DNA of 64,000 nucleotides. Origin: Actinomycetota bacterium. Its GTDB lineage: Bacteria; Actinomycetota; UBA4738; CALAEC01. The stretch lies in assembly GCA_050692555.1 (NCBI GenBank), contig JBOGVS010000010.1:5691-69690 (forward strand), written 5' to 3'. The first letter of the stretch is position 1. Each line of letters begins with the position of its first letter. The notes under the pieces were generated by a model, which worked only from the letters and a program-made list of their open reading frames with translations, was not told the DNA's origin and ran no database searches. The translations under genes and the position numbers were made by a program. Shown here one piece after another: positions 1-64,000 of the stretch.

Positions 1-1
1 G

Positions 2-301
2 CTGGCCATGGAGGCCGCCCTGAAGAAGGTGGGGCTCTCGGCAAGCGACCTCGGGGTGGTGGAGATCAACGAAGCGTTCGCCGCTGTGGCCCTCAACGCC
101 GCCCGCATGCTCGGCGTCGACCAGGAGATCGTCAACCCCAACGGCGGCGCCGTGGCCCTGGGCCACCCGATCGGGATGAGCGGAGCCCGGTTGGTGCTCA
201 CCACGGCGTACGAGATGCGTCGTCGCGGTGTGGAGTACGGCGGTGCAGCGCTTTGCGGCGGCGGGGGACAGGGCGACGCCCTGATCATCCGCACGCCGTA
301 A
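2..301 (+). CDS. Acetyl-CoA acetyltransferase (thiolase), C-terminal part; truncated by window start
   Basis: EINEAFAA, NPNGGAVALGHPIGMSG and LCGGGGQG thiolase motifs. Confidence 0.93.
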   Translation: MAMEAALKKVGLSASDLGVVEINEAFAAVALNAARMLGVDQEIVNPNGGAVALGHPIGMSGARLVLTTAYEMRRRGVEYGGAALCGGGGQGDALIIRTP

Positions 302-304
302 CCG

Positions 305-1465
305 GTGAGCGGCGAGCCCTTCTCCCTTCCCGAAGAGCTGGAGACGTTCCGCAAGGCCGTCCGGGCGATCTGCGAGGAGCGGGTCGCTCCTCGGGCCGGG
401 GAGATCGACGAAGCCGACGAGTTCCCCCACGACGTCCATCGGACGTTCGTGGAGAACGAGCTCATGGCGGTGGGCTATCCCGAGGAGTACGGGGGGACCG
501 GGGCCCAGTCCCTGGCCTTCGCCGTCCTGATCGAGGAGGTCGCCCGGGTCTCCGCGTCGGCCTCCCTGATCCCGCTGGTCTCCAGGCTGGGGGCCATCCC
601 GGTGATGCTGGCGGGTTCCGAGGACCAGAAGCGGGAGCTGCTGGGAGGCATCGCCCGAGGAGACCATCAGATGTCGTACGCCCTGACGGAGCCGGGGGCC
701 GGATCCGATGCGGCCTCCATGCGCACCAGCTACGAACGAACGGACGGCGGCTTCCGGCTTTCGGGCACGAAGCGGTTCATCACCAACGCCGGGATCTCCG
801 ACCGGTACACGGTGTTCGCCACCGGGAACCCGGAGGAGCGCTCGCGTGCGATCTCCGCATTCGTGGTGCATGCCGACGACCAGGGTTTCTCCGTGGGGAA
901 GTCCGAGAAGAAGATGGGGATCCGAGGCTCGCCAACCCGCGAGGTGTACCTGGACGACGCCACGGTCCCCTCGGATCGGCTGATCGGCCAGGAAGGCCAG
1001 GGGTTCACGTACGCCATGCGGACGCTGGACTACTCCCGTCCGTCCATCGCCGCCCAGGCCCTGGGGATCGCTCAGGGTGCCTTCGAGGCCGCGGCCCGGT
1101 ACGCCACGCAGCGGGAGCAGTTCGGCCAGAAGATCGGAGGGTTCCAGGGGATCCAGTTCCTGCTGGCCGACATGGCCATGGACGTCGAGGCCGCTCGCCT
1201 GCTGACGTACAAGGCGGCCGTGGCATGCGACGTCCAGGACCCTCGGGTGACGTACTTCGCCTCGATCGCCAAGGCCCGGGCCGGGGACGTGGCCATGAAG
1301 GTGACCACCGACGCCGTCCAGGTGCTCGGGGGGTACGGGTACATGCGGGAGTACGGGGTGGAGCGGATGATGCGCGACGCCAAGATCACCCAGATCTACG
1401 AGGGGACCAACCAGATCCAGCGGCTGGTGATCGCCCGGCAGGTCCTCAAGGCCTTCGGCGGATGA
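305..1465 (+). CDS. Acyl-CoA dehydrogenase
   Basis: ALTEPGAGSDA, GTKRFITN, QVLGGYGYMREYGVERMMRDAKITQIYEGTNQIQR motifs. Confidence 0.96.
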   Translation: MSGEPFSLPEELETFRKAVRAICEERVAPRAGEIDEADEFPHDVHRTFVENELMAVGYPEEYGGTGAQSLAFAVLIEEVARVSASASLIPLVSRLGAIPVMLAGSEDQKRELLGGIARGDHQMSYALTEPGAGSDAASMRTSYERTDGGFRLSGTKRFITNAGISDRYTVFATGNPEERSRAISAFVVHADDQGFSVGKSEKKMGIRGSPTREVYLDDATVPSDRLIGQEGQGFTYAMRTLDYSRPSIAAQALGIAQGAFEAAARYATQREQFGQKIGGFQGIQFLLADMAMDVEAARLLTYKAAVACDVQDPRVTYFASIAKARAGDVAMKVTTDAVQVLGGYGYMREYGVERMMRDAKITQIYEGTNQIQRLVIARQVLKAFGG

Positions 1466-1974
1466 GCGGCCATGCCGCTCCCAAGCCGCCATCGGCCTCC
1501 GAGGTGGTGCTCTCTCGCCAGATGGAGATTCCCGACGCCAACCTGGCGGGGAACGTGCACGGCGGCACGGTCATGAAGATGGTGGACACCGCCGCCGGGC
1601 TGGCTGCGGCCAAGCACTGCGGCGGGCTGGCGGTCACCGCGGCCATGGACGAGATGTCGTTCCTCGAGCCCGTGTACCTCGGGGACGTCCTCACCGTGAA
1701 GGCCATGGTCAACGAGGCGTTCTCCTCCTCGATGGAGGTCGGTGTCCGGGTGGAGTCGGAGAACGTCACCTCCGGCCGCCGGGTGCATACCTCGAGCGCG
1801 TATCTGGTGTTCGTTGCGCTGGACGAACACGGCACTCCCCGGCCGGTGCCGCCCGTGGTTGCCGAGACCGAGGAGGAACGGCGGCGTCAGCGGGAGGCCA
1901 AGCTCCGCCGCGAGGCCCGGCTGACCCGCAAGCAAGCCATCGAAGAGGCCCGGAGGGCGAAGGGCGAAGGCTAG
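1462..1974 (+). CDS. Acyl-CoA thioesterase (hotdog fold)
   Basis: DANLAGNVHGGTVMKMVDTAA motif; ATGA overlap with upstream stop at 1462-1465. Confidence 0.92.
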   Translation: MSGHAAPKPPSASEVVLSRQMEIPDANLAGNVHGGTVMKMVDTAAGLAAAKHCGGLAVTAAMDEMSFLEPVYLGDVLTVKAMVNEAFSSSMEVGVRVESENVTSGRRVHTSSAYLVFVALDEHGTPRPVPPVVAETEEERRRQREAKLRREARLTRKQAIEEARRAKGEG

Positions 1975-3911
1975 GTCACTTCGGCCTGGATCTTCTCGAT
2001 GGCGGAGGGGTTCTCCAGGCTGGACAGGTCGCCGGGGTCCTCCCCGAGCACCGTGGCCCGGATGGCCCGGCGGAGGATCTTTGCCGACCGGGTCTTGGGC
2101 AGCTCGTCGACGAACACGATCCGGTCGGGGGTGAACGCCTTGCCCAGGTGCTTGCCAACCTCGGCCTTCAGCTCGGCGATCAGCGCGTCGTCGGTGGCGT
2201 ATCCGGGAACCGTGATGACGAAGCACCAGATCGACTCTCCCTTGACCTCGTGGGGGAGACCGACGGCGGCCGACTCGGCCACCGCCGGATGCTCGGTGAG
2301 GGCCGACTCCACCTCCGCCGGCCCCAGCCGCTTGCCGGCGATGTTCATGGTGTCGTCGGAACGCCCGTGGAGGAACCAGAACCCGTCCTCGTCGATCGAG
2401 GCCCAGTCGCCGTGGACCCACACGTCCGGCCATCTCGACCAGTACGTCTGGAGGTAGCGTTCCGGGTCGCCCCACACCCCTCGGGTCATGGCCGGCCACG
2501 GCTTGGTGCACACCAGCTCCCCCACCTCTCCTCCGGGGACCGCCCGCCCGTCCGGGCCCCACACGTCCACGGCCATGCCCAGCGCGGGTCCCCGGAGGGT
2601 CGTCGGCTTCAGCTCGGTGATCGGGAGCGGCGACAGGAAGCAGGCTCCCACCTCGGTGCCGCCGGAGATGTTGATGATCGGGCACCGTCCGCCGCCGACC
2701 TTCTCCAGGTACCACAGGTACGGCTCGGGATTCCACGGCTCGCCGGTGGAGCCCAGGATCCGCAGCGACGACAGATCATGGCCCTCCACCCACCGGTCGC
2801 CGGCGGGGATCAGCGCCCGGATCAACGTGGGGGAGATCCCCAGCGTGGTGATCCGGTGGCGCTCCACAATGTCCCACACCCGGTCGGGCGCAGGGTGGTT
2901 GGGGGCGCCTTCGTACAGGAACACCGTGGCTCCCAGCGCCCCGGCGCCGACGATCTCCCAGGCCCCCATGATCCATCCGAGGTCGGTGACCCAGAACAGC
3001 GTCTCGTCCCGGTGCAGATCGGTCTGGTAGGCGACCTCTTCGGCGATCTTGACCGTGAAGCCGCCGTGAACGTGGACCGACCCCTTGGGGCGCCCGGTGG
3101 TTCCGCTGGTGTAGGCGATGAACAGCGGGTGCTCGCTGTCGAGGGGGAGGGTCTCGAAACGCGGAGGCTGGTCGGCGGTGAGGTCTTCCCACCGGACGTC
3201 TCGAGGCTCCCGGAACGGGACGTCGTCCCCGGCGAGCCGGGGCCACGTGACCACCCGTTCCACCGTCGGCGAGGCATCGGCCGCCTCGTCCGCGATGGCC
3301 TTCATCCGAACCTCCTGGCCGTGGCGGAGGAAGCCATCGGCGGTCAGCAGGACCCTGGCCCTGGCGTCGTTCAGCCGGGTGGCCACGGCGTCGGCCGCGT
3401 AGCCGGAGAAGATCGGGAGGTAGACCGCCCCCAGCTTGGCGCAGGCCAGCGTGGCGGCCACGGTCTCGGGAGCCATCGGCATGAAGATGCCCACGGCATC
3501 ACCGGGCTGCACGCCGAGGGAGCGGAGCGCTCCCGCCAGCCGGTCGGCCATCTCGCGCAGCTCCCGGTAGGAGACCCGGCGGACCTCACCGGTCTCGCCC
3601 TCCCAGGTCACCGCGATGGCGTCGGGAGTGCGCTGGGCCCACGTGTCGCAGGTCACGTGGGCCAAGTTGATCGTCCCTCCCACGAACCACTTGGCCCAGG
3701 GGATCCCGGCGGAGGTGTCCAGGACCCGCCGGTACGGAGTGAAGAACTCGATCCCCAGGTCCTTCACCACGGCGTCCCAGAACCACTCGATGTCGCCCTG
3801 CGAACGGCCCACGAGGTCCTCGTACGTCTCGATGCCGTGGGTGCGCATGAACCGGGTCACGTTGGCCCGCTGCACGTAATCCTCACTCGGCCGCCACACG
3901 ATGTCGTTCAT
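1971..3911 (-). CDS. Acetate/acyl-CoA ligase (AMP-forming, Acs family)
   Basis: YTSGTTGRPKG, STGEPWNP, GRSDD and LPKTRSAKILRR adenylate-forming motifs. Confidence 0.93.
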   Translation of the reverse strand: MNDIVWRPSEDYVQRANVTRFMRTHGIETYEDLVGRSQGDIEWFWDAVVKDLGIEFFTPYRRVLDTSAGIPWAKWFVGGTINLAHVTCDTWAQRTPDAIAVTWEGETGEVRRVSYRELREMADRLAGALRSLGVQPGDAVGIFMPMAPETVAATLACAKLGAVYLPIFSGYAADAVATRLNDARARVLLTADGFLRHGQEVRMKAIADEAADASPTVERVVTWPRLAGDDVPFREPRDVRWEDLTADQPPRFETLPLDSEHPLFIAYTSGTTGRPKGSVHVHGGFTVKIAEEVAYQTDLHRDETLFWVTDLGWIMGAWEIVGAGALGATVFLYEGAPNHPAPDRVWDIVERHRITTLGISPTLIRALIPAGDRWVEGHDLSSLRILGSTGEPWNPEPYLWYLEKVGGGRCPIINISGGTEVGACFLSPLPITELKPTTLRGPALGMAVDVWGPDGRAVPGGEVGELVCTKPWPAMTRGVWGDPERYLQTYWSRWPDVWVHGDWASIDEDGFWFLHGRSDDTMNIAGKRLGPAEVESALTEHPAVAESAAVGLPHEVKGESIWCFVITVPGYATDDALIAELKAEVGKHLGKAFTPDRIVFVDELPKTRSAKILRRAIRATVLGEDPGDLSSLENPSAIEKIQAEVT

Positions 3912-3934
3912 GCCCCTATACCCTGAGCTCGATC

Positions 3935-5302
3935 ATGACCGACCCCCAGCCTACGACCGTGGAGCGCTGGCGGGCGAGGTTGTCGGCCCGGCGGAGCGCC
4001 TTCGTACAGCGGTGGCCCCGGTTTCGCTCGCCAGCTCTGACCGTGGCCGCCCTGGGGGCCGCCGTGATGTCCACCGCGGCCGTCGGAGGCGTCAACGTGA
4101 TCCTGACCATCGACGAGGGCAGAGACCAGCGCGATGTCCCGGGCCTCAGCGTGGAGTCCGACTTCGCCAACAAACCGCGGAACGTGTTGATCCTGGGCTC
4201 GGACACCAGGGCGGGACTGTCGGAGGAGGAGCAAGCGGCGTTCGGCTCGCCGGAGACGGTGTCCGGGGAGCGCTCGGACACCATCATCCTCATGCACATC
4301 GATCCGCGCCGGGAGAAGGCGGTGATGGTGCACTTCCCCCGGGATCTCCAGGTGGAGATCCCCGGCCACGGCACGGACAAGATCAACGCCGCGTACACCT
4401 ACGGCGGCCCGGGCCTGGTGGTGCGCACCGTGAAGGAGTTCACCGGGCTGCCGATCCACAACTACATGGAGGTCGATCTGGCCGGATTCGAGCGGCTCAT
4501 CGACGTGGTGGGAGGGGTCCGGATGTGCGTGGACCGTCCCCTGTTCGACGAGCTGGCCGGGCTGTCCATCCCCCGGGCCGGCTGCTACACGTTCGACGGA
4601 CGGACGGCCCTGGCATTCGTCCGGGCCCGCCACATCGAAGGGGACCTGATCCCGGACTTCTCCCGGATCACCCGGCAGCAGCAGTTCATGCGGGCCATGA
4701 TGAACAAGATTCTGTCGCTGGGGTCTCTCCTCGACCAGGAGGTGATCGAGGAGGCCGCCCGGCAGGTGACCACGGACACCAGGCTGTCGACCGCCGACCT
4801 GATCTACCTGGGCGCCAGGCTCCGCCAGCTGGCCGAGCGAGACCCTTCCGGGGCTACCAGCCTGGACTTCCGGGTGGTGCCCGGCGCACCCCAGACCCAA
4901 GACGGCATCTCGTACGTGATCGCCGAGCAGCCCGACGCCGACCGGCTGTTCGAGGCCCTGGCCGAGGGCACTGGGCTGGGCTCCATCGGCACCGCTCCGG
5001 TGAACACGGCGATCTCTCCGGCGGTGATCAGGGTGCGGGTCCTGAGCGCCGGACTGACCTCGGAGGCCCAGGAGGCCGGGGGGCTTCTCCGGCGGGCCGG
5101 ATTCATCGTCCTCGAGCAGGGGACCGCGCCGGAGGGCACGACGGAGAGCGAGATCCTGTACGCGCCGGGGAAACGGGACCGGGCCCAGGTGGTGGGAGGG
5201 TACTTCCCCGACTTGCCCCAGGAGGAAGGTTCGGCCAGCATCCTGGGCAACGCGGAGGTCACCGTCGTGGTGGGCGAGGACTTCGAGGGAACCATCGGAT
5301 GA
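3935..5302 (+). CDS. LCP (LytR-CpsA-Psr) family glycopolymer transferase with C-terminal LytR_C-like domain
   Basis: N-terminal TM; NVLILGSDTR, RSDTIIL, FPRDL, KINAAY, ALAFVRARH, DFSRITRQQQF. Confidence 0.93.
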   Translation: MTDPQPTTVERWRARLSARRSAFVQRWPRFRSPALTVAALGAAVMSTAAVGGVNVILTIDEGRDQRDVPGLSVESDFANKPRNVLILGSDTRAGLSEEEQAAFGSPETVSGERSDTIILMHIDPRREKAVMVHFPRDLQVEIPGHGTDKINAAYTYGGPGLVVRTVKEFTGLPIHNYMEVDLAGFERLIDVVGGVRMCVDRPLFDELAGLSIPRAGCYTFDGRTALAFVRARHIEGDLIPDFSRITRQQQFMRAMMNKILSLGSLLDQEVIEEAARQVTTDTRLSTADLIYLGARLRQLAERDPSGATSLDFRVVPGAPQTQDGISYVIAEQPDADRLFEALAEGTGLGSIGTAPVNTAISPAVIRVRVLSAGLTSEAQEAGGLLRRAGFIVLEQGTAPEGTTESEILYAPGKRDRAQVVGGYFPDLPQEEGSASILGNAEVTVVVGEDFEGTIG

Positions 5303-6360
5303 AGGCCCTGATCCTTTCCGGTGGCGAGGGGACCCGGCTCCGGCCCATCACCCACACCAGCGCGAAGCAGCTGATCCCGGTGGCCAACAAGCCGATCCTG
5401 GTCTACGGCCTGGAGGCCATGCGTGACGCCGGGATCCGTGACGTCGGCATCGTGGTGGGGAGCACGGCCGAGGAGGTCGAGACGGCCTGCGGGGATGGAT
5501 CGGCCTGGGGACTCCGGATCACCTACTTGCCGCAGGAGGCCCCGCTCGGGCTGGCCCACGCGGTGAAAGTGTCACGGGACTTCCTGGGCGACGACGAGTT
5601 CGTGATGTACCTGGGCGACAACCTGCTGCTGGAAGGGCTGGGCCCGTTCGTCAAGGAGTTCGAGCGACACACGCCGAACGCGCAGATCTTCCTGGCCCGG
5701 GTGCCGGAGCCGGAGCGGTTCGGCGTGGCGGTGCTGGAGGGGGACCGGGTGGTGCGGCTGGTGGAGAAGCCGAAGGAGCACATCTCCGACCTGGCCCTGG
5801 TCGGCGTGTACCTGTTCGACCGCTCCGTTCACGAAGCCATCGACAGCATCCAGCCGTCCGGGCGCGGTGAGCTGGAGATCACCGACTCCATCCAGGCCAT
5901 GATCGACGGCGGCCGCACGGTACGCGCGGAGATGGTCACGGGCTGGTGGAAGGACACCGGAAAGCTCGAGGACCTCCTGGAGGCCAACCGGATGATGCTC
6001 TCGGTGATGGAGCCGCGGATCGACGGTGAGGTGGACGGGGACTCCCGGCTCGAGGGTCCCGTGGTGGTGGAACGGGGTGCAAAGGTCTCCCGATCGGTGA
6101 TCCGGGGCCCGGCGATCGTGGGTGAAGACTCGCTGGTGGAGGACTCGCTGATCGGACCCTACGCGTCGATCTACTACGGCTGCACGGTCACGGGGAGCGA
6201 GCTCGAGGACTCCATCATCATGGAGCGGTGCCGGATCGCGGACGTCCGGGCCCTGGCGGGATCGTTGCTCGGGAAGGACGTCGAGGTCCGGAGAGGGCGG
6301 ACCCGGCCGGCGATGTACCGGGTGATGCTCGGCGACCAGAGCCAGGTCGAGGTCTTCTAG
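5299..6360 (+). CDS. rmlA: Glucose-1-phosphate thymidylyltransferase (long form with left-handed beta-helix tail)
   Basis: LSGGEGTRLRPITHTSAKQLIPVANKP, QEAPLGLAHAV, WWKDTGK; ATGA overlap with LCP stop. Confidence 0.93.
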   Translation: MKALILSGGEGTRLRPITHTSAKQLIPVANKPILVYGLEAMRDAGIRDVGIVVGSTAEEVETACGDGSAWGLRITYLPQEAPLGLAHAVKVSRDFLGDDEFVMYLGDNLLLEGLGPFVKEFERHTPNAQIFLARVPEPERFGVAVLEGDRVVRLVEKPKEHISDLALVGVYLFDRSVHEAIDSIQPSGRGELEITDSIQAMIDGGRTVRAEMVTGWWKDTGKLEDLLEANRMMLSVMEPRIDGEVDGDSRLEGPVVVERGAKVSRSVIRGPAIVGEDSLVEDSLIGPYASIYYGCTVTGSELEDSIIMERCRIADVRALAGSLLGKDVEVRRGRTRPAMYRVMLGDQSQVEVF

Positions 6361-6367
6361 CCGGCCC

Positions 6368-7513
6368 GTGCGGGTAGCGATCGACGCGCGCCCCGCCGTG
6401 TCCGCCGGCATGACCGGCGTGGGGTTCTACGCCCGGGAGCTGATCCGCCGGCTGCCCGAAGTCGATCCCGGGACCACGTACATCCCCTGGTACCTCAACG
6501 CTCGCCGGGTCGTTCGCCCATGGCGCTGGAGCCGGCGGTTCTTTCCCCAGCGGTCCAATGTCGAGGAGCGGTGGACCCCGTTCCCGGCTACCTGGTTCGA
6601 ACGGCTGTCCCTGAGCGCAGAGCTCCCTCGTCTCGAGTGGCTGCTCCGATTCGACGTCCTCTTCGCGCCAAACTTCGTCCCGCCTCCCACCCGGAGCCAC
6701 CGGCTCGTGGTTACGGTGCACGACCTGGCCTACCGGCGCTTCCCGGAGACGGCTCCACAGGCCACCCGGAGGTGGCTGGGACGGCTGGAGCGGACCCTCG
6801 GTCGGGCCGCCGAGATCATCGCGGTCTCCGAGGCCACGAAACAGGACCTGATCGAGCTGTACGCGGTCGATCCGGGCCGGGTCACGGTGATCCACCACGG
6901 TGTGGACCACGAGCGGTACCGCCCTCCTTCACCCGAGGAGATGGATCGTGTTCGCCTGCGTTTCGGGCTGGACGGACCGTACGTCGTGTTCGTCGGAGGC
7001 ATCGAGCCCCGCAAGAACCTTCCGGCGCTGGGGCGGGCATTCGCCACCGTCGGGGGCGACCTCCGCCTGGTGGTGGCAGGATCGTCGGTGCCGTGGAACC
7101 CGGAGGGCCGGACCGCTCTGGACCGGTCGCTCGGCAGCCTGCCCACCCAGGCCCGGGCCCGGATCGAGTTCACCGGCTACGTGTCCGAACGCGACAAGGT
7201 CGGGCTGCTGGGCGGCGCCGAAGCCCTGGTGTTCCCCTCCCTGTACGAAGGGTTCGGGTTCCCGGTGGTCGAGGCCATGGCCTGCGGAACGCCGGTGCTG
7301 ACCTCGAACGTCTCCTCGCTTCCCGAGATCGCCGGCGACGCGGCCCTCCTGGTGGACCCCCGAGATGAGGAGTCCATCGCCGGGGGGATCCGCCGGGTGG
7401 TCGAGGACGGGGACCTCCGGTCCCGGTTGCGGGAGCGAGGCCTGGCCCGGGCCCAGTCGTTCCGGTGGGAGGAGACCGCTCGCCGCACGGCCGAGGTTCT
7501 CAGAAGAGCCTGA
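6368..7513 (+). CDS. Glycosyltransferase family 4 (GT-B)
   Basis: GGIEPRKN and FPSLYEGFGFPVVEAMACGTPV motifs. Confidence 0.93.
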   Translation: MRVAIDARPAVSAGMTGVGFYARELIRRLPEVDPGTTYIPWYLNARRVVRPWRWSRRFFPQRSNVEERWTPFPATWFERLSLSAELPRLEWLLRFDVLFAPNFVPPPTRSHRLVVTVHDLAYRRFPETAPQATRRWLGRLERTLGRAAEIIAVSEATKQDLIELYAVDPGRVTVIHHGVDHERYRPPSPEEMDRVRLRFGLDGPYVVFVGGIEPRKNLPALGRAFATVGGDLRLVVAGSSVPWNPEGRTALDRSLGSLPTQARARIEFTGYVSERDKVGLLGGAEALVFPSLYEGFGFPVVEAMACGTPVLTSNVSSLPEIAGDAALLVDPRDEESIAGGIRRVVEDGDLRSRLRERGLARAQSFRWEETARRTAEVLRRA

Positions 7514-7594
7514 CCGGGGGGCAGCTCGCTAAAACAGGCGAGAATGCCCTGGTAGACTGCGCGTTACCGCAGGATCGACCCCCCAGGAGCTCCC

Positions 7595-7672
7595 ATGGCA
7601 GACGAGATCGACGGCGTGTGGGTCAAGGAACTGAGCCTCATCCTCTCCAGCTGGGACACCATCTTCAGGTGA
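7595..7672 (+). pseudogene. 25-codon ORF, probable internally deleted dTDP-4-dehydrorhamnose 3,5-epimerase (rmlC remnant)
   Basis: AGGAG at 7585-7589, then ATG: MADEIDGVWVKELSLILSSWDTIFR*. The IDGVxVKxL start resembles short RmlC proteins; it sits directly before rmlB in a cluster with no other rmlC. Confidence 0.55.
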
Positions 7673-7688
7673 TGGTGGTCCGCCGGCC

Positions 7689-8678
7689 ATGAAGGTCCTG
7701 GTCACGGGCGGTGCCGGGTTCATCGGCTCGCACTTCGTCGACGTTCTGCTGGAGGACCCCGGGACGAGCGTCACCGTCCTCGATCGCCTGTCAACTGGGG
7801 GGAGCCGGGCGAACCTCGAGGAGCATGACACGGACCCCCGGTTCACCTTCGTGCAGGGGGACGTGCAGGACCTCGCCACCACGGCCGACCTCGTTCGCAC
7901 CTCGGATGCGGTGATCCACGCCGCCGCCGAGTCACACGTCGACCGGAGCATCGACGAACCCGGCGAGTTCCTGGCCTCCAACGTGATCGGGACCCAGGGG
8001 GTCCTGGAGGCCTGTCGTTCCTCGGAGACCAGGATGCTGATGATCTCCACGGACGAGGTGTACGGGGCCGGTGACCCCGGTGGCGGCCTGTTCGAAGAGG
8101 ACCACGCGCTGGCCCCCCGAAGTCCCTACGCAGCGAGCAAGGCCGCGGCGGACCTCCTCTGCCAGGCCTACGTGACCACGTACGGCGCGAACGTGACCGT
8201 GGTGCGGGGGACGAACGCGTACGGCCCTCGGCAGATCGAGCGAGTGGTCCCCACGTACACCATCGCCGCCCTGGAGGGCCGGCAGATCCCCGTGTACGGG
8301 GAGGGCCGGCAGCGCCGTGAGTTCCTGCACGTCCGGGACTGGGTCCGGGCAGCTCTTCGGGTGCTGGATCGCGGCGAGCCCGGCGTGGTCTACAACATCG
8401 GGGGAGGACACGAGCTGGAGAACCGAGAGCTGGCTCGGAGGATCTGCGCGCTCGCGGGCGCCCCGGAGTCGCTCATCACGTTCGTGGTGGATCGACCGGG
8501 TCACGACTTCCGGTACGGTGTGGCCGCCGAGCGGGTCTCGTCACTCGGCTGGAGTCCGGATATCTCCTTCGATGAGGGGCTGGCGAGCACGGTCGAGTGG
8601 TACAGGGACCACCTGGAGTGGCTCCGCGGCGCCCACGAGACCCCGATCGTCACGGCCCCCCGGAAGGGGTCGGCGTGA
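7689..8678 (+). CDS. rmlB: dTDP-glucose 4,6-dehydratase
   Basis: TGGAGFIGS, AAESHVDRSI, STDEVYG, SPYAASKAA, DRPGHDFRY. Confidence 0.95.
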   Translation: MKVLVTGGAGFIGSHFVDVLLEDPGTSVTVLDRLSTGGSRANLEEHDTDPRFTFVQGDVQDLATTADLVRTSDAVIHAAAESHVDRSIDEPGEFLASNVIGTQGVLEACRSSETRMLMISTDEVYGAGDPGGGLFEEDHALAPRSPYAASKAAADLLCQAYVTTYGANVTVVRGTNAYGPRQIERVVPTYTIAALEGRQIPVYGEGRQRREFLHVRDWVRAALRVLDRGEPGVVYNIGGGHELENRELARRICALAGAPESLITFVVDRPGHDFRYGVAAERVSSLGWSPDISFDEGLASTVEWYRDHLEWLRGAHETPIVTAPRKGSA

Positions 8679-9517
8679 GGATCGTCGTCACGGGCGCCGG
8701 TGGCGGGCTGGGCAGCGCGTTCGTGTCCCGGGTCCCCGGCCGGCACGACCTGCACGCCTTCACCCGGCGCGACCTCGACGTCGCCGATCACCAGGCGGTG
8801 CAGGAACGCATCGTGCCGCTGGAACCGGACGTGGTATTCCACCTGGCCGCGATGACCTCGGTCGACGGATGCGAGACCGACCCGGCCGGGGCGGTGGCCA
8901 CCAACGTGGCCGGGACGTTCAACGTGGCGACGGCCGCTCGCAGGACCGGCGCGCTCCTGGTGGCGCTGTCGACGGACTACGTGTTCGACGGTGAGAAAGG
9001 GGAGCCGTACGACGAACGTGACGAGCCACGGCCGCTGGCGTCCATGTACGCGTGGACGAAGCTGGCGGGGGAGCGCGCGGCCCAGTCAGTGGGGCCCGAT
9101 CTCCTGATCGTCCGTACCGCGTGGGTGTTCGGTTCGGGGAAAGAGTTCATGTCGAACGCGGTCCGGCGGCTGGCCGCCGGCGAGGATGTCGGGGGGATCG
9201 TCGACCAGGTGGGCAGCCCCACCCATGTGGTCGATCTGGCGGAGCGACTCCTTCCTCTGGCCGTCACGGATGTGCGGGGAGTGGTGCACCTCGCGGGCCC
9301 GGAGGCCACAACGTGGCACGACGTCCTCAGCCGGGTGAGAGAGCTGGGGGATCTGGCGGGGGCCGTGCTCGACCAGAAGGCCGACGAGCTCGACCGCCCG
9401 GCGCCCCGCCCGGTGAACTCGTCGCTCACCAGCGTGGTGCTCCCGGGGACCGCCGTCCCTCCGATGCCACCGCTGGACGACTCCCTTCGGAGGGTGCTGG
9501 CCGATGTCGGCGCCTGA
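8675..9517 (+). CDS. rmlD: dTDP-4-dehydrorhamnose reductase
   Basis: GTG start overlapping rmlB stop; GAGGGLG, TSVDGCE, STDYVFDG, YAWTKLAGE, DQVGSPT, RPAPRP. Confidence 0.92.
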   Translation: MRIVVTGAGGGLGSAFVSRVPGRHDLHAFTRRDLDVADHQAVQERIVPLEPDVVFHLAAMTSVDGCETDPAGAVATNVAGTFNVATAARRTGALLVALSTDYVFDGEKGEPYDERDEPRPLASMYAWTKLAGERAAQSVGPDLLIVRTAWVFGSGKEFMSNAVRRLAAGEDVGGIVDQVGSPTHVVDLAERLLPLAVTDVRGVVHLAGPEATTWHDVLSRVRELGDLAGAVLDQKADELDRPAPRPVNSSLTSVVLPGTAVPPMPPLDDSLRRVLADVGA

Positions 9518-10385
9518 AGTCCAGGTCCGCACCAACGAGCCTCCGCGGCTCAAGCTCCTCCCGCGTCTCCGGGAGCTGTGGCGGAGCCGGGAGATCCTGG
9601 CCAACCTGGCCAAGAAGGAGCGGAAGGCCAAGTACAAGTCGACGGCGCTCGGGGCGGCGTGGTCCATGCTCAACCCGCTGCTGTACCTGGTGGTCTTCTA
9701 CGTGGTGTTCACGGTGTTCCTGCCCAGCGGCATTCCGGTGTTCCCCGTGTACCTGCTCTCCGGGCTGCTGCCGTGGACCCTGTTCTCCACCGGCCTGGCC
9801 GGGGCCACCGTTTCTGTGACGGGGAACGCCCAGCTCGTCTCCAAGGTGGCCTTCGCCAAGGAGTACCTCCCGCTGGCGACGATCCGGGCGCAGACCGTGA
9901 ACTTCTTCTATCAGTTCGCCGTCCTGGTGGTGTTCGTCCTGGTGTTCGGGTACCCGCTGATCCACAAGGGCTTGGTCCTGCTTCCCCTGGCCTTCGTGGT
10001 GCTCCTGCTGTTCGTCTCGGCGGTCGGGATGGCCACCGCGGCGTGGAACGTCCGTTACCGGGACATGGGTTACCTGGTCGAGCTGCTCCTGCTGGCGTGG
10101 TTCTGGAGCACCCCGATCGTGTACCCGGCGGCCACCGTGCTCGACCGGCTGGGACCGACGGGCCAGTTCCTGTACCTGTTGAACCCGATGGCCAACATCG
10201 TGCTGGGCTTCCAGCGAGCGGTGTACGGCGGCGTGTCCGGCGAGGCCCTGAGGGAGCTGCCCAGGCTGGGCGTCACGTGGTACGGCGCCCGGCTATTGGC
10301 GCTCGGCGCGGTGTCCCTGGTGATCCTGTACCTGAGCTGGCGATTGTTCTTCCGCAACGCCGGCGACTTCGCCGAGGAGCTCTGA
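9504..10385 (+). CDS. wzm: ABC-2 polysaccharide export permease (Wzm-like)
   Basis: KYKSTALGAAWSMLNPLL, multiple TM helices, YRD, PIVYP, LNPMA. Confidence 0.92.
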   Translation: MSAPEVQVRTNEPPRLKLLPRLRELWRSREILANLAKKERKAKYKSTALGAAWSMLNPLLYLVVFYVVFTVFLPSGIPVFPVYLLSGLLPWTLFSTGLAGATVSVTGNAQLVSKVAFAKEYLPLATIRAQTVNFFYQFAVLVVFVLVFGYPLIHKGLVLLPLAFVVLLLFVSAVGMATAAWNVRYRDMGYLVELLLLAWFWSTPIVYPAATVLDRLGPTGQFLYLLNPMANIVLGFQRAVYGGVSGEALRELPRLGVTWYGARLLALGAVSLVILYLSWRLFFRNAGDFAEEL

Positions 10386-10386
10386 C

Positions 10387-11559
10387 GTGGCGGAGTCCGC
10401 CATCTCCGTGAACGACGTCTCCAAGCGGTTCCGCCTTTATCACGAACGGCCAACCTCGCTGAAGGAGCGACTGCTCCGGTTCCGCAGGGTGAAGGCCGAG
10501 GACTTCTGGGCCCTTCGGGACGTCGGCCTCGAGGTCCCCCCGGGTCAGACCTGGGGGCTGGTGGGCGCCAACGGGTCCGGGAAGACCACGCTGCTGAAGA
10601 TCGTCGGCGGGATCCTCCGTCCCACGGAGGGGCAGGTGGTGACCCGGGGACGGATCGCCGCGCTGCTCGAGCTCGGTGCGGGGTTCCATCCCGAGCTCAC
10701 CGGGCGAGAGAACGTGTACCTCAACGCCTCGATCCTGGGGCTGTCGAAGCGGGAGACAGACCGCCACTTCGACGCCATCGTGGCGTTCGCCGAGCTCGAG
10801 GACTTCATCGACAACCAGGTCAAGCACTACTCCTCGGGGATGTTCGTGCGTCTGGGGTTCGCGGTGGCGGTGCACGTCGACCCGGGCATCCTGCTCATCG
10901 ACGAGGTCCTGGCGGTGGGGGACGAGGCCTTCCAGCGGAAGTGCCTGGACCGGGTGGGCGAGCTCCAGCGCCAGGGCCGGACGATCGTGTTCGTCACCCA
11001 CGCCATGCAGCTCGTCCACCAGATCTGCGACCGGGCCGTGCTCCTGGACGGGGGACGGGTGCGCAAATCCGGGGATGTGGACGGGGTGATCAAGGAGTTC
11101 CGGGCGGTGATGATGCGGGGCCAGGGGCTGGAGGTCGAGGGGGCCACCAAGGAGGTGGAGATCACCGGCGTGGAGCTGCTGGACGCCAAGGGGCGGCCCA
11201 GCGCTATGGTGGCGCCGGGCGAGTCGCTGGCGGTGCAGGTGGAGCTCCGGGCCAACCGGCCCGTGGACGCTCCCGTCGTGGTGTTCGGCGTTCACAACGC
11301 CCGGGACGAGTGGGTGTACACCACCGACACCGACCGGCTCGACGTGGATCTCGGCCGGGTGGACGGCAAGGTCCGGGTGACGTTCGAGCTCCGGGCCATC
11401 CCGCTGATGGAGGGGCAGTACTTCGCCACGGTGGGGGTCCGGGACCGGGAGGAGACCGTGACCTACGACTGGCACAGCCAGCGGTACCCCTTCGACATCG
11501 TTCGGTACGTCAAGGGCGGCCTGGCCATCCCCGTGGAGGTCCGGGTGGAGCGACTCTGA
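10387..11559 (+). CDS. wzt: ABC polysaccharide export ATPase with C-terminal carbohydrate-binding domain (Wzt-like)
   Basis: GANGSGKTT, YSSGMFVRLGF, LIDEVLAVGD; C-terminal beta-sandwich extension. Confidence 0.93.
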   Translation: MAESAISVNDVSKRFRLYHERPTSLKERLLRFRRVKAEDFWALRDVGLEVPPGQTWGLVGANGSGKTTLLKIVGGILRPTEGQVVTRGRIAALLELGAGFHPELTGRENVYLNASILGLSKRETDRHFDAIVAFAELEDFIDNQVKHYSSGMFVRLGFAVAVHVDPGILLIDEVLAVGDEAFQRKCLDRVGELQRQGRTIVFVTHAMQLVHQICDRAVLLDGGRVRKSGDVDGVIKEFRAVMMRGQGLEVEGATKEVEITGVELLDAKGRPSAMVAPGESLAVQVELRANRPVDAPVVVFGVHNARDEWVYTTDTDRLDVDLGRVDGKVRVTFELRAIPLMEGQYFATVGVRDREETVTYDWHSQRYPFDIVRYVKGGLAIPVEVRVERL

Positions 11560-11560
11560 C

Positions 11561-12562
11561 ATGCGGATCGTGGTGGTCTCCTCGTTTCCTCCTCGGCACT
11601 GTGGGATCGGGGCGTACGCCGCCGCGCAGGTCGCCCGGCTACGGGAGGAGGGGCACGAGGTCACGGTGATCTCACCGCCCGACGGCGACGGCGACCTCCG
11701 GGTCCCGTTCTCCGGGGGCCGTCCGTTCAGGCTGGCGTCCCGGGTGGGGCGCGGCGCGGATCGCATCGTGGTCCACTTCCAGCCGGCCCTGTACTACCGG
11801 CCCCGGGCCCCGGTCTCGAAGGTGGCCACGTCGATGGCCCTGCTGGAGCTGTGCCGGCGGCGCCCCCAGACCGAGATCGTGGTGCACGAGGCGGATACCC
11901 CGAAACGGTGGCGGCCGGATTACGTCCTGCTGGGCGCGGCGTTCCGAGCCGCTCCGGTGCTCCTGTTCCACACCGAGCGGGAGCGCCGGGAGCTCGAGCG
12001 GGCCTACGGCATCGAGGTGCGGTCCCGGCTGATCCCCCATGGCGACGGGATCAGGCTGCACGGTGCCTGGACCCGGGAGACGGCCCGGGACCGGCTGGGT
12101 GTGCAAGCAGACGAGGTCCTGTTCGTGGCTCCGGGGTTCATCCACCCCGACAAGGGGCTCGACCGTGCGGTGGAGGCGGTTGCCCTGGCGGGGACCGGCC
12201 GGCTGGTGATCATCGGCTCGGTGAAGGATCCCTCGCGGAGGAACCTGGCCTACGCCGAGGGCCTCCGAGAGCTGGCGGGCCGGGTGCCGAACGTCGACAT
12301 GGTGGAGCGGTACGTGGGCGACGACGAGTTCGACGCCTGGCTGGCCGCGGCCGACGCGGTGGTGCTGCCCTACCGCCGCTCCTGGTCATCCGGCGCGCTG
12401 GCCCGGGCCCAGCGGTTGGGGACTCCGGCCGTGGTGACGGCGGTGGGAGGTCTTGGTGAGCAGGCGTCCGAGCGAGACGTGGTCGTCCACGGCGACGACG
12501 AGCTGGCCGCCGCCCTGGCGGAGATCGCCGCTCGCCGCCACGATGCCAGGGCGGCACGATGA
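11561..12562 (+). CDS. Glycosyltransferase family 4-like
   Basis: PPRHCGIGAY, GFIHPDKG, VVLPY and GGLGE motifs. Confidence 0.85.
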   Translation: MRIVVVSSFPPRHCGIGAYAAAQVARLREEGHEVTVISPPDGDGDLRVPFSGGRPFRLASRVGRGADRIVVHFQPALYYRPRAPVSKVATSMALLELCRRRPQTEIVVHEADTPKRWRPDYVLLGAAFRAAPVLLFHTERERRELERAYGIEVRSRLIPHGDGIRLHGAWTRETARDRLGVQADEVLFVAPGFIHPDKGLDRAVEAVALAGTGRLVIIGSVKDPSRRNLAYAEGLRELAGRVPNVDMVERYVGDDEFDAWLAAADAVVLPYRRSWSSGALARAQRLGTPAVVTAVGGLGEQASERDVVVHGDDELAAALAEIAARRHDARAAR

Positions 12563-13044
12563 AGCTGTTCAAGCGAACCAAGGACCCGCATCACCACGAG
12601 CGGGCCCTGGACATCGACTACGAGCCTCCGCTCGAGCCGGGGGAGAAGAAGAGGAGGAAGCCGTTGCTGATCCTGTTCATCTTGCTGTCGGTCCTCCTGG
12701 CGGCGCTGGCTCAGCTGACGCTGAAGTACGGCGTCGATCGGGTCACCAGTCACGGTCACTCCGGCATCGTCTTCAGCCAGCCGGTGACCTCCGTTCTCCG
12801 AGTGGCCAGGGAGCCGTTCATCTGGGCGGGGCTGGCCCTGTTCGCGATCTCGGCCGCGGTGTGGATCGTGGTGCTCTCGCGGGCCTCCCTGTCTTTCGCG
12901 TATCCCTTCGCCGCGTTGACCTACGTGATCATCCTGCTGTTCGACCGGTTGTTCCTGCACGTCCAGGTTCCGGGGCTGCGGTGGGCGGGGGTGTTGTTCA
13001 TCGTCACCGGCATCGTCCTGATCTCCAGGACGCAACACACGTAG
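12559..13044 (+). CDS. Small 4-TM EamA/SMR-type membrane protein (ArnE/F-like flippase candidate)
   Basis: AQLTLKYG, LSRASLSFAYPF and LRWAGVLFIVTGIVLI resemble ArnE/F-like proteins; located in a glycan locus. Confidence 0.75.
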   Translation: MKLFKRTKDPHHHERALDIDYEPPLEPGEKKRRKPLLILFILLSVLLAALAQLTLKYGVDRVTSHGHSGIVFSQPVTSVLRVAREPFIWAGLALFAISAAVWIVVLSRASLSFAYPFAALTYVIILLFDRLFLHVQVPGLRWAGVLFIVTGIVLISRTQHT

Positions 13045-13054
13045 GCTCGTCCCG

Positions 13055-13921
13055 ATGGTGGATCCCGATCTCGCCGTGGTGGTGGTGAACCACAACGCGG
13101 GCCCGTACCTCCGGCGGTGCATGGAGTCCGTACACACCGCGGCGGGGGACGTGGCCCTCGACGTCCTGGTGGTGGACAACGCCTCGAAGGACGGGAGCGT
13201 GGAGCGGGCGATGGACCCCCGGTACCCGGACGTCCGGGTCATCCGCAACCACCATAACCGCGGGTTCGCCGCGGCCGCCAACCAGGGGATGGCGGAAACC
13301 GCCGCCCCCTTCGTGCTGTTGCTCAACCCCGACGCCCAGGTGGTGGGGGGCACCCTTGCGGCCCTGGTCAAGACGGCCATGGATCGCCCCCGGGCCGGGG
13401 TCGTCGGGGCGCTGGTCCGGAACCCGGATGGGTCCATCCAGCCGTCGGCCCGCAGGGTGCCGCGGCTCGGCGAGGGCCTGGGACACGCGTTCCTCGGCCC
13501 CCTGATGCCGGGGAACCGCTACACCCGGTCGTACACCATGGCGGGGTGGGACCGGTCCTCCGAGCGGGAGGTCGAATGGGTCTCGGGCTCCGCGATGCTC
13601 CTTCGGCGGTCGGCCTTCGAAGAGGCGGGAGGGTTCGACGAGGGGTTCTTCATGTACGTCGAGGACGTGGACCTGTGCACCCGATTGCGGGCCGCCCGGT
13701 GGCAGGTTCTGTTCTCCCCGGAGCTCGAGGTGATCCATCAGATCGGCGTGTCCACCAAGGGGCAGACCGGCCGGATGGCCTTCGAGCACTCCCGGAGCAT
13801 CTACCGCTACTTCTCCAAGCACCTGGCCCACGGGCCCCGGGCCCTCCTCAAGCCCCTCGTCCGCCTGGCGCTGTGGAAGCGGGCCGTGCTGATGGTCCTG
13901 GTGGCTCGGAGGCGCAGGTGA
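13055..13921 (+). CDS. Glycosyltransferase family 2 (WbbL/rhamnosyltransferase-like)
   Basis: VVDNAS, NRGFAAAANQG, LLNPDA, WVSGS, FDEGFFMYVEDVDLC. Confidence 0.92.
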   Translation: MVDPDLAVVVVNHNAGPYLRRCMESVHTAAGDVALDVLVVDNASKDGSVERAMDPRYPDVRVIRNHHNRGFAAAANQGMAETAAPFVLLLNPDAQVVGGTLAALVKTAMDRPRAGVVGALVRNPDGSIQPSARRVPRLGEGLGHAFLGPLMPGNRYTRSYTMAGWDRSSEREVEWVSGSAMLLRRSAFEEAGGFDEGFFMYVEDVDLCTRLRAARWQVLFSPELEVIHQIGVSTKGQTGRMAFEHSRSIYRYFSKHLAHGPRALLKPLVRLALWKRAVLMVLVARRRR

Positions 13922-14943
13922 AGGCCGTCGTGCTGGTGGGCGGCGAGGGGACCCGGCTCCGGCCGCTCACCGAGACCATCCCCAAGCCCCTGGTCCACTT
14001 CATGAACCGGCCGTTCATCGATCACGTCCTGGACCACCTGGGCGGCCACGGCGTGGAAGAGGTGATCCTGTCGTCGTCGTACCTGGAAGAGGAGTTTCAT
14101 TCCTATCTCCATGAGCGCCGTGGGCCTCCGTCGGTGACCTGGATCACCGAGCCCCAGCCACTGGGGACCAGCGGAGCGATCGTGGGGGCCCGAGACCACC
14201 TCGACGACACCTTCCTGGTCCTGAACGGCGATGTGCTCACGGATCTGGACCTCGAAGCCCTGGTGGCCTTCCATCGGGACCGTGGCGCCATCGCCACGAT
14301 CGCCCTCACCCCGGTCGACGACGCTCGGCCGTACGGCCTGGTGGAGACGGAGCCGGACGGCCGGGTCCTGGCGTTCCGGGAGAAGCCCTCCCAACTGGTG
14401 CCCGGCACCATCAACGCGGGAACGTACGTGCTCGAGCCTCGGGCCCTGGAGAAGGTTCCCGCACGGGAGGAGGTGTCCATCGAGCGACAGACGTTCCCGT
14501 CGCTCATCGAGGGGGGCGAGCCGGTGTACGCGCTCGTCTCTCACGCGTACTGGCGTGACCTGGGGACCCCCGAGGCGTACATCCAGGCCCACATCGACGC
14601 CATGGAAGGCTTGGTCGCTCCGTACCGGGGGAGCGCCGGTCCCTTGGTGGACGAACGCGCCGTGGTGCACCCCGAGGCCGTCCTGGGGCCTCACGTGGTG
14701 GTGGGTGAGGGTACTCGGGTGGGGCCCGGTGCATCCATCGACCGCTCCGTGCTCCAACGCGACGTCGTGGTCGAAGAGGGCGCCACGGTGGAGGGCAGCA
14801 TCCTGGGGCCGGCCAGCCGGGTGGGTGCCGGAGCCAGGGTCAGGAACGCCGTGCTGGCTGAAGGGGCCCGGGTGGCCGGGGGGGCCGCGCTCGACGGCCT
14901 CGGTGTACGGCCCGGCCAGGTGGCCGCGGCTTCTGCCGGCTGA
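13918..14943 (+). CDS. NDP-sugar synthase (mannose-1-phosphate guanylyltransferase-like)
   Basis: GTG overlapping upstream stop; LVGGEGTRLRPLT, PLGTSGA, NGDVLTD, INAGTY, YWRDLGTP; hexapeptide tail. Confidence 0.9.
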   Translation: MKAVVLVGGEGTRLRPLTETIPKPLVHFMNRPFIDHVLDHLGGHGVEEVILSSSYLEEEFHSYLHERRGPPSVTWITEPQPLGTSGAIVGARDHLDDTFLVLNGDVLTDLDLEALVAFHRDRGAIATIALTPVDDARPYGLVETEPDGRVLAFREKPSQLVPGTINAGTYVLEPRALEKVPAREEVSIERQTFPSLIEGGEPVYALVSHAYWRDLGTPEAYIQAHIDAMEGLVAPYRGSAGPLVDERAVVHPEAVLGPHVVVGEGTRVGPGASIDRSVLQRDVVVEEGATVEGSILGPASRVGAGARVRNAVLAEGARVAGGAALDGLGVRPGQVAAASAG

Positions 14944-14989
14944 ACCGTCCCTCCGTGGTGTAGCGTGGGAGCCCCCCTGACCTGGCGAT

Positions 14990-16494
14990 ATGCGAAGAGG
15001 TGTCGTCCTGTTCCTTGTGCTGGTGGTGGCCTCGTCGGCGAGCGTCGCCCCGGCTCAGGCCCCCGCTCGGTTCACCTTCCGCGGCTCGGGGTACGGCCAC
15101 GGGCTTGGGCTCAGCCAGTACGGCGTTCTGGGCCTGGCCAGACAGGGCTGGCCTGCGGCCAAGATCCTCCGTCACTTCTACACGGGTGTGAAGGTGGGCC
15201 GTCAAGCGCCCCCCGACCCGATGATCCGGGTGGGCCTGCTCCAGAATGCTCGGGCCGTGCCCCTCGAGGCGGTGTCCGGAGGGTTCGACCTCCTTCTTCA
15301 GAGCGGACAGATAGTGGAGTCGGTTCCGGCGGGGGCCCGGCGGACCGTGGAGATCACCGCCGACGAGCGCTTCCGGGTGGTGCGCCCCGACGGGACGGTG
15401 GTGGGCGACACCGCGTGGGGTGGGAGAGCGGATCCCCTGATCGCCAGGCCCGCCAACGGGCGGATCGGGGTGCTGGACTGGGGGCACGTGATCGGCCGCG
15501 GCGAGGTGTGGTTCGAGATCGTTGCCCAGGGCGCCGCCCACGTGGTGGCGCTGGTGCCGGTGGAGGAGTACCTGTTCGGCGTCTCGGAGGTCCCGTCCTC
15601 GTGGCCGGACACGGCGTTGCGGGTCCAGGCCATCGCCGGCCGGACGTACGCGTACTGGCGATGGCCGGGACGCCGCGGGCCGGGTGTGCATGCGACGTGT
15701 TCTCCTCGACGGGAGACCAGACCTACGTCGGGTGGGACAAGGAGGCCGGGTCCGGAGGCAACCGATGGGTGGCGGCGGTCCGGTCCACCGACCGCACCGT
15801 GGTGACCTACGGGGGCAATCCCATCTACGCCGCCTACTCCTCGTCCAGTGGCGGCTACACGGAGAACGTCGAGGCGGCGTGGCCGGGGGCCCAGGCGCTG
15901 GCGTACCTGCGGGGGGTCTGCGATCCCGGCGACAACGTGCAGGACAATCCCAACCGCACCTGGGCCACGACGCTCGACGCCACCGAGGTGACCTCCGGCC
16001 TGCGCCCCTACACCGGTGACGTCGGTACCGTGAGGAAGTTCACCGAGGAGGTCTACGGCGTCTCGGGACGCGTGTCCACGGTCCGGGTGGTGGGTACGGC
16101 CGGAAGCGCGGTGGTGGCCGGAGCGGACCTCCGCATCGGGCTGGGGTTGAAGAGCACCCGCTTCGCCGTCAACCGGGACCTCACGATCACCGGGGACATC
16201 CGGCTGGCGTACGACCGGCTGGGGTGCCGCCCGGGCCGGGCCGTTCGTCCGGATCGAGCCGTGCGGGGGGGCCGGGTCCAGCGGTTCGCGGAAGGCCGGA
16301 TGTATGTCAACGACCACCGGAACACCTTGGTGTGGCTTCGCGGGCGGATCCTGAGGGCCTATGTCCAGCGCGGCGCGCACACCGGCCGGTTGCGGCTCCC
16401 GATGCGCTACCGGCTCGTGAAGCGAGGAGCGAAGGCCCGGTTCGAAGGCGGGACGATCACCTGCGCCCCCGTCTGCCGGGTGCGGCTCACGTAG
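14990..16494 (+). pseudogene. SpoIID/LytB-domain secreted peptidoglycan hydrolase split by a 1-nt frameshift near 15660
   Basis: Frame from 14990 gives a signal peptide, [14 protein letters not shown] and [28 protein letters not shown]; homology continues in another frame from about 15661 ([23 protein letters not shown]) to the stop at 16494. Confidence 0.85.
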
Positions 16495-16497
16495 AGA

Positions 16498-17259
16498 TCA
16501 GGGCGCCGACGCCTCCGGAGCCAGCCCCCCGCCCCGGAACTCGTTGACGAACGCCCTGGCCACAAGCTCGGCGTCGCCCGGATCCGCGTCCGCCGGTGGG
16601 TCGCACGTCTGTAGCTGTCGCCAGGCGACCAGGTCCAAGGTGTTTGCCAGACCGGCGTATGGGGCCATCAGGACCTTCGTCTCCCCCTCGGCCAGATCCT
16701 CGAGCTCGGAGCGGATCTCCTCGGAGAGAGCCCCATCCCCCTCTGCCCTGTAGTAGATGACCACGTAGCCGTGCTCGAGGTTGTGGACGGCGTTCTCCTC
16801 CGGGATCGGTTCGTCGTAGACGGCGGGCTCGGGCTCCAGGGGCGAGCTGTGAGCACCGCTCGTGGCCGGAACTCCGTTCAGACCCTCGGCGAAGGGCGGG
16901 GTATGACCCGCTCCCGCGTCGGGTTGCTCAGCCTCGGCCAGCGGCGTGCATCCGAGTCGAGAGGCCGCCGTCGCCGCTCGCTCGGTGAGGCGGGCGTCCT
17001 GGACCACCCGGTAGGTGATGACCCCCCCGATGCCGCCGATGATGGCCACGGCGATGCCCCACCGGGCCGCCCGACGGAAGCGCACCTGACGGCGGGCCTG
17101 GCGGATCCGGCGCTCCCGTTCCTTCCGGGCCTCCTCCTTGCGCAGGGCGCGCTGGGACGTCGCTCGCTCGGCTGCGGGGCGCTCCTGGATCTGGGTCTGG
17201 GTTGCCGCCGCGCCCGCGGGCCGTCTGGCTGGCTTCCTGCGTCGTTTCTTCTTGGCCAT
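16498..17259 (-). CDS. DUF3105-like membrane-anchored protein
   Basis: Basic N-terminus, one TM, PATSGAH and AVHNLEHGYVVIYY motifs. Confidence 0.8.
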   Translation of the reverse strand: MAKKKRRRKPARRPAGAAATQTQIQERPAAERATSQRALRKEEARKERERRIRQARRQVRFRRAARWGIAVAIIGGIGGVITYRVVQDARLTERAATAASRLGCTPLAEAEQPDAGAGHTPPFAEGLNGVPATSGAHSSPLEPEPAVYDEPIPEENAVHNLEHGYVVIYYRAEGDGALSEEIRSELEDLAEGETKVLMAPYAGLANTLDLVAWRQLQTCDPPADADPGDAELVARAFVNEFRGGGLAPEASAP

Positions 17260-17284
17260 GGAGCGGAGACTCCACTATACGGGG

Positions 17285-18583
17285 TCACCTGAAGCTCAGG
17301 TGATCGCCGGGGTCGAGCGGGGGCCGTGGCGAGGGCTCGTTCGACGGCAGAGGTCCGGCGGCCACGGCGCCCATTGCCAGCCACTCCGCGCCCATGCCGA
17401 CGGCTTCAGCGGCCTCCTCCTTGCAGAACAGGCTGGAGGACACCCACGCCGAGCCGAACCCCTGCGCGTGGAGCGCCAGCATGAAGTTCTGTACGGCGGC
17501 CCCCGTGGCCAGGAGGAACATGTCGCGTTCCGCCTCCCGGCGACGCTCATCGGGGTAGTGGTCCGCGGCTTCGAGGGAGAGGAACGGCACAGCGAGGACC
17601 GGTGCGGCCCCCAGGAGCGCGTCGGACCGGCGGAGGCGGCGGGCCACGCGATCCTTCGAGAGCCCATCGCCCCGGAGGTCGCGCTCCCAGGCCGCCGCCA
17701 TCGCGGACAGGAACGCCCCGCGGCCCGTGCCGCGGTCAAGGATCACCCAGCGCCAGGGACGGGTAGGGGACCGGGAGCCGTGCGGCACCGGCGCCGTGAG
17801 CGCGGCGGCGACGGCCTCCATCACCGCTTCCCTGGGTACCGCTCCCTCACCGAACTCCCTGATCGTTCTTCTGGTGGAGATCGACAGGAGCGGGGAGGTC
17901 CGGAACAGGTCCTCCTCGGGTGGACGGACCAGATCGCGGGCCGGACCCTCGGGGCCGAGTGGGGCGAGCCCTCGGACCAGGGCGGCGGGCACCTCCTCGG
18001 CCTTTCCCATCACCAGGCCCGACGCGGCGGCCACCTCGTCGGCCGCGGCGATGACCGTAGCTTCCAGGAGCCGGCCGTGGGCGTCCTTCGTCCCCCTGAG
18101 ATCGACCAGCGGAGCCAGTCCGGCGCACCCGATGGCCACGTTCACCTGGCCCCGCCGCCACGGCCGTCCGAACGTGTCGGTGATCACCACGCCCGTCTCG
18201 GCCGCGGCCCGGTCCCGGAGGCCATCGCGGATGCGGGCCGCCGATCCGTCGGGGTCCTCCGGGAGAAGAGAGACCGTCGATCCGGGGACGTTGGAGGCGT
18301 CGACGCCGGCGTTGGCGCACACAAAGCCGTGTCGGGTCTCCGCGATCACCAGGTCCCCGCGACGGGCCACCACCCGCCGAGCCTCCCGGGAGACCCAGGC
18401 GGCCTTGCCCTCGCCTTCGGGGACCACCCGTTCCTCCGCCTTCGAAACCACCTTCTGGGTGACCGCGACCACGTCGCCGTCACGGATCGTCCCGGGCCCC
18501 GCGGCCTCCGCGATGAGCTCCGCCAGATCAGCCCCGGCCTCGACTTCGGGGATGCCGCTGACCGGGACGACCTCGACGGTCAT
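17285..18583 (-). CDS. fbiB: Coenzyme F420-0:L-glutamate ligase with C-terminal nitroreductase domain
   Basis: GDVVAVTQKVVSKAE, NAGVDASN, DTFGRPWRRGQVNVAIG; C-terminal RRTIREF and ATGAAVQNFMLALHAQGFGSAW. Confidence 0.93.
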   Translation of the reverse strand: MTVEVVPVSGIPEVEAGADLAELIAEAAGPGTIRDGDVVAVTQKVVSKAEERVVPEGEGKAAWVSREARRVVARRGDLVIAETRHGFVCANAGVDASNVPGSTVSLLPEDPDGSAARIRDGLRDRAAAETGVVITDTFGRPWRRGQVNVAIGCAGLAPLVDLRGTKDAHGRLLEATVIAAADEVAAASGLVMGKAEEVPAALVRGLAPLGPEGPARDLVRPPEEDLFRTSPLLSISTRRTIREFGEGAVPREAVMEAVAAALTAPVPHGSRSPTRPWRWVILDRGTGRGAFLSAMAAAWERDLRGDGLSKDRVARRLRRSDALLGAAPVLAVPFLSLEAADHYPDERRREAERDMFLLATGAAVQNFMLALHAQGFGSAWVSSSLFCKEEAAEAVGMGAEWLAMGAVAAGPLPSNEPSPRPPLDPGDHLSFR

Positions 18584-19527
18584 CCGGTGGCCAGGTCCAC
18601 CACGGCCCGGGCCACTCGCTCGGCTGCGGCGTCGTCGGCCATGATGGTGTCGGTGGCGGCCACTCGCATGCCGAGCTCTCGCTCGATGCGCGGCGCCAGC
18701 GCGGCGTCGCGGTGGTCGATCACGAAGCTCGAGAGCAGCCCGCGGTAGGCCGAGGCCGCGCCGAACGCCGAGACCTCCATCCCCACCGCCGGCATCAGGC
18801 GATCCGCCATGCCGGACACCGGAGCGCCTCCCACGATGGGGGAGACCCCACCTGCCGGACCGGATCGTTCCATGAGGGTCTCGGCGATCCCCGGCACCTC
18901 GAGGATGGGCCCGATGCTCACCACGGGGTTGGACGGGCAGAACAGCACGACGTCGGCGCGGCGGATGGCCTCCCGGACCCCGGGAGCAGGCCGGGCGGCG
19001 TCGATGCCCTCGAAGCGCACCTGCTTGACCCGGCCCCGTGCGCCGTGAGCCACCCAGTAGGTCTGGAACGGCGCCTCCACGCCGACCCCTTCCTCAGACT
19101 CCCAGTGGATCCACGTCTCCACACCGTCCTCCGTCATGGGGAGCACTCGGGTCCGGACGCCGAGGGCTTCACAGATCCGGGCGGTGACCTCGGTCAGCGT
19201 TCGCCCCTCCGCCAGCCACTGGGTGCGGACCAGATGCGTGGCCAGGTCCAGGTCGCCGAGACCGAACCAGGCCTGACCGCCGAGGCGGCGAACCTCCTCG
19301 AGCGCCCGGAAGGATTCGTCGGCCCGGCCCCAGCCGCGCCGGCGATCGGCCACCCCGGACAGCCAGTAGGTCACCGAGTCCAGGTCCGGGCAGATCCGGA
19401 GCCCGTGGAGGACGAGGTCGTCGCCGCCGTTCACCACCACGGTCACGTCTTCGGGGTCCACCACCCGCACCAGGCCGCGGAGGAACTTGCCCGCCCCCAC
19501 CCCGCCGGCCAGCGCCACGATCTTCAC
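18580..19527 (-). CDS. fbiA: 2-phospho-L-lactate/phosphoenolpyruvate transferase (CofD)
   Basis: LAGGVGAGKF, ICPDLDSV, FGLGDLDLATH, PSNPVVSIGPIL. Confidence 0.95.
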   Translation of the reverse strand: MKIVALAGGVGAGKFLRGLVRVVDPEDVTVVVNGGDDLVLHGLRICPDLDSVTYWLSGVADRRRGWGRADESFRALEEVRRLGGQAWFGLGDLDLATHLVRTQWLAEGRTLTEVTARICEALGVRTRVLPMTEDGVETWIHWESEEGVGVEAPFQTYWVAHGARGRVKQVRFEGIDAARPAPGVREAIRRADVVLFCPSNPVVSIGPILEVPGIAETLMERSGPAGGVSPIVGGAPVSGMADRLMPAVGMEVSAFGAASAYRGLLSSFVIDHRDAALAPRIERELGMRVAATDTIMADDAAAERVARAVVDLATG

Positions 19528-19559
19528 GGCCGCAAGCCTACCCGCGGTGCTAGGCTGCG

Positions 19560-22046
19560 GTGTCTATGGCCGTCGCCGCTTCCCACGCCACACGGCGGGC
19601 CCTCCGCCGCGCAGCCGAGGGCAAGTCCCTGTCGCTCCAGGAATCGGCGGCGCTGATGGAAGCCCGGGGCCCGGCCCTGGAAGCGCTGATGGACGTGGCC
19701 GGCTCGTTGCGAGACCTGGGTCACGGGCGCCGGGTCACCTATTCCCGGAAGGTGTTCGTCCCGCTCACGATGTTGTGCCGCGACGTCTGCCACTACTGCA
19801 CGTTCGCCCAGCCGCCGGCGAAGCTCGAGCGCCCGTACCTCTCGCCGGAGGACGTGGTGGCCATCGCCGAGGCCGGTGGCCGGGCGGGATGCAAGGAAGC
19901 GTTGTTCACACTCGGCGACCGGCCCGAGGCGCGTTACGAGGTGGCCAGGACATGGCTGGCAGAGCGCGGATACCACTCCACGCTCGACTACCTCCGTGCG
20001 GTGTCGATCCGGGTGATCGAGGAGACCGGGCTGCTGCCGCATCTCAACCCCGGGGTCATGTCGTACGAGGACCTCGCTCGCCTGAAGCACGTCTCGGCGT
20101 CGATGGGGCTCATGCTGGAGCAGTCGAGCGACCGGCTCACCGAGCGCGGGATGCCGCACCACGGCTCGCCCGACAAGGTTCCGGCCGTCCGGCTCCGAAC
20201 GATCGAGGACGCGGGACGGCTGGGGATCCCGTTCACCACCGGGATCCTGGTGGGGATCGGAGAGACGGTGCCGGAGCGAGTGGCGTCGCTGTTCGCCATA
20301 CGCGACCTCCACCGACGGTACCGGCACGTGCAGGAAGTCATCGTGCAGAACTTCAAGGCCAAGCCGGGCACCCGGATGCACGACCGCCCGGAGCCGGACA
20401 CCGAGAAGTTTCTGGCGACGGTTGCCACCGCGCGCGTGGTGCTCGGACCGCGGATGCATCTCCAGGCGCCCCCGAACCTCTCGGACCCGCACTATCCGCG
20501 GCTGCTGGACGCGGGCATCGACGACTGGGGCGGCGTGTCACCGGTCACTCCCGACCACGTGAATCCCGAGGCGCCGTGGCCCCGGCTGGAGGACCTGCGC
20601 CGGCGCACCGCCGAACGCGGGTTCGAGCTGCGGGAGCGGCTGTGCGTGTACCCGGAGTACGCCACGCGAGCGGATCCCTGGATCGCCGGGAAGATGCGAG
20701 CCCCCGTGGCCGCGCTCACCGGGGAGGCCGGGCTCGCCGTGGACGGCCAGGGCCCGGAGCCGGTGGCCTGGCAGGACCCCGACGTCCAGTGGAAGCCGCG
20801 CACCATCGAGCTCACCTTCGCCAAGGGCGCGGAGGCCGGTCTTCGACAGGACGCCGACACGGTGTACGGGGACCTGGACGGGCTCGAGGTGGAGGCCACC
20901 CGAGCCTGGGCCCGCCGCAAGGTGGACCCCCATCGCCTGTCCGCGGAGGTCCGCGAGGCTCTCCGGCGGGCCGCGTCGCACCGGCCCATCACGGATCAGG
21001 CGGCCCTGGCCCTGTTCCAGGCGGAGGGGGAGGACCTGGAGGCGCTGTGCCGGGTGGCCGACGACCTCCGCCGGGAGGCGGTGGGGGACGAGATCACCTA
21101 CGTGGTCAATCGGAACATCAACTTCACCAACGTGTGCTACGTGGGGTGCCGGTTCTGTGCGTTCGCCCAACGGGAAGTCGATCCGGAGTCCTACACCCTC
21201 ACCCTCCAGGAGGTGGCCGACCGGGCCGAGGAGGCCCGGGCCTACGGAGCCACCGAGATCTGCATGCAGGGCGGTATCCACCCCGACCTCCCCGGGGACT
21301 TCTACCTCCGGCTCCTGGACTCGGTGAAGGCCCGGGTCCCGGAGATCCACGTCCACGCGTTCAGCCCCATGGAGGTGCTGAACGGGGCCACCCGCCTGGG
21401 CGTCTCGTTCCGGGAGTTCCTGGCTGAGGCCCGGCGTCGGGGGCTGGGAACGATCCCGGGAACCGCGGCGGAGATCCTCGACGACGAGGTGCGATGGGTC
21501 CTGACCAAGGGGAAGCTTCCTGCCGACACGTGGGAGGAGATCGTTCGCACCGCGCACGACCTGGGGATCCGATCCTCATCGACCATCATGTACGGGCACG
21601 TCGACGCTCCGCCGCACTGGGTGTCGCACCTTCGCCGGCTGGCGCGCATCCAGGACGATACGGGTGGGTTCACGGAGTTCGTCCCGCTTCCGTTCGTGCA
21701 CCAGAACGCTCCGATCTACCTGGCGGGCAAGGCTCGCCCGGGCGCCACGTTCGACGAGAACCGGAGGATGCACGCCGTCGCTCGCATCCTGCTCGATGGT
21801 CGCATCGACAACGTTCAGGTGTCGTGGGTGAAGCTGGGGACCGAAGCGTGCAAGGTGATCTTGCGCGGCGGTGCCAACGACTTCGGTGGCACGTTGATGG
21901 AGGAAACGATCTCGCGCATGGCCGGAGCTGAGTGGGGCATCCGCATGGAACCACGCGAGTTCGACGAAGCGATCGTCGACATCGATCGCGTGCCCGCGCA
22001 GCGCACTACCACATACGAACGCGTCGTAGCAATAGCTGATCGCTAA
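19560..22046 (+). CDS. fbiC: Bifunctional FO synthase (CofG-CofH fusion, two radical SAM domains)
   Basis: CRDVCHYC and CYVGCRFC radical SAM motifs, DDWGGVSP, GTAAEILDD, GANDFGGTLM; start may be ATG 19566. Confidence 0.95.
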   Translation: MSMAVAASHATRRALRRAAEGKSLSLQESAALMEARGPALEALMDVAGSLRDLGHGRRVTYSRKVFVPLTMLCRDVCHYCTFAQPPAKLERPYLSPEDVVAIAEAGGRAGCKEALFTLGDRPEARYEVARTWLAERGYHSTLDYLRAVSIRVIEETGLLPHLNPGVMSYEDLARLKHVSASMGLMLEQSSDRLTERGMPHHGSPDKVPAVRLRTIEDAGRLGIPFTTGILVGIGETVPERVASLFAIRDLHRRYRHVQEVIVQNFKAKPGTRMHDRPEPDTEKFLATVATARVVLGPRMHLQAPPNLSDPHYPRLLDAGIDDWGGVSPVTPDHVNPEAPWPRLEDLRRRTAERGFELRERLCVYPEYATRADPWIAGKMRAPVAALTGEAGLAVDGQGPEPVAWQDPDVQWKPRTIELTFAKGAEAGLRQDADTVYGDLDGLEVEATRAWARRKVDPHRLSAEVREALRRAASHRPITDQAALALFQAEGEDLEALCRVADDLRREAVGDEITYVVNRNINFTNVCYVGCRFCAFAQREVDPESYTLTLQEVADRAEEARAYGATEICMQGGIHPDLPGDFYLRLLDSVKARVPEIHVHAFSPMEVLNGATRLGVSFREFLAEARRRGLGTIPGTAAEILDDEVRWVLTKGKLPADTWEEIVRTAHDLGIRSSSTIMYGHVDAPPHWVSHLRRLARIQDDTGGFTEFVPLPFVHQNAPIYLAGKARPGATFDENRRMHAVARILLDGRIDNVQVSWVKLGTEACKVILRGGANDFGGTLMEETISRMAGAEWGIRMEPREFDEAIVDIDRVPAQRTTTYERVVAIADR

Positions 22047-22115
22047 TCAGTTCGTCGCGGAAAAAGTCGCCGACAAATGCTTCAAACCCCCTTGCAAAAA
22101 GTTCATCATGGGGAC

Positions 22116-22168
22116 TGGACAAACATGGTGCTACCCAGTCAGAATTACACCCGTGTAGTTTCTGACAC
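22116..22168 (+). promoter_or_regulatory. Putative whiB promoter with palindrome and GACAC box
   Basis: TGGACA(22116-22121)-N18-CAGAAT(22140-22145); TACAC-cc-GTGTA at 22146-22157; GACAC at 22164-22168. Confidence 0.45.
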
Positions 22169-22183
22169 GGGGGAGGGCAGGGG

Positions 22184-22411
22184 ATGCACCACTACATCCC
22201 ATGGCAGGAGAGAGCGAAGTGCCGGGAGTTCGACCCGGAAGTCTTCTTCCCCGAGAAAGGCGGATCGTCGCGCGAGGCGAAACGGATCTGCGCCGAGTGC
22301 ACGGTCCGGATCCAGTGCCTCAACTACGCCCTGCGTCGCGACGAGCGCTACGGCGTGTGGGGAGGCATGAGCGAACGGGAACGACGACGCCTGAAGCGCA
22401 TGGCGTCCTGA
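22184..22411 (+). CDS. whiB: WhiB family Fe-S transcriptional regulator (WhiB/WhiB2-like)
   Basis: Four Cys; DPEVFFPEKGGSSREAKRIC and GVWGGMSERERRRLK match the WhiB2 type. Confidence 0.95.
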   Translation: MHHYIPWQERAKCREFDPEVFFPEKGGSSREAKRICAECTVRIQCLNYALRRDERYGVWGGMSERERRRLKRMAS

Positions 22412-22431
22412 CCGCAGAAGGGAGGTGACGA

Positions 22432-22746
22432 ATGGCACCAGCGCGGAGGAAAAAGTCGGCAGCGCGTAAGAAGAGCACCGGGCGCAAGAAGTCGACCGCC
22501 AGACGGAAGACGACGGCCGCGAGGAAGCGCACCACCAGAAAGTCCACGGCGCGCAGAAAGACCACGGGGCGGAAGTCGACCGGTAGGAAGCGCTCCACCG
22601 GCCGCAAGAAGTCGACAGCGCGCAAGCGCACGACCGGCCGGAAGAGGACCACGCGCAAGCGCACCACGGCCGCACGCCGGCCCAGGAAGCGCGCGGCGCG
22701 GAAGTCCACGGCAAAACGCACCACCGCGAGACGCAAGTCGAAGTAG
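22432..22746 (+). CDS. Histone H1/protamine-like basic repeat protein
   Basis: GGAGGTG RBS at 22421-22427; 104 aa with 51 K+R, no acidic residues, (G/A)R(K/R)(K/R)(S/T)T-type repeats; followed by a hairpin. Confidence 0.8.
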   Translation: MAPARRKKSAARKKSTGRKKSTARRKTTAARKRTTRKSTARRKTTGRKSTGRKRSTGRKKSTARKRTTGRKRTTRKRTTAARRPRKRAARKSTAKRTTARRKSK

Positions 22747-22762
22747 CTCGCGGAGGACCACA

Positions 22763-22790
22763 GAGAGGGGGGCCGTCGCGCCCCCCTCTC
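22763..22790 (+). terminator. Intrinsic terminator-like hairpin after whiB and the basic protein
   Basis: Perfect 11-bp stem GAGAGGGGGGC / GCCCCCCTCTC with a 6-nt loop. Confidence 0.7.
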
Positions 22791-22838
22791 GGCGTTCCCC
22801 CCGGAACTGATACGCCTATAGGCTAGGCCCCCGGCCGC

Positions 22839-25800
22839 ATGCAGAGCTCTACGCCGAGCGTCCTCGCCGTCCTCGTTGTGAAGGACGGCGCCTCCTGGCT
22901 CAAGCGGGTCCTGGACTCGCTGGCTCGCCAGACCCATCCTCGCTTTGCCGTCCTCGCCGTGGACAACGGCTCGAGAGACGGCTCCGGTGATCTCCTGGCC
23001 TCGTTCCTGGGCCCCCGGCGGGTGATCCGTCTGGAGGAAGACCAGGGGTTCCCCGGCGCGGTTCGCCGGGCCATGGAGACCCCGGCGGCCGCCGAAGCCG
23101 ACTACCTGTTGCTGCTGCACGACGACACGGTGCTCACGCCCGGAACCGTGTCGAGCCTGGTGGAGGCCGCGGGCCGGATCCCCGGTGTCGGTGCGGTGGG
23201 TCCCAAGGTCATGGACTGGGAGTCCCCCAGGGTGCTTCGGGAGGTGGGGTTCGCCACCGACCGATTCGGATACGCCTATTCCCCCCTGGAGGAAGGCGAG
23301 ATCGACCAGGGCCAGTACGACGCCCCCCGGGAGGTGCTGTTCGTGTCCTCGGCTGCGATGTTGGTGGCCGGGGATGCGTGGAAGCGGGCCGGTCCGCCGG
23401 ACGAACGCCTCCGTCACGGAGGCATGGACCTGGACTTCTGCTGGCGGATCCGGCTGTCGGGGTTCCGGGTCCTGGTGGCGCCGGCAGCGGTGGTTCAGCA
23501 CGGTGCGGTGGGGGAGCGTGGAGAGCGTCCCGCCGGGCCTCCGCGCCGGGAGCGCTACGTGGCCGAGCGAGCCGCCCTCCTGAGCCTGTTGAAGAACTAC
23601 CGGGTTCTGACCCTGGCGTGGGTGCTTCCCATCTATCTGGTCCAGGGGATCGCCCGACTGGCGCTGTACGTGGTGTCCCGGCGGTTCGACCGGGCCGGCC
23701 AGGTGCTTGGAGCGTGGGGATGGAACTTCATCCATCTTCTCGGCACCGCGGCTCGCCGGGCCCGTGCGCAGGCAGTCCGACAGGTGCCGGACCGCGAGAT
23801 CGCCCGGTTCATGGCTCCTGCCGGGACCAGGCTGTCGCGCTGGGCGCTCCAGGCCTCGTCGCTCCTGGTTCGTCGGCCCAGCGAAGGCACGGCGGAGCCC
23901 GGCGAGGAGGTGGAGGCCGTCCCGCTCGGCCGGCGGGTGGCGTCACTGGCCACGGCTCATCCCGTTGCCGTTGGACTGTCCGTCGCCGTCGTGGTGACGC
24001 TGATCGCCTTCCGAGGGGTGCTCTTCGTTCCCCACATCGAGGGGGGCGCGCTGCCGGTATTCCCCGCCGACCCCGGCGCCTTCTTCCGAGAGTTCGGAGC
24101 CGGCTGGCGCTCGACCGGGTTTGGGGGACAGGAAGGAGCCAGCCCCGCCCTGGTGGCGCTGGGGGTGGGCAGCGTGATCACCCTGGGGGACCCACAGCTC
24201 CTGGTTCGGCTCCTGGTGGGGCTGGGTCCGCTGCTCGCCGGAGCCTCGTGTCACGTCGCGGTGCGCCGACTGGGGATCTCCGGAGTAGCCGCGGTGGTGG
24301 CGGCAGGGGCGTACGGCCTCTCGGCCGTCACCCTGTGGTCCGCGTCCGAAGGGCGGGTCTCGGCCCTGGTGTTGTTGGTGGCCCTGCCCTGGCTGGTGGC
24401 CCGCCTGCTGGCCGGCTTCAAACCGAGACCTCCGGCCCGTCCTCTTCGGTGGCTGGTGGGAACGGGGATGGCCCTGGGGCTCACGACGTCGTTCTTCCCC
24501 GCTGCGTGGGTGGCGGTGGCCGCGGTTGTGGGGCCTGCGGTGATCCTTCCGGACAAGGGTGGCAGCAGGGCCGTCGGCTCGATGATGACGGTCGCCGCGG
24601 TGGCTGTCGGCGCCGCCCTGGTGTTCCCCCTGGCCGCGGCGCTCACCCAGGCGGGCGGTGGTGGGTCCGTGGGCGCCGCCGTCCGGCCGTCGTTCTCCGA
24701 TGTTCTGAGGCTGGCGCCCGGCCCGTCCCCGGGATCGTGGATCCCGGCGTTGTTCCTTCCTGTTGCGGGGATCCTGGGCTTCGTGCTGGGCCAAGCGGCG
24801 GTGCGCCGAACGGCCGCACGCTCGCTGGCCACCGCATCGATCTCGGTGATGCTGGCGTGGCTGGCCGGGGCGGGCCGGCTGCCGGAACCGGTGGCCAGCC
24901 CGGTCGCCTTCCTGGCCGGGGCGGCGTTTTCTCTGTCGGTTCTCTCGGGCCTCGGCGCGCGGGCCCTGGCCAGTGGAGTCCGCCTCCGCCGCGCGGCATT
25001 CGGCGCCGGCCAGCTCACGGGGGCTGCCCTGGTGACGGTGCTGTCGGTCGGGCTGGGGGCGCAAACGATCAGGTCGCTGGGTGGGGACTGGGCCGTGGGG
25101 GAGTCTCGTGTGCCGCCCGCGTGGCCGGTGGTGGCGTCCGCGGATCCCGGTGTGGCCTTCCGGGTGCTGTGGCTGGCCCCCCCCGGCCGGTCGCCGTTGC
25201 CGCCTCCTGCCGGTGATCCGGAGGGCTCATCCGCGGGTGGAGGATCCGCGGTGTCGTACGCGGTCACCGGGCGAGGAGGTCGGTCGATCCTCGCAGTGGC
25301 GCTGCCGACCGATGGACCGGCCTATCCGCGGCTCGACCGGATCCTGTCGGCGATGCTGGCCGATGAGGTTCGCCACGCCGGTGCTCTGCTCGCACCTCTG
25401 GGGATCCGGTTCGTGGTTGCCGGCGATGAGGCCCTGTCGCCGGGCGCCGCCGAGAGCCTGGGCGCCCAGGTGGACCTGGACCTGATCCAGCGAGCGGGTG
25501 GCCTGTCGATCTACCGGAACGCCAGGGCGCTGCCTCCGGCCGGGTTGCTTCCGGGTCAGGCAGCTCTCGACGCGGCTCGATCGCCATCCCTGCTGGCCGC
25601 CACCGTCCTGGACCCCGCGACCACCGCGGCCCTGGCTCCCGACGGCGGGGCCACCTGGGCAGCGGACGTGGACCGGGGCGAGGCCTCCCTGGTAAGCGTG
25701 GCGGACACGTTCTCCGTGGCGTGGCGATTGGAGGCCCCCGAAGGCTCGGCCGCGCCGTTCCCCGCGTTCGGCTGGGGCCTGGGGTTCGAGGCCCAAGCGG

Positions 25801-25994
25801 GGACCGGCTCCCTGGAGGCCCGGTTCGAGGGCCAGCTCCGCAGGCGAGTGGAGCTCCTGGCATTAGCAGCGCTGTGGATCGTGGCCGTGTGGATGGTGCG
25901 ACGGACCGCCCGCGACGAGCGACCCGTCCGGCGGCGAGCAGTGGCGGACGAGCCGGTCGCCGCTCGGGCGCCGACCACGGAGCCGGTGGGATGA
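22839..25994 (+). CDS. Large GT2-family glycosyltransferase fused to a multi-TM membrane domain
   Basis: N-terminal VDNGSRD, LLLHDD, GEIDQGQYD, DLDFCWR; long hydrophobic C-terminal region; conserved position after whiB in actinobacteria. Confidence 0.85.
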   Translation: MQSSTPSVLAVLVVKDGASWLKRVLDSLARQTHPRFAVLAVDNGSRDGSGDLLASFLGPRRVIRLEEDQGFPGAVRRAMETPAAAEADYLLLLHDDTVLTPGTVSSLVEAAGRIPGVGAVGPKVMDWESPRVLREVGFATDRFGYAYSPLEEGEIDQGQYDAPREVLFVSSAAMLVAGDAWKRAGPPDERLRHGGMDLDFCWRIRLSGFRVLVAPAAVVQHGAVGERGERPAGPPRRERYVAERAALLSLLKNYRVLTLAWVLPIYLVQGIARLALYVVSRRFDRAGQVLGAWGWNFIHLLGTAARRARAQAVRQVPDREIARFMAPAGTRLSRWALQASSLLVRRPSEGTAEPGEEVEAVPLGRRVASLATAHPVAVGLSVAVVVTLIAFRGVLFVPHIEGGALPVFPADPGAFFREFGAGWRSTGFGGQEGASPALVALGVGSVITLGDPQLLVRLLVGLGPLLAGASCHVAVRRLGISGVAAVVAAGAYGLSAVTLWSASEGRVSALVLLVALPWLVARLLAGFKPRPPARPLRWLVGTGMALGLTTSFFPAAWVAVAAVVGPAVILPDKGGSRAVGSMMTVAAVAVGAALVFPLAAALTQAGGGGSVGAAVRPSFSDVLRLAPGPSPGSWIPALFLPVAGILGFVLGQAAVRRTAARSLATASISVMLAWLAGAGRLPEPVASPVAFLAGAAFSLSVLSGLGARALASGVRLRRAAFGAGQLTGAALVTVLSVGLGAQTIRSLGGDWAVGESRVPPAWPVVASADPGVAFRVLWLAPPGRSPLPPPAGDPEGSSAGGGSAVSYAVTGRGGRSILAVALPTDGPAYPRLDRILSAMLADEVRHAGALLAPLGIRFVVAGDEALSPGAAESLGAQVDLDLIQRAGGLSIYRNARALPPAGLLPGQAALDAARSPSLLAATVLDPATTAALAPDGGATWAADVDRGEASLVSVADTFSVAWRLEAPEGSAAPFPAFGWGLGFEAQAGTGSLEARFEGQLRRRVELLALAALWIVAVWMVRRTARDERPVRRRAVADEPVAARAPTTEPVG

Positions 25995-27430
25995 GCTTCG
26001 GCGGCCGGCTGTTGGTGGGCGCCGTGGTCGCTGCGGTGGTGGCGGTGGGAGGACTCCAGCTCGAGGCGCAGGTCGGGGCCCGGGCGATCGCTCCCGGGCC
26101 ATCCGTCGAGGAGCTCTCCGGGGCCTGGTACTGCCCGCACGGCGGCGGTGAAGGTTGGCAGGCGTGGGTGGTGGTGGCGAACCCGTCGGACGCCGCAGCG
26201 ACCCTGAGGGTCAGCACTCATGCAGGGAGCACTCCGGAGTCGTCGCAAACCGTGCTCGAGCCGGGGACCAGCCGGTACCTGGAGGTCGCCGCACCGGTGA
26301 TGGCATCGGCCACGGTGGTCGAGTACTTCGGCGCCGAGGTGGCTGCCGGGATGGTCGTCGCTGCCGGCGAGGACGGGGGCGTGGCTGCCGAACCGTGCGC
26401 AGGCAACGCGGGGGGCCGCTGGTACGTCCCCGAGGCCTCCACGCTGCGCGGCGAGCAGGCCAGCGCGGTGATCACCAACCCGTTCGCCGCCAACGCGGTC
26501 GTGGACCTGGCCCTGTATGCCGGTGATCGGCAGATCCGCCCCGGACCGCTCCGAGGGCTGGTCCTGGAGCCCGGGCGGACCAAGGCGGTGAACCTGAACC
26601 GCTTCGCCCTGGGGGAGGAGTCGCTGTCCGTTGAGGTGACCGCGCTGCTGGGGAGGGTCGCGGTCTCCGGGATGGTGACCAGCAACAGCGGGGTTCGGGC
26701 GGTGCAGGCCGTGCCGGAGGCCGCGCACAGCTGGGCGTTGCCGGGTGCCGGTGGAGCGGAGGGGCAGGACCGGCTCCTGGTGACCTCTCCGAGCGGCCTG
26801 GAGGCTCCCTTCCACGCCACGGCCCAGGGAGGGGACGGTGCGTTCCCGGTCCTGGATCTGGAATCGGCCCGGGGAGGCGCGGTGACGGGGTTCGAGATCG
26901 AGGCCCAGGATGCTTCGGTCCTGGTGGAGGCCGACGGGCCGGATGTCCTGGTGGTGGGGCGGCGGCTGGGAGGCCCTGCCCCGGCTCCGCCGAAGGAGCC
27001 CCCAAAGGATCAGAAGACCGGGAAGGACGGCCCGGGAAAGAAGAAGGAGGCCGACCAGGAGCAGGAGGAACCGGCCCCCGCCGCGAGCGACGTGGCCTCC
27101 ACCTCCGGGGTCCCTGCGGCCGCGGCCTCCTGGGTGACCATTCCACCGGTGGTCCCCGGAGGGGGGCCCGCGGTGCTCCTGATCCAGAACCCCGGGTCCG
27201 AGGAAGCCGAGGTGCGGGTCACGCTGCTGGGACAGGGGGGGCCGCAAGGGGAGGAGACCACCCTCCCCGTGGCTCCGGGGGCCACGGCTCGCGTCGACCT
27301 GCCGGCCGGAGATCCTCCCGCAGCGGTGGTGGAGGCCCTCCAGGGGTCGGTGGTCCCGGCCCAGATCACCCCTGACCCCGCGGCCTACGCACTGTCGGTG
27401 GGTATACCCGTGGGCCGACCGACCGGTTGA
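25991..27430 (+). CDS. DUF5719-like secreted/membrane protein
   Basis: ATGA overlap with GT2 stop; N-terminal TM, WYCP, repeated xxNP beta modules; position after the GT2 gene. Confidence 0.7.
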   Translation: MSFGGRLLVGAVVAAVVAVGGLQLEAQVGARAIAPGPSVEELSGAWYCPHGGGEGWQAWVVVANPSDAAATLRVSTHAGSTPESSQTVLEPGTSRYLEVAAPVMASATVVEYFGAEVAAGMVVAAGEDGGVAAEPCAGNAGGRWYVPEASTLRGEQASAVITNPFAANAVVDLALYAGDRQIRPGPLRGLVLEPGRTKAVNLNRFALGEESLSVEVTALLGRVAVSGMVTSNSGVRAVQAVPEAAHSWALPGAGGAEGQDRLLVTSPSGLEAPFHATAQGGDGAFPVLDLESARGGAVTGFEIEAQDASVLVEADGPDVLVVGRRLGGPAPAPPKEPPKDQKTGKDGPGKKKEADQEQEEPAPAASDVASTSGVPAAAASWVTIPPVVPGGGPAVLLIQNPGSEEAEVRVTLLGQGGPQGEETTLPVAPGATARVDLPAGDPPAAVVEALQGSVVPAQITPDPAAYALSVGIPVGRPTG

Positions 27431-27454
27431 CGGTAATAGGGCTCTGGGTATCAT
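27427..27454 (+). promoter_or_regulatory. Sigma70-type promoter for the L,D-transpeptidase gene
   Basis: TTGACG(27427-27432)-N16-TATCAT(27449-27454), 9 nt before the ATG. Confidence 0.55.
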
Positions 27455-27463
27455 TCCTTTTGG

Positions 27464-28537
27464 ATGTCCAGAGCTAGACGCCACGCGCGGCCCCGATCAC
27501 GCGCGCGCGGAAGCGTGCGCGTTACGGTTTCGATCGCCCTCGGCCTGGTGCTGATCGGCGGGGGGGCGGCCTATGCCGCCTACCGGTACGACGCTGCCAC
27601 CTCGAACCGCATCATGCCGGGGGTGTCGATCGCCGGGGTGGAGGTGGGCGAGCTCACCCGGCAGGAGGCCATCGGCGAGGTCGCCGGTGCGGTCGAGGTC
27701 ACCCTCGATCGGGAGATCCAGGTCCACGCCGGGGACGAGACGTGGCACATCACGCCGCAGGAGCTGGGAGCCACCGCGGTGGTCGACCCCATGGTCGATC
27801 GGGCCCTGGCCCTGTCCGATGGCTACACCTGGCCGGAGCGGGTCTTCCACCGGCTCCTGGACCGCGAGGTCGACGAGACGCTCGGTCTCCGGTACCGGCA
27901 GAACGGGGACGACCTCGGCCGGTTCGTGGAGACCGTGGCCCAAACGGTGAACGTGGACCCCACGGATGCCTCCGTGTCGGTCGTGGACGGAGGGCTGGTG
28001 CTGGAGCGTCCGGAGGTGGGCTGGGCCCTCCCCATGAAGGAGTCTCTGCGAACCATTCGCCGGGCCGTGGCGGGGGAGACCGATTCGGTGGATCTCGGAC
28101 TGGAGCGGATCGCCCCGGAGGTGGGGCGGGACGACATCGGAAAGACCCTCGTGGTCAATCTGTCCGAGCTCGAGCTGTACCTGTATGACGGGCTCCGACT
28201 GAAGAAGACCTACCCGGTGGCGGCGGGGTCGCCCTCGTACCCCACCCCGCCGGGTGAGTGGGAGATCTGGGACAAGCGTGAGAACCCCACGTGGGTGAAC
28301 CCGGCCCCCGACGGGTGGGGCAAGGGTCTTCCCGCCAGCGTTCCGGGAGGCCCGGGAAGCCCGCTGGGGACTCGGGCTCTGTACCTCGACGCCCCAGGCA
28401 TCCGGATCCACGGCACCCCGGCGTCCTACTCGATCGGAACCTATGCCTCCCACGGGTGCATCCGGATGCTGATGGAGGACGTGGAGGAGCTCTACGAAAT
28501 CGTCCCCATCGGGACCAAGGTTCACGTCGTTTCGTAG
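27464..28537 (+). CDS. L,D-transpeptidase (YkuD) with N-terminal TM and peptidoglycan-binding region
   Basis: IRIHGT and ASHGCIRM catalytic motifs, YPVAAG, NPTWVNP, PLGTRALYL. Confidence 0.92.
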   Translation: MSRARRHARPRSRARGSVRVTVSIALGLVLIGGGAAYAAYRYDAATSNRIMPGVSIAGVEVGELTRQEAIGEVAGAVEVTLDREIQVHAGDETWHITPQELGATAVVDPMVDRALALSDGYTWPERVFHRLLDREVDETLGLRYRQNGDDLGRFVETVAQTVNVDPTDASVSVVDGGLVLERPEVGWALPMKESLRTIRRAVAGETDSVDLGLERIAPEVGRDDIGKTLVVNLSELELYLYDGLRLKKTYPVAAGSPSYPTPPGEWEIWDKRENPTWVNPAPDGWGKGLPASVPGGPGSPLGTRALYLDAPGIRIHGTPASYSIGTYASHGCIRMLMEDVEELYEIVPIGTKVHVVS

Positions 28538-28565
28538 CAAAGACCGACAAGAACCGCTGATCGGC

Positions 28566-28595
28566 TTGCGCCCATCGTTCCGGCGGGATTATGAT
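28566..28595 (+). promoter_or_regulatory. Sigma70-type promoter pointing into a non-coding region
   Basis: TTGCGC(28566-28571)-N18-TATGAT(28590-28595). Confidence 0.55.
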
Positions 28596-28600
28596 GGTGT

Positions 28601-28845
28601 AGTACTCCGAAGAGGCACGAAGGGGCGACCCGGAAGGCCACTTCGGAGTACGCTTTCGTGGAGAGGTCCCCGGCGGGCCTCTCTCGTCTTTACCTGGGGC
28701 TTCCTCGGGCGGCCACTCGGCCGCGGGGAGACCCGAAACCTGGGGTTTCTTAGGTAGCACCTCTGTTACCCAAGGCGCCTATTTCATCCGGCCGGCCCGG
28801 GAAAGAGGCCACCCCCCTGAAGAAGCCCCCGTGCGGGCTTCGTTG
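28601..28845 (+). ncRNA. Candidate structured non-coding RNA of unknown class
   Basis: No credible ORF; upstream promoter; stems 28602-28612/28641-28651, 28661-28683 and 28691-28756; terminal hairpin 28822-28841. Strand is inferred from the promoter. Confidence 0.5.
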
Positions 28846-28877
28846 CGGAATCACAAGGCTGTGATTATGCTTCCCCC

Positions 28878-29120
28878 GTGCGGGAATGCGTGAAGCCCGG
28901 TTGCGGCCGGCCCGCGGAGGTCTCGGCGGGGGTTCGGTATGCAGAGCGGGTGGCCTGGCTGGGGGATCTGGTCCCCGAGCGCGACCCCAACCTGCTCGAT
29001 CTGTGCACCGAGCACGCCGACCGTCTGCGACCGCCTCGGGGATGGCGGGTGGTCGACGATCGGTCGCCGGCCTCGGATGTCAGCCTCGAGCCCGTTCAGG
29101 AGGTTGTGGCCGGGGGTTGA
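28878..29120 (+). CDS. DUF3499 family protein
   Basis: RECVKPGCGRPA and DLCTEHADRLRPPRGW; position before manB. Confidence 0.85.
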   Translation: MRECVKPGCGRPAEVSAGVRYAERVAWLGDLVPERDPNLLDLCTEHADRLRPPRGWRVVDDRSPASDVSLEPVQEVVAGG

Positions 29121-29157
29121 GCCCGGAGGCCAAACTTGGGTACGCTCGTTACCCAAG

Positions 29158-29475
29158 ATGCCTCTCGACCGGCAGCTGATTCGACAGGTTCGCGGTCTCG
29201 ACGAGCACGACCTGCGCCGGCTGGTGATCTTCACCCGCGGCCTGCTGGTCTCCCGGTACGGGGCCGAGATGCCCGAGCGGGAGCGTCGAAGCCGGGTCAC
29301 CTTTCGCCAGGAGCGGGTCAGGTGCGGCCGGACCGGATGCACCAAGTGTCCTCACGGGCCGTATTGGTATGCGTACTGGCGCGAAGGGGGACGGCTCAGG
29401 TCCCGGTACATCGGCAAGGAGCTCCCCGAGGTCAGCGGACCGAGGCGTCGGCCGTCTGGCGGACGGGCGGAATAG
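29158..29475 (+). CDS. Small basic protein with DUF6788-like Cys/His motif
   Basis: VRCGRTGCTKCPHGPYWYAYWREGGRLRSRYIGK. Confidence 0.7.
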   Translation: MPLDRQLIRQVRGLDEHDLRRLVIFTRGLLVSRYGAEMPERERRSRVTFRQERVRCGRTGCTKCPHGPYWYAYWREGGRLRSRYIGKELPEVSGPRRRPSGGRAE

Positions 29476-29551
29476 TCATGTTTGACCATCCGAAAATGGC
29501 TCGCCCGGGCTATGCAGCCCCGGACCCTTGCGAGCCGACCACTAGAGTGAC

Positions 29552-29737
29552 ATGAACAGCACGCGCGGAAGGCACTCGGCCCGGTGCGAGCGATGTGACA
29601 CCGACCTGATCACCATCTCCATGCGGGATGGGGAGATCCGGTTCTCGTCCTGTGTCTCGTGCGAGATCACCGTGTGGGAGCGGGGCGGTTCAGTGGTCCC
29701 CCGCGCCGCGGTGATCGCGGACATCCCACGGCGCTGA
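29552..29737 (+). CDS. Small zinc-ribbon-like hypothetical protein
   Basis: Two CxxC pairs (CERC, CVSC); followed by a hairpin. Confidence 0.6.
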   Translation: MNSTRGRHSARCERCDTDLITISMRDGEIRFSSCVSCEITVWERGGSVVPRAAVIADIPRR

Positions 29738-29740
29738 CCG

Positions 29741-29761
29741 GACCCCCCGATCGAGGGGGGC
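29741..29761 (+). terminator. Terminator-like hairpin
   Basis: GACCCCC / GGGGGTC stem with a 7-nt loop, right after the stop at 29737. Confidence 0.55.
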
Positions 29762-29787
29762 CCGGAGAGGCGGGATAGAATCCTCCG

Positions 29788-31146
29788 GTGGGCGACCTGG
29801 CGTCCATCTTCAAGGCCTACGACGTCCGCGGCACCTACCCAGATCAGCTCGACGAAGACGTTGCGCGCCGCATCGGCGCTGCGTTCGCCGAGTTCACGGG
29901 AGCGGCGCGGGTCACTTTGGGGCGTGACGCCCGGCTGTCGTCACCCCCCCTGTCCGCGGCGTTCATCGAGGGCGTCACTTCCCGGGGGACCGACGTCGTC
30001 GACATCGGCCTGGCCACCACCGACATGCTGTATCTGGCCTCCGGTCGTCTCGAGGTCCCCGGTGTGATGTTCACCGCCAGCCACAACCCTCCGAACTGGA
30101 ACGGCATGAAGCTGTGCCGCGAGGGGGCGGCACCGGTGGGAGAGGACTCCGGGCTGATGGAGGTCCGGGACCTGGCGGCTCGAGACCGGGGCCCGCCCAA
30201 GAAGGGCCCGGGCACCGTGACGTCGCGGAGCATGCTGGGGGAGTACGTCGAGCACGTCCTGTCGTTCGTCCAGGTGGACCGGCTGGCCCCCCTCACCGTG
30301 GTGGCCGACGCGGCGAACGGGATGGCCGGCCTGGTCCTGCCGCCCATCTTCGAGCGGCTCCCGATGAAGCTGGTGGGCCTGTATCTGGAGCTCGACGGAA
30401 CGTTCCCCAATCATCCGGCGGACCCGATCCAGCCGGAGAACCAGGAAGACGTCCGCAAGGCGGTGACGGAGCACGGGGCCGACGTGGGTCTGGCCTTCGA
30501 CGGCGATGCGGATCGCGTGTTCCTGGTGGATGAGCGCGCGGAGGGAGTGTCCGGCTCCTTGGTCACCGCGCTGGTCGCCGAAGCCATGCTGGAGCGGGAG
30601 CCTGGGGCAAAGATCGTCCACAACCTGATCTGCTCCTGGGTGGTCCCCGAAGTGATCCGGGAGCACGGGGGGGTGCCGGTGCGGACCCGGGTCGGCCATT
30701 CTCTGATCAAGAAGGTCATGGCGGAGACGGGCGCGGTGTTCGGCGGCGAGCATTCCGGTCACTACTACTTCCGCGACCACTACCGGGCGGACTCGGGGCT
30801 GATCGCCGCGCTGGTGGTCCTGGAACGGCTTTCCGAGGCCGGTTTGCCGCTCTCAGAGCTGCTGGCCCCGTACCGGCGATACCACGACTCGGGAGAGATC
30901 AACTCGGAGGTTGCGGATCAGGAGGCGGCTATTGAGGCCGTGGCCCGGGCATTCGCCGACGGCCAAGAGGACCGGCTCGACGGGCTCACTGTGGAGTACG
31001 ACGACTGGTGGTTCAATGTTCGCGCGTCCAACACCGAGCCGCTGCTCCGCCTCAACGTGGAAGCACGGACCCCGGAGCTGTTGGAAGAGAAGACCCGTGA
31101 GGTCCTCAAGGTGATCCGAGAATCGAGCCGACCGAGGAGGGTGTGA
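29788..31146 (+). CDS. manB: Phosphomannomutase/phosphoglucomutase
   Basis: IFKAYDVRG, TASHNP, FDGDADR, GGEHSGHYYF, RASNTEPLLRLNVE. Confidence 0.96.
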   Translation: MGDLASIFKAYDVRGTYPDQLDEDVARRIGAAFAEFTGAARVTLGRDARLSSPPLSAAFIEGVTSRGTDVVDIGLATTDMLYLASGRLEVPGVMFTASHNPPNWNGMKLCREGAAPVGEDSGLMEVRDLAARDRGPPKKGPGTVTSRSMLGEYVEHVLSFVQVDRLAPLTVVADAANGMAGLVLPPIFERLPMKLVGLYLELDGTFPNHPADPIQPENQEDVRKAVTEHGADVGLAFDGDADRVFLVDERAEGVSGSLVTALVAEAMLEREPGAKIVHNLICSWVVPEVIREHGGVPVRTRVGHSLIKKVMAETGAVFGGEHSGHYYFRDHYRADSGLIAALVVLERLSEAGLPLSELLAPYRRYHDSGEINSEVADQEAAIEAVARAFADGQEDRLDGLTVEYDDWWFNVRASNTEPLLRLNVEARTPELLEEKTREVLKVIRESSRPRRV

Positions 31147-31322
31147 TGGCCGTCGACAAGGAGCTCCTGGACATCCTGGCCTGTCCCAACTGTCGCGGTG
31201 ACGTGGAGTACCGCGAGGAGGAGGGCTTCATCGAGTGCGTCGGGCGGTGCCGGTACAAGTATCCGGTCCGCGACGACATCCCGGTGATGCTCATCGACGA
31301 AGCGGTCAAGCCGAACTCCTGA
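31146..31322 (+). CDS. Trm112 family protein (58 aa; absent from ORF track)
   Basis: MAVDKELLDILACPNCRGDV...YPVRDDIPVMLIDEA; TGATG overlap with manB. Confidence 0.92.
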   Translation: MAVDKELLDILACPNCRGDVEYREEEGFIECVGRCRYKYPVRDDIPVMLIDEAVKPNS

Positions 31323-32386
31323 ATGCCTGTGTTGCTGGACGATCCGGCCGGGCTGCGGGCCGGCGACCCCTCCGGGATCCTTGCCGCGTTCGGGTCGGCC
31401 GGCGAGCGGCTCCAGGCCTCGTACGAGGCGGCCAGAGGTGCCGGTGTCCCGTTCGGTCCGGACATCCGATCCCTGACGTTCTGCGCGATGGGGGGGTCGG
31501 CGGCGGTCGGTGACGTCGTGGCGGGGGCCTTCGCCGACCGGGCTCCGGTCCCCCTGGTGACGCTCCGGGGCTACCGGGTCCCGGCGGCGTACGGGACCGA
31601 CGACCTGGCCATGTGTGTCTCGTACTCCGGCAACACCGAGGAGACCGTGGCCGCGTTCGCCGAGGCCCGAGGCCGAGGATGCCGGACCGTGGTGGTATGC
31701 GGAGGAGGGACGCTGGCGGAACGGGCCCGCGAGGCGGGGACCCCAGTGGTGATGATTCCTGCGGACGCGCCGGTCCCTCGGGCCGCACTGAGCACCATGG
31801 TCGGCGGGGTGCTGGGGGCCCTGGTCGGCACCGGGGTCCTGTCGGGGATCGAACCGGACGTCGCCTCCGCCGGGAAGACCCTGGATGGGCTGACTCACGA
31901 TATCGGTCCCGACGTGGCGGTCGCTGACAACGAGGCCAAGCAGATCGCCGACTGGGTTGGGGATCGCATCCCCGTGATCTGGGGATCGGAGGGTGTCAGC
32001 GCGGTGGCGGCGTGGCGGTGGAAGACGGCGTTCAACGAAAACGCCGAGGTGCCCGCGTTCGCCTCAGCGCTCCCCGAGCTCGACCACCACGAGGTGGTGG
32101 GGTGGACCGGCGATCGAGGGAAGGGGTTCTGCCTCCTGATCCTTCGCGAGGCCGGGGAGCACGAGCGGGTCCAGGCCCGGCTGGACGCCACCCTCGAGGA
32201 GATCGGTGGGTCGGGGCTCGAATGGCGAGAGGTGCGGGCCCGGGGCGAGGGTCCCCTCGACCGTGCCCTGTCGCTCTCGCTCTTCGGCGACTTCGCCAGC
32301 GCCTATCACGCGCTCTCCCGAGGGATCGACCCCGCGTCCATGGACGCCATCATCAGGGTGAAGGAGCGGCTGGAGGGAGACGGCGG

Positions 32387-32390
<4 letters not shown>
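31323..32390 (+). CDS. Bifunctional phosphoglucose/phosphomannose isomerase (SIS domain)
   Basis: AMGGSA, SYSGNTEET, RWKTAFNENA, PELDHHEVVGW. Confidence 0.9.
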
Positions 32391-34472
<2,082 letters not shown>

Positions 34473-34475
34473 CGC

Positions 34476-35162
34476 GTGGCCGAGCAGGTCACGGTGGACG
34501 TGGTGTTCGAGCGGTTCCCCGCGTCGGTTCGAGGAGCGGTGGTCATCCGAGGCGCCGATCCCGAGCCCCATCAGATCCGGCTCACAGAGGCCGCGGTGGT
34601 GGAGGCCCACGCGCCCGGCCGCTCCGTCAGCCCGGTCTCCGTGGACGCGGTGACCGTCGACATGGCCCCGCACGGAGAGGTCCTGGTCCCCTTCGACGTC
34701 TCGTTCACCACGCTCGAACCGGGCTGGTACACCGTGGTCGCAGAGGTGGCAGTGGACGGTGCGGCCCGGGCCCGGGGCCCTGAGGCCGGGAAGCGCTTCG
34801 TGGTCCCGTGGCCGGAGGGGGAGGTCCGTCGGGGAGAGGTCAAGGCCGGTGTGGACATCAAGGTCCCCGGCGGAGCAGCAGCCACCATCGATCGCATCGA
34901 GTGCCGAACGGACCGCGCCGTGGTCAGGTGGCGCCACGCGCCGGGGGAGCCGGCCGAGTTCGGAGACCTGCGGGTGCTGAGCGGGACCCGGCGCCTACCC
35001 GTGCTGGAGTCGTCCCACGATCCCGGTACCGGGTCCCGGACCACCGTGGTGCACCCGGTCCTCCGCAGGTATCGGAGGCTGGTGTTCGAGGTTGACCGCC
35101 GGAGCCCGTCGGGGCGCTCCTCGCAACGCGGCCGGGGGTCCGCGTCCCTGGACCTGCCCTGA
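34476..35162 (+). CDS. Hypothetical protein (probable beta-sandwich domains)
   Basis: 228-aa ORF tightly packed between ahcY and comF with plausible codon usage; no motif recognised. Confidence 0.65.
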   Translation: MAEQVTVDVVFERFPASVRGAVVIRGADPEPHQIRLTEAAVVEAHAPGRSVSPVSVDAVTVDMAPHGEVLVPFDVSFTTLEPGWYTVVAEVAVDGAARARGPEAGKRFVVPWPEGEVRRGEVKAGVDIKVPGGAAATIDRIECRTDRAVVRWRHAPGEPAEFGDLRVLSGTRRLPVLESSHDPGTGSRTTVVHPVLRRYRRLVFEVDRRSPSGRSSQRGRGSASLDLP

Positions 35163-35201
35163 CCGCGGGAGTGTCGGTACCCCCGGCTACCCTTCGCCCG
35201 G

Positions 35202-35915
35202 ATGTCCGCCCTCCTGGATTCCCTGTTCCCTCCGAGGTGTGCGGCGTGCGGTGGCTCCGGCTGGCCGCTCTGCCTGGGCTGTGCCCGCCGGGTGGGCGTG
35301 ATCACCCCCCCGTGGTGCCGGCGGTGCGGCCGGCCCACCGAAGAACCGGTGGCCCGGTGCGCGGACTGCCCGCCCGGAGCGGTGAACTCGGTCCGTGCCC
35401 CGTTCCTGTACCGGGGACCGGTGGCTCGCGCGGTCAAGGGGATGAAGTTCTCCGGATGGCACGCCCTCGGTCCCCTCTTCGCCGGTGCCATCGCGGCCAT
35501 GTCCGGCCACGCCGGTGACGTGGTGACCTGGGTGCCGTTGTCGCGGCGGCGGATGGCTCGCCGGGGCTTTGACCAGGCGGAGGTCCTGGCCCGGGCCGTG
35601 GCTCCGCTTCTGGGACTCCCGATCCGGGGCCTGCTGAACCGGGCACGCGACGTTCCCGCTCAGGCCCGGCGTAGCGGCCGGGACCGGCGAACCGCCCTGG
35701 CGGGGGCGTTCACCCCGGCCGGGTCGTCCCCCAGGAGGGTCCTGTTGGTGGACGACGTGGTCACCACCGGTTCCACCGCCGCGGCGTGCGCCGCGGTCCT
35801 GCGAGCCGCCGGGGCCCGATGGGTGGGGGTGCTGGCGGTGGCCCGTTCGGTGGGGGGACCGGTTCCCGCTCGGTGCTTCGGGCCTGGAGCGGCGGACCGG
35901 GGGCGAGTACCATAG
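35202..35915 (+). CDS. comF: ComF family protein (zinc ribbon plus phosphoribosyltransferase)
   Basis: FPPRCAAC, LCLGC, CRRCG, CADC; RGFDQAE and LLVDDVVTTGST. Confidence 0.92.
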   Translation: MSALLDSLFPPRCAACGGSGWPLCLGCARRVGVITPPWCRRCGRPTEEPVARCADCPPGAVNSVRAPFLYRGPVARAVKGMKFSGWHALGPLFAGAIAAMSGHAGDVVTWVPLSRRRMARRGFDQAEVLARAVAPLLGLPIRGLLNRARDVPAQARRSGRDRRTALAGAFTPAGSSPRRVLLVDDVVTTGSTAAACAAVLRAAGARWVGVLAVARSVGGPVPARCFGPGAADRGRVP

Positions 35916-35921
35916 GTGCGG

Positions 35922-36150
35922 GCTCGCGCCTGGGTCTGTGGTTGCCCGGAGGGACGTCCTCCGGTAGTCGACGCCAGCCGCAGGCGAAACGACCCACGTA
36001 AGGCGACCATTGGTTGCTGAGCATGGTGCGGCTTAGATGTAAGCCCTGCCTCGGCCATCGGCCGGGAGAAGGTGCTAAGCCGTCGTCCTCGACGGCGAAC
36101 CCCTCAGCAGGCGGGTGTGGGGGCAAAGACCAGGTCAGCCGGACGCGAGC
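35922..36150 (+). ncRNA. raiA motif RNA
   Basis: Between comF and hpf/raiA; terminal stem GCTCGCG/CGCGAGC; contains segments I recall as conserved in raiA RNAs (GTGGTTG, AGTCGAcGCCAG, GCAGGCgAAACGAcCCACGTAAG, GAGCATGGTGCGGCTTAGAtGTAAG, AGCAGGCGgGTGTGGGG, CAAAGACCAGGTCA); TACCAT -10 at 35908-35913. Confidence 0.9.
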
Positions 36151-36219
36151 TTCGAGAGGACCGGGCACCGCCCGGTCCTCTCTTTCTTCTTCCGGGTAGT
36201 CCGACAGAAAGGGCCGCGG

Positions 36220-36618
36220 ATGGATCTGGTGATGAAGGCCAGGGGAGAGCGGGTGGTGGGCCGGACCAGGGCGCGGGCGGAGCGCAAACTCTCCCGACTC
36301 CTGCGGCTGGACGCCGGGATCGACTACGTGGAGATCGAGGTGATTCGGGAGAAGCGTGCCCGGATCGGGGGCGGCCACCGAGTGGAGGCCTCGTGCCGTG
36401 CCGGCCGCCGGACCTACCGGGCCTCGGCATCCGGGCGGGACGTGGATGGGGCGCTCGATCGGCTGATCGAGCGCTTGGAGCGGCAGATCACCGACGGCCG
36501 GGGCCGGCGGAGGGCCCGCCTGCTGTCGGGCGCCGGCAGGGTAAAATCACGCGGAATGTCCGCATTTGAGGGCCGCACGAGCCCCAGCCCGCCCACCGAA
36601 CCAGAGCCCCCTCGGTGA
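36220..36618 (+). CDS. hpf: Ribosome hibernation factor HPF/RaiA, short form
   Basis: MDLVMKARG..ERKLSRL..VEASC..ASASGRDVDGALDRLIERLERQI fits the S30AE N-domain; GAAAGG RBS; comF-hpf-secA synteny. Confidence 0.82.
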   Translation: MDLVMKARGERVVGRTRARAERKLSRLLRLDAGIDYVEIEVIREKRARIGGGHRVEASCRAGRRTYRASASGRDVDGALDRLIERLERQITDGRGRRRARLLSGAGRVKSRGMSAFEGRTSPSPPTEPEPPR

Positions 36619-37301
36619 GCCCCAAGAAGGACCCTGAGCCGGAGAAGCTCAAGGTCCTGATCGCCGACGACCATGCCCTGTTCCGTCACGGGCTGGTGAT
36701 GACTCTGGGCCAGGAGCCGGACCTCGAGGTCGTCGGCGAAGCCACCGACGGACAGCACGCCGTGGACCGGGCGGTCGAGCTGATGCCCGACATCGTGCTC
36801 ATGGACGTGCGGATGCCGAAGCGGTCGGGGATCGAGGCCACCCAGAAGATCAAGGAGCTGCTCCCTCACGTGAAGATCCTGGTCCTCACGAACAGCGACG
36901 AGGAGGCCGACCTGTACGAGTCGATCAAGGCCGGGGCCTCCGGCTACCTGCTGAAGGAGATCGCCCCGGAAGAGATGCCCGAGGCCATCCGGTCCGTGTG
37001 GCAGGGCCACTCCCGGATCTCCCCGGCCATGGCCTCCAAGCTCCTGTCGGAGTTCGCCGCCATGACCAGGCGGGAGGGGGACCGCCAGCCGCTGGGGCCG
37101 CCGCGCCTCACCGAGCGAGAGCTCGAGGTCCTCCGGCTGGTGGCCAAGGGCCTGGGGAACCGGGAGATCGCCAAGGACCTGTACATCTCCGAGAACACGG
37201 TGAAGAACCACATCCGCAACATCCTGGAGAAGCTCCAGCTCCACTCCCGGATGGAGGCGGTGATCTACGCGGTCCGAGAGAAGCTCCTGGACATCAAGTA
37301 G
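36615..37301 (+). CDS. NarL/LuxR family response regulator
   Basis: IADDH, LMDVRMP, GASGYLLK, LTERELEVL, ISENTVKNHIRNILEKL. Confidence 0.95.
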   Translation: MSPKKDPEPEKLKVLIADDHALFRHGLVMTLGQEPDLEVVGEATDGQHAVDRAVELMPDIVLMDVRMPKRSGIEATQKIKELLPHVKILVLTNSDEEADLYESIKAGASGYLLKEIAPEEMPEAIRSVWQGHSRISPAMASKLLSEFAAMTRREGDRQPLGPPRLTERELEVLRLVAKGLGNREIAKDLYISENTVKNHIRNILEKLQLHSRMEAVIYAVREKLLDIK

Positions 37302-37364
37302 GGCCGAGATAACCGGGGACCGCCTGTACAATCGGAGGTCGGAACCTCCCCGGAAGGAACACGT

Positions 37365-40046
<2,682 letters not shown>

Positions 40047-40052
40047 CCGCCG

Positions 40053-41172
40053 ATGACCGAGTACACCGATCGCGTGAAGGAGCTTGCCGGACGGCTGGCG
40101 AGCGCGAAGGAGTACCTTTGACCTCGATCGGAAGCGGAGAGAGGCCGAAGACCTCGAGAAGCGGGTCTCGGAGCCCGGGGTCTGGGACGATCCCACTCGG
40201 GGCCAGGAGCTGACCAAGGCCCTCTCCGCGGCCCGCGCCGAACTCGAACGCCACGACCAGCTCGCCGAGCAGCTCGAGGAGGCAGAAGTCCTCGACCAGC
40301 TGCTCGAGGAGTCGGCCGACGCCGACATGGAGGAGGAGCTGCGGGCGTCGCTCGCTCGTCTGGAGTCGGATGTCGCCAAGCTGGAGCTCGCCTCACTCCT
40401 GTCCGGCGAGTACGACCAGAACGACGCGGTGGCCAGCCTGCACGCCGGCGCCGGAGGAACAGAGTCCCAGGACTGGGCGGAGATGCTGCTCCGGATGTAC
40501 CTCCGGTGGGCGGAGCAGGAGGGTTTTCAGGTAGAGCTCGACGAGGTGAACCCCGGCGACGAGGCGGGGATCAAGAGTTCGACGTTCATCGTCCAGGGCC
40601 GGAACGCCTACGGGCTGCTGTCGACGGAGCGGGGCGTGCACCGCCTGGTCCGGATCTCTCCGTTCGACGCCTCCAGCCGCCGGCACACCTCGTTCGCCAG
40701 CCTCGATGTGATCCCTCTCCTGCCCGACGAGGTGGAAGTCGAAATCGACCCCAAGGACCTCCGGATCGAGACCTACCGATCCACGGGCGCCGGCGGCCAG
40801 CACGTCAACGTCACCGACTCCGCGGTGCGGATCACCCACGTTCCCACGGGGATCACCGCGGCGTGCCAGAACGAGCGGAGCCAAATGCAGAATCGGGCCG
40901 TGGCCATGCGGATCCTCAAGGCCCGGCTGGCCGACCTGGCCCGCAGGAAGCGGGAGGAGAAGATCGAGAGCCTCCGGGGGGAGCGGCGGGACATCGAGTT
41001 CGGATCACAGATCCGTTCCTACGTTCTCCATCCCTACCAACTGGTCAAGGACCACCGGACGGGAGTGGAGATCGGGAACGTCGAGCGGGTGCTGGACGGA
41101 GACTTGGAGGGACTAATCGAGGCCGCGCTTCGGGCCAGGGCCTCCGCCGACGGCTCTCGGGAGGATGGATAG
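40053..41172 (+). CDS. prfB: Peptide chain release factor 2 with programmed +1 frameshift
   Basis: MTEYTDRVKELAGRLASAKEYL then CTT-TGA-C at 40116-40122, preceded by internal SD AAGGAG; +1 frame carries the SPF and GAGGQHVN motifs. Confidence 0.96.
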
Positions 41173-41181
41173 GGTAGGAGC

Positions 41182-42027
41182 GTGGACCTCCGGACCGACA
41201 CCGACCGCGCGGCCCTGGTCGACCGGCTGTCCGAGGTGGCCCGCGATCTCCGGATCACCGATATCCGAATGATCACGGAGGCGGGATCCGGGCACCCGGG
41301 CGGCACCCTGTCGGCGGCGGAGATGGTCGCCGGGCTGTTCTTCCACAAGCTTCGGCTCCGGCCGGAGGAGCCCGATTGGCCGGACCGGGACCGGTTCATC
41401 CTGTCCAAGGGACATTGCATCCCCATCGTGTACGCCGCCATGGCCAAGCTGGGCTTCTTCCCCGAACAGGAGCTCAAGACGCTCCGCAAGCTGGGGTCGC
41501 CGCTCCAGGGGCATCCCGACCGGACCCGACTGCCGGGGATCGAGGCCTCCACCGGCTCCCTCGGCCAGGGCCTTTCGATCGCGGTGGGGATGGCCCTGGC
41601 CGGAAAGATCGATGGCGCCTCGTGGCGGGTGTACTGCATGCTCGGGGACGGCGAGATCCAGGCCGGGCAGGTGTGGGAGGCGGCGATGTTCGCGCCTCGC
41701 CGCGGCCTCGACAACCTGTGCGCGATCCTCGATCAGAACCAGGTCCAGCAGACCGGGAAGGTTGCCGAGCGACTGGACATCGAGCCCGCGGTGGCCAAGT
41801 TGCGGAGCTTCAACTGGCACGTCCGGGAGATCGACGGCCACGACATGGGGGAGGTCCTGGAGGCCCTCGACGAGGCCGAGGTGGTGCACGACCGGCCCAC
41901 GTTCATCGTCTCCCACACCGTGAAGGGCAAGGGCGTTTCGTGGATGGAGCTCGACCCCGCGTGGCACGGGAAGGCTCCCAAGCCCGAGGAAGCCGAGCGG
42001 GCCATCGAGGAGATACAGGGGGGCTAA
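41182..42027 (+). CDS. Transketolase, N-terminal (TPP-binding) subunit
   Basis: GSGHPGG, DRFILSKGH, STGSLGQG, GDGEIQAG, HTVKGKG. Confidence 0.93.
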   Translation: MDLRTDTDRAALVDRLSEVARDLRITDIRMITEAGSGHPGGTLSAAEMVAGLFFHKLRLRPEEPDWPDRDRFILSKGHCIPIVYAAMAKLGFFPEQELKTLRKLGSPLQGHPDRTRLPGIEASTGSLGQGLSIAVGMALAGKIDGASWRVYCMLGDGEIQAGQVWEAAMFAPRRGLDNLCAILDQNQVQQTGKVAERLDIEPAVAKLRSFNWHVREIDGHDMGEVLEALDEAEVVHDRPTFIVSHTVKGKGVSWMELDPAWHGKAPKPEEAERAIEEIQGG

Positions 42028-42957
42028 GTGGGGGCTGCCACCAGGGACGCGTTCGGCGAAGCCATCGTTCGCCTGGGAGAGGATCCCCGGGTGGTGGTCC
42101 TCACCGGAGATCTCCGGGACTCCACCCGCACCGAGGACTTCGCCGAGCGGTACGCGGACCGATTCGTGGAGTGCGGCATCGCCGAGGGCAACATGGTGGG
42201 GATCGCCTCGGGCCTGGCGCTTTCGGGGAAGGTCCCGTGGGCCTGCTCGTTCTCGTGCTTCGTCAGCGGCCGCTTCGAGCAGATCCGGGTGTCCGTGGCG
42301 TACCAGGAAGCTAACGTGCGCATCGTGGGAACGCACTCGGGCATCGGCGTCGGGGAGGATGGGTACTCGCAGATGTCCCTCGAGGACATCGCCATGCTCC
42401 GGTCGCTGCCCAACGTGGCCATCGTCAACCCGGCCGACGCCGTGGAGACCGAACGAGCGGTGGAGTATCTCCTGGATCACCAGGGCCCGGCGTTCCTCCG
42501 ACTGACCCGGCAGGGAGTCGAGGACGTCAACGGCGACGGGTACCGCTTCGAGCTGGGAACCGCTGTCCAGCTCCGGGACGGATCCGACGTTGCGCTGGTG
42601 GCCACCGGGGCCACGGTTGGCGAGGCGGTGAAGGCGGCCGCGCTTCTGGCAGAGGAGGGCATCGCGGCCCGGGTGCTCAACGTCCACACGATCAAGCCGC
42701 TCGACCAGGAGGCAGTTCTGGCCGCGGCGGCCGACTGCCGGGCGGTGGTCACGGTGGAAGACCACAGTGCCCACGGCGGCTTGGGCGGGGCGGTGGCCGA
42801 GGTCCTGGCCGCCCGGGGCAACGGGGCGCCGCTGCGCATCATCGGGATGCGCACCTTTGGGGAGTCGGGCAAGCCTCCGGAGCTCTACCAGAAGTTCGGT
42901 TTGGATGCGGGCGGCATCGCCCGGACCGCGCGATCGGCCCTCAAAGCCGAATCGTAA
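42028..42957 (+). CDS. Transketolase, C-terminal subunit
   Basis: ATRDAFG, GIAEGNM, GEDGYSQM, HTIKPLD, VEDH. Confidence 0.93.
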   Translation: MGAATRDAFGEAIVRLGEDPRVVVLTGDLRDSTRTEDFAERYADRFVECGIAEGNMVGIASGLALSGKVPWACSFSCFVSGRFEQIRVSVAYQEANVRIVGTHSGIGVGEDGYSQMSLEDIAMLRSLPNVAIVNPADAVETERAVEYLLDHQGPAFLRLTRQGVEDVNGDGYRFELGTAVQLRDGSDVALVATGATVGEAVKAAALLAEEGIAARVLNVHTIKPLDQEAVLAAAADCRAVVTVEDHSAHGGLGGAVAEVLAARGNGAPLRIIGMRTFGESGKPPELYQKFGLDAGGIARTARSALKAES

Positions 42958-43027
42958 CGTTCAGTTGATTCACTTGACCCAATGGGTCTGCTAGCATGAC
43001 TGGCCGGTCGATGACCGGAACCCCTTC

Positions 43028-43714
43028 ATGATCAAGACCGAGCACATCACCAAGATCTATAAGGACTCCGTCGTCGCCCTCGAAGACGTCAACATCGAGG
43101 TCGAGAAAGGGGAGTTCGTCTTCGTCGTGGGCCCGTCGGGCTCCGGCAAGTCCACGTTCATCCGTTTGCTGCTGAAGGAGGAGGAGCCCACCCGGGGCAA
43201 CATCTTCGTGGCCGGCAAGAACATCGCCACGATGTCGCCGTGGAAGGTTCCCTACCTGCGACGCAACGTCGGCACGGTGTTCCAGGACTTCAAGCTCCTT
43301 CCCGACAAGACGGTGTTCGAGAACGTGGCCTTCGCGCTGGAGGTGATCGGCCAACCCCGTGCGGTGATCGATCGCCGGGTCCCTGAGATCCTCGAACTGG
43401 TCGGACTGGGAGACAAGCTGAACAACTATCCGGAGGAGCTGTCAGGGGGCGAGCAGCAGCGGGTGTCGATCGCCCGCGCCTTCGTCAACCGTCCGCTGAT
43501 CCTGCTGGCCGACGAGCCCACCGGGAACCTCGACCCCTCCACCTCGGTGGACATCATGAAGCTGCTGGACCGGATCAACCGCACCGGGACCACGGTGATC
43601 ATGGCCACCCACGACAACGCCATCGTCGACGCCATGCGGCGTCGTGTGGTGGAGCTGGACAAGGGCTCGGTGGTCCGGGACCAGGCCCGGGGAGTGTACG
43701 GGTATGGGGCGTAG
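43028..43714 (+). CDS. ftsE: Cell division ATP-binding protein FtsE
   Basis: [34 protein letters not shown]. Confidence 0.96.
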
Positions 43715-44585
43715 TTGGAGCTACTTCTTCCGGGAGACCGCCGCCGCGCTGCGGCGCAACGCCCTGGTGACCTTCGCGGCGATCTCCACGGTTTTCATCT
43801 CCCTGTTCCTCCTGGGCGGGGCGCTGCTGGTGGAGCGGCAGGTCCGGCTGATGACGGGGGAGTGGGCGTCCCGGGTGGAGGTCTCCGTGTTCCTCCGCGA
43901 CGACGCATCGCCGGAGGAGATCGAGGCACTGGGACGGAGGATCGAGGAGATCCCCGAGGTCCAGGACACGTACTTCGAGAACCGGGAGCAGGCCTACGAG
44001 AACTACCGCGAGCTTTTCAAGGACAACCCCGCGCTGGTGGAGAACGTGGGACCGGAGGCCATGCCCCAGTCCTACCGGATCAAGCTGGTCGATCCGGAGG
44101 ACTTCCCGGTGATCCGGGCCCGGCTGGCCGGTGATCCGGCGATCGACGAGATCAAGGACGAGCAGGCCCTGCTCAAGAAGCTCCTTGCAGTCACCGGCGT
44201 GCTCCGCACCGGGGTCATCGCCGTGGCCGCGATCATGCTGGTGTCCGCGGCCGGCCTGATCGGGAACACCGTGCGGATGGCCGTGTTCGCTCGCCGCAAG
44301 GAGATCGCCATCATGAAGCTGGTGGGCGCGACGAACTGGTTCATCAGGGTGCCGTTCCTGATCGAGGGCGTGGTCGAGGGTCTCCTGGGCGGCGTAACGG
44401 CCGTCCTGGCCATCTTCGCCATGAAGTTCCTGTTCATCGACCCGCTGCGCGGCCAGGTGGCGTTCGTACCCACGTGGATCGGGACCAGCGAGATCCTGAT
44501 CACCGCCCCGATCCTGCTGGGTGCGGGGATCATCATCGCCGCGGTGGCCAGCCTGGTGGCCATGCGGCGGTTCCTCGAAGTCTGA
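43704..44585 (+). CDS. ftsX: Cell division permease FtsX
   Basis: Follows ftsE; [26 protein letters not shown]. Confidence 0.95.
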
Positions 44586-44662
44586 CCCCGCCCGGGGTGC
44601 TTGTTCGGGCACCAACCGGCCCCTACAATTGTCAGTCCCCCACGTCGGAAAGGATTTCGCGC

Positions 44663-45868
44663 GTGCCCGGGATCATGCGCGGGGCCGCCACCCTCGCGAC
44701 CGCACTGGCGCTGTTGGCTGCTTTCGCTCCACCCACGGGTGCCGAACCGGATCCCGATCGCCTGGAGGAGATCCAGCAGGAGATCGAGGCCAAGGAAGAG
44801 CGCCTCGAGGAGGCGGAGCAGCAGAGCCAGAACATCGAGGAGCAGCTGGACGCCGCTGAGGCCCAGCGCCGATCGCTGACCGCACAGATCGACCTCCTCA
44901 CCACGGACCTCCAGGAAGCCCAGGCGGAGCTGGCCCGGATCCAGGCGGACCTCGAGGCCACCAGGGTCGAGCTTCGCCGGTGGACCACGATGCTCGGCCG
45001 GGCCCGGACTCGCCTCGACGCCCGACAGGCGGTCCTCGACGAACGTGCGGCCACCGCGTACATCGCCGGACCGGCTGTGTACCTCGATGTGCTCCTGGGA
45101 GCGGACGACCTCGCCGACCTGAGTGACCGCGCGACGTACCTGGACAACGTCCTCACCGTGGACTCCGACGCCCTGGTGGGGGTTCAGACCGCCCGGGCAC
45201 TGGTGGCGGACCGGCAGACGCACATCAAGGGCATCGAGGCTCGCCTGGACCACCAGTGGGAGCAGGTGCACGCCCGCACCGAGCGGATCGCCGCCATCCG
45301 GGAGCAGCAGCAGAGCCTCCTGGGCCAGGTGGATCTGGAGATCGCCGTCCAGACCGACCTGTTGGGAGGGCTTGAGGAGGCCCGGGAGCGATACGAAGCG
45401 GCGATCGCCGCACTGGAAGCGGAGTCGGCCCGGATCCGCGGCGTCATCCAGGCCACCGGGTCCGCCGGCACCGGCCAGGTCGGCGGGGCGCTGGCCTGGC
45501 CGTCCTCGGGTCCCATCGTCTCCGGGTTTGGATGGCGCACCCACCCGGTCTACGGGAGCCAGCGATTCCACGCGGGAGTCGACATCGACGGCGCGTGCGG
45601 GCAGCCGATCATCGCCGCGGAGTCGGGGAGCGTGCTGTCCGCGGGTAGCAACGGCGGCTACGGGCTGGCCACGGTGATCGACCACGGGAACGGGCTCTCG
45701 ACGCTGTACGGGCACCAATCCCAGCTCGGTGTGTCGTCCGGACAGAGCGTGAGTCGAGGCCAGCAGATCGGTCTGGTGGGGACCACCGGGCTGTCCACGG
45801 GATGCCACCTCCACTTCGAGGTCCGAGTCAACGGCGAGCCCGTCGACCCCGTTCCGTACCTGACTTAA
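44663..45868 (+). CDS. Coiled-coil M23 peptidase (EnvC/MepM-like)
   Basis: Signal peptide, long coiled coil, FHAGVDID, YGHQS, GLSTGCHLHFEV; GAAAGGA RBS before GTG 44663. Confidence 0.9.
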   Translation: MPGIMRGAATLATALALLAAFAPPTGAEPDPDRLEEIQQEIEAKEERLEEAEQQSQNIEEQLDAAEAQRRSLTAQIDLLTTDLQEAQAELARIQADLEATRVELRRWTTMLGRARTRLDARQAVLDERAATAYIAGPAVYLDVLLGADDLADLSDRATYLDNVLTVDSDALVGVQTARALVADRQTHIKGIEARLDHQWEQVHARTERIAAIREQQQSLLGQVDLEIAVQTDLLGGLEEARERYEAAIAALEAESARIRGVIQATGSAGTGQVGGALAWPSSGPIVSGFGWRTHPVYGSQRFHAGVDIDGACGQPIIAAESGSVLSAGSNGGYGLATVIDHGNGLSTLYGHQSQLGVSSGQSVSRGQQIGLVGTTGLSTGCHLHFEVRVNGEPVDPVPYLT

Positions 45869-45891
45869 CCTCCGGGGTACGCTAAGCGCTC

Positions 45892-47019
45892 GTGAGCAGG
45901 TCCCGCTCCCTTCTCTTCGCTCTGGTGGTGGTGCTCGTCGGCGTCGGAGGCTTCTTCGCCGGCCGGCTGACGGTGGACCAAGCGGTGGAGTTCGAGGAAG
46001 TTGCCACGGCCGCGGAAGGCATCGAGCGGCGGGCGCTGGTCCCACCCACCCGGGAGGACCTGGTCCGGGGAGCGATCCGGGGGATGCTCGAGACCCTCGA
46101 CGACCCCTACGCGGCCATCCTGGGCCCGGAAGAGGCCGCCGCGGCTCGCGACCTGAGCACCGGCTCGTTCGTGGGCATCGGGGCCTTCGTGGAGGGCGGA
46201 CCCGAGGGACTGGTGGTCACCTCGGTGCTGCAAGGGTCGCCGGCAGGGGACGCCGGGATCGTCCCCGGTGACCTGCTGACCACCGTCGACGGCCGCCCGA
46301 TGGCCGGACTCACCGCCGCGCAGGCAGCGCCCATCCTCTCGGGAGCGGAGGGAAGCACCGCACGGCTGGTGATCCGCACCGTGGGGAGCGAGCGTGAGGT
46401 GACCGTGGTGCGAGCCCGGATCTCGTTGTCGGACGTGCAGGCCAGGATGCTCGAGGGCCAGGTGGCGTACGCCCGCGCGCTCCAGTTCGGCGAAGGGGTG
46501 GCCGGGGATCTCCGGCGGCAGATCGGGCGGCTCCTGGACCAGGGGGCCAGGGGGCTGGTGCTCGACCTCCGAGGAAATCCCGGCGGAGTGGTGGACGAGG
46601 CCGTTGCCACGGCCAGCCTGTTCCTGGCCGACGGGTCGGTTGCCAGGATCCAGGAGGCCGGCGAGGAGGAGCAGGACCTTCCCGTGTCCGGCGATCCGCT
46701 GCCCGAGGTTCCCATGGCCGTGGTCGTCGACGGCGGAACGGCCGGCGCCGCGGAGCTGGTGGCCGGTGCTCTGCAGGATCGTGACCGGGCCACGCTGGTC
46801 GGCATCCAGACGTTCGGAAAGGGCTCGGTGCTGGAGGTGCAGGACCTCGAGGCATCGGACGAGGCCATCCGGTTCACCTCCGCCACGTTCCTGACGCCGT
46901 CCGGCGGAAGCATCGAGGGCCGAGGGCTGATCCCCGACGTGGCCCTCCTTCCGGGCGGACCCACCGACGCCCAGGTCGAGCGGGCGGTACAGGTGGTCCT
47001 GGCCCAGCAGACGGCCTGA
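45892..47019 (+). CDS. S41 family (CtpA-like) PDZ peptidase, catalytic Ser apparently replaced by Gly
   Basis: GIG PDZ loop, LDLRGNPGG, TFGKGSV; TAGAAE in place of the SASASE motif. Confidence 0.88.
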   Translation: MSRSRSLLFALVVVLVGVGGFFAGRLTVDQAVEFEEVATAAEGIERRALVPPTREDLVRGAIRGMLETLDDPYAAILGPEEAAAARDLSTGSFVGIGAFVEGGPEGLVVTSVLQGSPAGDAGIVPGDLLTTVDGRPMAGLTAAQAAPILSGAEGSTARLVIRTVGSEREVTVVRARISLSDVQARMLEGQVAYARALQFGEGVAGDLRRQIGRLLDQGARGLVLDLRGNPGGVVDEAVATASLFLADGSVARIQEAGEEEQDLPVSGDPLPEVPMAVVVDGGTAGAAELVAGALQDRDRATLVGIQTFGKGSVLEVQDLEASDEAIRFTSATFLTPSGGSIEGRGLIPDVALLPGGPTDAQVERAVQVVLAQQTA

Positions 47020-47486
47020 TGGCCACCGGCGAGCGGGCCGTGGCCACGAACCGCCGGGCCCGTCACGACTACGAGATCGAGGAGACCTTCGAAGCGGGCA
47101 TGGTCCTTACCGGCTCGGAGGTCAAATCCCTGCGGGCGGGCCAGGCCTCGCTGGCCGAGGCCTACGCGCGGCTGGATGGGGGCGAGGTGTGGGTCGAGAA
47201 CCTCCACATCCCTCCCTACAGCCATGGATCTCCGCAGGAGAGGGACCCTCGACGGCGCCGGAAGCTGCTGCTCCACCGGAAAGAGATCGACCGGCTGGTC
47301 GGGAAGATCCAGGAACGCGGCCTGACCCTGGTTCCCCTCCGCCTGTACTTTCGCCGCGGGCGGGCCAAGATCGAGCTGGGTCTGGGGCGGGGCCGCCGGA
47401 GGTTCGAGAAGCGCCAGGCCATCGCGGAGCGGGAGCATCGGCGGGAGATGGAGCGGGCGGCCTCCCAGCGGCACCGCCGCCGGTAG
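47019..47486 (+). CDS. smpB: SsrA-binding protein
   Basis: NRRARHDY, EAGMVLTGSEVKSLR, RKLLLHRKEI, LVPLRLYF. Confidence 0.97.
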   Translation: MATGERAVATNRRARHDYEIEETFEAGMVLTGSEVKSLRAGQASLAEAYARLDGGEVWVENLHIPPYSHGSPQERDPRRRRKLLLHRKEIDRLVGKIQERGLTLVPLRLYFRRGRAKIELGLGRGRRRFEKRQAIAEREHRREMERAASQRHRRR

Positions 47487-47528
47487 GGACCCCGCGCCGG
47501 GTCTCCTATACTGAAAGGGAACTGAATA

Positions 47529-47877
47529 GGGGGTGACCTGGCTTCGACTTGGGTGATTGCCGCCCGGGGGAAGCGGGCCGAGGTTCCCGGAGTCCTCGTT
47601 AAAGAGCCGGGACCAACACAAGCGCCGACGATTACGCGCTCGCTGCCTAGTTAGCTAGGTAGCCGTCCGCCGTGGCTCGCCTGTGGCCACGGGCCGGACG
47701 TCATCAACAGGCTTACCCGGCAGGGTGCGCCTCGTGCCCCGCCGGGGACATCTCAGCGAGGCTGGTCCGGCGGACCTCCGCCTGTGGGAACCGCCGGACG
47801 AGATCGATCCGCAGGCTGCGCCCGGAGAAGACCCGGACGGTCGCCCGAGGACGCGGGTTCGATTCCCGCCACCTCCA
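47529..47877 (+). ncRNA. ssrA: Transfer-messenger RNA; tag peptide (A)ADDYALAA
   Basis: 5' GGGGGTG pairs with 3' CACCTCC-A; T-arm GCGGGTTCGATTCCCGC; tag ORF GCC GAC GAT TAC GCG CTC GCT GCC TAG at 47624-47650; follows smpB; TATACT -10 at 47507-47512. Confidence 0.96.
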
Positions 47878-47878
47878 C

Positions 47879-47970
47879 GAGCGCCACCGCATCCGTGACA
47901 CGGATCCCCGTCGGCTGAGCCCACATCCACAGTTCGAGATTCTCCGGTCTGTTGTCCTCACGCCATCTCG
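47879..47970 (-). pseudogene. Degenerate C-terminal fragment of an HNH endonuclease abutting the ssrA 3' end
   Basis: Minus strand encodes DNRPENLELWMWAQPTGIRVTDAVA, with DGVR in an adjacent frame just upstream; resembles the NGxRxDNRxENLELW motif of HNH_3-type proteins. Confidence 0.6.
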
Positions 47971-48069
47971 GCTCAAGGAGAACGTGCGACCGCGGCAGCA
48001 TGCCGCCTATGCTCAAGCGCGCGAGGACGAGCGGCGCTGCGGAAGGGCGCGAGGAACAGGGGGACGGAT

Positions 48070-48459
48070 ATGTCCGAGGCGATCGTGTACATGGACACGT
48101 CGGAGGTTCGCCAGGGAGCGCTCGACGAGCTCAAGACGGCCCTCGGAGAGCTGGTCGCTTTCGTCGAAGCGAACGAGCCCCAGCTCATCGCCTACAACGT
48201 CCACCTGAGCGATGACGGCACCCACGTGACCGTCATGCACATGCATCCGGACTCTGCATCGCTCGAGTACCACATGGAGGTTGCTGGCCCGGTATTTCGG
48301 CGGTTCGTGGACCTCGTCACGCTGTCATCGATCGATATCTACGGTAGCCCCAGCGAGAAGGTCCTGAGGCAGTTGCACGAGAAGGCACGGTTGTTGGGAA
48401 GCGGAGCTGTGGTGGTCCATGGGCTCCACGCAGGATTCACCCGTTTCGGGGCCCGCTGA
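48070..48459 (+). CDS. Hypothetical protein, probable dimeric alpha/beta-barrel (ABM-like)
   Basis: Pattern ..VEANEPQLIAYNV..HPDSASLEYHM; clean 129-aa ORF. Confidence 0.65.
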   Translation: MSEAIVYMDTSEVRQGALDELKTALGELVAFVEANEPQLIAYNVHLSDDGTHVTVMHMHPDSASLEYHMEVAGPVFRRFVDLVTLSSIDIYGSPSEKVLRQLHEKARLLGSGAVVVHGLHAGFTRFGAR

Positions 48460-48580
48460 GAAGAGGCCATTCCTCAGCGGATGCACCCACCCTCCCCGTC
48501 GGGTCGGACGTGGGGGCGCATGAGATCGGCCGTCCCCCTGAAGGCTTCAATTCCTCCCCCGATAGGCCGATCCCTCTGAG

Positions 48581-50638
48581 GTGACCGGAACGAGGACCCT
48601 CAGGGGTCGGGGCGCACCGCTGTTCCTCCTGGTGGTATCCGTCCTCCTGGTGGCCGTCAGTCTGGGGTTCGGCTATGCGCAGCAGATCAAGGCGCGGACC
48701 GAGCTCCACACCCATCTGCGGACGGTGGCCCGGGAAGAGACCGTGGCCCTGGCCAACTACTTCGAGCGAGCTCGTTCCATCGTGCTGCTCACCGCCCGGA
48801 ACCCCTCCTTCGCGGATTTCTACGAGGCGCCCGGATCGCGCAGGGCCAAGATCGCCGAGGGTGGTCCGGTGGTCGGGGAGCCGAATCAGGCCCTGGACTA
48901 TCTCCAGGAGCTGTACCCCACCAGCATCGGCGAGTCCTGTTTCATCGACGTCGGGGGCGGGGAGAACTCCCGGGTCGTCCGGGGCGTGTACGCGCAGCCC
49001 GACGAGCTCTCGCCGGACGAGTCCGCGAACCCGTTCTTCGATCCCACCTTCGCCATGGAGGAAGGCCAGGTCTACCAGGCGGAACCATACGTCTCGCCGG
49101 ACACCGGGGAGTGGGTGATCTCCAACTCCACCCCGATGCCCTGGGACGAGGAGCAGGAGCGGGCCATCGTCCACTACGAGGTGACGGTGGAGAGCTTCCG
49201 GATCGAGGCGGAGGGGCTCGCCGAAGACACCGAGGTGGTCGTCCTGGACGAGCGGTCCGGTCAGGTGGTCATCGATTCGAGCCGGCCGCAGGTGAAGGGC
49301 GCCGGGCTGGGACGGGGACCCGACGAGGGGTACGCGGGGATCCTGTCGTCAGGATCGGATTCCGGGCTCACCGAGATCGACGGCGCCGCGGCGGCCTTCC
49401 GTCGCCTTCCGGCGACCGAAGGTAATGCCAACCGGTGGATCGTGGTGGCCACCTCCGAGCATCCCTTCGGTTTCCTGGCGTCGGTGGGGGTCGGTCCCCC
49501 GGGGATGCTCCTGGCCTCGTTGGTCCTCCTCACGGTGGGCATCGGCAACTTCCGCACCGCGCAGCGAGAGCTCACCACGGCCGCGCTGACGGACGGGCTG
49601 ACCGGGCTGGGGAACCGGCGGCAGTTGATGGCGACCCTCGAGGACGCCATCGAGAGCGCCACGCTCGAGCAACCGATCCGAGTGGCGATCTTCGATCTCG
49701 ACGGGTTCAAGAGCTACAACGACGCGTTCGGCCATCCCGCGGGGGACGCCTTGCTCCAACGTCTCAGCAGGAAGCTCAAGGACATGGTGGGGCGTCGCGG
49801 AACCGTGTATCGGCTGGGGGGCGACGAGTTCTGTCTGCTGACCGGGGAGGCCGGGGGCGTCGGCCATGCCCTGGTGGAGGCGGCCTCCATGGCTTTGTCG
49901 GAGCGCGGAGAGGGCTTCATGGTCACCAGCTCGAAGGGTTCGTGCCTGGTGCCGACCGAAGCCCGGGAGGTATCCGAGGCGCTACGCATCGCAGACACCC
50001 GGATGTACGCGGAGAAGCTCATCCGGCGACCCTCGCCCGAGCGCCAGAGCCGGGATGTCCTGCTCCGCGCTCTCCAGGAGCGCTATCCGGAGCTCTCGGC
50101 TCACCTCGAGGCCGTGGGGGAGTACGCCGAGATGGTCGGGCGGCATCTGGGCCTGGAAGGGACGGACCTCGCGAAGGTCCGCCGCGCCGGCGAGCTGCAC
50201 GATGTGGGCAAGGTGGCCATCCCGGACGTGATCCTTCGCAAGCCCGGTCCACTGGACGAGGAGGAGTGGGCGTTCCTACGGCGTCACAGCCTGGTGGGGG
50301 AGCGGATCCTGGAGGCCGCTCCGTCACTCTCGAACGTGGCGAAGCTCGTGCGGGCCCATCACGAGCGGTGGGACGGTTCCGGCTACCCCTCGGGGCTTGC
50401 GGGAGAAGACATCCCTCTCGGCGCTCGCATCGTGGCGGTATGCGACGCGTACCACGCCATGGTGGCGGGCCGAGCCTACCAGCGGGCCAAGACGCACGGG
50501 GAGGCCCTCGCGGAGCTCCGGGAGTTCGCCGGGACCCAGTTCGACGCTTCGGTGGTGGAGGCGTTCTGCGAGATGGTCAACGACGTGCCACCTCCAGATC
50601 ACCTGGACGCGCTGACCCACCGCCACGAGTACGCCTGA
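48581..50638 (+). CDS. Membrane-anchored sensor with GGDEF diguanylate cyclase and HD-GYP phosphodiesterase domains
   Basis: Two TM segments flanking a Cache-like domain; DLDGFKSYNDAFGHPAGD, RLGGDEF; LHDVGK, HHERWDGSGYP, RIVAVCDAYHAM. Confidence 0.93.
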   Translation: MTGTRTLRGRGAPLFLLVVSVLLVAVSLGFGYAQQIKARTELHTHLRTVAREETVALANYFERARSIVLLTARNPSFADFYEAPGSRRAKIAEGGPVVGEPNQALDYLQELYPTSIGESCFIDVGGGENSRVVRGVYAQPDELSPDESANPFFDPTFAMEEGQVYQAEPYVSPDTGEWVISNSTPMPWDEEQERAIVHYEVTVESFRIEAEGLAEDTEVVVLDERSGQVVIDSSRPQVKGAGLGRGPDEGYAGILSSGSDSGLTEIDGAAAAFRRLPATEGNANRWIVVATSEHPFGFLASVGVGPPGMLLASLVLLTVGIGNFRTAQRELTTAALTDGLTGLGNRRQLMATLEDAIESATLEQPIRVAIFDLDGFKSYNDAFGHPAGDALLQRLSRKLKDMVGRRGTVYRLGGDEFCLLTGEAGGVGHALVEAASMALSERGEGFMVTSSKGSCLVPTEAREVSEALRIADTRMYAEKLIRRPSPERQSRDVLLRALQERYPELSAHLEAVGEYAEMVGRHLGLEGTDLAKVRRAGELHDVGKVAIPDVILRKPGPLDEEEWAFLRRHSLVGERILEAAPSLSNVAKLVRAHHERWDGSGYPSGLAGEDIPLGARIVAVCDAYHAMVAGRAYQRAKTHGEALAELREFAGTQFDASVVEAFCEMVNDVPPPDHLDALTHRHEYA

Positions 50639-50642
50639 AGCG

Positions 50643-51479
50643 TCAGTCCCGAGACCCCATCCACGCCTTCCCGGCCCGGTCGAGCTCCCTGGCCGCCTGG
50701 GCCAGCCCCGCCTCGAGGGCCTCCGCTCGCCTACCCGGGTCGAGCGGGTTGGGTCCGATGGCCTCCAGGGCTTCCCGGTCCGGCGAGACGATCACCACAC
50801 TGGCGTCTCCCAGGGCTACGACCTCGTCCTCCAACGAGCCCTCCAGCCCGAGGGTATAGGGGGCCAGGATCGCCACGGGGTTGTAGCCGGCCGCGAGGTC
50901 GGAGTTGTTGATCGAGCGAACGCCTCCGTCCATGTATCGGCGGCCGTCGATGCCGACCGGCGGCCACACCCCCGGTACCGCGCAGCTGGCCGCGACGGCC
51001 TGGACCAACGGGACGCCGGAGTCCCGGTCCCAGACCACGAACCTCCCGTCGCCGGCGTCCACGGCGGTGATCAGGAGCTTGCGCTCCGGCCACTGGTGAC
51101 TTGGCAGGCGCGATGCGATGACTCCTAGTCGCTCGGTCTCGCTCACCCTCGACGACGTGAGGGCCATCTCCCCGATCCGGGCTCGAAGCTCCTGGGGGGT
51201 CCGACCTTTCTTCCTCAGGGCGACGATCGCGGCGACCATCTGCCCGGGGTCGAGCTCAGGGGCGGCCGGCGCCGCCTCGGAGGCACGGCGGGACGCCGCC
51301 ACATCAACGAGGTCGACGCCCGTGGCGATCAGGGCACCCACGAAGGAGCCCGCCGAGGTCCCCACGATGAGGTCGGCGGCCGTGAGATCCACCCCACCGT
51401 CCCGCAAACCCCTGAGGACCCCGAGCTCCCACCAGATCCCGGTGACACCGCCACCGCCGAGGACGAGGGCCCGCTCCAC
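50643..51479 (-). CDS. Patatin-like phospholipase/lipase
   Basis: LGGGGVTG oxyanion loop, GTSAG nucleophile elbow, YMDGG. Confidence 0.93.
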   Translation of the reverse strand: MERALVLGGGGVTGIWWELGVLRGLRDGGVDLTAADLIVGTSAGSFVGALIATGVDLVDVAASRRASEAAPAAPELDPGQMVAAIVALRKKGRTPQELRARIGEMALTSSRVSETERLGVIASRLPSHQWPERKLLITAVDAGDGRFVVWDRDSGVPLVQAVAASCAVPGVWPPVGIDGRRYMDGGVRSINNSDLAAGYNPVAILAPYTLGLEGSLEDEVVALGDASVVIVSPDREALEAIGPNPLDPGRRAEALEAGLAQAARELDRAGKAWMGSRD

Positions 51480-51485
51480 GCTGGC

Positions 51486-52334
51486 TCAGTCGCCCAGGCT
51501 GAGCTCCATGCCTTCGTAGGCCAGGACCGGTTCGGGGCCCGCCCCTTCCCACAGCCCCGTGGCCCGCTCCAGGAGACGCTCGAGGTCATCGTCGGTGTGC
51601 AACGGATCGTGATGGAACATCACCAGCTGCCGGGCCTCCACGATCTGAGCGAACGTCACCACGTGCACCACGCTGGAGTGCCCCCACCCCACTCGCTGCG
51701 TGTATTCCTCTTCGGTGTACTGGGAGTCGTGGAACAGGAGGTCGGCCTGATGGGCCACGGCGTGGCCGCTGATCCACTCCGGCTCCACGGTCCGGAGGTC
51801 CACGCCGAGCGCCGGCTCGTGGTCGGGGATGTAGGCCAGGCTCTGCCCGTTCTCGGAGACACGGAAGCCAACCGTGGGTCCCCGGTGCGAGACGGGACGG
51901 GCCCGGATCAGCGCGTTGCCGATCTTCCAGTCGTCGTCCGGCACGTCGTGGAAGGTCGGCTTCGAGGGGATGTCCGACAAATGGATGGGGAACAGTGGAG
52001 GAGATAGGTACCGGGCGATGCGCCGCTCCAGGCTCCGAAGGGGGGACGGCGGCCCCCAGATGTGGAGGTCCACGTCGGGGCGCCACAGCGGGCCGAAGAA
52101 CCCCAGGCCCTCCAGGTGGTCGAGGTGCAGGTGGGTGAGGAACAGATGGATCGTCCGGGGAAGCTCCTCGTTCAGGGCGATGCCAAGCGGACGGATCCCG
52201 GTGCCCGCGTCGAGGATGATCAGGGACTCGTCATCCAGCCGGAGCTCCACGCACGAGGTGTTGCCTCCGTAGCGAACCGTTTCCGGACCGGGTGACGCCA
52301 GCGAGCCCCGGCATCCCCAGATCCTTGCCTGCAC
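51486..52334 (-). CDS. MBL-fold metallo-hydrolase (phosphodiesterase-like)
   Basis: GTG start; WGCRGS, YGGNTSC, LDAGTG, THLHLDH, DHEP, HDSQY, WGHS, FHHDP. Confidence 0.9.
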   Translation of the reverse strand: MQARIWGCRGSLASPGPETVRYGGNTSCVELRLDDESLIILDAGTGIRPLGIALNEELPRTIHLFLTHLHLDHLEGLGFFGPLWRPDVDLHIWGPPSPLRSLERRIARYLSPPLFPIHLSDIPSKPTFHDVPDDDWKIGNALIRARPVSHRGPTVGFRVSENGQSLAYIPDHEPALGVDLRTVEPEWISGHAVAHQADLLFHDSQYTEEEYTQRVGWGHSSVVHVVTFAQIVEARQLVMFHHDPLHTDDDLERLLERATGLWEGAGPEPVLAYEGMELSLGD

Positions 52335-52335
52335 G

Positions 52336-52749
52336 CTATCCCTCGCCCCGCTCCCAGAAGATGGCCACCGCCCCGACGAACTCGTCGGTCCGGGCGAACA
52401 GCGGGAAGGCGGTGACCGCGATGTTCCGGCGCACACCGTCCAGCCCGGTGATCACCAGCCCCCGGTGAGCGGGGTGGCGGCCGACCAGGGCCTGGGTGAG
52501 CGGCAGATCATCGGAGTCCAGCTTCTCCCCCGAGTCGGGGTCCTCGGGATAGAACCTCGTTCCCCACTCCTCGGGGGACAGCTCCCCCGTCTCCGCGAAG
52601 CTCTGGCCGAGGATCGACTCGGCCGGTTCGTTGAAGTAGACCAGGGTGCCGTCGGGGTCGACGAGGAACATCGGCGTGGCGATGCTGGAGGCCAGCCCGC
52701 GGCCCAGGATGAGAACGAGGTTGTGCTCCTCGGTAGGCACGGGGGTCAC
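52336..52749 (-). CDS. Stand-alone PAS domain protein
   Basis: PMFLVDPDGTLVYFNEPAESILG and AFPLFARTDEFVGAVAIFWE; GTGA overlap with upstream stop. Confidence 0.82.
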   Translation of the reverse strand: MTPVPTEEHNLVLILGRGLASSIATPMFLVDPDGTLVYFNEPAESILGQSFAETGELSPEEWGTRFYPEDPDSGEKLDSDDLPLTQALVGRHPAHRGLVITGLDGVRRNIAVTAFPLFARTDEFVGAVAIFWERGEG

Positions 52750-53318
52750 GCCTTGTCGCCCTTCCCCACCACACCCTCGATGACGTCTCGCGGAAGCGAG
52801 GCGGCGGCCCGGAGCCCCTTCTTCACGGCCTCGACGGCGTCCTTGGAGACCTCGCCGGCGGCCTCGACCGCGGCCTCCGCGGCGCCCTTGGCCACTCCGG
52901 CCACGTCCTTCCCAACCCGTCCGGCGGCCTCCACCGCACCCTCCACCGCGGCCACGGCGGTCCCCGCCACGTCCCCTCCGACCTCGACGGCACCCTTCAC
53001 CGCGGCCCGAACGGCGTGGCGAGCCCCGTCGATCACGTCGCCGCCCACCTCGGCCACTGCCTGCACGGCTCCGGACACCACGCCCTTGGCTCCGGCCGCA
53101 AGCTCGACGCCGGCCTCCGAGGTGCCCCGGACGGCGCCCTTCACGGTGTCGGTGACCACGCCGACCGTTGCTGCGGCGACCTCGCTGGCGCTTCGCAACG
53201 CCCCCGTGACCAGGTCGGTAGCGGTCTGGCGCACGGCGTCCACGATGTCGCCTGTCCCCTTCACCACCCCGACCACTGCGTTCTTGGCCTTCTCTACCAG
53301 GTTCTCGGCCACGCTCAC
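52746..53318 (-). CDS. Ala/Val/Gly-rich protein with 14 tandem 11-residue amphipathic repeats
   Basis: AGGAGG RBS (53322-53327) and TATAGT -10 (53344-53349) on the minus strand; clear 11/22-aa periodicity. Confidence 0.8.
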   Translation of the reverse strand: MSVAENLVEKAKNAVVGVVKGTGDIVDAVRQTATDLVTGALRSASEVAAATVGVVTDTVKGAVRGTSEAGVELAAGAKGVVSGAVQAVAEVGGDVIDGARHAVRAAVKGAVEVGGDVAGTAVAAVEGAVEAAGRVGKDVAGVAKGAAEAAVEAAGEVSKDAVEAVKKGLRAAASLPRDVIEGVVGKGDKA

Positions 53319-53399
53319 TCACCTCCTGTGCTCGGTTCGGTCCACTATAGGCGGGCGGTGCTCGGGGGGGAACACAGGAGGCCACGCTATGCTCGGGCC

Positions 53400-54458
53400 A
53401 TGCGCGACGAGGTGCGCCTCACGAAATACAGCCACGGGGCCGGCTGAGCCTGCAAGCTCAGTCCACAGGACCTGGCTCAGGTGCTGGGCCAGCTGACCCC
53501 CACCGAATACCCCGGCGACGTCCTGGTGGCCGCGGACACCCGGGACGACGCCGCCGTGTACCGTCTGCCCGGCGGCACCGCCCTGGTGCAGACGGTGGAC
53601 TTCTTCACGCCCATCGTGGACGACCCGTTCGACTGGGGCCGCATCGCCGCAGCCAACGCGGTGAGCGACGTGTACGCCATGGGCGGGCGTCCGGCGCTGG
53701 CGCTCAACCTGGTGGCCTGGCCGGTGGACGATCTGCCGCTCGACCTCCTGGTGCGGGTGCTGGAGGGTGGGGCCAAGACCGCGGTGGAGGCCGGGATGGC
53801 CATCGTGGGCGGCCACAGCATCCATGACCCCGAGCCGAAGTACGGGATGGCCGTGACCGGCTTCGTCGATCCGGACCGGATGGTCAGGAACTCGACCGCT
53901 CCCGCGGGTGGTCGCCTGTTCCTCACCAAGCCTCTGGGCCTGGGGATCGTCACCACCGCGATCAAGCGGCAGGAGGCCTCTAGGGACCAGGTCGCCACGG
54001 CCGTGGACACCATGGCCGCGTTGAACGCCCCGGCCGCGGAGGCCATGGTCGAGGCCGGGGCGGACGCCGCCACCGACGTCACCGGGTTCGGGCTCCTGGG
54101 CCACCTCCACGAGATGCTCCTGGCCTCGGAGGTGGCCGCTCGTCTGGACGCCGCGGCCGTTCCGCTGCTCGCGGGTACGCTCGACCTGGCCAAGCGGGAC
54201 GTGGTGCCGGGAGGGACGAAGGCGAACTACACCTATCTGCATCCGCACGTCGATTGGGGCGATCTCCCGACGAGCGAGCAACTGGTTCTGGCCGACGCCC
54301 AGACCTCCGGTGGGCTGCTAATCGCCGTGGCGGAGGAGCGGGCCTCCGGGCTGGCCGGGGCCCTGGAACAGCGAGCCGTGTCGTACCGGGACATCGGGGT
54401 CACCGAGGCCGGCGGGAGCGGACGGATCGCCATCCGGGGCAGGCTGTCCGAAGGCTGA
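53400..54458 (+). CDS. selD: Selenide, water dikinase; selenoprotein form with in-frame UGA (Sec) at 53445-53447
   Basis: MRDEVRLTKYSHGAG-U-ACKL; DDAAV, QTVDFFTPIVDDP, AANAVSDVYAMGG, TDVTGFGLLGH, DAQTSGGLL; TATGCT -10 6 nt upstream of ATG. Confidence 0.93.
53472..53492 (+). promoter_or_regulatory. Candidate bacterial SECIS stem-loop
   Basis: CTGGCTCAG-GTG-CTGGGCCAG 9-bp stem (one G-U) starting 25 nt after the UGA, with G at the start of the loop. Confidence 0.55.
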
Positions 54459-54487
54459 ATCCGATCGCTCTGGTACGATTTTCCGTG

Positions 54488-54916
54488 ATGGACCTCTCCC
54501 GTTCGATGTTCGACGAGATCGTGGCCCACGCCCGTGCCGGCCTGCCCAACGAGGCCTGCGGCGTGCTCGCGGGTGAGAAGGGCCGTCCCGTCCGGGTCTA
54601 CCCGATGCGGAACGCCGAGCAGAGCCCTGTGGTCTATCGCTTCGACGAGCGGGAGCAGCTCGAGGTGTTCAACGAGATCGAGGACAAGGGCTGGGATCTC
54701 CTGGGCTTCTTCCACTCCCACACCCACACCGAGGCCCAGCCGTCGCCGACCGACCGGGCTCACGCGCACTGGCCGGATCCCATCACCGGCAAGGAGGTCC
54801 CGGCCTACCCAGGCACCTCCTACCTGATACTTTCGCTGGCCGGGGACCGGCCGGAGCTCCGGGCGTTCCGGTTCGAGAACGGCCGCTCCGAAGAGGAGGA
54901 GGTGCGCATCTGGTGA
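54488..54916 (+). CDS. mec: JAMM/Mov34 metallopeptidase (CysO-cysteine peptidase-like)
   Basis: PNEACG, FFHSHTHTEAQPSPTD JAMM motif; TGG-TACGAT -10 at 54471-54479. Confidence 0.9.
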   Translation: MDLSRSMFDEIVAHARAGLPNEACGVLAGEKGRPVRVYPMRNAEQSPVVYRFDEREQLEVFNEIEDKGWDLLGFFHSHTHTEAQPSPTDRAHAHWPDPITGKEVPAYPGTSYLILSLAGDRPELRAFRFENGRSEEEEVRIW

Positions 54917-55770
54917 GCGCACCCTTCACCGAGGATCAGGTCCGCCGCTACGCCCGGCACGTGATCCTCCCGGGCATCGGGGGGGATGGACAGCGACGGT
55001 TGATGGACGCCAGCGTGCTGGTCATCGGGGCCGGCGGCCTGGGATCGCCGGCGGCCATGTACCTCGCCGCCGCCGGCGTGGGGACCATCGGGCTGGTGGA
55101 CTTCGACCGCGTGGAGCTGTCGAACCTGCAGCGCCAGCTCCTCCACGACACCGCCGACGTCGGGCGCCCCAAGGTGGAGTCGGGGAAGGAGCGGCTCGCC
55201 GGACTGAACCCCAACGTCGAGGTGGTCACCCACCCCACCCTGCTGACGTCGTCGAATGCGTTCGACGTGCTGGGCGGCTACGACGTGGTGGTGGACGGCA
55301 CCGACAACTTCCCGGTCCGGTACCTGGTCAACGACGCCACCCAGATGCTCGGCAAGCCGCTGGTTTACGGGTCGATCTATCAATGGGAGGGCCAAGCCAG
55401 CGTGTTCCTGCCGGGCCCGGAGACCCCGTGCTATCGCTGCCTGTTCCCGGAGCCGCCACCTCCGGGCACCGTCCCCTCCTGCGCGGAGGGCGGGGTGTTC
55501 GGCGTCCTGCCCGGGATCATCGGCTCGATCCAGGCCGTGGAGGCCATCAAGCTGATCCTGGACGTGGGCCAGTCGCTGGCCGGCAAGCTGGTCCTGTACG
55601 ACGCCCTGCGGAACGAGTTCACCACGGTGAAGCTGCGCTGGGACCTCGACTGCCCGGTGTGCGGAAAGCACCCGTCGGTGACCGAGCTGATCGACTACGA
55701 GGCGTTCTGCGGCCTGGCCCCGGGGCAGGCGCCCCCGGAAGCCGAGCACACCCCATCAGGGAGGGAGTGA
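54913..55770 (+). CDS. moeB: MoeB/ThiF family adenylyltransferase (E1-like), no C-terminal rhodanese domain
   Basis: RYARH, IGAGGLGSP, DRVELSNLQRQ, DGTDNF, CYRCLF, CAEGGV, CPVCG; ends at 285 aa. Confidence 0.92.
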   Translation: MSAPFTEDQVRRYARHVILPGIGGDGQRRLMDASVLVIGAGGLGSPAAMYLAAAGVGTIGLVDFDRVELSNLQRQLLHDTADVGRPKVESGKERLAGLNPNVEVVTHPTLLTSSNAFDVLGGYDVVVDGTDNFPVRYLVNDATQMLGKPLVYGSIYQWEGQASVFLPGPETPCYRCLFPEPPPPGTVPSCAEGGVFGVLPGIIGSIQAVEAIKLILDVGQSLAGKLVLYDALRNEFTTVKLRWDLDCPVCGKHPSVTELIDYEAFCGLAPGQAPPEAEHTPSGRE

Positions 55771-56072
55771 CGGTGCCCGTCGAGGTCAAGATCCCCACGA
55801 TCCTGCGAACCGCCACCGGCGGTGAGTCCGTGGTTACCGGGGATGGGGGGACCGTCCGCGAGCTCCTGGAGGATCTCGAGGCGAGATATCCTGGCATCCG
55901 GGCTCGGGTGGTCACCGACGACGGCGGTCTCCACCGGTTCGTGAACGTGTACGTGAACGACGAGGACGTTCGGTACCTGGGCTCCCTGGAGACCGAGCTG
56001 AAGGACGGTGACGTGGTCTCCATCCTCCCCGCCGTGGCCGGCGGGGCTGGCGCTCGTGCGTCGCTGGGATAG
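55767..56072 (+). CDS. cysO: Ubiquitin-like sulfur carrier (CysO/MoaD family) with residues after the GG motif
   Basis: VKIPTILR, FVNVYVNDEDVRYL, ILPAVAGG followed by AGARASLG*. Confidence 0.9.
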   Translation: MTVPVEVKIPTILRTATGGESVVTGDGGTVRELLEDLEARYPGIRARVVTDDGGLHRFVNVYVNDEDVRYLGSLETELKDGDVVSILPAVAGGAGARASLG

Positions 56073-56081
56073 TCCCCGGCG

Positions 56082-57014
56082 GTGAGAGCGGACGACATCC
56101 TCGGGGCGGTGGGGAACACACCGCTGGTCGGGATCCAGCGGCTGTCGCCGAAACCGTCCGTGCGGCTGTGGGCCAAGCTCGAGGGCCAGAACCCCACCGG
56201 CTCGTTGAAGGACCGGATCGCGGTGGCCATGGTCGAAGATGCCGAGCGCACCGGACACCTGACCGCGGACAAGATCATCCTCGAGCCGACCAGCGGAAAT
56301 ACCGGGATCGCCCTGGCCATGGTGGCCCGACGGAAGGGCTACCGGATGATGGCGGTGATGCCCGACAACGCCAGCGAGGAGCGGGTCCGGCTCCTCGAGC
56401 TGTATGGCGCCGAGATCGTGTTCAGCCCCGCCGACAAGGGCACCAACGGTTCGATCGACGTGGCCAGGAGGATGGCCGAGGACCCCCGGTACTTCATGCC
56501 GTTCCAGTACGGCAATCCCGCGAACCCCAGAGCTCACTACGAGGGCACCGGCGCGGAGATCGTTCGGGACCTCCCCGAGATCACCCACTTCGTCGCCGGG
56601 TTGGGAACCGGGGGGACGCTCACCGGGGCCGGCCGGCGACTCAAGGAGCACGACCCGGCCGTCAAGGTCATCGCCGCGGAGCCGGAGCTCGGGGAGCTCG
56701 TCTACGGTCTCCGGTCGCTGGATGAGGGGTTCATCCCGCCGATCCTGGACGAAGGCGTCCTGGACCGAAAGATCCTGGTGGGTTCGGGCGACGCACTCCG
56801 CTCGACCCGGGCGCTGGCGGAGCAGGAGGGCATCTTCGCGGGCATCTCGTCGGGCGCGGTGATCCATGCGGCGCGAAGGGTCGTGGAGGAGATCGAGTCG
56901 GGTGACGTCGTGTGTCTGCTGGCCGACGGTGGATGGAAGTACCTGTCCACGGACGCGTGGGCGGAGGACGCCGAGCAGGCGGCGAAGAAAGTCGACGAGA
57001 CCCTGTGGTGGTAG
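56082..57014 (+). CDS. cysM: PLP-dependent cysteine synthase, CysM (O-phosphoserine sulfhydrylase) type
   Basis: VGNTPLV, KLEGQNPTGSLKDR, EPTSGNTG, GLGTGGT, ADGGWKYLST; Trp-ending C-terminus; next to mec and cysO. Confidence 0.92.
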   Translation: MRADDILGAVGNTPLVGIQRLSPKPSVRLWAKLEGQNPTGSLKDRIAVAMVEDAERTGHLTADKIILEPTSGNTGIALAMVARRKGYRMMAVMPDNASEERVRLLELYGAEIVFSPADKGTNGSIDVARRMAEDPRYFMPFQYGNPANPRAHYEGTGAEIVRDLPEITHFVAGLGTGGTLTGAGRRLKEHDPAVKVIAAEPELGELVYGLRSLDEGFIPPILDEGVLDRKILVGSGDALRSTRALAEQEGIFAGISSGAVIHAARRVVEEIESGDVVCLLADGGWKYLSTDAWAEDAEQAAKKVDETLWW

Positions 57015-57023
57015 GCTGCGCCG

Positions 57024-57851
57024 ATGCCTGACCGAAGGCCGATCGGCATCTTCGACTCAGGCGTCGGTGGCCTGACGGTCGTTCGAGCGGTCCTGGATCT
57101 CCTCCCCAAGGAGTCCGTCATCTATTTCGGGGACACCGCCCGGTTCCCCTACGGCCCCCGGGCGCTGGAAGAGATCCGGACATTCGCCCGGGAGATCACC
57201 GCGTACCTCCTGGACCGTGATGTGAAGCTGCTCGTGGTGGCGTGCAACTCGGTGCAGGTTGCGGCGATCGAGGACCTGGCCCGGGCGGCCCCCGTCCCGG
57301 TCATCGGGGTGATCGATCCAGGGGTTCGCGCGGGGCTCCGGGCCACCCGGAACGGCAGGATCGGGGTGATCGGCACCGTGGCCACCATCGACAGCGGCGC
57401 CTACGATCGGGCGGTGGCCGGACAGCCGGTGACCCTTCACTCGGCGGCGTGCCCGGAGTTCGTCCCGTTCGTGGAACGCGGTGACACCACCAGCCCGGAG
57501 CTCCTGGCCGCGGCTCGGGAGTATCTCGCTCCGCTGGTGGATGCCGGCGTCGACACCTTGATCCTGGGCTGCACCCACTACCCGTTGCTCTCCGGTCTCC
57601 TGCAGCGGGTCATGGGTTCAGAGGTGGTGCTGATCTCTTCTGCCGAGGAGACGGCCAAGGACGTGTACGCGGCGCTGCTCGACGGGGACCTGTCGTCCGG
57701 TGACGGATCGACGCCGCGTCACGACTTCCTGTGCTCCGGAGATCCCGAGTCGTTCCTCGCGCTGGCCACGAGGTTCCTGGGTCCGGAGGCCACCGAGGTC
57801 CGGGCCACCAGCGTGCAGCCGGCGCCCCTCGGGGAGCCCGAGTGGAGCTGA
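57024..57851 (+). CDS. murI: Glutamate racemase
   Basis: FDSGVGGLTV, GDTARFPYG, VACNS, LGCTHYP. Confidence 0.96.
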   Translation: MPDRRPIGIFDSGVGGLTVVRAVLDLLPKESVIYFGDTARFPYGPRALEEIRTFAREITAYLLDRDVKLLVVACNSVQVAAIEDLARAAPVPVIGVIDPGVRAGLRATRNGRIGVIGTVATIDSGAYDRAVAGQPVTLHSAACPEFVPFVERGDTTSPELLAAAREYLAPLVDAGVDTLILGCTHYPLLSGLLQRVMGSEVVLISSAEETAKDVYAALLDGDLSSGDGSTPRHDFLCSGDPESFLALATRFLGPEATEVRATSVQPAPLGEPEWS

Positions 57852-58597
57852 TCGTCCTCGGGGCCCACGGCACCTGGCCCGCGGCCGGGGGAGCCACCAG
57901 CGGTTTCCTGCTCCGCCACGACGGGTTCTCGCTGTGGATCGACGCCGGCACCGGGACGCTGGCCAACCTTCAGCGCCACGTGGACATCTTCGACGTCGGC
58001 GCGGTGGTGATCTCCCACTCGCACCCCGACCACGTGACGGATCTGTACGCGTATCTGTTCGCCCGGTTGTTCACCCCCCAGCGGCCCCCGAACATCCCGC
58101 TGTATCTGGCTCCGCGGGTGGCCGAGCGATTCAACCCCCTGCTCACCGACGACTCCGGGGACATGCGGCTGGCCGAAGGGTTCGACGTTACCGAGGTCAC
58201 CCCGGGAGACCAGGTGAACGTGGGCCCCTTCCGGCTCACCACCGCACCCATGCGCCACACGGTGCCCACCATCGGCGTCCGGGTCGAGGCCGACGTGGGA
58301 GTGGTGGCCTACTCCGCCGACACCGGACCCACCGACGAGCTGACCTCCCTGGCCCGGGGATGCGACGTTCTGGTGGCCGAGGCATCGTGGCTGGGAAAGG
58401 ATCCCCAGCGCCCTCCGATCCACCTCACGGCCCGGGAGGCCGGCCAGGCCGCCGCCGCCGCCGGCGCCGCTCGCGTGGTGCTCACCCACATGCGCCCGTA
58501 CGTCGACCGAGACGCGTCCCGAGAGGAGGCCGCGTCCGCGTTCGACGGTGAGGTGCTGGTGGCGGTGGAGGGGCTCACGCTGGACGTGCCGGGATGA
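57842..58597 (+). CDS. MBL-fold metallo-hydrolase (RNase Z-like)
   Basis: DAGTG, SHSHPDH, YSADTG, IHLT, LTH; murI-MBL-rph synteny. Confidence 0.9.
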
Positions 58598-59310
58598 GAA
58601 CGGACGGCCGCGGCTTCCATGATCTTCGCCCGGTCAGGTACGAGATCGGCTACCTCGAATGGGCCGAGGGCTCCGTGCTCCTGGAGATGGGCAAGACCAG
58701 GGTCCTGTGCGCGGCGTCCTACGAGAAGAGCGTGCCGCGGTTCCTCCAGGGGGGTGGGAAGGGCTGGGTGACCGCCGAGTACGGGATGCTCCCGAGGGCC
58801 ACGTCGGAGCGGACCCCGCGAGAGGCCGGACGGGGGCGCCTCTCCGGGCGGACCCAGGAGATCCAGCGCCTGATCGGACGTTCGCTCCGTGCGGTGGTCG
58901 ACATGGCCTGTCTCGGCGAGTCGACCATCTGGATCGACTGCGACGTCCTCCAGGCCGACGGCGGTACCAGGACGGCCTCCATCACCGGTGGGTACATCGC
59001 CCTGGCCCTGGCGGCTCGGACCCTCAAGGACCAGGGGGTCTTGGAGGGAGAGGTCCTCCGCGACTCCGTGGCCGCGGTCAGCGCCGGGATCGTGGACGGC
59101 GAGGCCATGCTCGACCTGTGCTACGAGGAGGACGCCCGGGCCGAGGTTGACTTCAACGTGGTGATGACCGGCTCCGGCCGGCTGGTCGAGGTCCAGGGTA
59201 CGGCGGAGGGGGAGCCGTTCAGCCGGGAGCGCCTCGACGCCATGCTCGATCTGGCAGGGGAAGGGATCGACCGGCTCACCGAGATCCAGCGGGCCGCCGC
59301 CGGCTTCTGA
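58594..59310 (+). CDS. rph: Ribonuclease PH
   Basis: [46 protein letters not shown]. Confidence 0.97.
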
Positions 59311-59313
59311 GCG

Positions 59314-59913
59314 GTGCCCGTTCCTCCGCGGCTGGTGGTGGCCACCCGCAACCCCGGGAAGGCCCGAGAGATCCTTCGGATCTGTGCGGACTGGCCGGTC
59401 GAATGGCTCACCGGGGAGGATCTGTCCTGGCCCGACGTCGAGGAGACCGGCGCGAGCTACCTGGAGAACGCGTTGCTCAAGGCCCGTGCGGTCGCTGGTG
59501 CGACCGGTGAGGCCGCGCTGGCCGACGACTCCGGCATCGAGGTCGACGCCCTCGGCGGCGCCCCGGGCCCTCGCTCCGCCAGGTATGCGGGAGCCGGAGC
59601 CACAGACGAGCAGAACCTCCGTGCCCTGCTTCGCGCGGTTGCCGGCGTCCCGTCGTCGGGCCGGACCGCCCGGTACCGGGCCGTGGCCGCCGTGGCCTGG
59701 CCGGACGGCCGCGAGGTACACGCCGAGGGTACGTGCGAGGGCACGCTCCGCTCCAGGCCTCAGGGGACCGGAGGGTTCGGCTACGACCCCATCTTCCAGC
59801 CCGCCGGCTGGGACCGCACCATGGCCGAGCTGCCGCCGGAGGAGAAGGACCGCATCGGCCACCGGGGCCAGGCCCTCCGGGCCCTCCGCGCCCAGCTCCA
59901 GATGAACGCGTAG
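59314..59913 (+). CDS. rdgB: Non-canonical purine NTP pyrophosphatase (RdgB/HAM1)
   Basis: ATRNPGK, EETG, ADDSG, GFGYDPIF, KDRIGHRGQA. Confidence 0.95.
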   Translation: MPVPPRLVVATRNPGKAREILRICADWPVEWLTGEDLSWPDVEETGASYLENALLKARAVAGATGEAALADDSGIEVDALGGAPGPRSARYAGAGATDEQNLRALLRAVAGVPSSGRTARYRAVAAVAWPDGREVHAEGTCEGTLRSRPQGTGGFGYDPIFQPAGWDRTMAELPPEEKDRIGHRGQALRALRAQLQMNA

Positions 59914-60000
59914 GCGAACCTGTTTCGCTGGCGATATGCTCCCCTGCGGTTTTGGCCCCGACCGGGCCGGGAAGGTTCTGAGGGAGGAAGGGAGGTCGAC

Positions 60001-60156
60001 ATGTGTCTGACCTGTGGGTGCGGGATACCGAACGACGATCACGGTGACAGCCGGCACATCACCATGGACGAGCTGAAGGCGGCGGCCGAAGCCTCGGAGA
60101 TCTCGGTCGACGAGGCGGCCGGCAACATCCAGGCGACCTACCCCAAGGGGAAGTAG
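60001..60156 (+). CDS. 51-aa Cys/His-rich small protein (absent from ORF track)
   Basis: GGGAGG RBS upstream; MCLTCGCGIPNDDHGDSRHITMDELKAAAEASEISVDEAAGNIQATYPKGK*. Confidence 0.78.
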   Translation: MCLTCGCGIPNDDHGDSRHITMDELKAAAEASEISVDEAAGNIQATYPKGK

Positions 60157-60174
60157 CTCTCGTTGACTCGCGGT

Positions 60175-60202
60175 GGGCCCCGGCCGATGATGGCCGGGGC
60201 CC
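60175..60202 (+). terminator. Hairpin between the small Cys protein and the DUF2231 gene
   Basis: Perfect 11-bp stem GGGCCCCGGCC / GGCCGGGGCCC, loop GATGAT. Confidence 0.6.
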
Positions 60203-60222
60203 AGCCATGGAGGAGATAGCCC

Positions 60223-60729
60223 ATGCCGATCAGCATGACCAACCAGGCCGAGGGGCGTGGATGGACACTCAAGGAGTGGGTCCAGGGCCGCCCCCTGGGC
60301 CACCCCAGCCATCCGCTGTTCGTCCACTTCCCGATCGCCTTCTACCTGGCCGTGCTGGTGTTCGACGTGATGACCAGGATCGAGCCGAACCGGGGCCTGG
60401 TACAGGCCGGCACGTACCTGCTGATCGGGGCGGGGCTGGCCACCGTGGGGGCGGCGACCACCGGGCTGATCGACTGGTGGGGGATGGTCCCCGGTTCCTC
60501 CAAGCGGCGGATCGCCACCCGCCACCTCCTGTTCCAGGTAACAGCGGCGATCTTCTTCTTGACCAGCCTGGTCATCCGGTTCGGGGATCGGTTCCAACCC
60601 CGAGCCGAGACGCTATGGATCATCCTCGAGGCCGTCGGGTACCTGATCATCGTGGTGGGCCAGTACCTGGGCGGGGTCCTGGTCTATGAGAAGGCCATGC
60701 GAGTGAGCACCGGCGGAGGCGCCGACTGA
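60223..60729 (+). CDS. DUF2231 family membrane protein
   Basis: GHPSHPLFVHFPI, TTGLIDW, H in TM3, GQYLGGVLVY. Confidence 0.85.
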   Translation: MPISMTNQAEGRGWTLKEWVQGRPLGHPSHPLFVHFPIAFYLAVLVFDVMTRIEPNRGLVQAGTYLLIGAGLATVGAATTGLIDWWGMVPGSSKRRIATRHLLFQVTAAIFFLTSLVIRFGDRFQPRAETLWIILEAVGYLIIVVGQYLGGVLVYEKAMRVSTGGGAD

Positions 60730-60734
60730 GGCCC

Positions 60735-61439
60735 TCAGTCGAGGGGAACGTCGACGAGGATCAGCTCGCTGGTCTCGGTGGCCCGCAGGACGAGGGAGCG
60801 CTCATCCCGAACCTTGAGGGCGTCTCCCGTGGCCAGCTTCTCCGAGCCCACGTCGAGCCCGCCAGAGATCAGGTAAAGGTAGGCACCCCGGGTGCCGTCC
60901 TTGAAAGGGTGCTCCACCGCCCCCTGGGGATTGAGCCGGGACACGTACACCCTGGCGTCCGCATGCACCAGGACCGCCGGGTCGCCCTCGGGGGAGACCA
61001 CCTCCAGGAGCCGGTCGGTCCGGTCGGCCTCCGTGTAGACCCGCTGCTCGACCTGGGGTGGCAGGCCCCGCCGGTCCGGCAGGATCCACATCTGGATGAA
61101 CCGCATGGGCTCGGTCTCCGACCCGTTCTGCTCGGAGTGCCAGGCCCCGCTGCCGAGGGTCATCCTCTGGACCGACCCCGCGGGAAGGATTCCGTCGTTC
61201 CCGAGGTTATCCTCATGGCGGAACGTGCCCTCGACGACGTACGTGATCCCTTCGATGTCCCTGTGGGGATGGAGGGGCCAGACGGCCCCGGGAATCAGGC
61301 GATCGTCGTTGAACACCCGCAGCGGCCCCCAGCCCATGTTCTCGGGGTCGTGATAGGTGTCGAAGGAGAAGTGCCAGCGGGCCGAGAACCACCCGCCTTC
61401 CGTGCGGTGGATCTCTTCGTCCCGCCGAACCAGCAGCAT
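60735..61439 (-). CDS. Pirin family protein (YhhW-like)
   Basis: FSFDTYHDP, LRVFNDD, HPHRDIE, HEDNLG, HSEQN, FIQMWILP. Confidence 0.93.
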   Translation of the reverse strand: MLLVRRDEEIHRTEGGWFSARWHFSFDTYHDPENMGWGPLRVFNDDRLIPGAVWPLHPHRDIEGITYVVEGTFRHEDNLGNDGILPAGSVQRMTLGSGAWHSEQNGSETEPMRFIQMWILPDRRGLPPQVEQRVYTEADRTDRLLEVVSPEGDPAVLVHADARVYVSRLNPQGAVEHPFKDGTRGAYLYLISGGLDVGSEKLATGDALKVRDERSLVLRATETSELILVDVPLD

Positions 61440-61471
61440 GACTCCATGATAGAACCGCCAGCCGGAGAGAC

Positions 61472-62398
61472 ATGAGCGAGCGAGCAGAAGCGTTCCACCC
61501 AACCGACATCGACGACCTGCGCCTGTACCTGGAGGCAGCGGGGGCCGAGCCCCTCCTCACCAAGGAGGAGGAGGTCGACCTGGCCATGACCATCGAGCAC
61601 GGCAAGGAGGCCGAGCAGAAGCTGGCCTCGAGCCGGATCCGATCCGAGCGCACCCGTCGCCGCCTGAAGGAAGCAGTCCGACGGGCACGCAAGGCCAGGC
61701 GTCGATTCATCCTGGCCAACCTGCGGCTGGTGGTGTCCATCGCCAAGAAGTACCAGGGCCAGGGCCTCCCGCTCCTCGACCTGATCCAGGAAGGCAACAT
61801 CGGGCTGATGCGTGGAGTGGAGCTGTTCGACTGGCGTCGCGGCTTCAAGTTCTCGACCTACGCGACCTGGTGGATCCGCCAGGCCATCACCCGAGCAATC
61901 GCCGACCGGGGGCGGCAGATCCGGATCCCCGTCCACGTCCACGAGCGGATCCGCAAGGTCCGGCAGGTCCGCGAGCGCCTGATGCAGACGACCGGACGGG
62001 AGCCCACCCCGGAGGAGATCGCGGAGGCCGCGGACGTGCCGGTCGAGGCCCTCGACCAGCTGGAGACCGCTTCCCGGCGAGAGCCCCGGTCGCTCCAGGA
62101 GCCGGTGGGGGAGGACACGGAGCTCGGGGACCTGGTGGCGCTGGTCGAGGCGGAGACGCCCCTGGATGCCGTTGAGGACAGCATGCTCCGCGAGGAGATC
62201 GGCCAGGCCGTGGAGACCGAGCTGGAGCCACTGGAGCAGGACGTGGTGACCCTTCGGTACGGGCTGGGCAACGGCCACCCTCTGAGCCTCCGCGAGGTTG
62301 CGGAGATGGTGGGGGTGTCCGCGGAGACCGTGCGGAAGGTGGAGCGGGTGGCCCTCCGGAAGCTCCGCGACTCGGAGCTGTTCGAGGGCGACCTGTGA
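61472..62398 (+). CDS. Sigma-70 family factor, group 1/2-like lacking region 1.1 (SigB-type)
   Basis: [43 protein letters not shown], region 4 [13 protein letters not shown]. Confidence 0.92.
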
Positions 62399-62413
62399 TC
62401 TCTCCGCGGTAGC

Positions 62414-63283
62414 GTGCCGGTCGTCGTCACCGGGGCCAACGGGTTCGTTGGACGGGCCACGATCCCCGTGTTCCTCGACCGAGGCTCCGAGGTTCGTGCC
62501 GTGGTCCGCGACCGGGGAGCGGCCCCCGCGCTCCGGGCCCTGGGGGCCAAGGTCGCCATCGCCGGGCTCGAGGATCCCGGTGCCCTGGGCGCCGTCATGC
62601 GGGATGCCCACACCGTCTGCCACCTGGCCGGCTCGATGGACTTTCCCGACGACGACACCTACGAGCGGGTGAACCATGAGCTCACCCGCTCGGTCCTGGA
62701 GGCCGCCACGGAGGCGGGAGTCATCCGGTTCCTGCTCCTCTCCTATCCCGGCGCATCGCCGGACGCGGCCAACGCGTATCTGCGGTCGAAGGGTCGGGCC
62801 GAAGAGGCCGTGCGGGCCTCGGGACTCCAGCACGTGATCCTCCGGTCGACGCATGTCTACGGCCCCGGCAGCCGGTGGCTCCGGGAGAGCGCCGAGGGAG
62901 CCCGGCTCCCGGTGGCCTCCGTGGTCATCGGCCCGGGGACCCAGCGCCTGGCTCCCGCGTTCGTGAAGGACGTGGCTGCGGGACTGGGCGCCGCGGATGA
63001 TCGCTCGGACGAGATCGCCGGGACCTTCGGCCTCCAGGGCCCCGACGTGGTCACCGCCGATGACCTGGCGGACCTCCTGGCCGGGCGGCGCAGGCGGAAG
63101 ATCCACCTGTCCCCCCGGTCGGCCGCCCGATTCGCCCGGTTCCGGGCCCGGGCACCGTCCGTGACAGCACTGGAGGTGCTGGCCGCCGATTCCCTGGCCG
63201 ATGCCCCCGATGCCTTCGCGGAGTTCGGTTTGCCGCGAACGCCCCTTTTGGAGGGGCTCCGGACTACGTCACCGAAGGCTTGA
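62414..63283 (+). CDS. NAD(P)-binding atypical SDR (NDUFA9/epimerase-like)
   Basis: TGANGFVG, YLRSKGRAEE, ILRSTHVYGPG. Confidence 0.88.
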   Translation: MPVVVTGANGFVGRATIPVFLDRGSEVRAVVRDRGAAPALRALGAKVAIAGLEDPGALGAVMRDAHTVCHLAGSMDFPDDDTYERVNHELTRSVLEAATEAGVIRFLLLSYPGASPDAANAYLRSKGRAEEAVRASGLQHVILRSTHVYGPGSRWLRESAEGARLPVASVVIGPGTQRLAPAFVKDVAAGLGAADDRSDEIAGTFGLQGPDVVTADDLADLLAGRRRRKIHLSPRSAARFARFRARAPSVTALEVLAADSLADAPDAFAEFGLPRTPLLEGLRTTSPKA

Positions 63284-63369
63284 CCAGGGGTATGAGGCCA
63301 ACTTACACTCCGCGCGACGATACGAGCGCCCCAGGTACGGGCCCCGTTCCCGCGGGGGGAGGAGGAGAG

Positions 63370-64000
63370 ATGAGAAGACTTGCCCTAGGACTTGCCCTTG
63401 CGCTTGTCCTGGTTCCCATGGCCGCCGTAGGGCCGGCATCCGGCCAGGCCGGAGGAGCCGGCGGACCGATCGTCCTGATGGGGATCGACGCCGAGGACGG
63501 GGGCCCGGGAGGCCACGGGCCGACCGACGTGTATGCCAGCGTCCTGACGAACGGGTTGATCGCCAAGGCCGCCAAGGGCGCCGGCCTGCTGGTCATCGGA
63601 GGCAACAAGAGCGCCACCGACGACGTCACCGAGTTCTGGAACGAGGTGGCCACCAAGGCCGGGATCGCCGTGACCTACGCGAACGGCGCGGCCATCGACA
63701 CCGTGGACTTCACCCCGTTCAAGATCATCGCGGTCGCCAGCGACGAGGACCAGACTCCCGGCGGCGGCCTGACCCAGGCGGAGAACGACTCCCTGGCCGC
63801 TCGCCGGAACGCCATCGCTCAACACGTGAACGCGAACGGCGGGCTGTTCGGGATGGCCAGCACGTTCACCGCGGGCGCCGGAGCGTACGGCTACCTGGCC
63901 GCGGTGGGGTCGTTCCAGGTCTCCACCACCAGCTTCGACGACATCACCTCGACGGCCGATGGGCAGGCGGTGGGGATTAACGACACCGACCTGGACGTGT
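63370..64000 (+). CDS. Secreted hypothetical protein, truncated by window end
   Basis: GGAGGAG RBS, ATG 63370, signal peptide MRRLALGLALALVLVPMAAVGPASG; frame open to the window edge. Confidence 0.8.
   Translation, partial: MRRLALGLALALVLVPMAAVGPASGQAGGAGGPIVLMGIDAEDGGPGGHGPTDVYASVLTNGLIAKAAKGAGLLVIGGNKSATDDVTEFWNEVATKAGIAVTYANGAAIDTVDFTPFKIIAVASDEDQTPGGGLTQAENDSLAARRNAIAQHVNANGGLFGMASTFTAGAGAYGYLAAVGSFQVSTTSFDDITSTADGQAVGINDTDLDV

Follow-up and report, generated by a model that had tools for sequence, protein, structure and literature searches.

Positions 22432-22746 of the window, by which we mean the whole stretch of 64,000 nucleotides analysed here, very probably hold a genuine gene that is co-transcribed with the whiB gene upstream of it. 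The predicted product is an extreme polycation, and the explanation that we consider best overall, with belief and doubt in equal measure, is that this whiB-operon gene encodes a polycation that coats and compacts DNA. The gene and its translation signal are located as follows:

22432-22746, + strand: polybasic ORF of 104 aa, 49% Lys/Arg and 29% Ser/Thr, with 0 Asp/Glu, built of (G/A)R(K/R)(K/R)(S/T)T hexads
22420-22428, + strand: Shine-Dalgarno site of the polybasic ORF, GGGAGGTGA, with a GGAGG core that ends 6 nt 5' of the ATG

The sequence-only reading had described a ribosome-binding site, a 20-nt gap after whiB, a product of 104 residues with 51 Lys/Arg, no acidic residues and short repeats, and an 11-bp hairpin behind the ORF, and all of these lie where it had placed them. 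The ATG is at 22432 and the whiB stop codon ends at 22411, which leaves the gap of 20 nt. The product has a mass of approximately 11 kDa and a net charge near +51, and is composed of eight residue types (29 Arg, 22 Lys, 21 Thr, 15 Ala, 9 Ser, 5 Gly, 2 Pro and 1 Met). Thus 51 of its 104 residues are Lys or Arg and 30 are Ser or Thr, and Met1 is the sole hydrophobic residue. It contains nine exact matches to the (G/A)R(K/R)(K/R)(S/T)T hexad and 14 ST/TT pairs, and the underlying DNA shows tandem periods of 15, 18 and 36. Digestion of such a protein with trypsin would yield only di- to hexapeptides, and its sequence offers no sites to Glu-C or chymotrypsin.

When all frames of the 64-kb window were surveyed for ORFs of at least 60 aa, the polybasic ORF alone combined a Lys+Arg fraction above 0.33 with more than 8% Lys and a coding-like GC3. 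The Lys+Arg fraction of the 49 other likely genes ranges from 0.07 to 0.24. As the composition is unmatched in the window, the observation exceeds what would be expected by chance. A single-sequence AlphaFold model contains no secondary structure and has a pTM of 0.13. Together with the absence of hydrophobic residues apart from Met1, this leads us to predict that the product is fully disordered. By composition it belongs to the bacterial H1-like class of polycationic low-complexity proteins, which is a functional class and not a homology family.

Searching 5.8 G proteins with phmmer returned a single match, P0001, which lies in an unrelated context and has an acidic N-domain, and a search of 1.84 G representatives returned three matches at E ≤1e-3. 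The PDB yielded no match to the product. The Pfam family HC2 (PF07382) scored 13 bits (E 0.11) against a gathering threshold of 40 bits, a match driven by composition, and the NCBIfam model NF038053 (hist_H1_lk_Burk) scored 14 bits (E 0.045) against a curated cut-off of 80 bits. On these profile scores the product falls outside the Hc2 family. Because homology methods miss this family, the search was moved to synteny.

Comparison with relatives supports the protein-coding nature of the ORF. The GC3 of the polybasic frame is 0.86, compared with 0.83-0.89 in the adjoining genes. In relatives that are 86-93% identical the reading frame survives 20-27 gap openings, as all indels are multiples of three, and the products of close relatives are 104, 107, 108 and 110 aa long. 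Differences at codon positions 1/2/3 number 1/1/14 in one comparison (synonymous:non-synonymous 12:2) and 4/3/14 in another (12:6). The three closest pairs have synonymous:non-synonymous counts of 12:6, 28:21 and 12:2, and the count is 27:36 against the most distant orthologue, L011. These values point to purifying selection on the polybasic frame across relatives. Selection on the product maintains its composition and length and leaves its exact sequence free. Other soil proteins also carry this type of repeat in frame with a recognizable domain at the N or C terminus, which indicates that such repeats are translated.

The translation signal is likewise retained. GGAGGTGA, followed 4-8 nt on by ATG or TTG, is kept in the variants of the window clade and in L011, L086, L087 and L092, and L052, L069, L078 and L080 have other G-rich, GGAGG-type sites ahead of the ATG. 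Codon-level conservation, a conserved ribosome-binding site and ATG, and indels restricted to multiples of three thus bear out the earlier proposal of a real gene. We also considered whether the ORF could be joined to WhiB by read-through or frameshifting. This was ruled out in the window: the polybasic ORF and whiB are in different frames, and a TGA in the polybasic frame at 22426-22428, within the Shine-Dalgarno site and one codon 5' of the polybasic ATG, precludes a fusion to whiB. In loci of the L052 type the polybasic frame is open back into whiB, and a whiB fusion may be possible there.

The upstream gene and its control region comprise three features:

22116-22145, + strand: whiB promoter, -35 TGGACA, 18-nt spacer, -10 CAGAAT
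22150-22171, + strand: inverted repeat in the whiB leader, CCCGTGT-N8-ACACGGG, containing GACAC and read from the sequence
22184-22411, + strand: whiB, 75 aa, stop codon TGA at 22409-22411, Pfam Whib E 1.7e-27

The best solved relative of the window WhiB is S. venezuelae WhiB (8dy7/8dy9), with an E value of 2e-31 compared with 7e-17 for WhiB1; WhiB3, WhiB4 and WhiB7 are weaker, at 1e-12 or worse. The nearest named WhiB proteins, at 71-75% identity, are those of Euzebyales and Egibacteraceae, and the synteny (cofD/fbiB ... whiB-GT2-DUF5719) is that of Streptomyces and Nocardioides. This agrees with the assignment made in the sequence-only reading, and we class the gene as a WhiB/WhiB2-type orthologue on similarity and synteny. 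WhiB/WhiB2 is essential for mycobacterial cell division and, in Streptomyces, for the septation that accompanies sporulation; few loci in Actinomycetota are as strongly conserved as that of this gene. A consensus promoter scan found one site at whiB where 0.1 would be expected. This -35/-10 pair aligns in 10 of 11 other loci, ranging from uncultured lineages to Streptomyces and Nocardioides, and is unrecognizable in the remaining one, the Egibacteraceae locus L084. A CAC..GTGT.GTTTC element that follows the -10 box is conserved across lineages, and metatranscriptome coverage at whiB begins in bin 22159-22195.

Three soil metatranscriptome contigs (332, 411 and 353 nt) bridge whiB and the polybasic ORF, spanning 22276/22340-22616, and at ≥95% identity the bridging contigs cover 22340-22616; these contigs, which lack strand information, derive from close relatives (~97% identical) that may or may not be of the same strain. 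RNA depth at ≥95% identity in bin 22308-22541 is 60-76 in two of three runs and 10 in the third, compared with at most ~6 across the flanking fbiC and GT2 genes. Metatranscriptomes can contain DNA, and the low depth over fbiC and GT2 relative to whiB and the ORF makes carry-over of genomic DNA unlikely. Runs X5, X10, X12 and X15, labelled organisms A-C, were rejected as evidence of expression because their even depth over the whole region looks like DNA from relatives. With metatranscriptome contigs over the ORF and conservation at the codon level, neither of the two observations that the sequence-only reading had named as telling against the gene, a missing transcript and a lack of codon-level conservation, was made.

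The downstream boundary is marked by two features:

22763-22790, + strand: intrinsic-terminator-like G+C hairpin of 11 bp, arms 22763-22773 and 22780-22790, 6-nt loop, no U-tract
22819-22824, + strand: -10-like box TAGGCT for the GT2 gene (22839-25994)

A terminator scan found none in the 20-nt spacer between whiB and the ORF; the only terminator-like pattern on the + strand is a weak one of five pairs inside the whiB coding sequence (22222-22238). The hairpin at 22763-22790 itself fails the scan for rho-independent terminators, as it is without a U-tract. The 76-nt segment that contains it has a folding energy of -36.7 kcal/mol (z -2.4). A hairpin with a G6/C6 core is kept at the same spot 3' of the stop codon in seven loci, with some pairs changed, and L086, L087 and L092 carry different but equivalent hairpins 3' of the polybasic ORF. 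RNA depth over 22714-22935 is zero. We accept the hairpin as terminator-like because it is conserved and RNA depth drops to zero. Together the conserved whiB promoter, the lack of a terminator between the genes, the hairpin behind them and the bridging contigs define whiB and the polybasic ORF as a two-gene unit that ends at 22763-22790. GT2 is probably a separate transcription unit marked by its putative -10 box: TAGGCT or TAGTCT is found 15-35 nt 5' of the GT2 start in the window clade and in L011, L052, L069, L078, L080 and L086.

To place the pairing in a wider context we examined the slot between whiB and GT2 in relatives. A search of genome contigs with the GT2 protein as single query gave three loci, one of them (L011) useful. 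Looking downstream of whiB in related genomes had been suggested beforehand, and low-complexity basic ORFs were indeed found there: several uncultured lineages of Actinomycetota have a polybasic ORF of 47-149 aa in the whiB-GT2 slot (L011, L052, L069, L078, L080, L086, L087 and L092/L093). Their repeats differ and their composition is alike, with 0 Asp/Glu and few hydrophobic residues at most. The metagenomes from which the carrier lineages derive sample soil, caves and what appears to be arid soil. Euzebyales, Egibacteraceae, Streptomyces, Nocardioides and Propionibacteriaceae share the synteny, but their whiB-GT2 spacer is without a polybasic ORF. The pairing is thus absent from the usual whiB locus of these groups, in agreement with the sequence-only reading, to which it was unfamiliar there. 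In the literature searched, no polybasic gene is described next to whiB.

In a second lineage, with another WhiB-type gene whose best PDB match is again WhiB (E 2e-28), a polybasic ORF lies 170-420 nt downstream in 15 loci. There a promoter of its own precedes the polybasic ORF, and one RNA library covers the ORF without whiB. Co-transcription with whiB, as originally proposed, therefore holds for the window, where contigs bridge the genes, and does not hold as a general rule; strict co-regulation with WhiB is not universal. Overall, whiB is directly upstream in 19 of 68 metagenomic loci with polybasic repeats.

What might such a protein do? A chain of this charge would have to bind polyanions, and its most likely target would be chromosomal DNA. 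The product would coat, neutralize and compact DNA non-specifically, in the manner of an H1 tail, Hc2 or the tails of actinobacterial HU proteins. Judging by composition, H1/Hc2-like coating or condensation of DNA is the most likely activity; that DNA is the main target is a proposition to which we give slightly less than even credence. Since whiB and the ORF share an mRNA, the product would be made whenever the WhiB/WhiB2 division regulator is made, and this shared synthesis would couple compaction of the nucleoid to the programme of division. The own promoter and the whiB-free coverage in the second lineage indicate that coupling to WhiB expression is not obligatory. The many Ser/Thr residues, and Lys, offer sites at which modification could adjust the charge; no kinase gene adjoins the ORF in the neighbourhood inspected. 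The link to dormancy and the switching of the ST/TT pairs by Ser/Thr kinases that the sequence-only reading envisaged would be hypothetical features of these uncultured lineages.

The composition of the product would fit RNA or polyphosphate equally well. KPAA tails are known to bind mRNA in PhaF and polyphosphate granules in AlgP (PMC12818456, PMC9239181). The strongest alternative to DNA is that the product is an RNA-binding polycation, acting as an RNA chaperone, a translation modulator or a ribosome-associated factor, which we regard as unlikely but worth keeping in view. The physical properties behind this reading are identical to those behind the DNA reading, and Arg (29) exceeds Lys (22) in the product; Arg-rich motifs are typical of RNA binders. 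In the second lineage, moreover, the polybasic gene shows expression of its own, separate from whiB and at a high relative depth, and the H1-like disordered tail of PhaF binds specific mRNAs and activates their translation (PMC12818456). However, it is not obvious how a conserved position next to a gene for a division-programme transcription factor would relate to translation, and most characterized bacterial proteins of such composition bind DNA (PMC2848022, PMC11229371, PMC3553676).

The retention of whiB adjacency in two lineages with different operon layouts suggests a dedicated partnership. We think it rather unlikely that in deep-branching uncultured Actinomycetota the product is a dedicated WhiB/WhiB2 partner, either a DNA-anchoring tail supplied in trans to WhiB-sigmaA or a WhiB-coupled, condensin-like switch by which the chromosome would be compacted and cleared at septation. 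The narrower proposal of a WhiB accessory, which would serve the WhiB-sigmaA(-WhiA) complex at promoters as a detachable, non-specific anchor to DNA, strikes us as improbable. Such a protein would stand in, in trans, for the basic tail or AT-hook found on certain Wbl proteins, and its role would explain the position beside whiB. Adjacency to a WhiB/WhiB2-type gene is kept although operon architecture and neighbours differ between the two lineages, and in the window clade a single mRNA would fix the relation between WhiB and polybasic product synthesis. At promoters, WhiB is also known to have WhiA and sigmaA as partners (PMC10243135, PMC4850268). Against this, an alignment of 70 residues with S. 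venezuelae WhiB extends to the last residue but one of the window WhiB, which therefore seems to lack nothing; well-studied actinobacteria do without the polybasic ORF; and the free divergence of the repeats disfavours a specific protein interface.

Still less probable is a role with polyphosphate or another polyanion, in which the product would organize polyphosphate granules or neutralize an anionic polymer under starvation or desiccation. The H1-like repeat protein AlgP associates with polyphosphate granules and spaces them (PMC9239181), and an origin in soil, cave and apparently arid soil would suit such a role. The case is one of analogy, however, and the neighbourhood contains no polyphosphate genes, the linkage being to whiB and not to ppk.

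A last alternative, that the stretch is a repetitive whiB 3' UTR or an antisense ORF and the polybasic reading a by-product of codon-like repeats, is very improbable, even though the sense frame has its third positions in common with an antisense frame that is open in 19 of 19 loci and equal to it in GC3, gene callers pick the antisense ORF on the short contigs L006, L008, L009 and L093, and the metatranscriptome contigs carry no strand information. In a six-frame comparison only the sense frame combined many synonymous changes with conservative replacements. The mean BLOSUM62 score of its replacements is -0.2 to +1. For the antisense frame with the same third positions, the score is 0.0 in one of five pairs and about -1.2 to -1.5 in the other four. 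We rejected that frame for its radical replacements and its lack of a start or ribosome-binding site; in the window the long antisense ORF shadows the GT2 gene, and it lacks a conserved start. An antisense ORF of 137 aa was also rejected (GC3 0.40). The sense ORF has its ribosome-binding site and start conserved at a fixed distance from whiB and its stop just ahead of the terminator; neighbouring genes, promoter and terminator all lie on the + strand, and sense-oriented fusions of such repeats to real domains occur.

A transcribed and selected polycation gene, added to the whiB operon in several uncultured soil lineages, would link the division regulator in a further way to a polyanion, in all likelihood the chromosome. 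If the product does condense DNA, it would offer a minimal bacterial counterpart of the H1 tail, free-standing and ~100 aa long, and a model for charge-driven nucleoid compaction under the control of Ser/Thr or Lys modification. The locus also exposes a blind spot of annotation. Homology searches gave one and three matches and gene callers often take the wrong strand, so that proteins of this kind are systematically missed and are detectable only by synteny combined with composition.

The window locus departs from the canonical whiB (whiB2/whmD) locus in the whiB-GT2 spacer. Both share the order cofD/fbiB, whiB, large GT2 and DUF5719 and the same whiB promoter; next after DUF5719 is DUF3499 in relatives and phosphomannomutase in the window. 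In Streptomyces, Nocardioides, Propionibacteriaceae, Euzebyales and Egibacteraceae this spacer is without a polybasic ORF, which is present in the window and in several uncultured lineages.

At the level of the protein, the C-terminal domain of linker histones and the protamines are ~40-50% basic, without acidic residues and disordered, and condense DNA through charge; phosphorylation of Ser/Thr near their basic residues loosens binding. Protamines are Arg/Cys-rich and shorter than the window product. The likeness to both is one of analogy only; the window product has no evolutionary relation to them and lacks a winged-helix globular domain. Hc2 (hctB) is, like the window product, a stand-alone, very basic, low-complexity protein of short Lys/Arg-rich repeats, and its expression is linked to a developmental programme; compaction of the nucleoid is seen with Hc1/Hc2. 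Hc2 binds DNA and varies from 165 to 237 aa with the number of its lysine-rich repeats (PMC2848022), a variation resembling the 104-110 aa of the products of close strains here. The window repeat is a Ser/Thr- and Arg-rich hexad, GRKKST, whereas Hc2 is built of Lys/Ala pentamers. The two also differ in phylum and in genomic context, the window gene lying in a whiB operon, and DNA binding by the window product is a prediction.

AlgP and PhaF of Pseudomonas likewise have H1-like, disordered, polycationic repeats that vary in number between species. AlgP acts on polyphosphate granules and PhaF on mRNAs or PHA granules, and neither is primarily a chromatin protein (PMC9239181, PMC12818456). Unlike the window product they are proteobacterial, carry N-terminal domains and are rich in Lys, Pro and Ala without Ser/Thr or Arg. 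Within the phylum, the C-terminal tails of HupB/HupS, TopA, Ku and DdbA are Lys/Ala/Pro/Thr-rich disordered sequences of the same kind, and the AAKKPVKKAAPKKA repeats of L087 are of the type found in lysine-rich actinobacterial tails. These lysine-rich tails bind DNA (PMC11229371, PMC5714199, PMC3553676, PMC3643593), as do specifically the lysine repeats of actinobacterial TopA and Ku (PMC5714199, PMC3553676). Spore nucleoids are compacted by HupS, whose action is adjusted through acetylation of lysines (PMC11229371). In these proteins the tail is joined to a folded domain; the window product is the tail alone, encoded beside whiB.

Directly behind whiB the window encodes a 104-residue polybasic product. 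The sequence-only reading had described it as a protamine- or H1-like protein apparently co-transcribed with whiB, and the features it reported for the two-gene unit proved accurate in position and in every detail.

Features of the whiB unit in the window
22184-22411, plus strand: whiB (Pfam Whib, E 1.7e-27)
22420-22428, plus strand: ribosome-binding site (RBS) GGGAGGTGA of the polybasic ORF, inside the 20-nt spacer after whiB
22432-22746, plus strand: polybasic ORF, ATG at 22432, 104 codons
22763-22790, plus strand: 11-bp G+C hairpin with a 6-nt loop and no U-tract, 3' of the polybasic ORF

The product (R29 K22 T21 A15 S9 G5 P2 M1) is 49% K/R and 29% S/T, lacks acidic residues, and has Met1 as its sole hydrophobic residue. 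The hexad (G/A)R(K/R)(K/R)(S/T)T occurs nine times in exact form, there are 14 ST/TT pairs, and Tandem Repeats Finder returned DNA periods of 15, 18, and 36. Across all frames of the 64-kb window, no second ORF of 60 aa or more has K+R above 0.33 together with K above 8% and coding-like GC3; K+R in the 49 other likely genes is 0.07-0.24.

At a genomic G+C content of 70%, long open frames arise easily. All 19 loci examined are open in both the sense frame and one antisense frame, because the codons used cannot form stops in those frames, and the openness of the polybasic ORF therefore proves nothing. Substitution patterns bear on the rival, a non-coding or antisense reading of 22432-22746. Contigs encoding an identical WhiB protein diverge from the window by 7-14% over a 667-nt query comprising whiB and the polybasic ORF, with 7-27 gap openings, and in these the frame is kept at 104, 107, 108, or 110 aa with identical RBS and ATG. 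Differences per codon position are 1/1/14 (L004 vs L006) and 4/3/14 (window vs L009), and synonymous to replacement ratios in the sense frame of the closest pairs are 12:2, 12:6, and 28:21. The codon-level conservation for which the sequence-only reading had looked to relatives is thus present, as third-position bias and as synonymous excess in the closest pairs. When all frames were scored, three were ruled out (0-9 synonymous vs 14-57 replacements). The antisense frame sharing third positions with the sense frame carries radical replacements in four of five pairs (mean BLOSUM62 about -1.2 to -1.5; 0.0 in the fifth), and sense-frame replacements are conservative (-0.2 to +1), mostly K/R, S/T, and A/G/T exchanges. 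The antisense ORF in the window was rejected as a shadow of the GT2 gene (glycosyltransferase-2, 22839-25994) across the region, without a conserved start. GC3 in the sense frame is 0.86, similar to adjoining genes. In other soil proteins the same repeat type is joined, in frame, to ordinary domains at the N or C terminus; repeats of this type are therefore translated.

On L006, L008, L009, and L093, contigs of 1.4-10 kb, gene callers passed over the polybasic ORF and annotated an antisense one (91-144 aa); on L004 they chose a 53-aa ORF in another frame. Genes of this type are under-annotated in public data.

Among all solved structures, the closest to the window WhiB is S. venezuelae WhiB (8dy7/8dy9; E 2e-31, 70 aligned residues); WhiB1 (E 7e-17), WhiB4, WhiB3, and WhiB7 are far less close. 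Minus-strand DUF3105, fbiB, and cofD genes lie upstream, followed by fbiC, whiB, the polybasic ORF, the 1051-aa GT2, DUF5719, and YkuD; phosphomannomutase lies beyond these. The order cofD/fbiB, whiB, GT2, DUF5719, Zincin_1, DUF3499 was recovered in Streptomyces, Nocardioides, and a Propionibacteriaceae genome. The window locus is the canonical whiB/whiB2 neighbourhood, and structure search and synteny agree on the WhiB/WhiB2 type. Elsewhere in the window, a raiA RNA motif (Rfam RF03072, 151 bits; 35925-36147) lies directly 5' of a ribosome hibernation factor gene (Ribosomal_S30AE, 36115-36618), whose called start it overlaps; next come a LuxR-type response regulator gene and secA. At 47019-47880, smpB (155 aa, 24% K/R) is followed immediately by the tmRNA gene (RF00023, 154 bits).

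A sigma-70-type promoter is predicted upstream of whiB (TGGACA, 18 nt, CAGAAT; 22116-22145). Its elements align in 10 of the 11 other loci aligned, Streptomyces and Nocardioides among these (L004, L011, L052, L078, L080, L082, L086-L089), and are not recognisable in the alignment of the Egibacteraceae locus L084. Forms across lineages are CTTGAC or TGGACA at -35 and (T/C)AGAAT or GTAAT at -10. Just 3' of the promoter, the element TnACACnnGTGTnGTTTC is shared just as widely, by uncultured lineages as well as Streptomyces and Nocardioides; the window copy forms an inverted repeat, CCCGTGT-N8-ACACGGG, holding GACAC (whole site 22116-22171). We take GACAC in this leader to be a WhiA-type motif, and the element may be an autoregulation site.

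The sole plus-strand terminator-like pattern (22222-22238, five pairs) lies within the whiB coding sequence, and a scan of the whiB-polybasic ORF spacer found no terminator. In the soil metatranscriptomes X23-X25, contigs of 332, 411, and 353 nt run from within whiB (22276 or 22340) over the spacer to 22616. These bridging contigs and the terminator-free spacer uphold the proposed co-transcription. Depth, a rough measure on unstranded Logan contigs whose molecules come from close relatives (~97% identical), reached 440-711 on whiB and 5-104 on the polybasic ORF at ≥85% identity, and was zero at 22048-22158 and 22714-22935. At ≥95% identity over 19500-26500, it was 60-76 in bin 22308-22541 in two runs and 10 in the third, with fbiC and GT2 at or below ~6. 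Neither DNA carry-over nor conserved-sequence mapping readily accounts for this pattern; it fits a whiB-ORF transcript that starts 3' of the promoter and stops before or at the hairpin, whose position and form are kept in seven related loci. We consider it very probable that the polybasic ORF is a real gene co-transcribed with whiB. Between the hairpin and the GT2 start is a TAGGCT/TAGTCT box (window 22819-22824), whose conservation suggests that GT2 is a separate transcription unit and that GT2-DUF5719 is transcribed from a promoter here, with a very short leader. The box stands 15-35 nt before the GT2 start codon in the window and in L004, L006, L011, L052, L069, L078, L080, and L086. Runs with single-organism labels A-C (X5, X9-X12, X14-X20) hold the whole fbiC-whiB-ORF-GT2 region, 90-95% identical at even depth; relatives of the host bacterium therefore occur in those samples, either as associates or as contaminants.

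Homology search is nearly blind to the polybasic product (one match in 5.8 billion proteins, three in 1.84 billion representatives), and we therefore surveyed its distribution by synteny. The loci fell into three groups: ORF in the whiB-GT2 slot, ORF by whiB without GT2 context, and ORF absent.

Polybasic ORFs in the whiB-GT2 slot
Window clade (L002-L009): 104-110 aa, GRKKST-type hexads
L011 (Actinomycetota MAG, GT2 56% identical): 98 aa, TGAKK/STAKRTT repeats
L052, L069, L078, L080 (WhiB ~91% identical): 123-149 aa, (T/P)AARKK repeats
L086 (WhiB 68% identical): 47 aa
L087 (WhiB 71% identical): 136 aa, AAKKPVKKAAPKKA repeats
L092/L093 (WhiB 70% identical): 89 aa

All have a GGAGG-type RBS, a start 20-70 nt 3' of whiB, a hairpin after the ORF, no D/E, and few or no hydrophobic residues. 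The L011 product shares the C-terminal STAKRTTARR of the window clade. fbiC lies 5' of whiB in every slot locus with enough upstream sequence, which suggests that the carriers are one clade. The ORF is absent despite whiB-GT2-DUF5719 synteny in Euzebyales-type (L082/L083, L091) and Egibacteraceae (L084/L085) loci and in Streptomyces, Nocardioides, and Propionibacteriaceae; the usual whiB locus, for which the sequence-only reading knew of no such pairing, does lack it, and the search downstream of whiB that this reading suggested did uncover basic ORFs in several lineages. In Streptomyces L088 a 613-nt C/A-rich repetitive spacer, CACCACCGGCACC (5292-5903), separates whiB and GT2 and contains neither a called gene nor a basic reading frame.

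The second group comprises 15 metagenomic loci of a second lineage (L014, L057, and others). Their WhiB is 50-58% identical to the window's, with WhiB again the closest solved structure (E 2e-28). The ORF has N-terminus MAAKKTTGRRKST and, in complete copies, a length of 136-202 aa. Its start lies 170-420 nt past whiB, and it is preceded by a conserved promoter-like element of its own (GCTTGA or GCTTGCA, 17 nt, CCTAAT). This element stands ~200 nt before the ORF in L014, L021, L024, L030, L033, L035, L039, L041, L045, L061, and L063, and the structured leader that follows has two hairpins: TGAATGCGCGCTTGTGCGCG, and a stem with covariation ahead of the RBS. RNA library X31 covers only the polybasic ORF (24-144), with zero on whiB and flanks; in DNA-like runs, coverage of the same 2.4-kb region is even.

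In the metagenome scan, whiB lies directly upstream in 19/68 polybasic-repeat loci, and in 13 of the 40 whose upstream sequence extends for 900 nt or more. A genome has only a few Wbl genes among its thousands, and adjacency by chance is therefore expected in far fewer than 1% of cases. Full-text literature searches returned no description of a polybasic gene beside whiB. The pairing is real, lineage-specific, and apparently new to the literature.

A separate soil family joins an acidic N-terminal domain (MPDEDKSLVERARDLTAG) to GRKKST/ARKSPARKK repeats (L016, L018, L019, L022, L025, L026, L028, L031, L042, L043, L054, L058, L060, L076, and the phmmer match P0001); no member has whiB nearby, and P0001 lies near ATP synthase genes. 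In a third architecture (L038, L050, L081), N-terminal RKKSTG repeats precede a C-terminal stress-protein-like domain containing YSRGASKSVESEMKRYKKGK and KSRKQAIAIGLSKAR.

The polybasic ORF is a selected and transcribed gene on the whiB mRNA. Selection maintains the charge, the lack of acidic and hydrophobic residues, the rough length, and the termini; the repeats turn over freely. Lacking a hydrophobic core, and with an AlphaFold model of pTM 0.13 without secondary structure, the product cannot fold. A chain with net charge near +51 would have to bind polyanions, and by analogy with Hc2, HupS, TopA, and Ku the most likely target would be DNA. Hc2 binds DNA and shows repeat-number polymorphism of the same kind (PMC2848022), HupS compacts the spore nucleoid via a lysine-rich tail tuned by acetylation (PMC11229371), and actinobacterial TopA and Ku bind DNA by lysine repeats (PMC5714199, PMC3553676). 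Because the ORF is on the whiB mRNA, synthesis would follow the WhiA/WhiB division programme (PMC10243135, PMC4850268, PMC13473873). That the product coats or condenses DNA is a tentative assignment, held at slightly less than even. The same polyanion-binding chain might instead bind RNA, like the PhaF KPAA tail (PMC12818456), anchor the WhiB-sigmaA complex to DNA in trans, or organise polyP granules, like AlgP (PMC9239181). Of the other proposals of the sequence-only reading, a link to dormancy found no support, and switching of the ST/TT sites by Ser/Thr kinases is plausible as chemistry only; the genes adjoining the ORF include no kinase gene.

The product scores 13 bits against the Pfam HC2 model (cut-off 40) and 14 against the NCBIfam H1-like model (cut-off 80), and is a member of neither. 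We infer that it would work like an H1 tail, Hc2, or an HU tail while belonging to none of those families. Actinobacterial lysine tails are part of a protein, whereas here the polybasic chain is the whole protein. Compared with Hc2, AlgP, and PhaF, only the product described here has the S/T- and Arg-rich hexad, and only its gene has a fixed place in the whiB operon.

Follow-up and report, generated by a model that had tools for sequence, protein, structure and literature searches.

A conserved plus-strand hairpin with its own predicted promoter between the L,D-transpeptidase and DUF3499 genes of uncultured soil Actinomycetota

The window analyzed here is a stretch of 64,000 nucleotides from an Actinomycetota bacterium, in which an L,D-transpeptidase gene and a DUF3499 gene are separated by a gap of 340 bp. 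A preliminary description had proposed that the gap contains no credible ORF and carries a free-standing non-coding RNA of about 245 nt (28601-28845), transcribed from its own promoter and ending in a terminal hairpin. The genes and elements of the locus are as follows, with clade A denoting the clade of the window:

27464-28537, plus strand: L,D-transpeptidase gene (YkuD and PG_binding_4 domains by Pfam), upstream of P1
28537-28554, no strand assigned: upstream box GCAAAGACCGACAAGAAC (consensus GAAAGAGTGACAAGAAC), located between the -35 and the transpeptidase stop codon, which it closely follows
28566-28571, plus strand: -35 hexamer TTGCGC, as TTGnnn in 71/71 distinct upstream regions
28590-28595, plus strand: -10 hexamer TATGAT, 18-nt spacer from the -35, 6 nt before P1
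28602-28651, plus strand: P1, conserved core hairpin with a GCGA (GNRA) tetraloop, from covariation, covariance model and fold
28652-28659, plus strand: pyrimidine/U-rich tract GCTTTCGT, consensus R-Y-Y-U-Y-U-K-U, from T enrichment
28660-28684, plus strand: P2, G+C-rich hairpin followed by a short T-run, clade A only, from covariation
28685-28748, plus strand: P3, hairpin-prone region including GCGGCC-ACTC-GGCCGC, variable in length and sequence
28749-28774, plus strand: P4, imperfect inverted repeat CTTAGGTAGC-N6-GTTACCCAAG, both arms sequence-conserved in clade A
28775-28842, plus strand: unconserved tail (by z-score and deletion) with the proposed terminal hairpin GAAGCCC/GGGCTTC at 28823-28841
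28843-28877, plus strand: DUF3499 promoter, of the same layout with and without P1 wherever DUF3499 is present
28878-29120, plus strand: DUF3499 gene (PF12005 by Pfam, and homologues), downstream of the gap

The sole ORF across the gap (28566-28757, 63 aa) has no Pfam match, and the lengths of P1 in relatives differ by 1, 2 and 6 nt, which shifts the frame and excludes coding. This small ORF was therefore rejected, in agreement with the preliminary description. The 245-nt candidate as a whole folds at -124.4 kcal/mol, with z = -3.1 on the plus strand and -2.5 on the minus strand against shuffles. Most P1 loci keep the box upstream of the -35, at much the same distance from it in clades A and B; its orientation is forward in clade A, and clade B has the reverse complement (GTTCCTGTCACTCTTTC). 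It is missing in a few loci (L114, L128/L132/L135).

Close relatives of the DUF3499 protein are few, and the closest, from locus L001, is 81% identical; at this locus the promoter, P1 and P2 are almost unchanged and P3 is altered. A DUF3499 profile run against the GTDB species genomes identified 66 loci, each in an uncultured Actinomycetota MAG. Using BLASTN over these loci, the segment from the -10 through P1 was the only part found conserved (78-91%), in 13 of them, always upstream of DUF3499 and preceded by the transpeptidase gene. In the loci without P1, the transpeptidase stop codon is followed by 20-90 nt and then directly by the DUF3499 promoter. Scanning of metagenome contigs with the P1 pattern gave 72 loci, 70 of which contain true P1 by the covariance model (60-75 bits); a same-strand transpeptidase gene was detected upstream wherever at least 180 nt was available (tblastn), and DUF3499 was found downstream in 53. 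The P1 unit is thus present in 86 loci in all, the window and 85 others (14 genome loci, 70 metagenome loci and L001).

The covariance model identified exactly one P1 copy per carrier locus, and no copy within about 4 kb to either side in any of the 51 genome loci of non-carriers. The rest of the 64-kb window and some 0.9 Mb of related loci contained no second copy and no repeat family. An origin of P1 from phage was also considered and was rejected because viral contigs gave no match. As far as searched, the carriers are uncultured soil Actinomycetota only, and many sister lineages are without P1. In a tree of the phosphomannomutase (PMM) protein, the deepest branches are those of P1 carriers, with a large group of non-carriers nested within; P1 is therefore ancestral to the lineage and has been lost repeatedly.

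The arrangement TTGCGC-N18-TATGAT, with stems beginning 6 nt later, is present as first described. To characterize its conservation we surveyed 71 distinct 60-nt regions upstream of P1. TAnnnT sits 6 nt (61 regions) or 7 nt (10 regions) 5' of the first G of P1, and TTGnnn lies 17-18 nt upstream of the -10 in every region (TTGCGC in 48). The -10 occurs as 28 different hexamers, in which T, A and T alone are fixed. Judged from its sequence, TTGnnn-N17/18-TAnnnT is the signature of a working actinobacterial housekeeping promoter, and its fixed distance would put the transcription start on or adjacent to G28602, the base that opens P1. A scan for consensus promoters and terminators reported nothing at the locus; its TTGACA/TATAAT scoring and its 3-8-nt loop limit are unsuited to this promoter and this hairpin.

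P1 consists, from base to tip, of a perfect 11-bp stem (GTACTCCGAAG/CTTCGGAGTAC), an A·A mismatch, a 3-bp stem, a 5x5 purine-rich internal loop that carries tandem G·A, a second 3-bp stem and the tetraloop, so that the basal stem encloses GGG-GCGA-CCC, as had been noted. With its tail it folds at -31.6 kcal/mol (z = -5.2). In an alignment of 47 distinct sequences (16 in an earlier version), with lengths of 47, 48, 50, 52 and 56 nt among relatives, the mean column identity is 76%; the neighbouring proteins are 37-79% identical to those of the window. Standard pairs occupy 93.9% of 837 cells, and double changes were found in six pairs, involving 61 cells. Examples are positions 9-48 (AU 14, CG 11, GU 10, UG 10), 10-47 (AU 24, GC 19) and 14-43 (GC 16, AU 7). 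The covariation score was reached by none of 500 shuffles, and in a control with the 3' partner slid by 1-3 columns pairing fell to 32-46%.

The strand could also be assigned. Both G·U and U·G pairs are present in P1, and these would be A·C mismatches on the opposite strand, so they fit the plus strand alone; the covariance model gives 60-75 bits on the plus strand vs 22-37 bits on the minus strand. On this comparative evidence P1 is an RNA structure acting on the plus strand. The covarying pairs lie midway along the helix. Its 8 outermost base pairs (GUACUCCG/CGGAGUAC) are near-invariant, as is the module GA(A/C)-GGG-GNRA-CCC-GG at its apex; within this module, the sequence of 5'-GA-3'/3'-AG-5' is compatible with tandem sheared G·A pairing.

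The 8 nt after P1 contain on average 4.5 T over 70 distinct tails, vs a background of 15-17% T, and tail positions +2 to +5 are nearly all pyrimidines. The tract starts 1-2 nt past the stem and is imperfect (e.g., GCUUUCGU, AUCUCGUU). A stable G+C-rich stem followed by a U-rich tract has the anatomy, albeit imperfect, of an intrinsic terminator. The hairpin GAGAGG..CCTCTC reported just downstream corresponds to P2. In clade A, 92.5% of its cells are paired, 5 of its 7 pairs show double changes and none of 500 shuffles matches its score. P2 is possibly a second terminator. Because it covaries, transcripts of clade A would pass P1 at least sometimes, and a longer functional RNA or a leader is possible there.

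Conservation of structure does not continue through the rest of the gap. P3 is unalignable across clade A, and its predicted fold in the window differs from that in L001. The multi-part arm TACCT..AGGTA of the preliminary description, with its inner GCGGCC-ACTC-GGCCGC, can be read in the letters of the window but is not conserved, since the inner hairpin has lost its 5' arm in L001, the closest relative; the pairing TACCT..AGGTA itself is seen in the window and L001 alone, and the conserved P4 repeat competes with it. P4 is a degenerate copy of a palindrome at 29135-29157 (see below). Its clade-A form is CTTAGGTAAC-N5/6-GYTACCYAAG. Of the 27 distinct versions, 14 have A·C at position 4, with a mixture at position 5, so that mismatches are compensated only in part; its fold has z = -3.35. 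Covariation in the syntenic interval of relatives, on which the first proposal depended, is therefore seen lineage-wide for P1 and within clade A for P2, but not for P3 and only partly for P4.

The proposed terminal hairpin GAAGCCC/GGGCTTC does exist as letters but fails as a 3' end. The segment that contains it (28775-28848) folds no better than shuffles (z = -0.07), and L001 has a deletion of about 49 nt corresponding to 28776-28825 of the window; the tail (28775-28842) is absent from other relatives. Everything past 28774 is, by comparison of relatives, unconserved spacer. The candidate of about 245 nt thus stands as non-coding and as having its own promoter, but its extent does not, as conservation covers the first ~58 nt lineage-wide and about 175 nt in the clade of the window. 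Clades B and C share P1 alone with the window, and in clade B the sequence after P1 is unrelated to that of the window. The spacer from P1 to the DUF3499 -35 ranges from 17 to 194 nt and is unconserved between clades; in the shortest forms the -35 starts 17-30 nt past P1. In one clade B subgroup the sequence after P1 is C-rich and G-poor (51-53% C, 19-24% G). The five loci L083, L092, L133, L089 and L111 have a spacer of 74-80 nt of this composition between P1 and the DUF3499 promoter, which resembles a Rho-utilisation site.

DUF3499 has a promoter of its own, with the -35 TTGCGG at 28843-28848, the -10 TATGCT at 28866-28871 and 6 nt to the GTG at 28878. In relatives this promoter comprises TTGnnA, ATCACA-N4-TGTGAT and TAnnnT, with 6-8 nt to ATG or GTG and no Shine-Dalgarno sequence. 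A start codon 6-8 nt past the -10 implies a leaderless mRNA. The same leaderless promoter is kept in the 51 genome loci without P1, in line with the earlier view that the RNA is not a DUF3499 leader in the ordinary sense. In the window the spacer between the -35 and the -10 contains an operator-like palindrome, AATCACA-N4-TGTGATT (28849-28866), which recurs with and without P1 and suggests a repressor of the mannose operon. DUF3499 was described in Corynebacterium glutamicum as heading the mannose-6-phosphate operon (PMC7775120). Other literature on DUF3499 and Rv3258c provided context only and nothing on a motif of this type.

The synteny is constant (DUF5719 - transpeptidase - [P1] - DUF3499 - small CxxC protein - PMM - Trm112-like - SIS), with DUF6788 present between DUF3499 and the small CxxC gene in clade A only. 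The transpeptidase gene is the one neighbour of P1 that never changes, and none of the locus genes compared tracks the presence of P1. Five loci (L114, L117, L118, L139 and L134) have kept P1 and lost DUF3499 together with its promoter, which indicates that P1 is independent of DUF3499. DUF3499 protein had been considered as the partner of the RNA and was rejected for the same reason, P1 being present in loci without it; its AlphaFold model is poor (pLDDT 62). In L134 (P1 at 1329-1378, oriented), the loop of P4 is 31 nt long, and 7 nt separate P4 from the start codon of DUF6788.

Further non-coding elements were observed downstream of DUF3499. The palindrome CTTGGGTAC-GCTC-GTTACCCAAG at 29135-29157 is near-perfect and abuts the DUF6788 ATG at 29158. 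It occurs in 17 distinct clade-A versions with an arm gap of 5 to 8 nt, its arms are the same as those of P4 and its loop always keeps TAnnCT, a possible -10; it is a candidate operator, promoter or RNA hairpin. Between DUF6788 and PMM lies a gene (29552-29737) for a small protein with CxxC...CxxC, found in almost all related loci and without a Pfam match. Upstream of it, 29491-29516 is a conserved non-coding stretch. The motifs GGCCGTTCGGCC and GAAATG-N10-12-GCTATGG are situated 35-45 nt before the ATG of the CxxC gene in all clades, and in clade C they are complementary over about 11 nt. The stretch has no Rfam match and is retained where DUF3499 has been deleted (L139 170-420, L118, L114).

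To determine whether P1 belongs to a known RNA family, covariance searches were performed with Rfam 15. At the gathering score, the whole window yielded only tmRNA (47529-47880, 154 bits) and raiA (35925-36147, 151 bits). At E <= 10, the regions 28400-29000 and 28596-28665 gave chance matches only (E >= 1.2), and the one suggestive alignment under permissive settings was to the terminator hairpin of RsmW; four clade-C loci gave nothing at E <= 1. None of the 4227 Rfam families matched, in a library not checked for an Ms1 model, which bears out the initial impression that the RNA fits no known family. The 6S model had no match at the gathering score or at E <= 10, and the SRP models had none to the P1 region, whose loop sequences differ from domain IV. 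By inspection, the P1 loops misfit the consensus motifs of the K-turn, loop E and SRP domain IV, and these candidates were rejected. As for a riboswitch, no alternative, mutually exclusive pairing was found and the downstream sequence is unconserved between clades; nor is a downstream gene consistently controlled, as DUF3499 has its own leaderless promoter and P1 persists without DUF3499. A promoter at fixed distance and compensatory changes that fit a single strand, as expected of a small RNA gene, were both found. P1 would belong to a known kind, the small structured non-coding RNA with its own promoter.

P1 can be compared with several known systems. 6S RNA binds the sigma-A holoenzyme, has a central bubble of about 15 nt and templates pRNA; Ms1, a mycobacterial RNA some 300 nt long, binds the core polymerase. 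The preliminary description had suggested an RNA in the manner of 6S/Ms1, and the likeness would be that of a free-standing ncRNA of the abundant type, which Actinobacteria make from a housekeeping-type promoter. However, 6S (RF00013) and Ms1 are rods of about 180-300 nt with paired 5' and 3' ends and a central bubble, whereas the 5' end of the present RNA is closed, in every fold, in a covarying local hairpin of 50 nt. The architecture is thus unlike that of 6S, with no long rod or central bubble, and the analogy is not supported. MicL and DapZ are enterobacterial small RNAs derived from 3'UTRs with their own promoters. P1 would resemble them in having a promoter at the 3' end of the upstream gene, a hairpin and U-tract shared with the mRNA, and a short product. 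They differ in having a conserved single-stranded seed and Hfq; P1 is almost a hairpin alone, with conservation at helical and internal-loop positions, and shares no sequence homology with them. Actinomycetota are not known to have Hfq.

The RNAs put (phage HK022) and EAR (Bacillus eps operons) act in processive antitermination. EAR RNA is mentioned in PMC7858274. Like these, P1 is structured, conserved and located ahead of a long operon (for EAR, one for envelope polysaccharide), and its high sequence conservation would suit contact with polymerase. In contrast to them, P1 is terminator-like, a separate promoter serves the next gene, many relatives have the operon but not P1, and no Rfam match was obtained. 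NMT1/xanthine, THF-II and HMP-PP thiS are small rod-like or terminator-embedded riboswitch aptamers. Like P1, they are rod-like hairpins of about 50 nt with an internal loop that is symmetric and conserved, and they overlap a terminator in part; but P1 is without an alternative pairing, a plainly controlled gene or an Rfam match. Domain IV of SRP RNA (4.5S) also has a 3-bp stem capped by a GNRA loop and an adjoining symmetric purine-rich internal loop; the loop of P1 is ACGAA/GGAAG, vs AGG/AGCA in 4.5S. SRP RNA is moreover essential, whereas P1 has been lost in many lineages.

Taken on its sequence and conservation, P1 may be a hairpin RNA of about 55-60 nt made on its own, which would also terminate transcripts of the transpeptidase gene and probably binds a protein, a reading to which we give an even chance. 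Its predicted 5' and 3' ends follow from the promoter distance and the U-rich tract. The most serious rival arises from the covariation of P2 and treats P1 as the 5' domain of a longer cis-acting leader, made from a second, upstream promoter of the DUF3499/phosphomannomutase/manA cell-envelope operon. Such a leader would work either as a protein- or ligand-responsive attenuator or, as put and EAR do, by modifying polymerase for read-through of a downstream terminator. A promoter does immediately precede P1, and a long co-directional operon lies downstream of it; in C. glutamicum, DUF3499 was described as heading the mannose-6-phosphate operon (PMC7775120). P2 covaries and hence appears to be transcribed, in L134 P4 precedes the next gene by 7 nt with no other promoter evident, and the sequence-level conservation of the helix would fit contact with RNA polymerase. 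We nevertheless regard a leader as possible but doubtful. A read-through mRNA would be poorly translated, given that DUF3499 has its own promoter and a start codon 6-8 nt past the -10 with no Shine-Dalgarno sequence. Transcription starting at the first base of P1 would leave nothing upstream to compete with the hairpin, so there would be no antiterminator alternative, and the 11-bp basal stem is stable without a ligand. In addition, 51 related genome loci run the same operon without P1, and no Rfam family matches.

The remaining explanations are less probable. That P1 is merely an intrinsic terminator or 3' stabiliser of the transpeptidase mRNA, the promoter being coincidental or serving the downstream operon, would account for the invariable adjacency of the two, for the hairpin followed by a U-rich tract and for the lack of any further terminator in the stretch that separates the transpeptidase stop codon from P1 (in a scan with a 3-8-nt loop limit). 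We consider it improbable in view of the promoter, positioned in 71/71 regions at a fixed 6-7 nt from the first base of P1, and of a column identity of 76%, which is atypical of terminators and is maintained as neighbouring proteins drift to 40-60%. One free-standing RNA of about 245 nt (28601-28845), ending at GAAGCCC/GGGCTTC and acting on RNA polymerase as 6S or Ms1 does, has a slighter chance still. The stretch as a whole is more stable than shuffles (z = -3.1), and the conservation of P1, P2 and P4 in the clade of the window would be consistent with a multi-hairpin RNA of about 175 nt. But the last segment (28775-28848) has z = -0.07 and is hit by the 49-nt deletion in the closest relative, the structure of P3 is unconserved, clades B and C share only P1 with the window, a 5' end closed in a local hairpin leaves neither a closing stem nor a central bubble, and no 6S match was obtained. 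It is very unlikely that the element acts as DNA, with a protein recognizing a palindrome or cruciform. In favour of this, the 8 outermost base pairs (GTACTCCG/CGGAGTAC) form an inverted repeat without variation, and P4 and the palindrome at 29135-29157 are arm-conserved repeats; yet the arms of P1 are 34 nt apart with a conserved asymmetric interior between them, G·U and U·G pairs are tolerated that give A·C mismatches on the other strand, and the model scores are strongly strand-asymmetric.

Under the favoured reading of a free-standing, terminating hairpin RNA, transcription would start at the first base of P1 from its own promoter, and much of it would stop at the U-rich tract to release a hairpin of about 55-60 nt. 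P1 would also end the L,D-transpeptidase transcript and shield the DUF3499 promoter from read-through. In the clade of the window, some transcription may read past P1 into P2 (perhaps a back-up terminator), P3 and P4. Sequence conservation extends to the helical positions and no single-stranded seed is present, so a protein-bound RNA is most likely. The protein would bind at the tandem-G·A/GNRA module, and pairing with mRNA would not be the mode of action. We think it unlikely that P1 is the first of a new class, in which a tandem-G·A/GNRA binding site couples peptidoglycan cross-linking to the GDP-mannose operon; the bound partner in that case could be RNA polymerase, a cell-envelope regulator or a small ligand, e.g., a metabolite of the mannose pathway.

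By comparative sequence analysis, P1 is a well-supported RNA family absent from Rfam, in a lineage without cultured members, with 86 loci, 47 distinct sequences, a promoter defined to the base and covariation. For annotation, the 245-nt candidate is trimmed to a core of about 58 nt with clade-specific additions, and the 6S/Ms1 label is removed. The invariant helical and internal-loop positions of P1 point to a specific partner, and its position between cell-wall and mannose-pathway genes is of interest in Actinobacteria.
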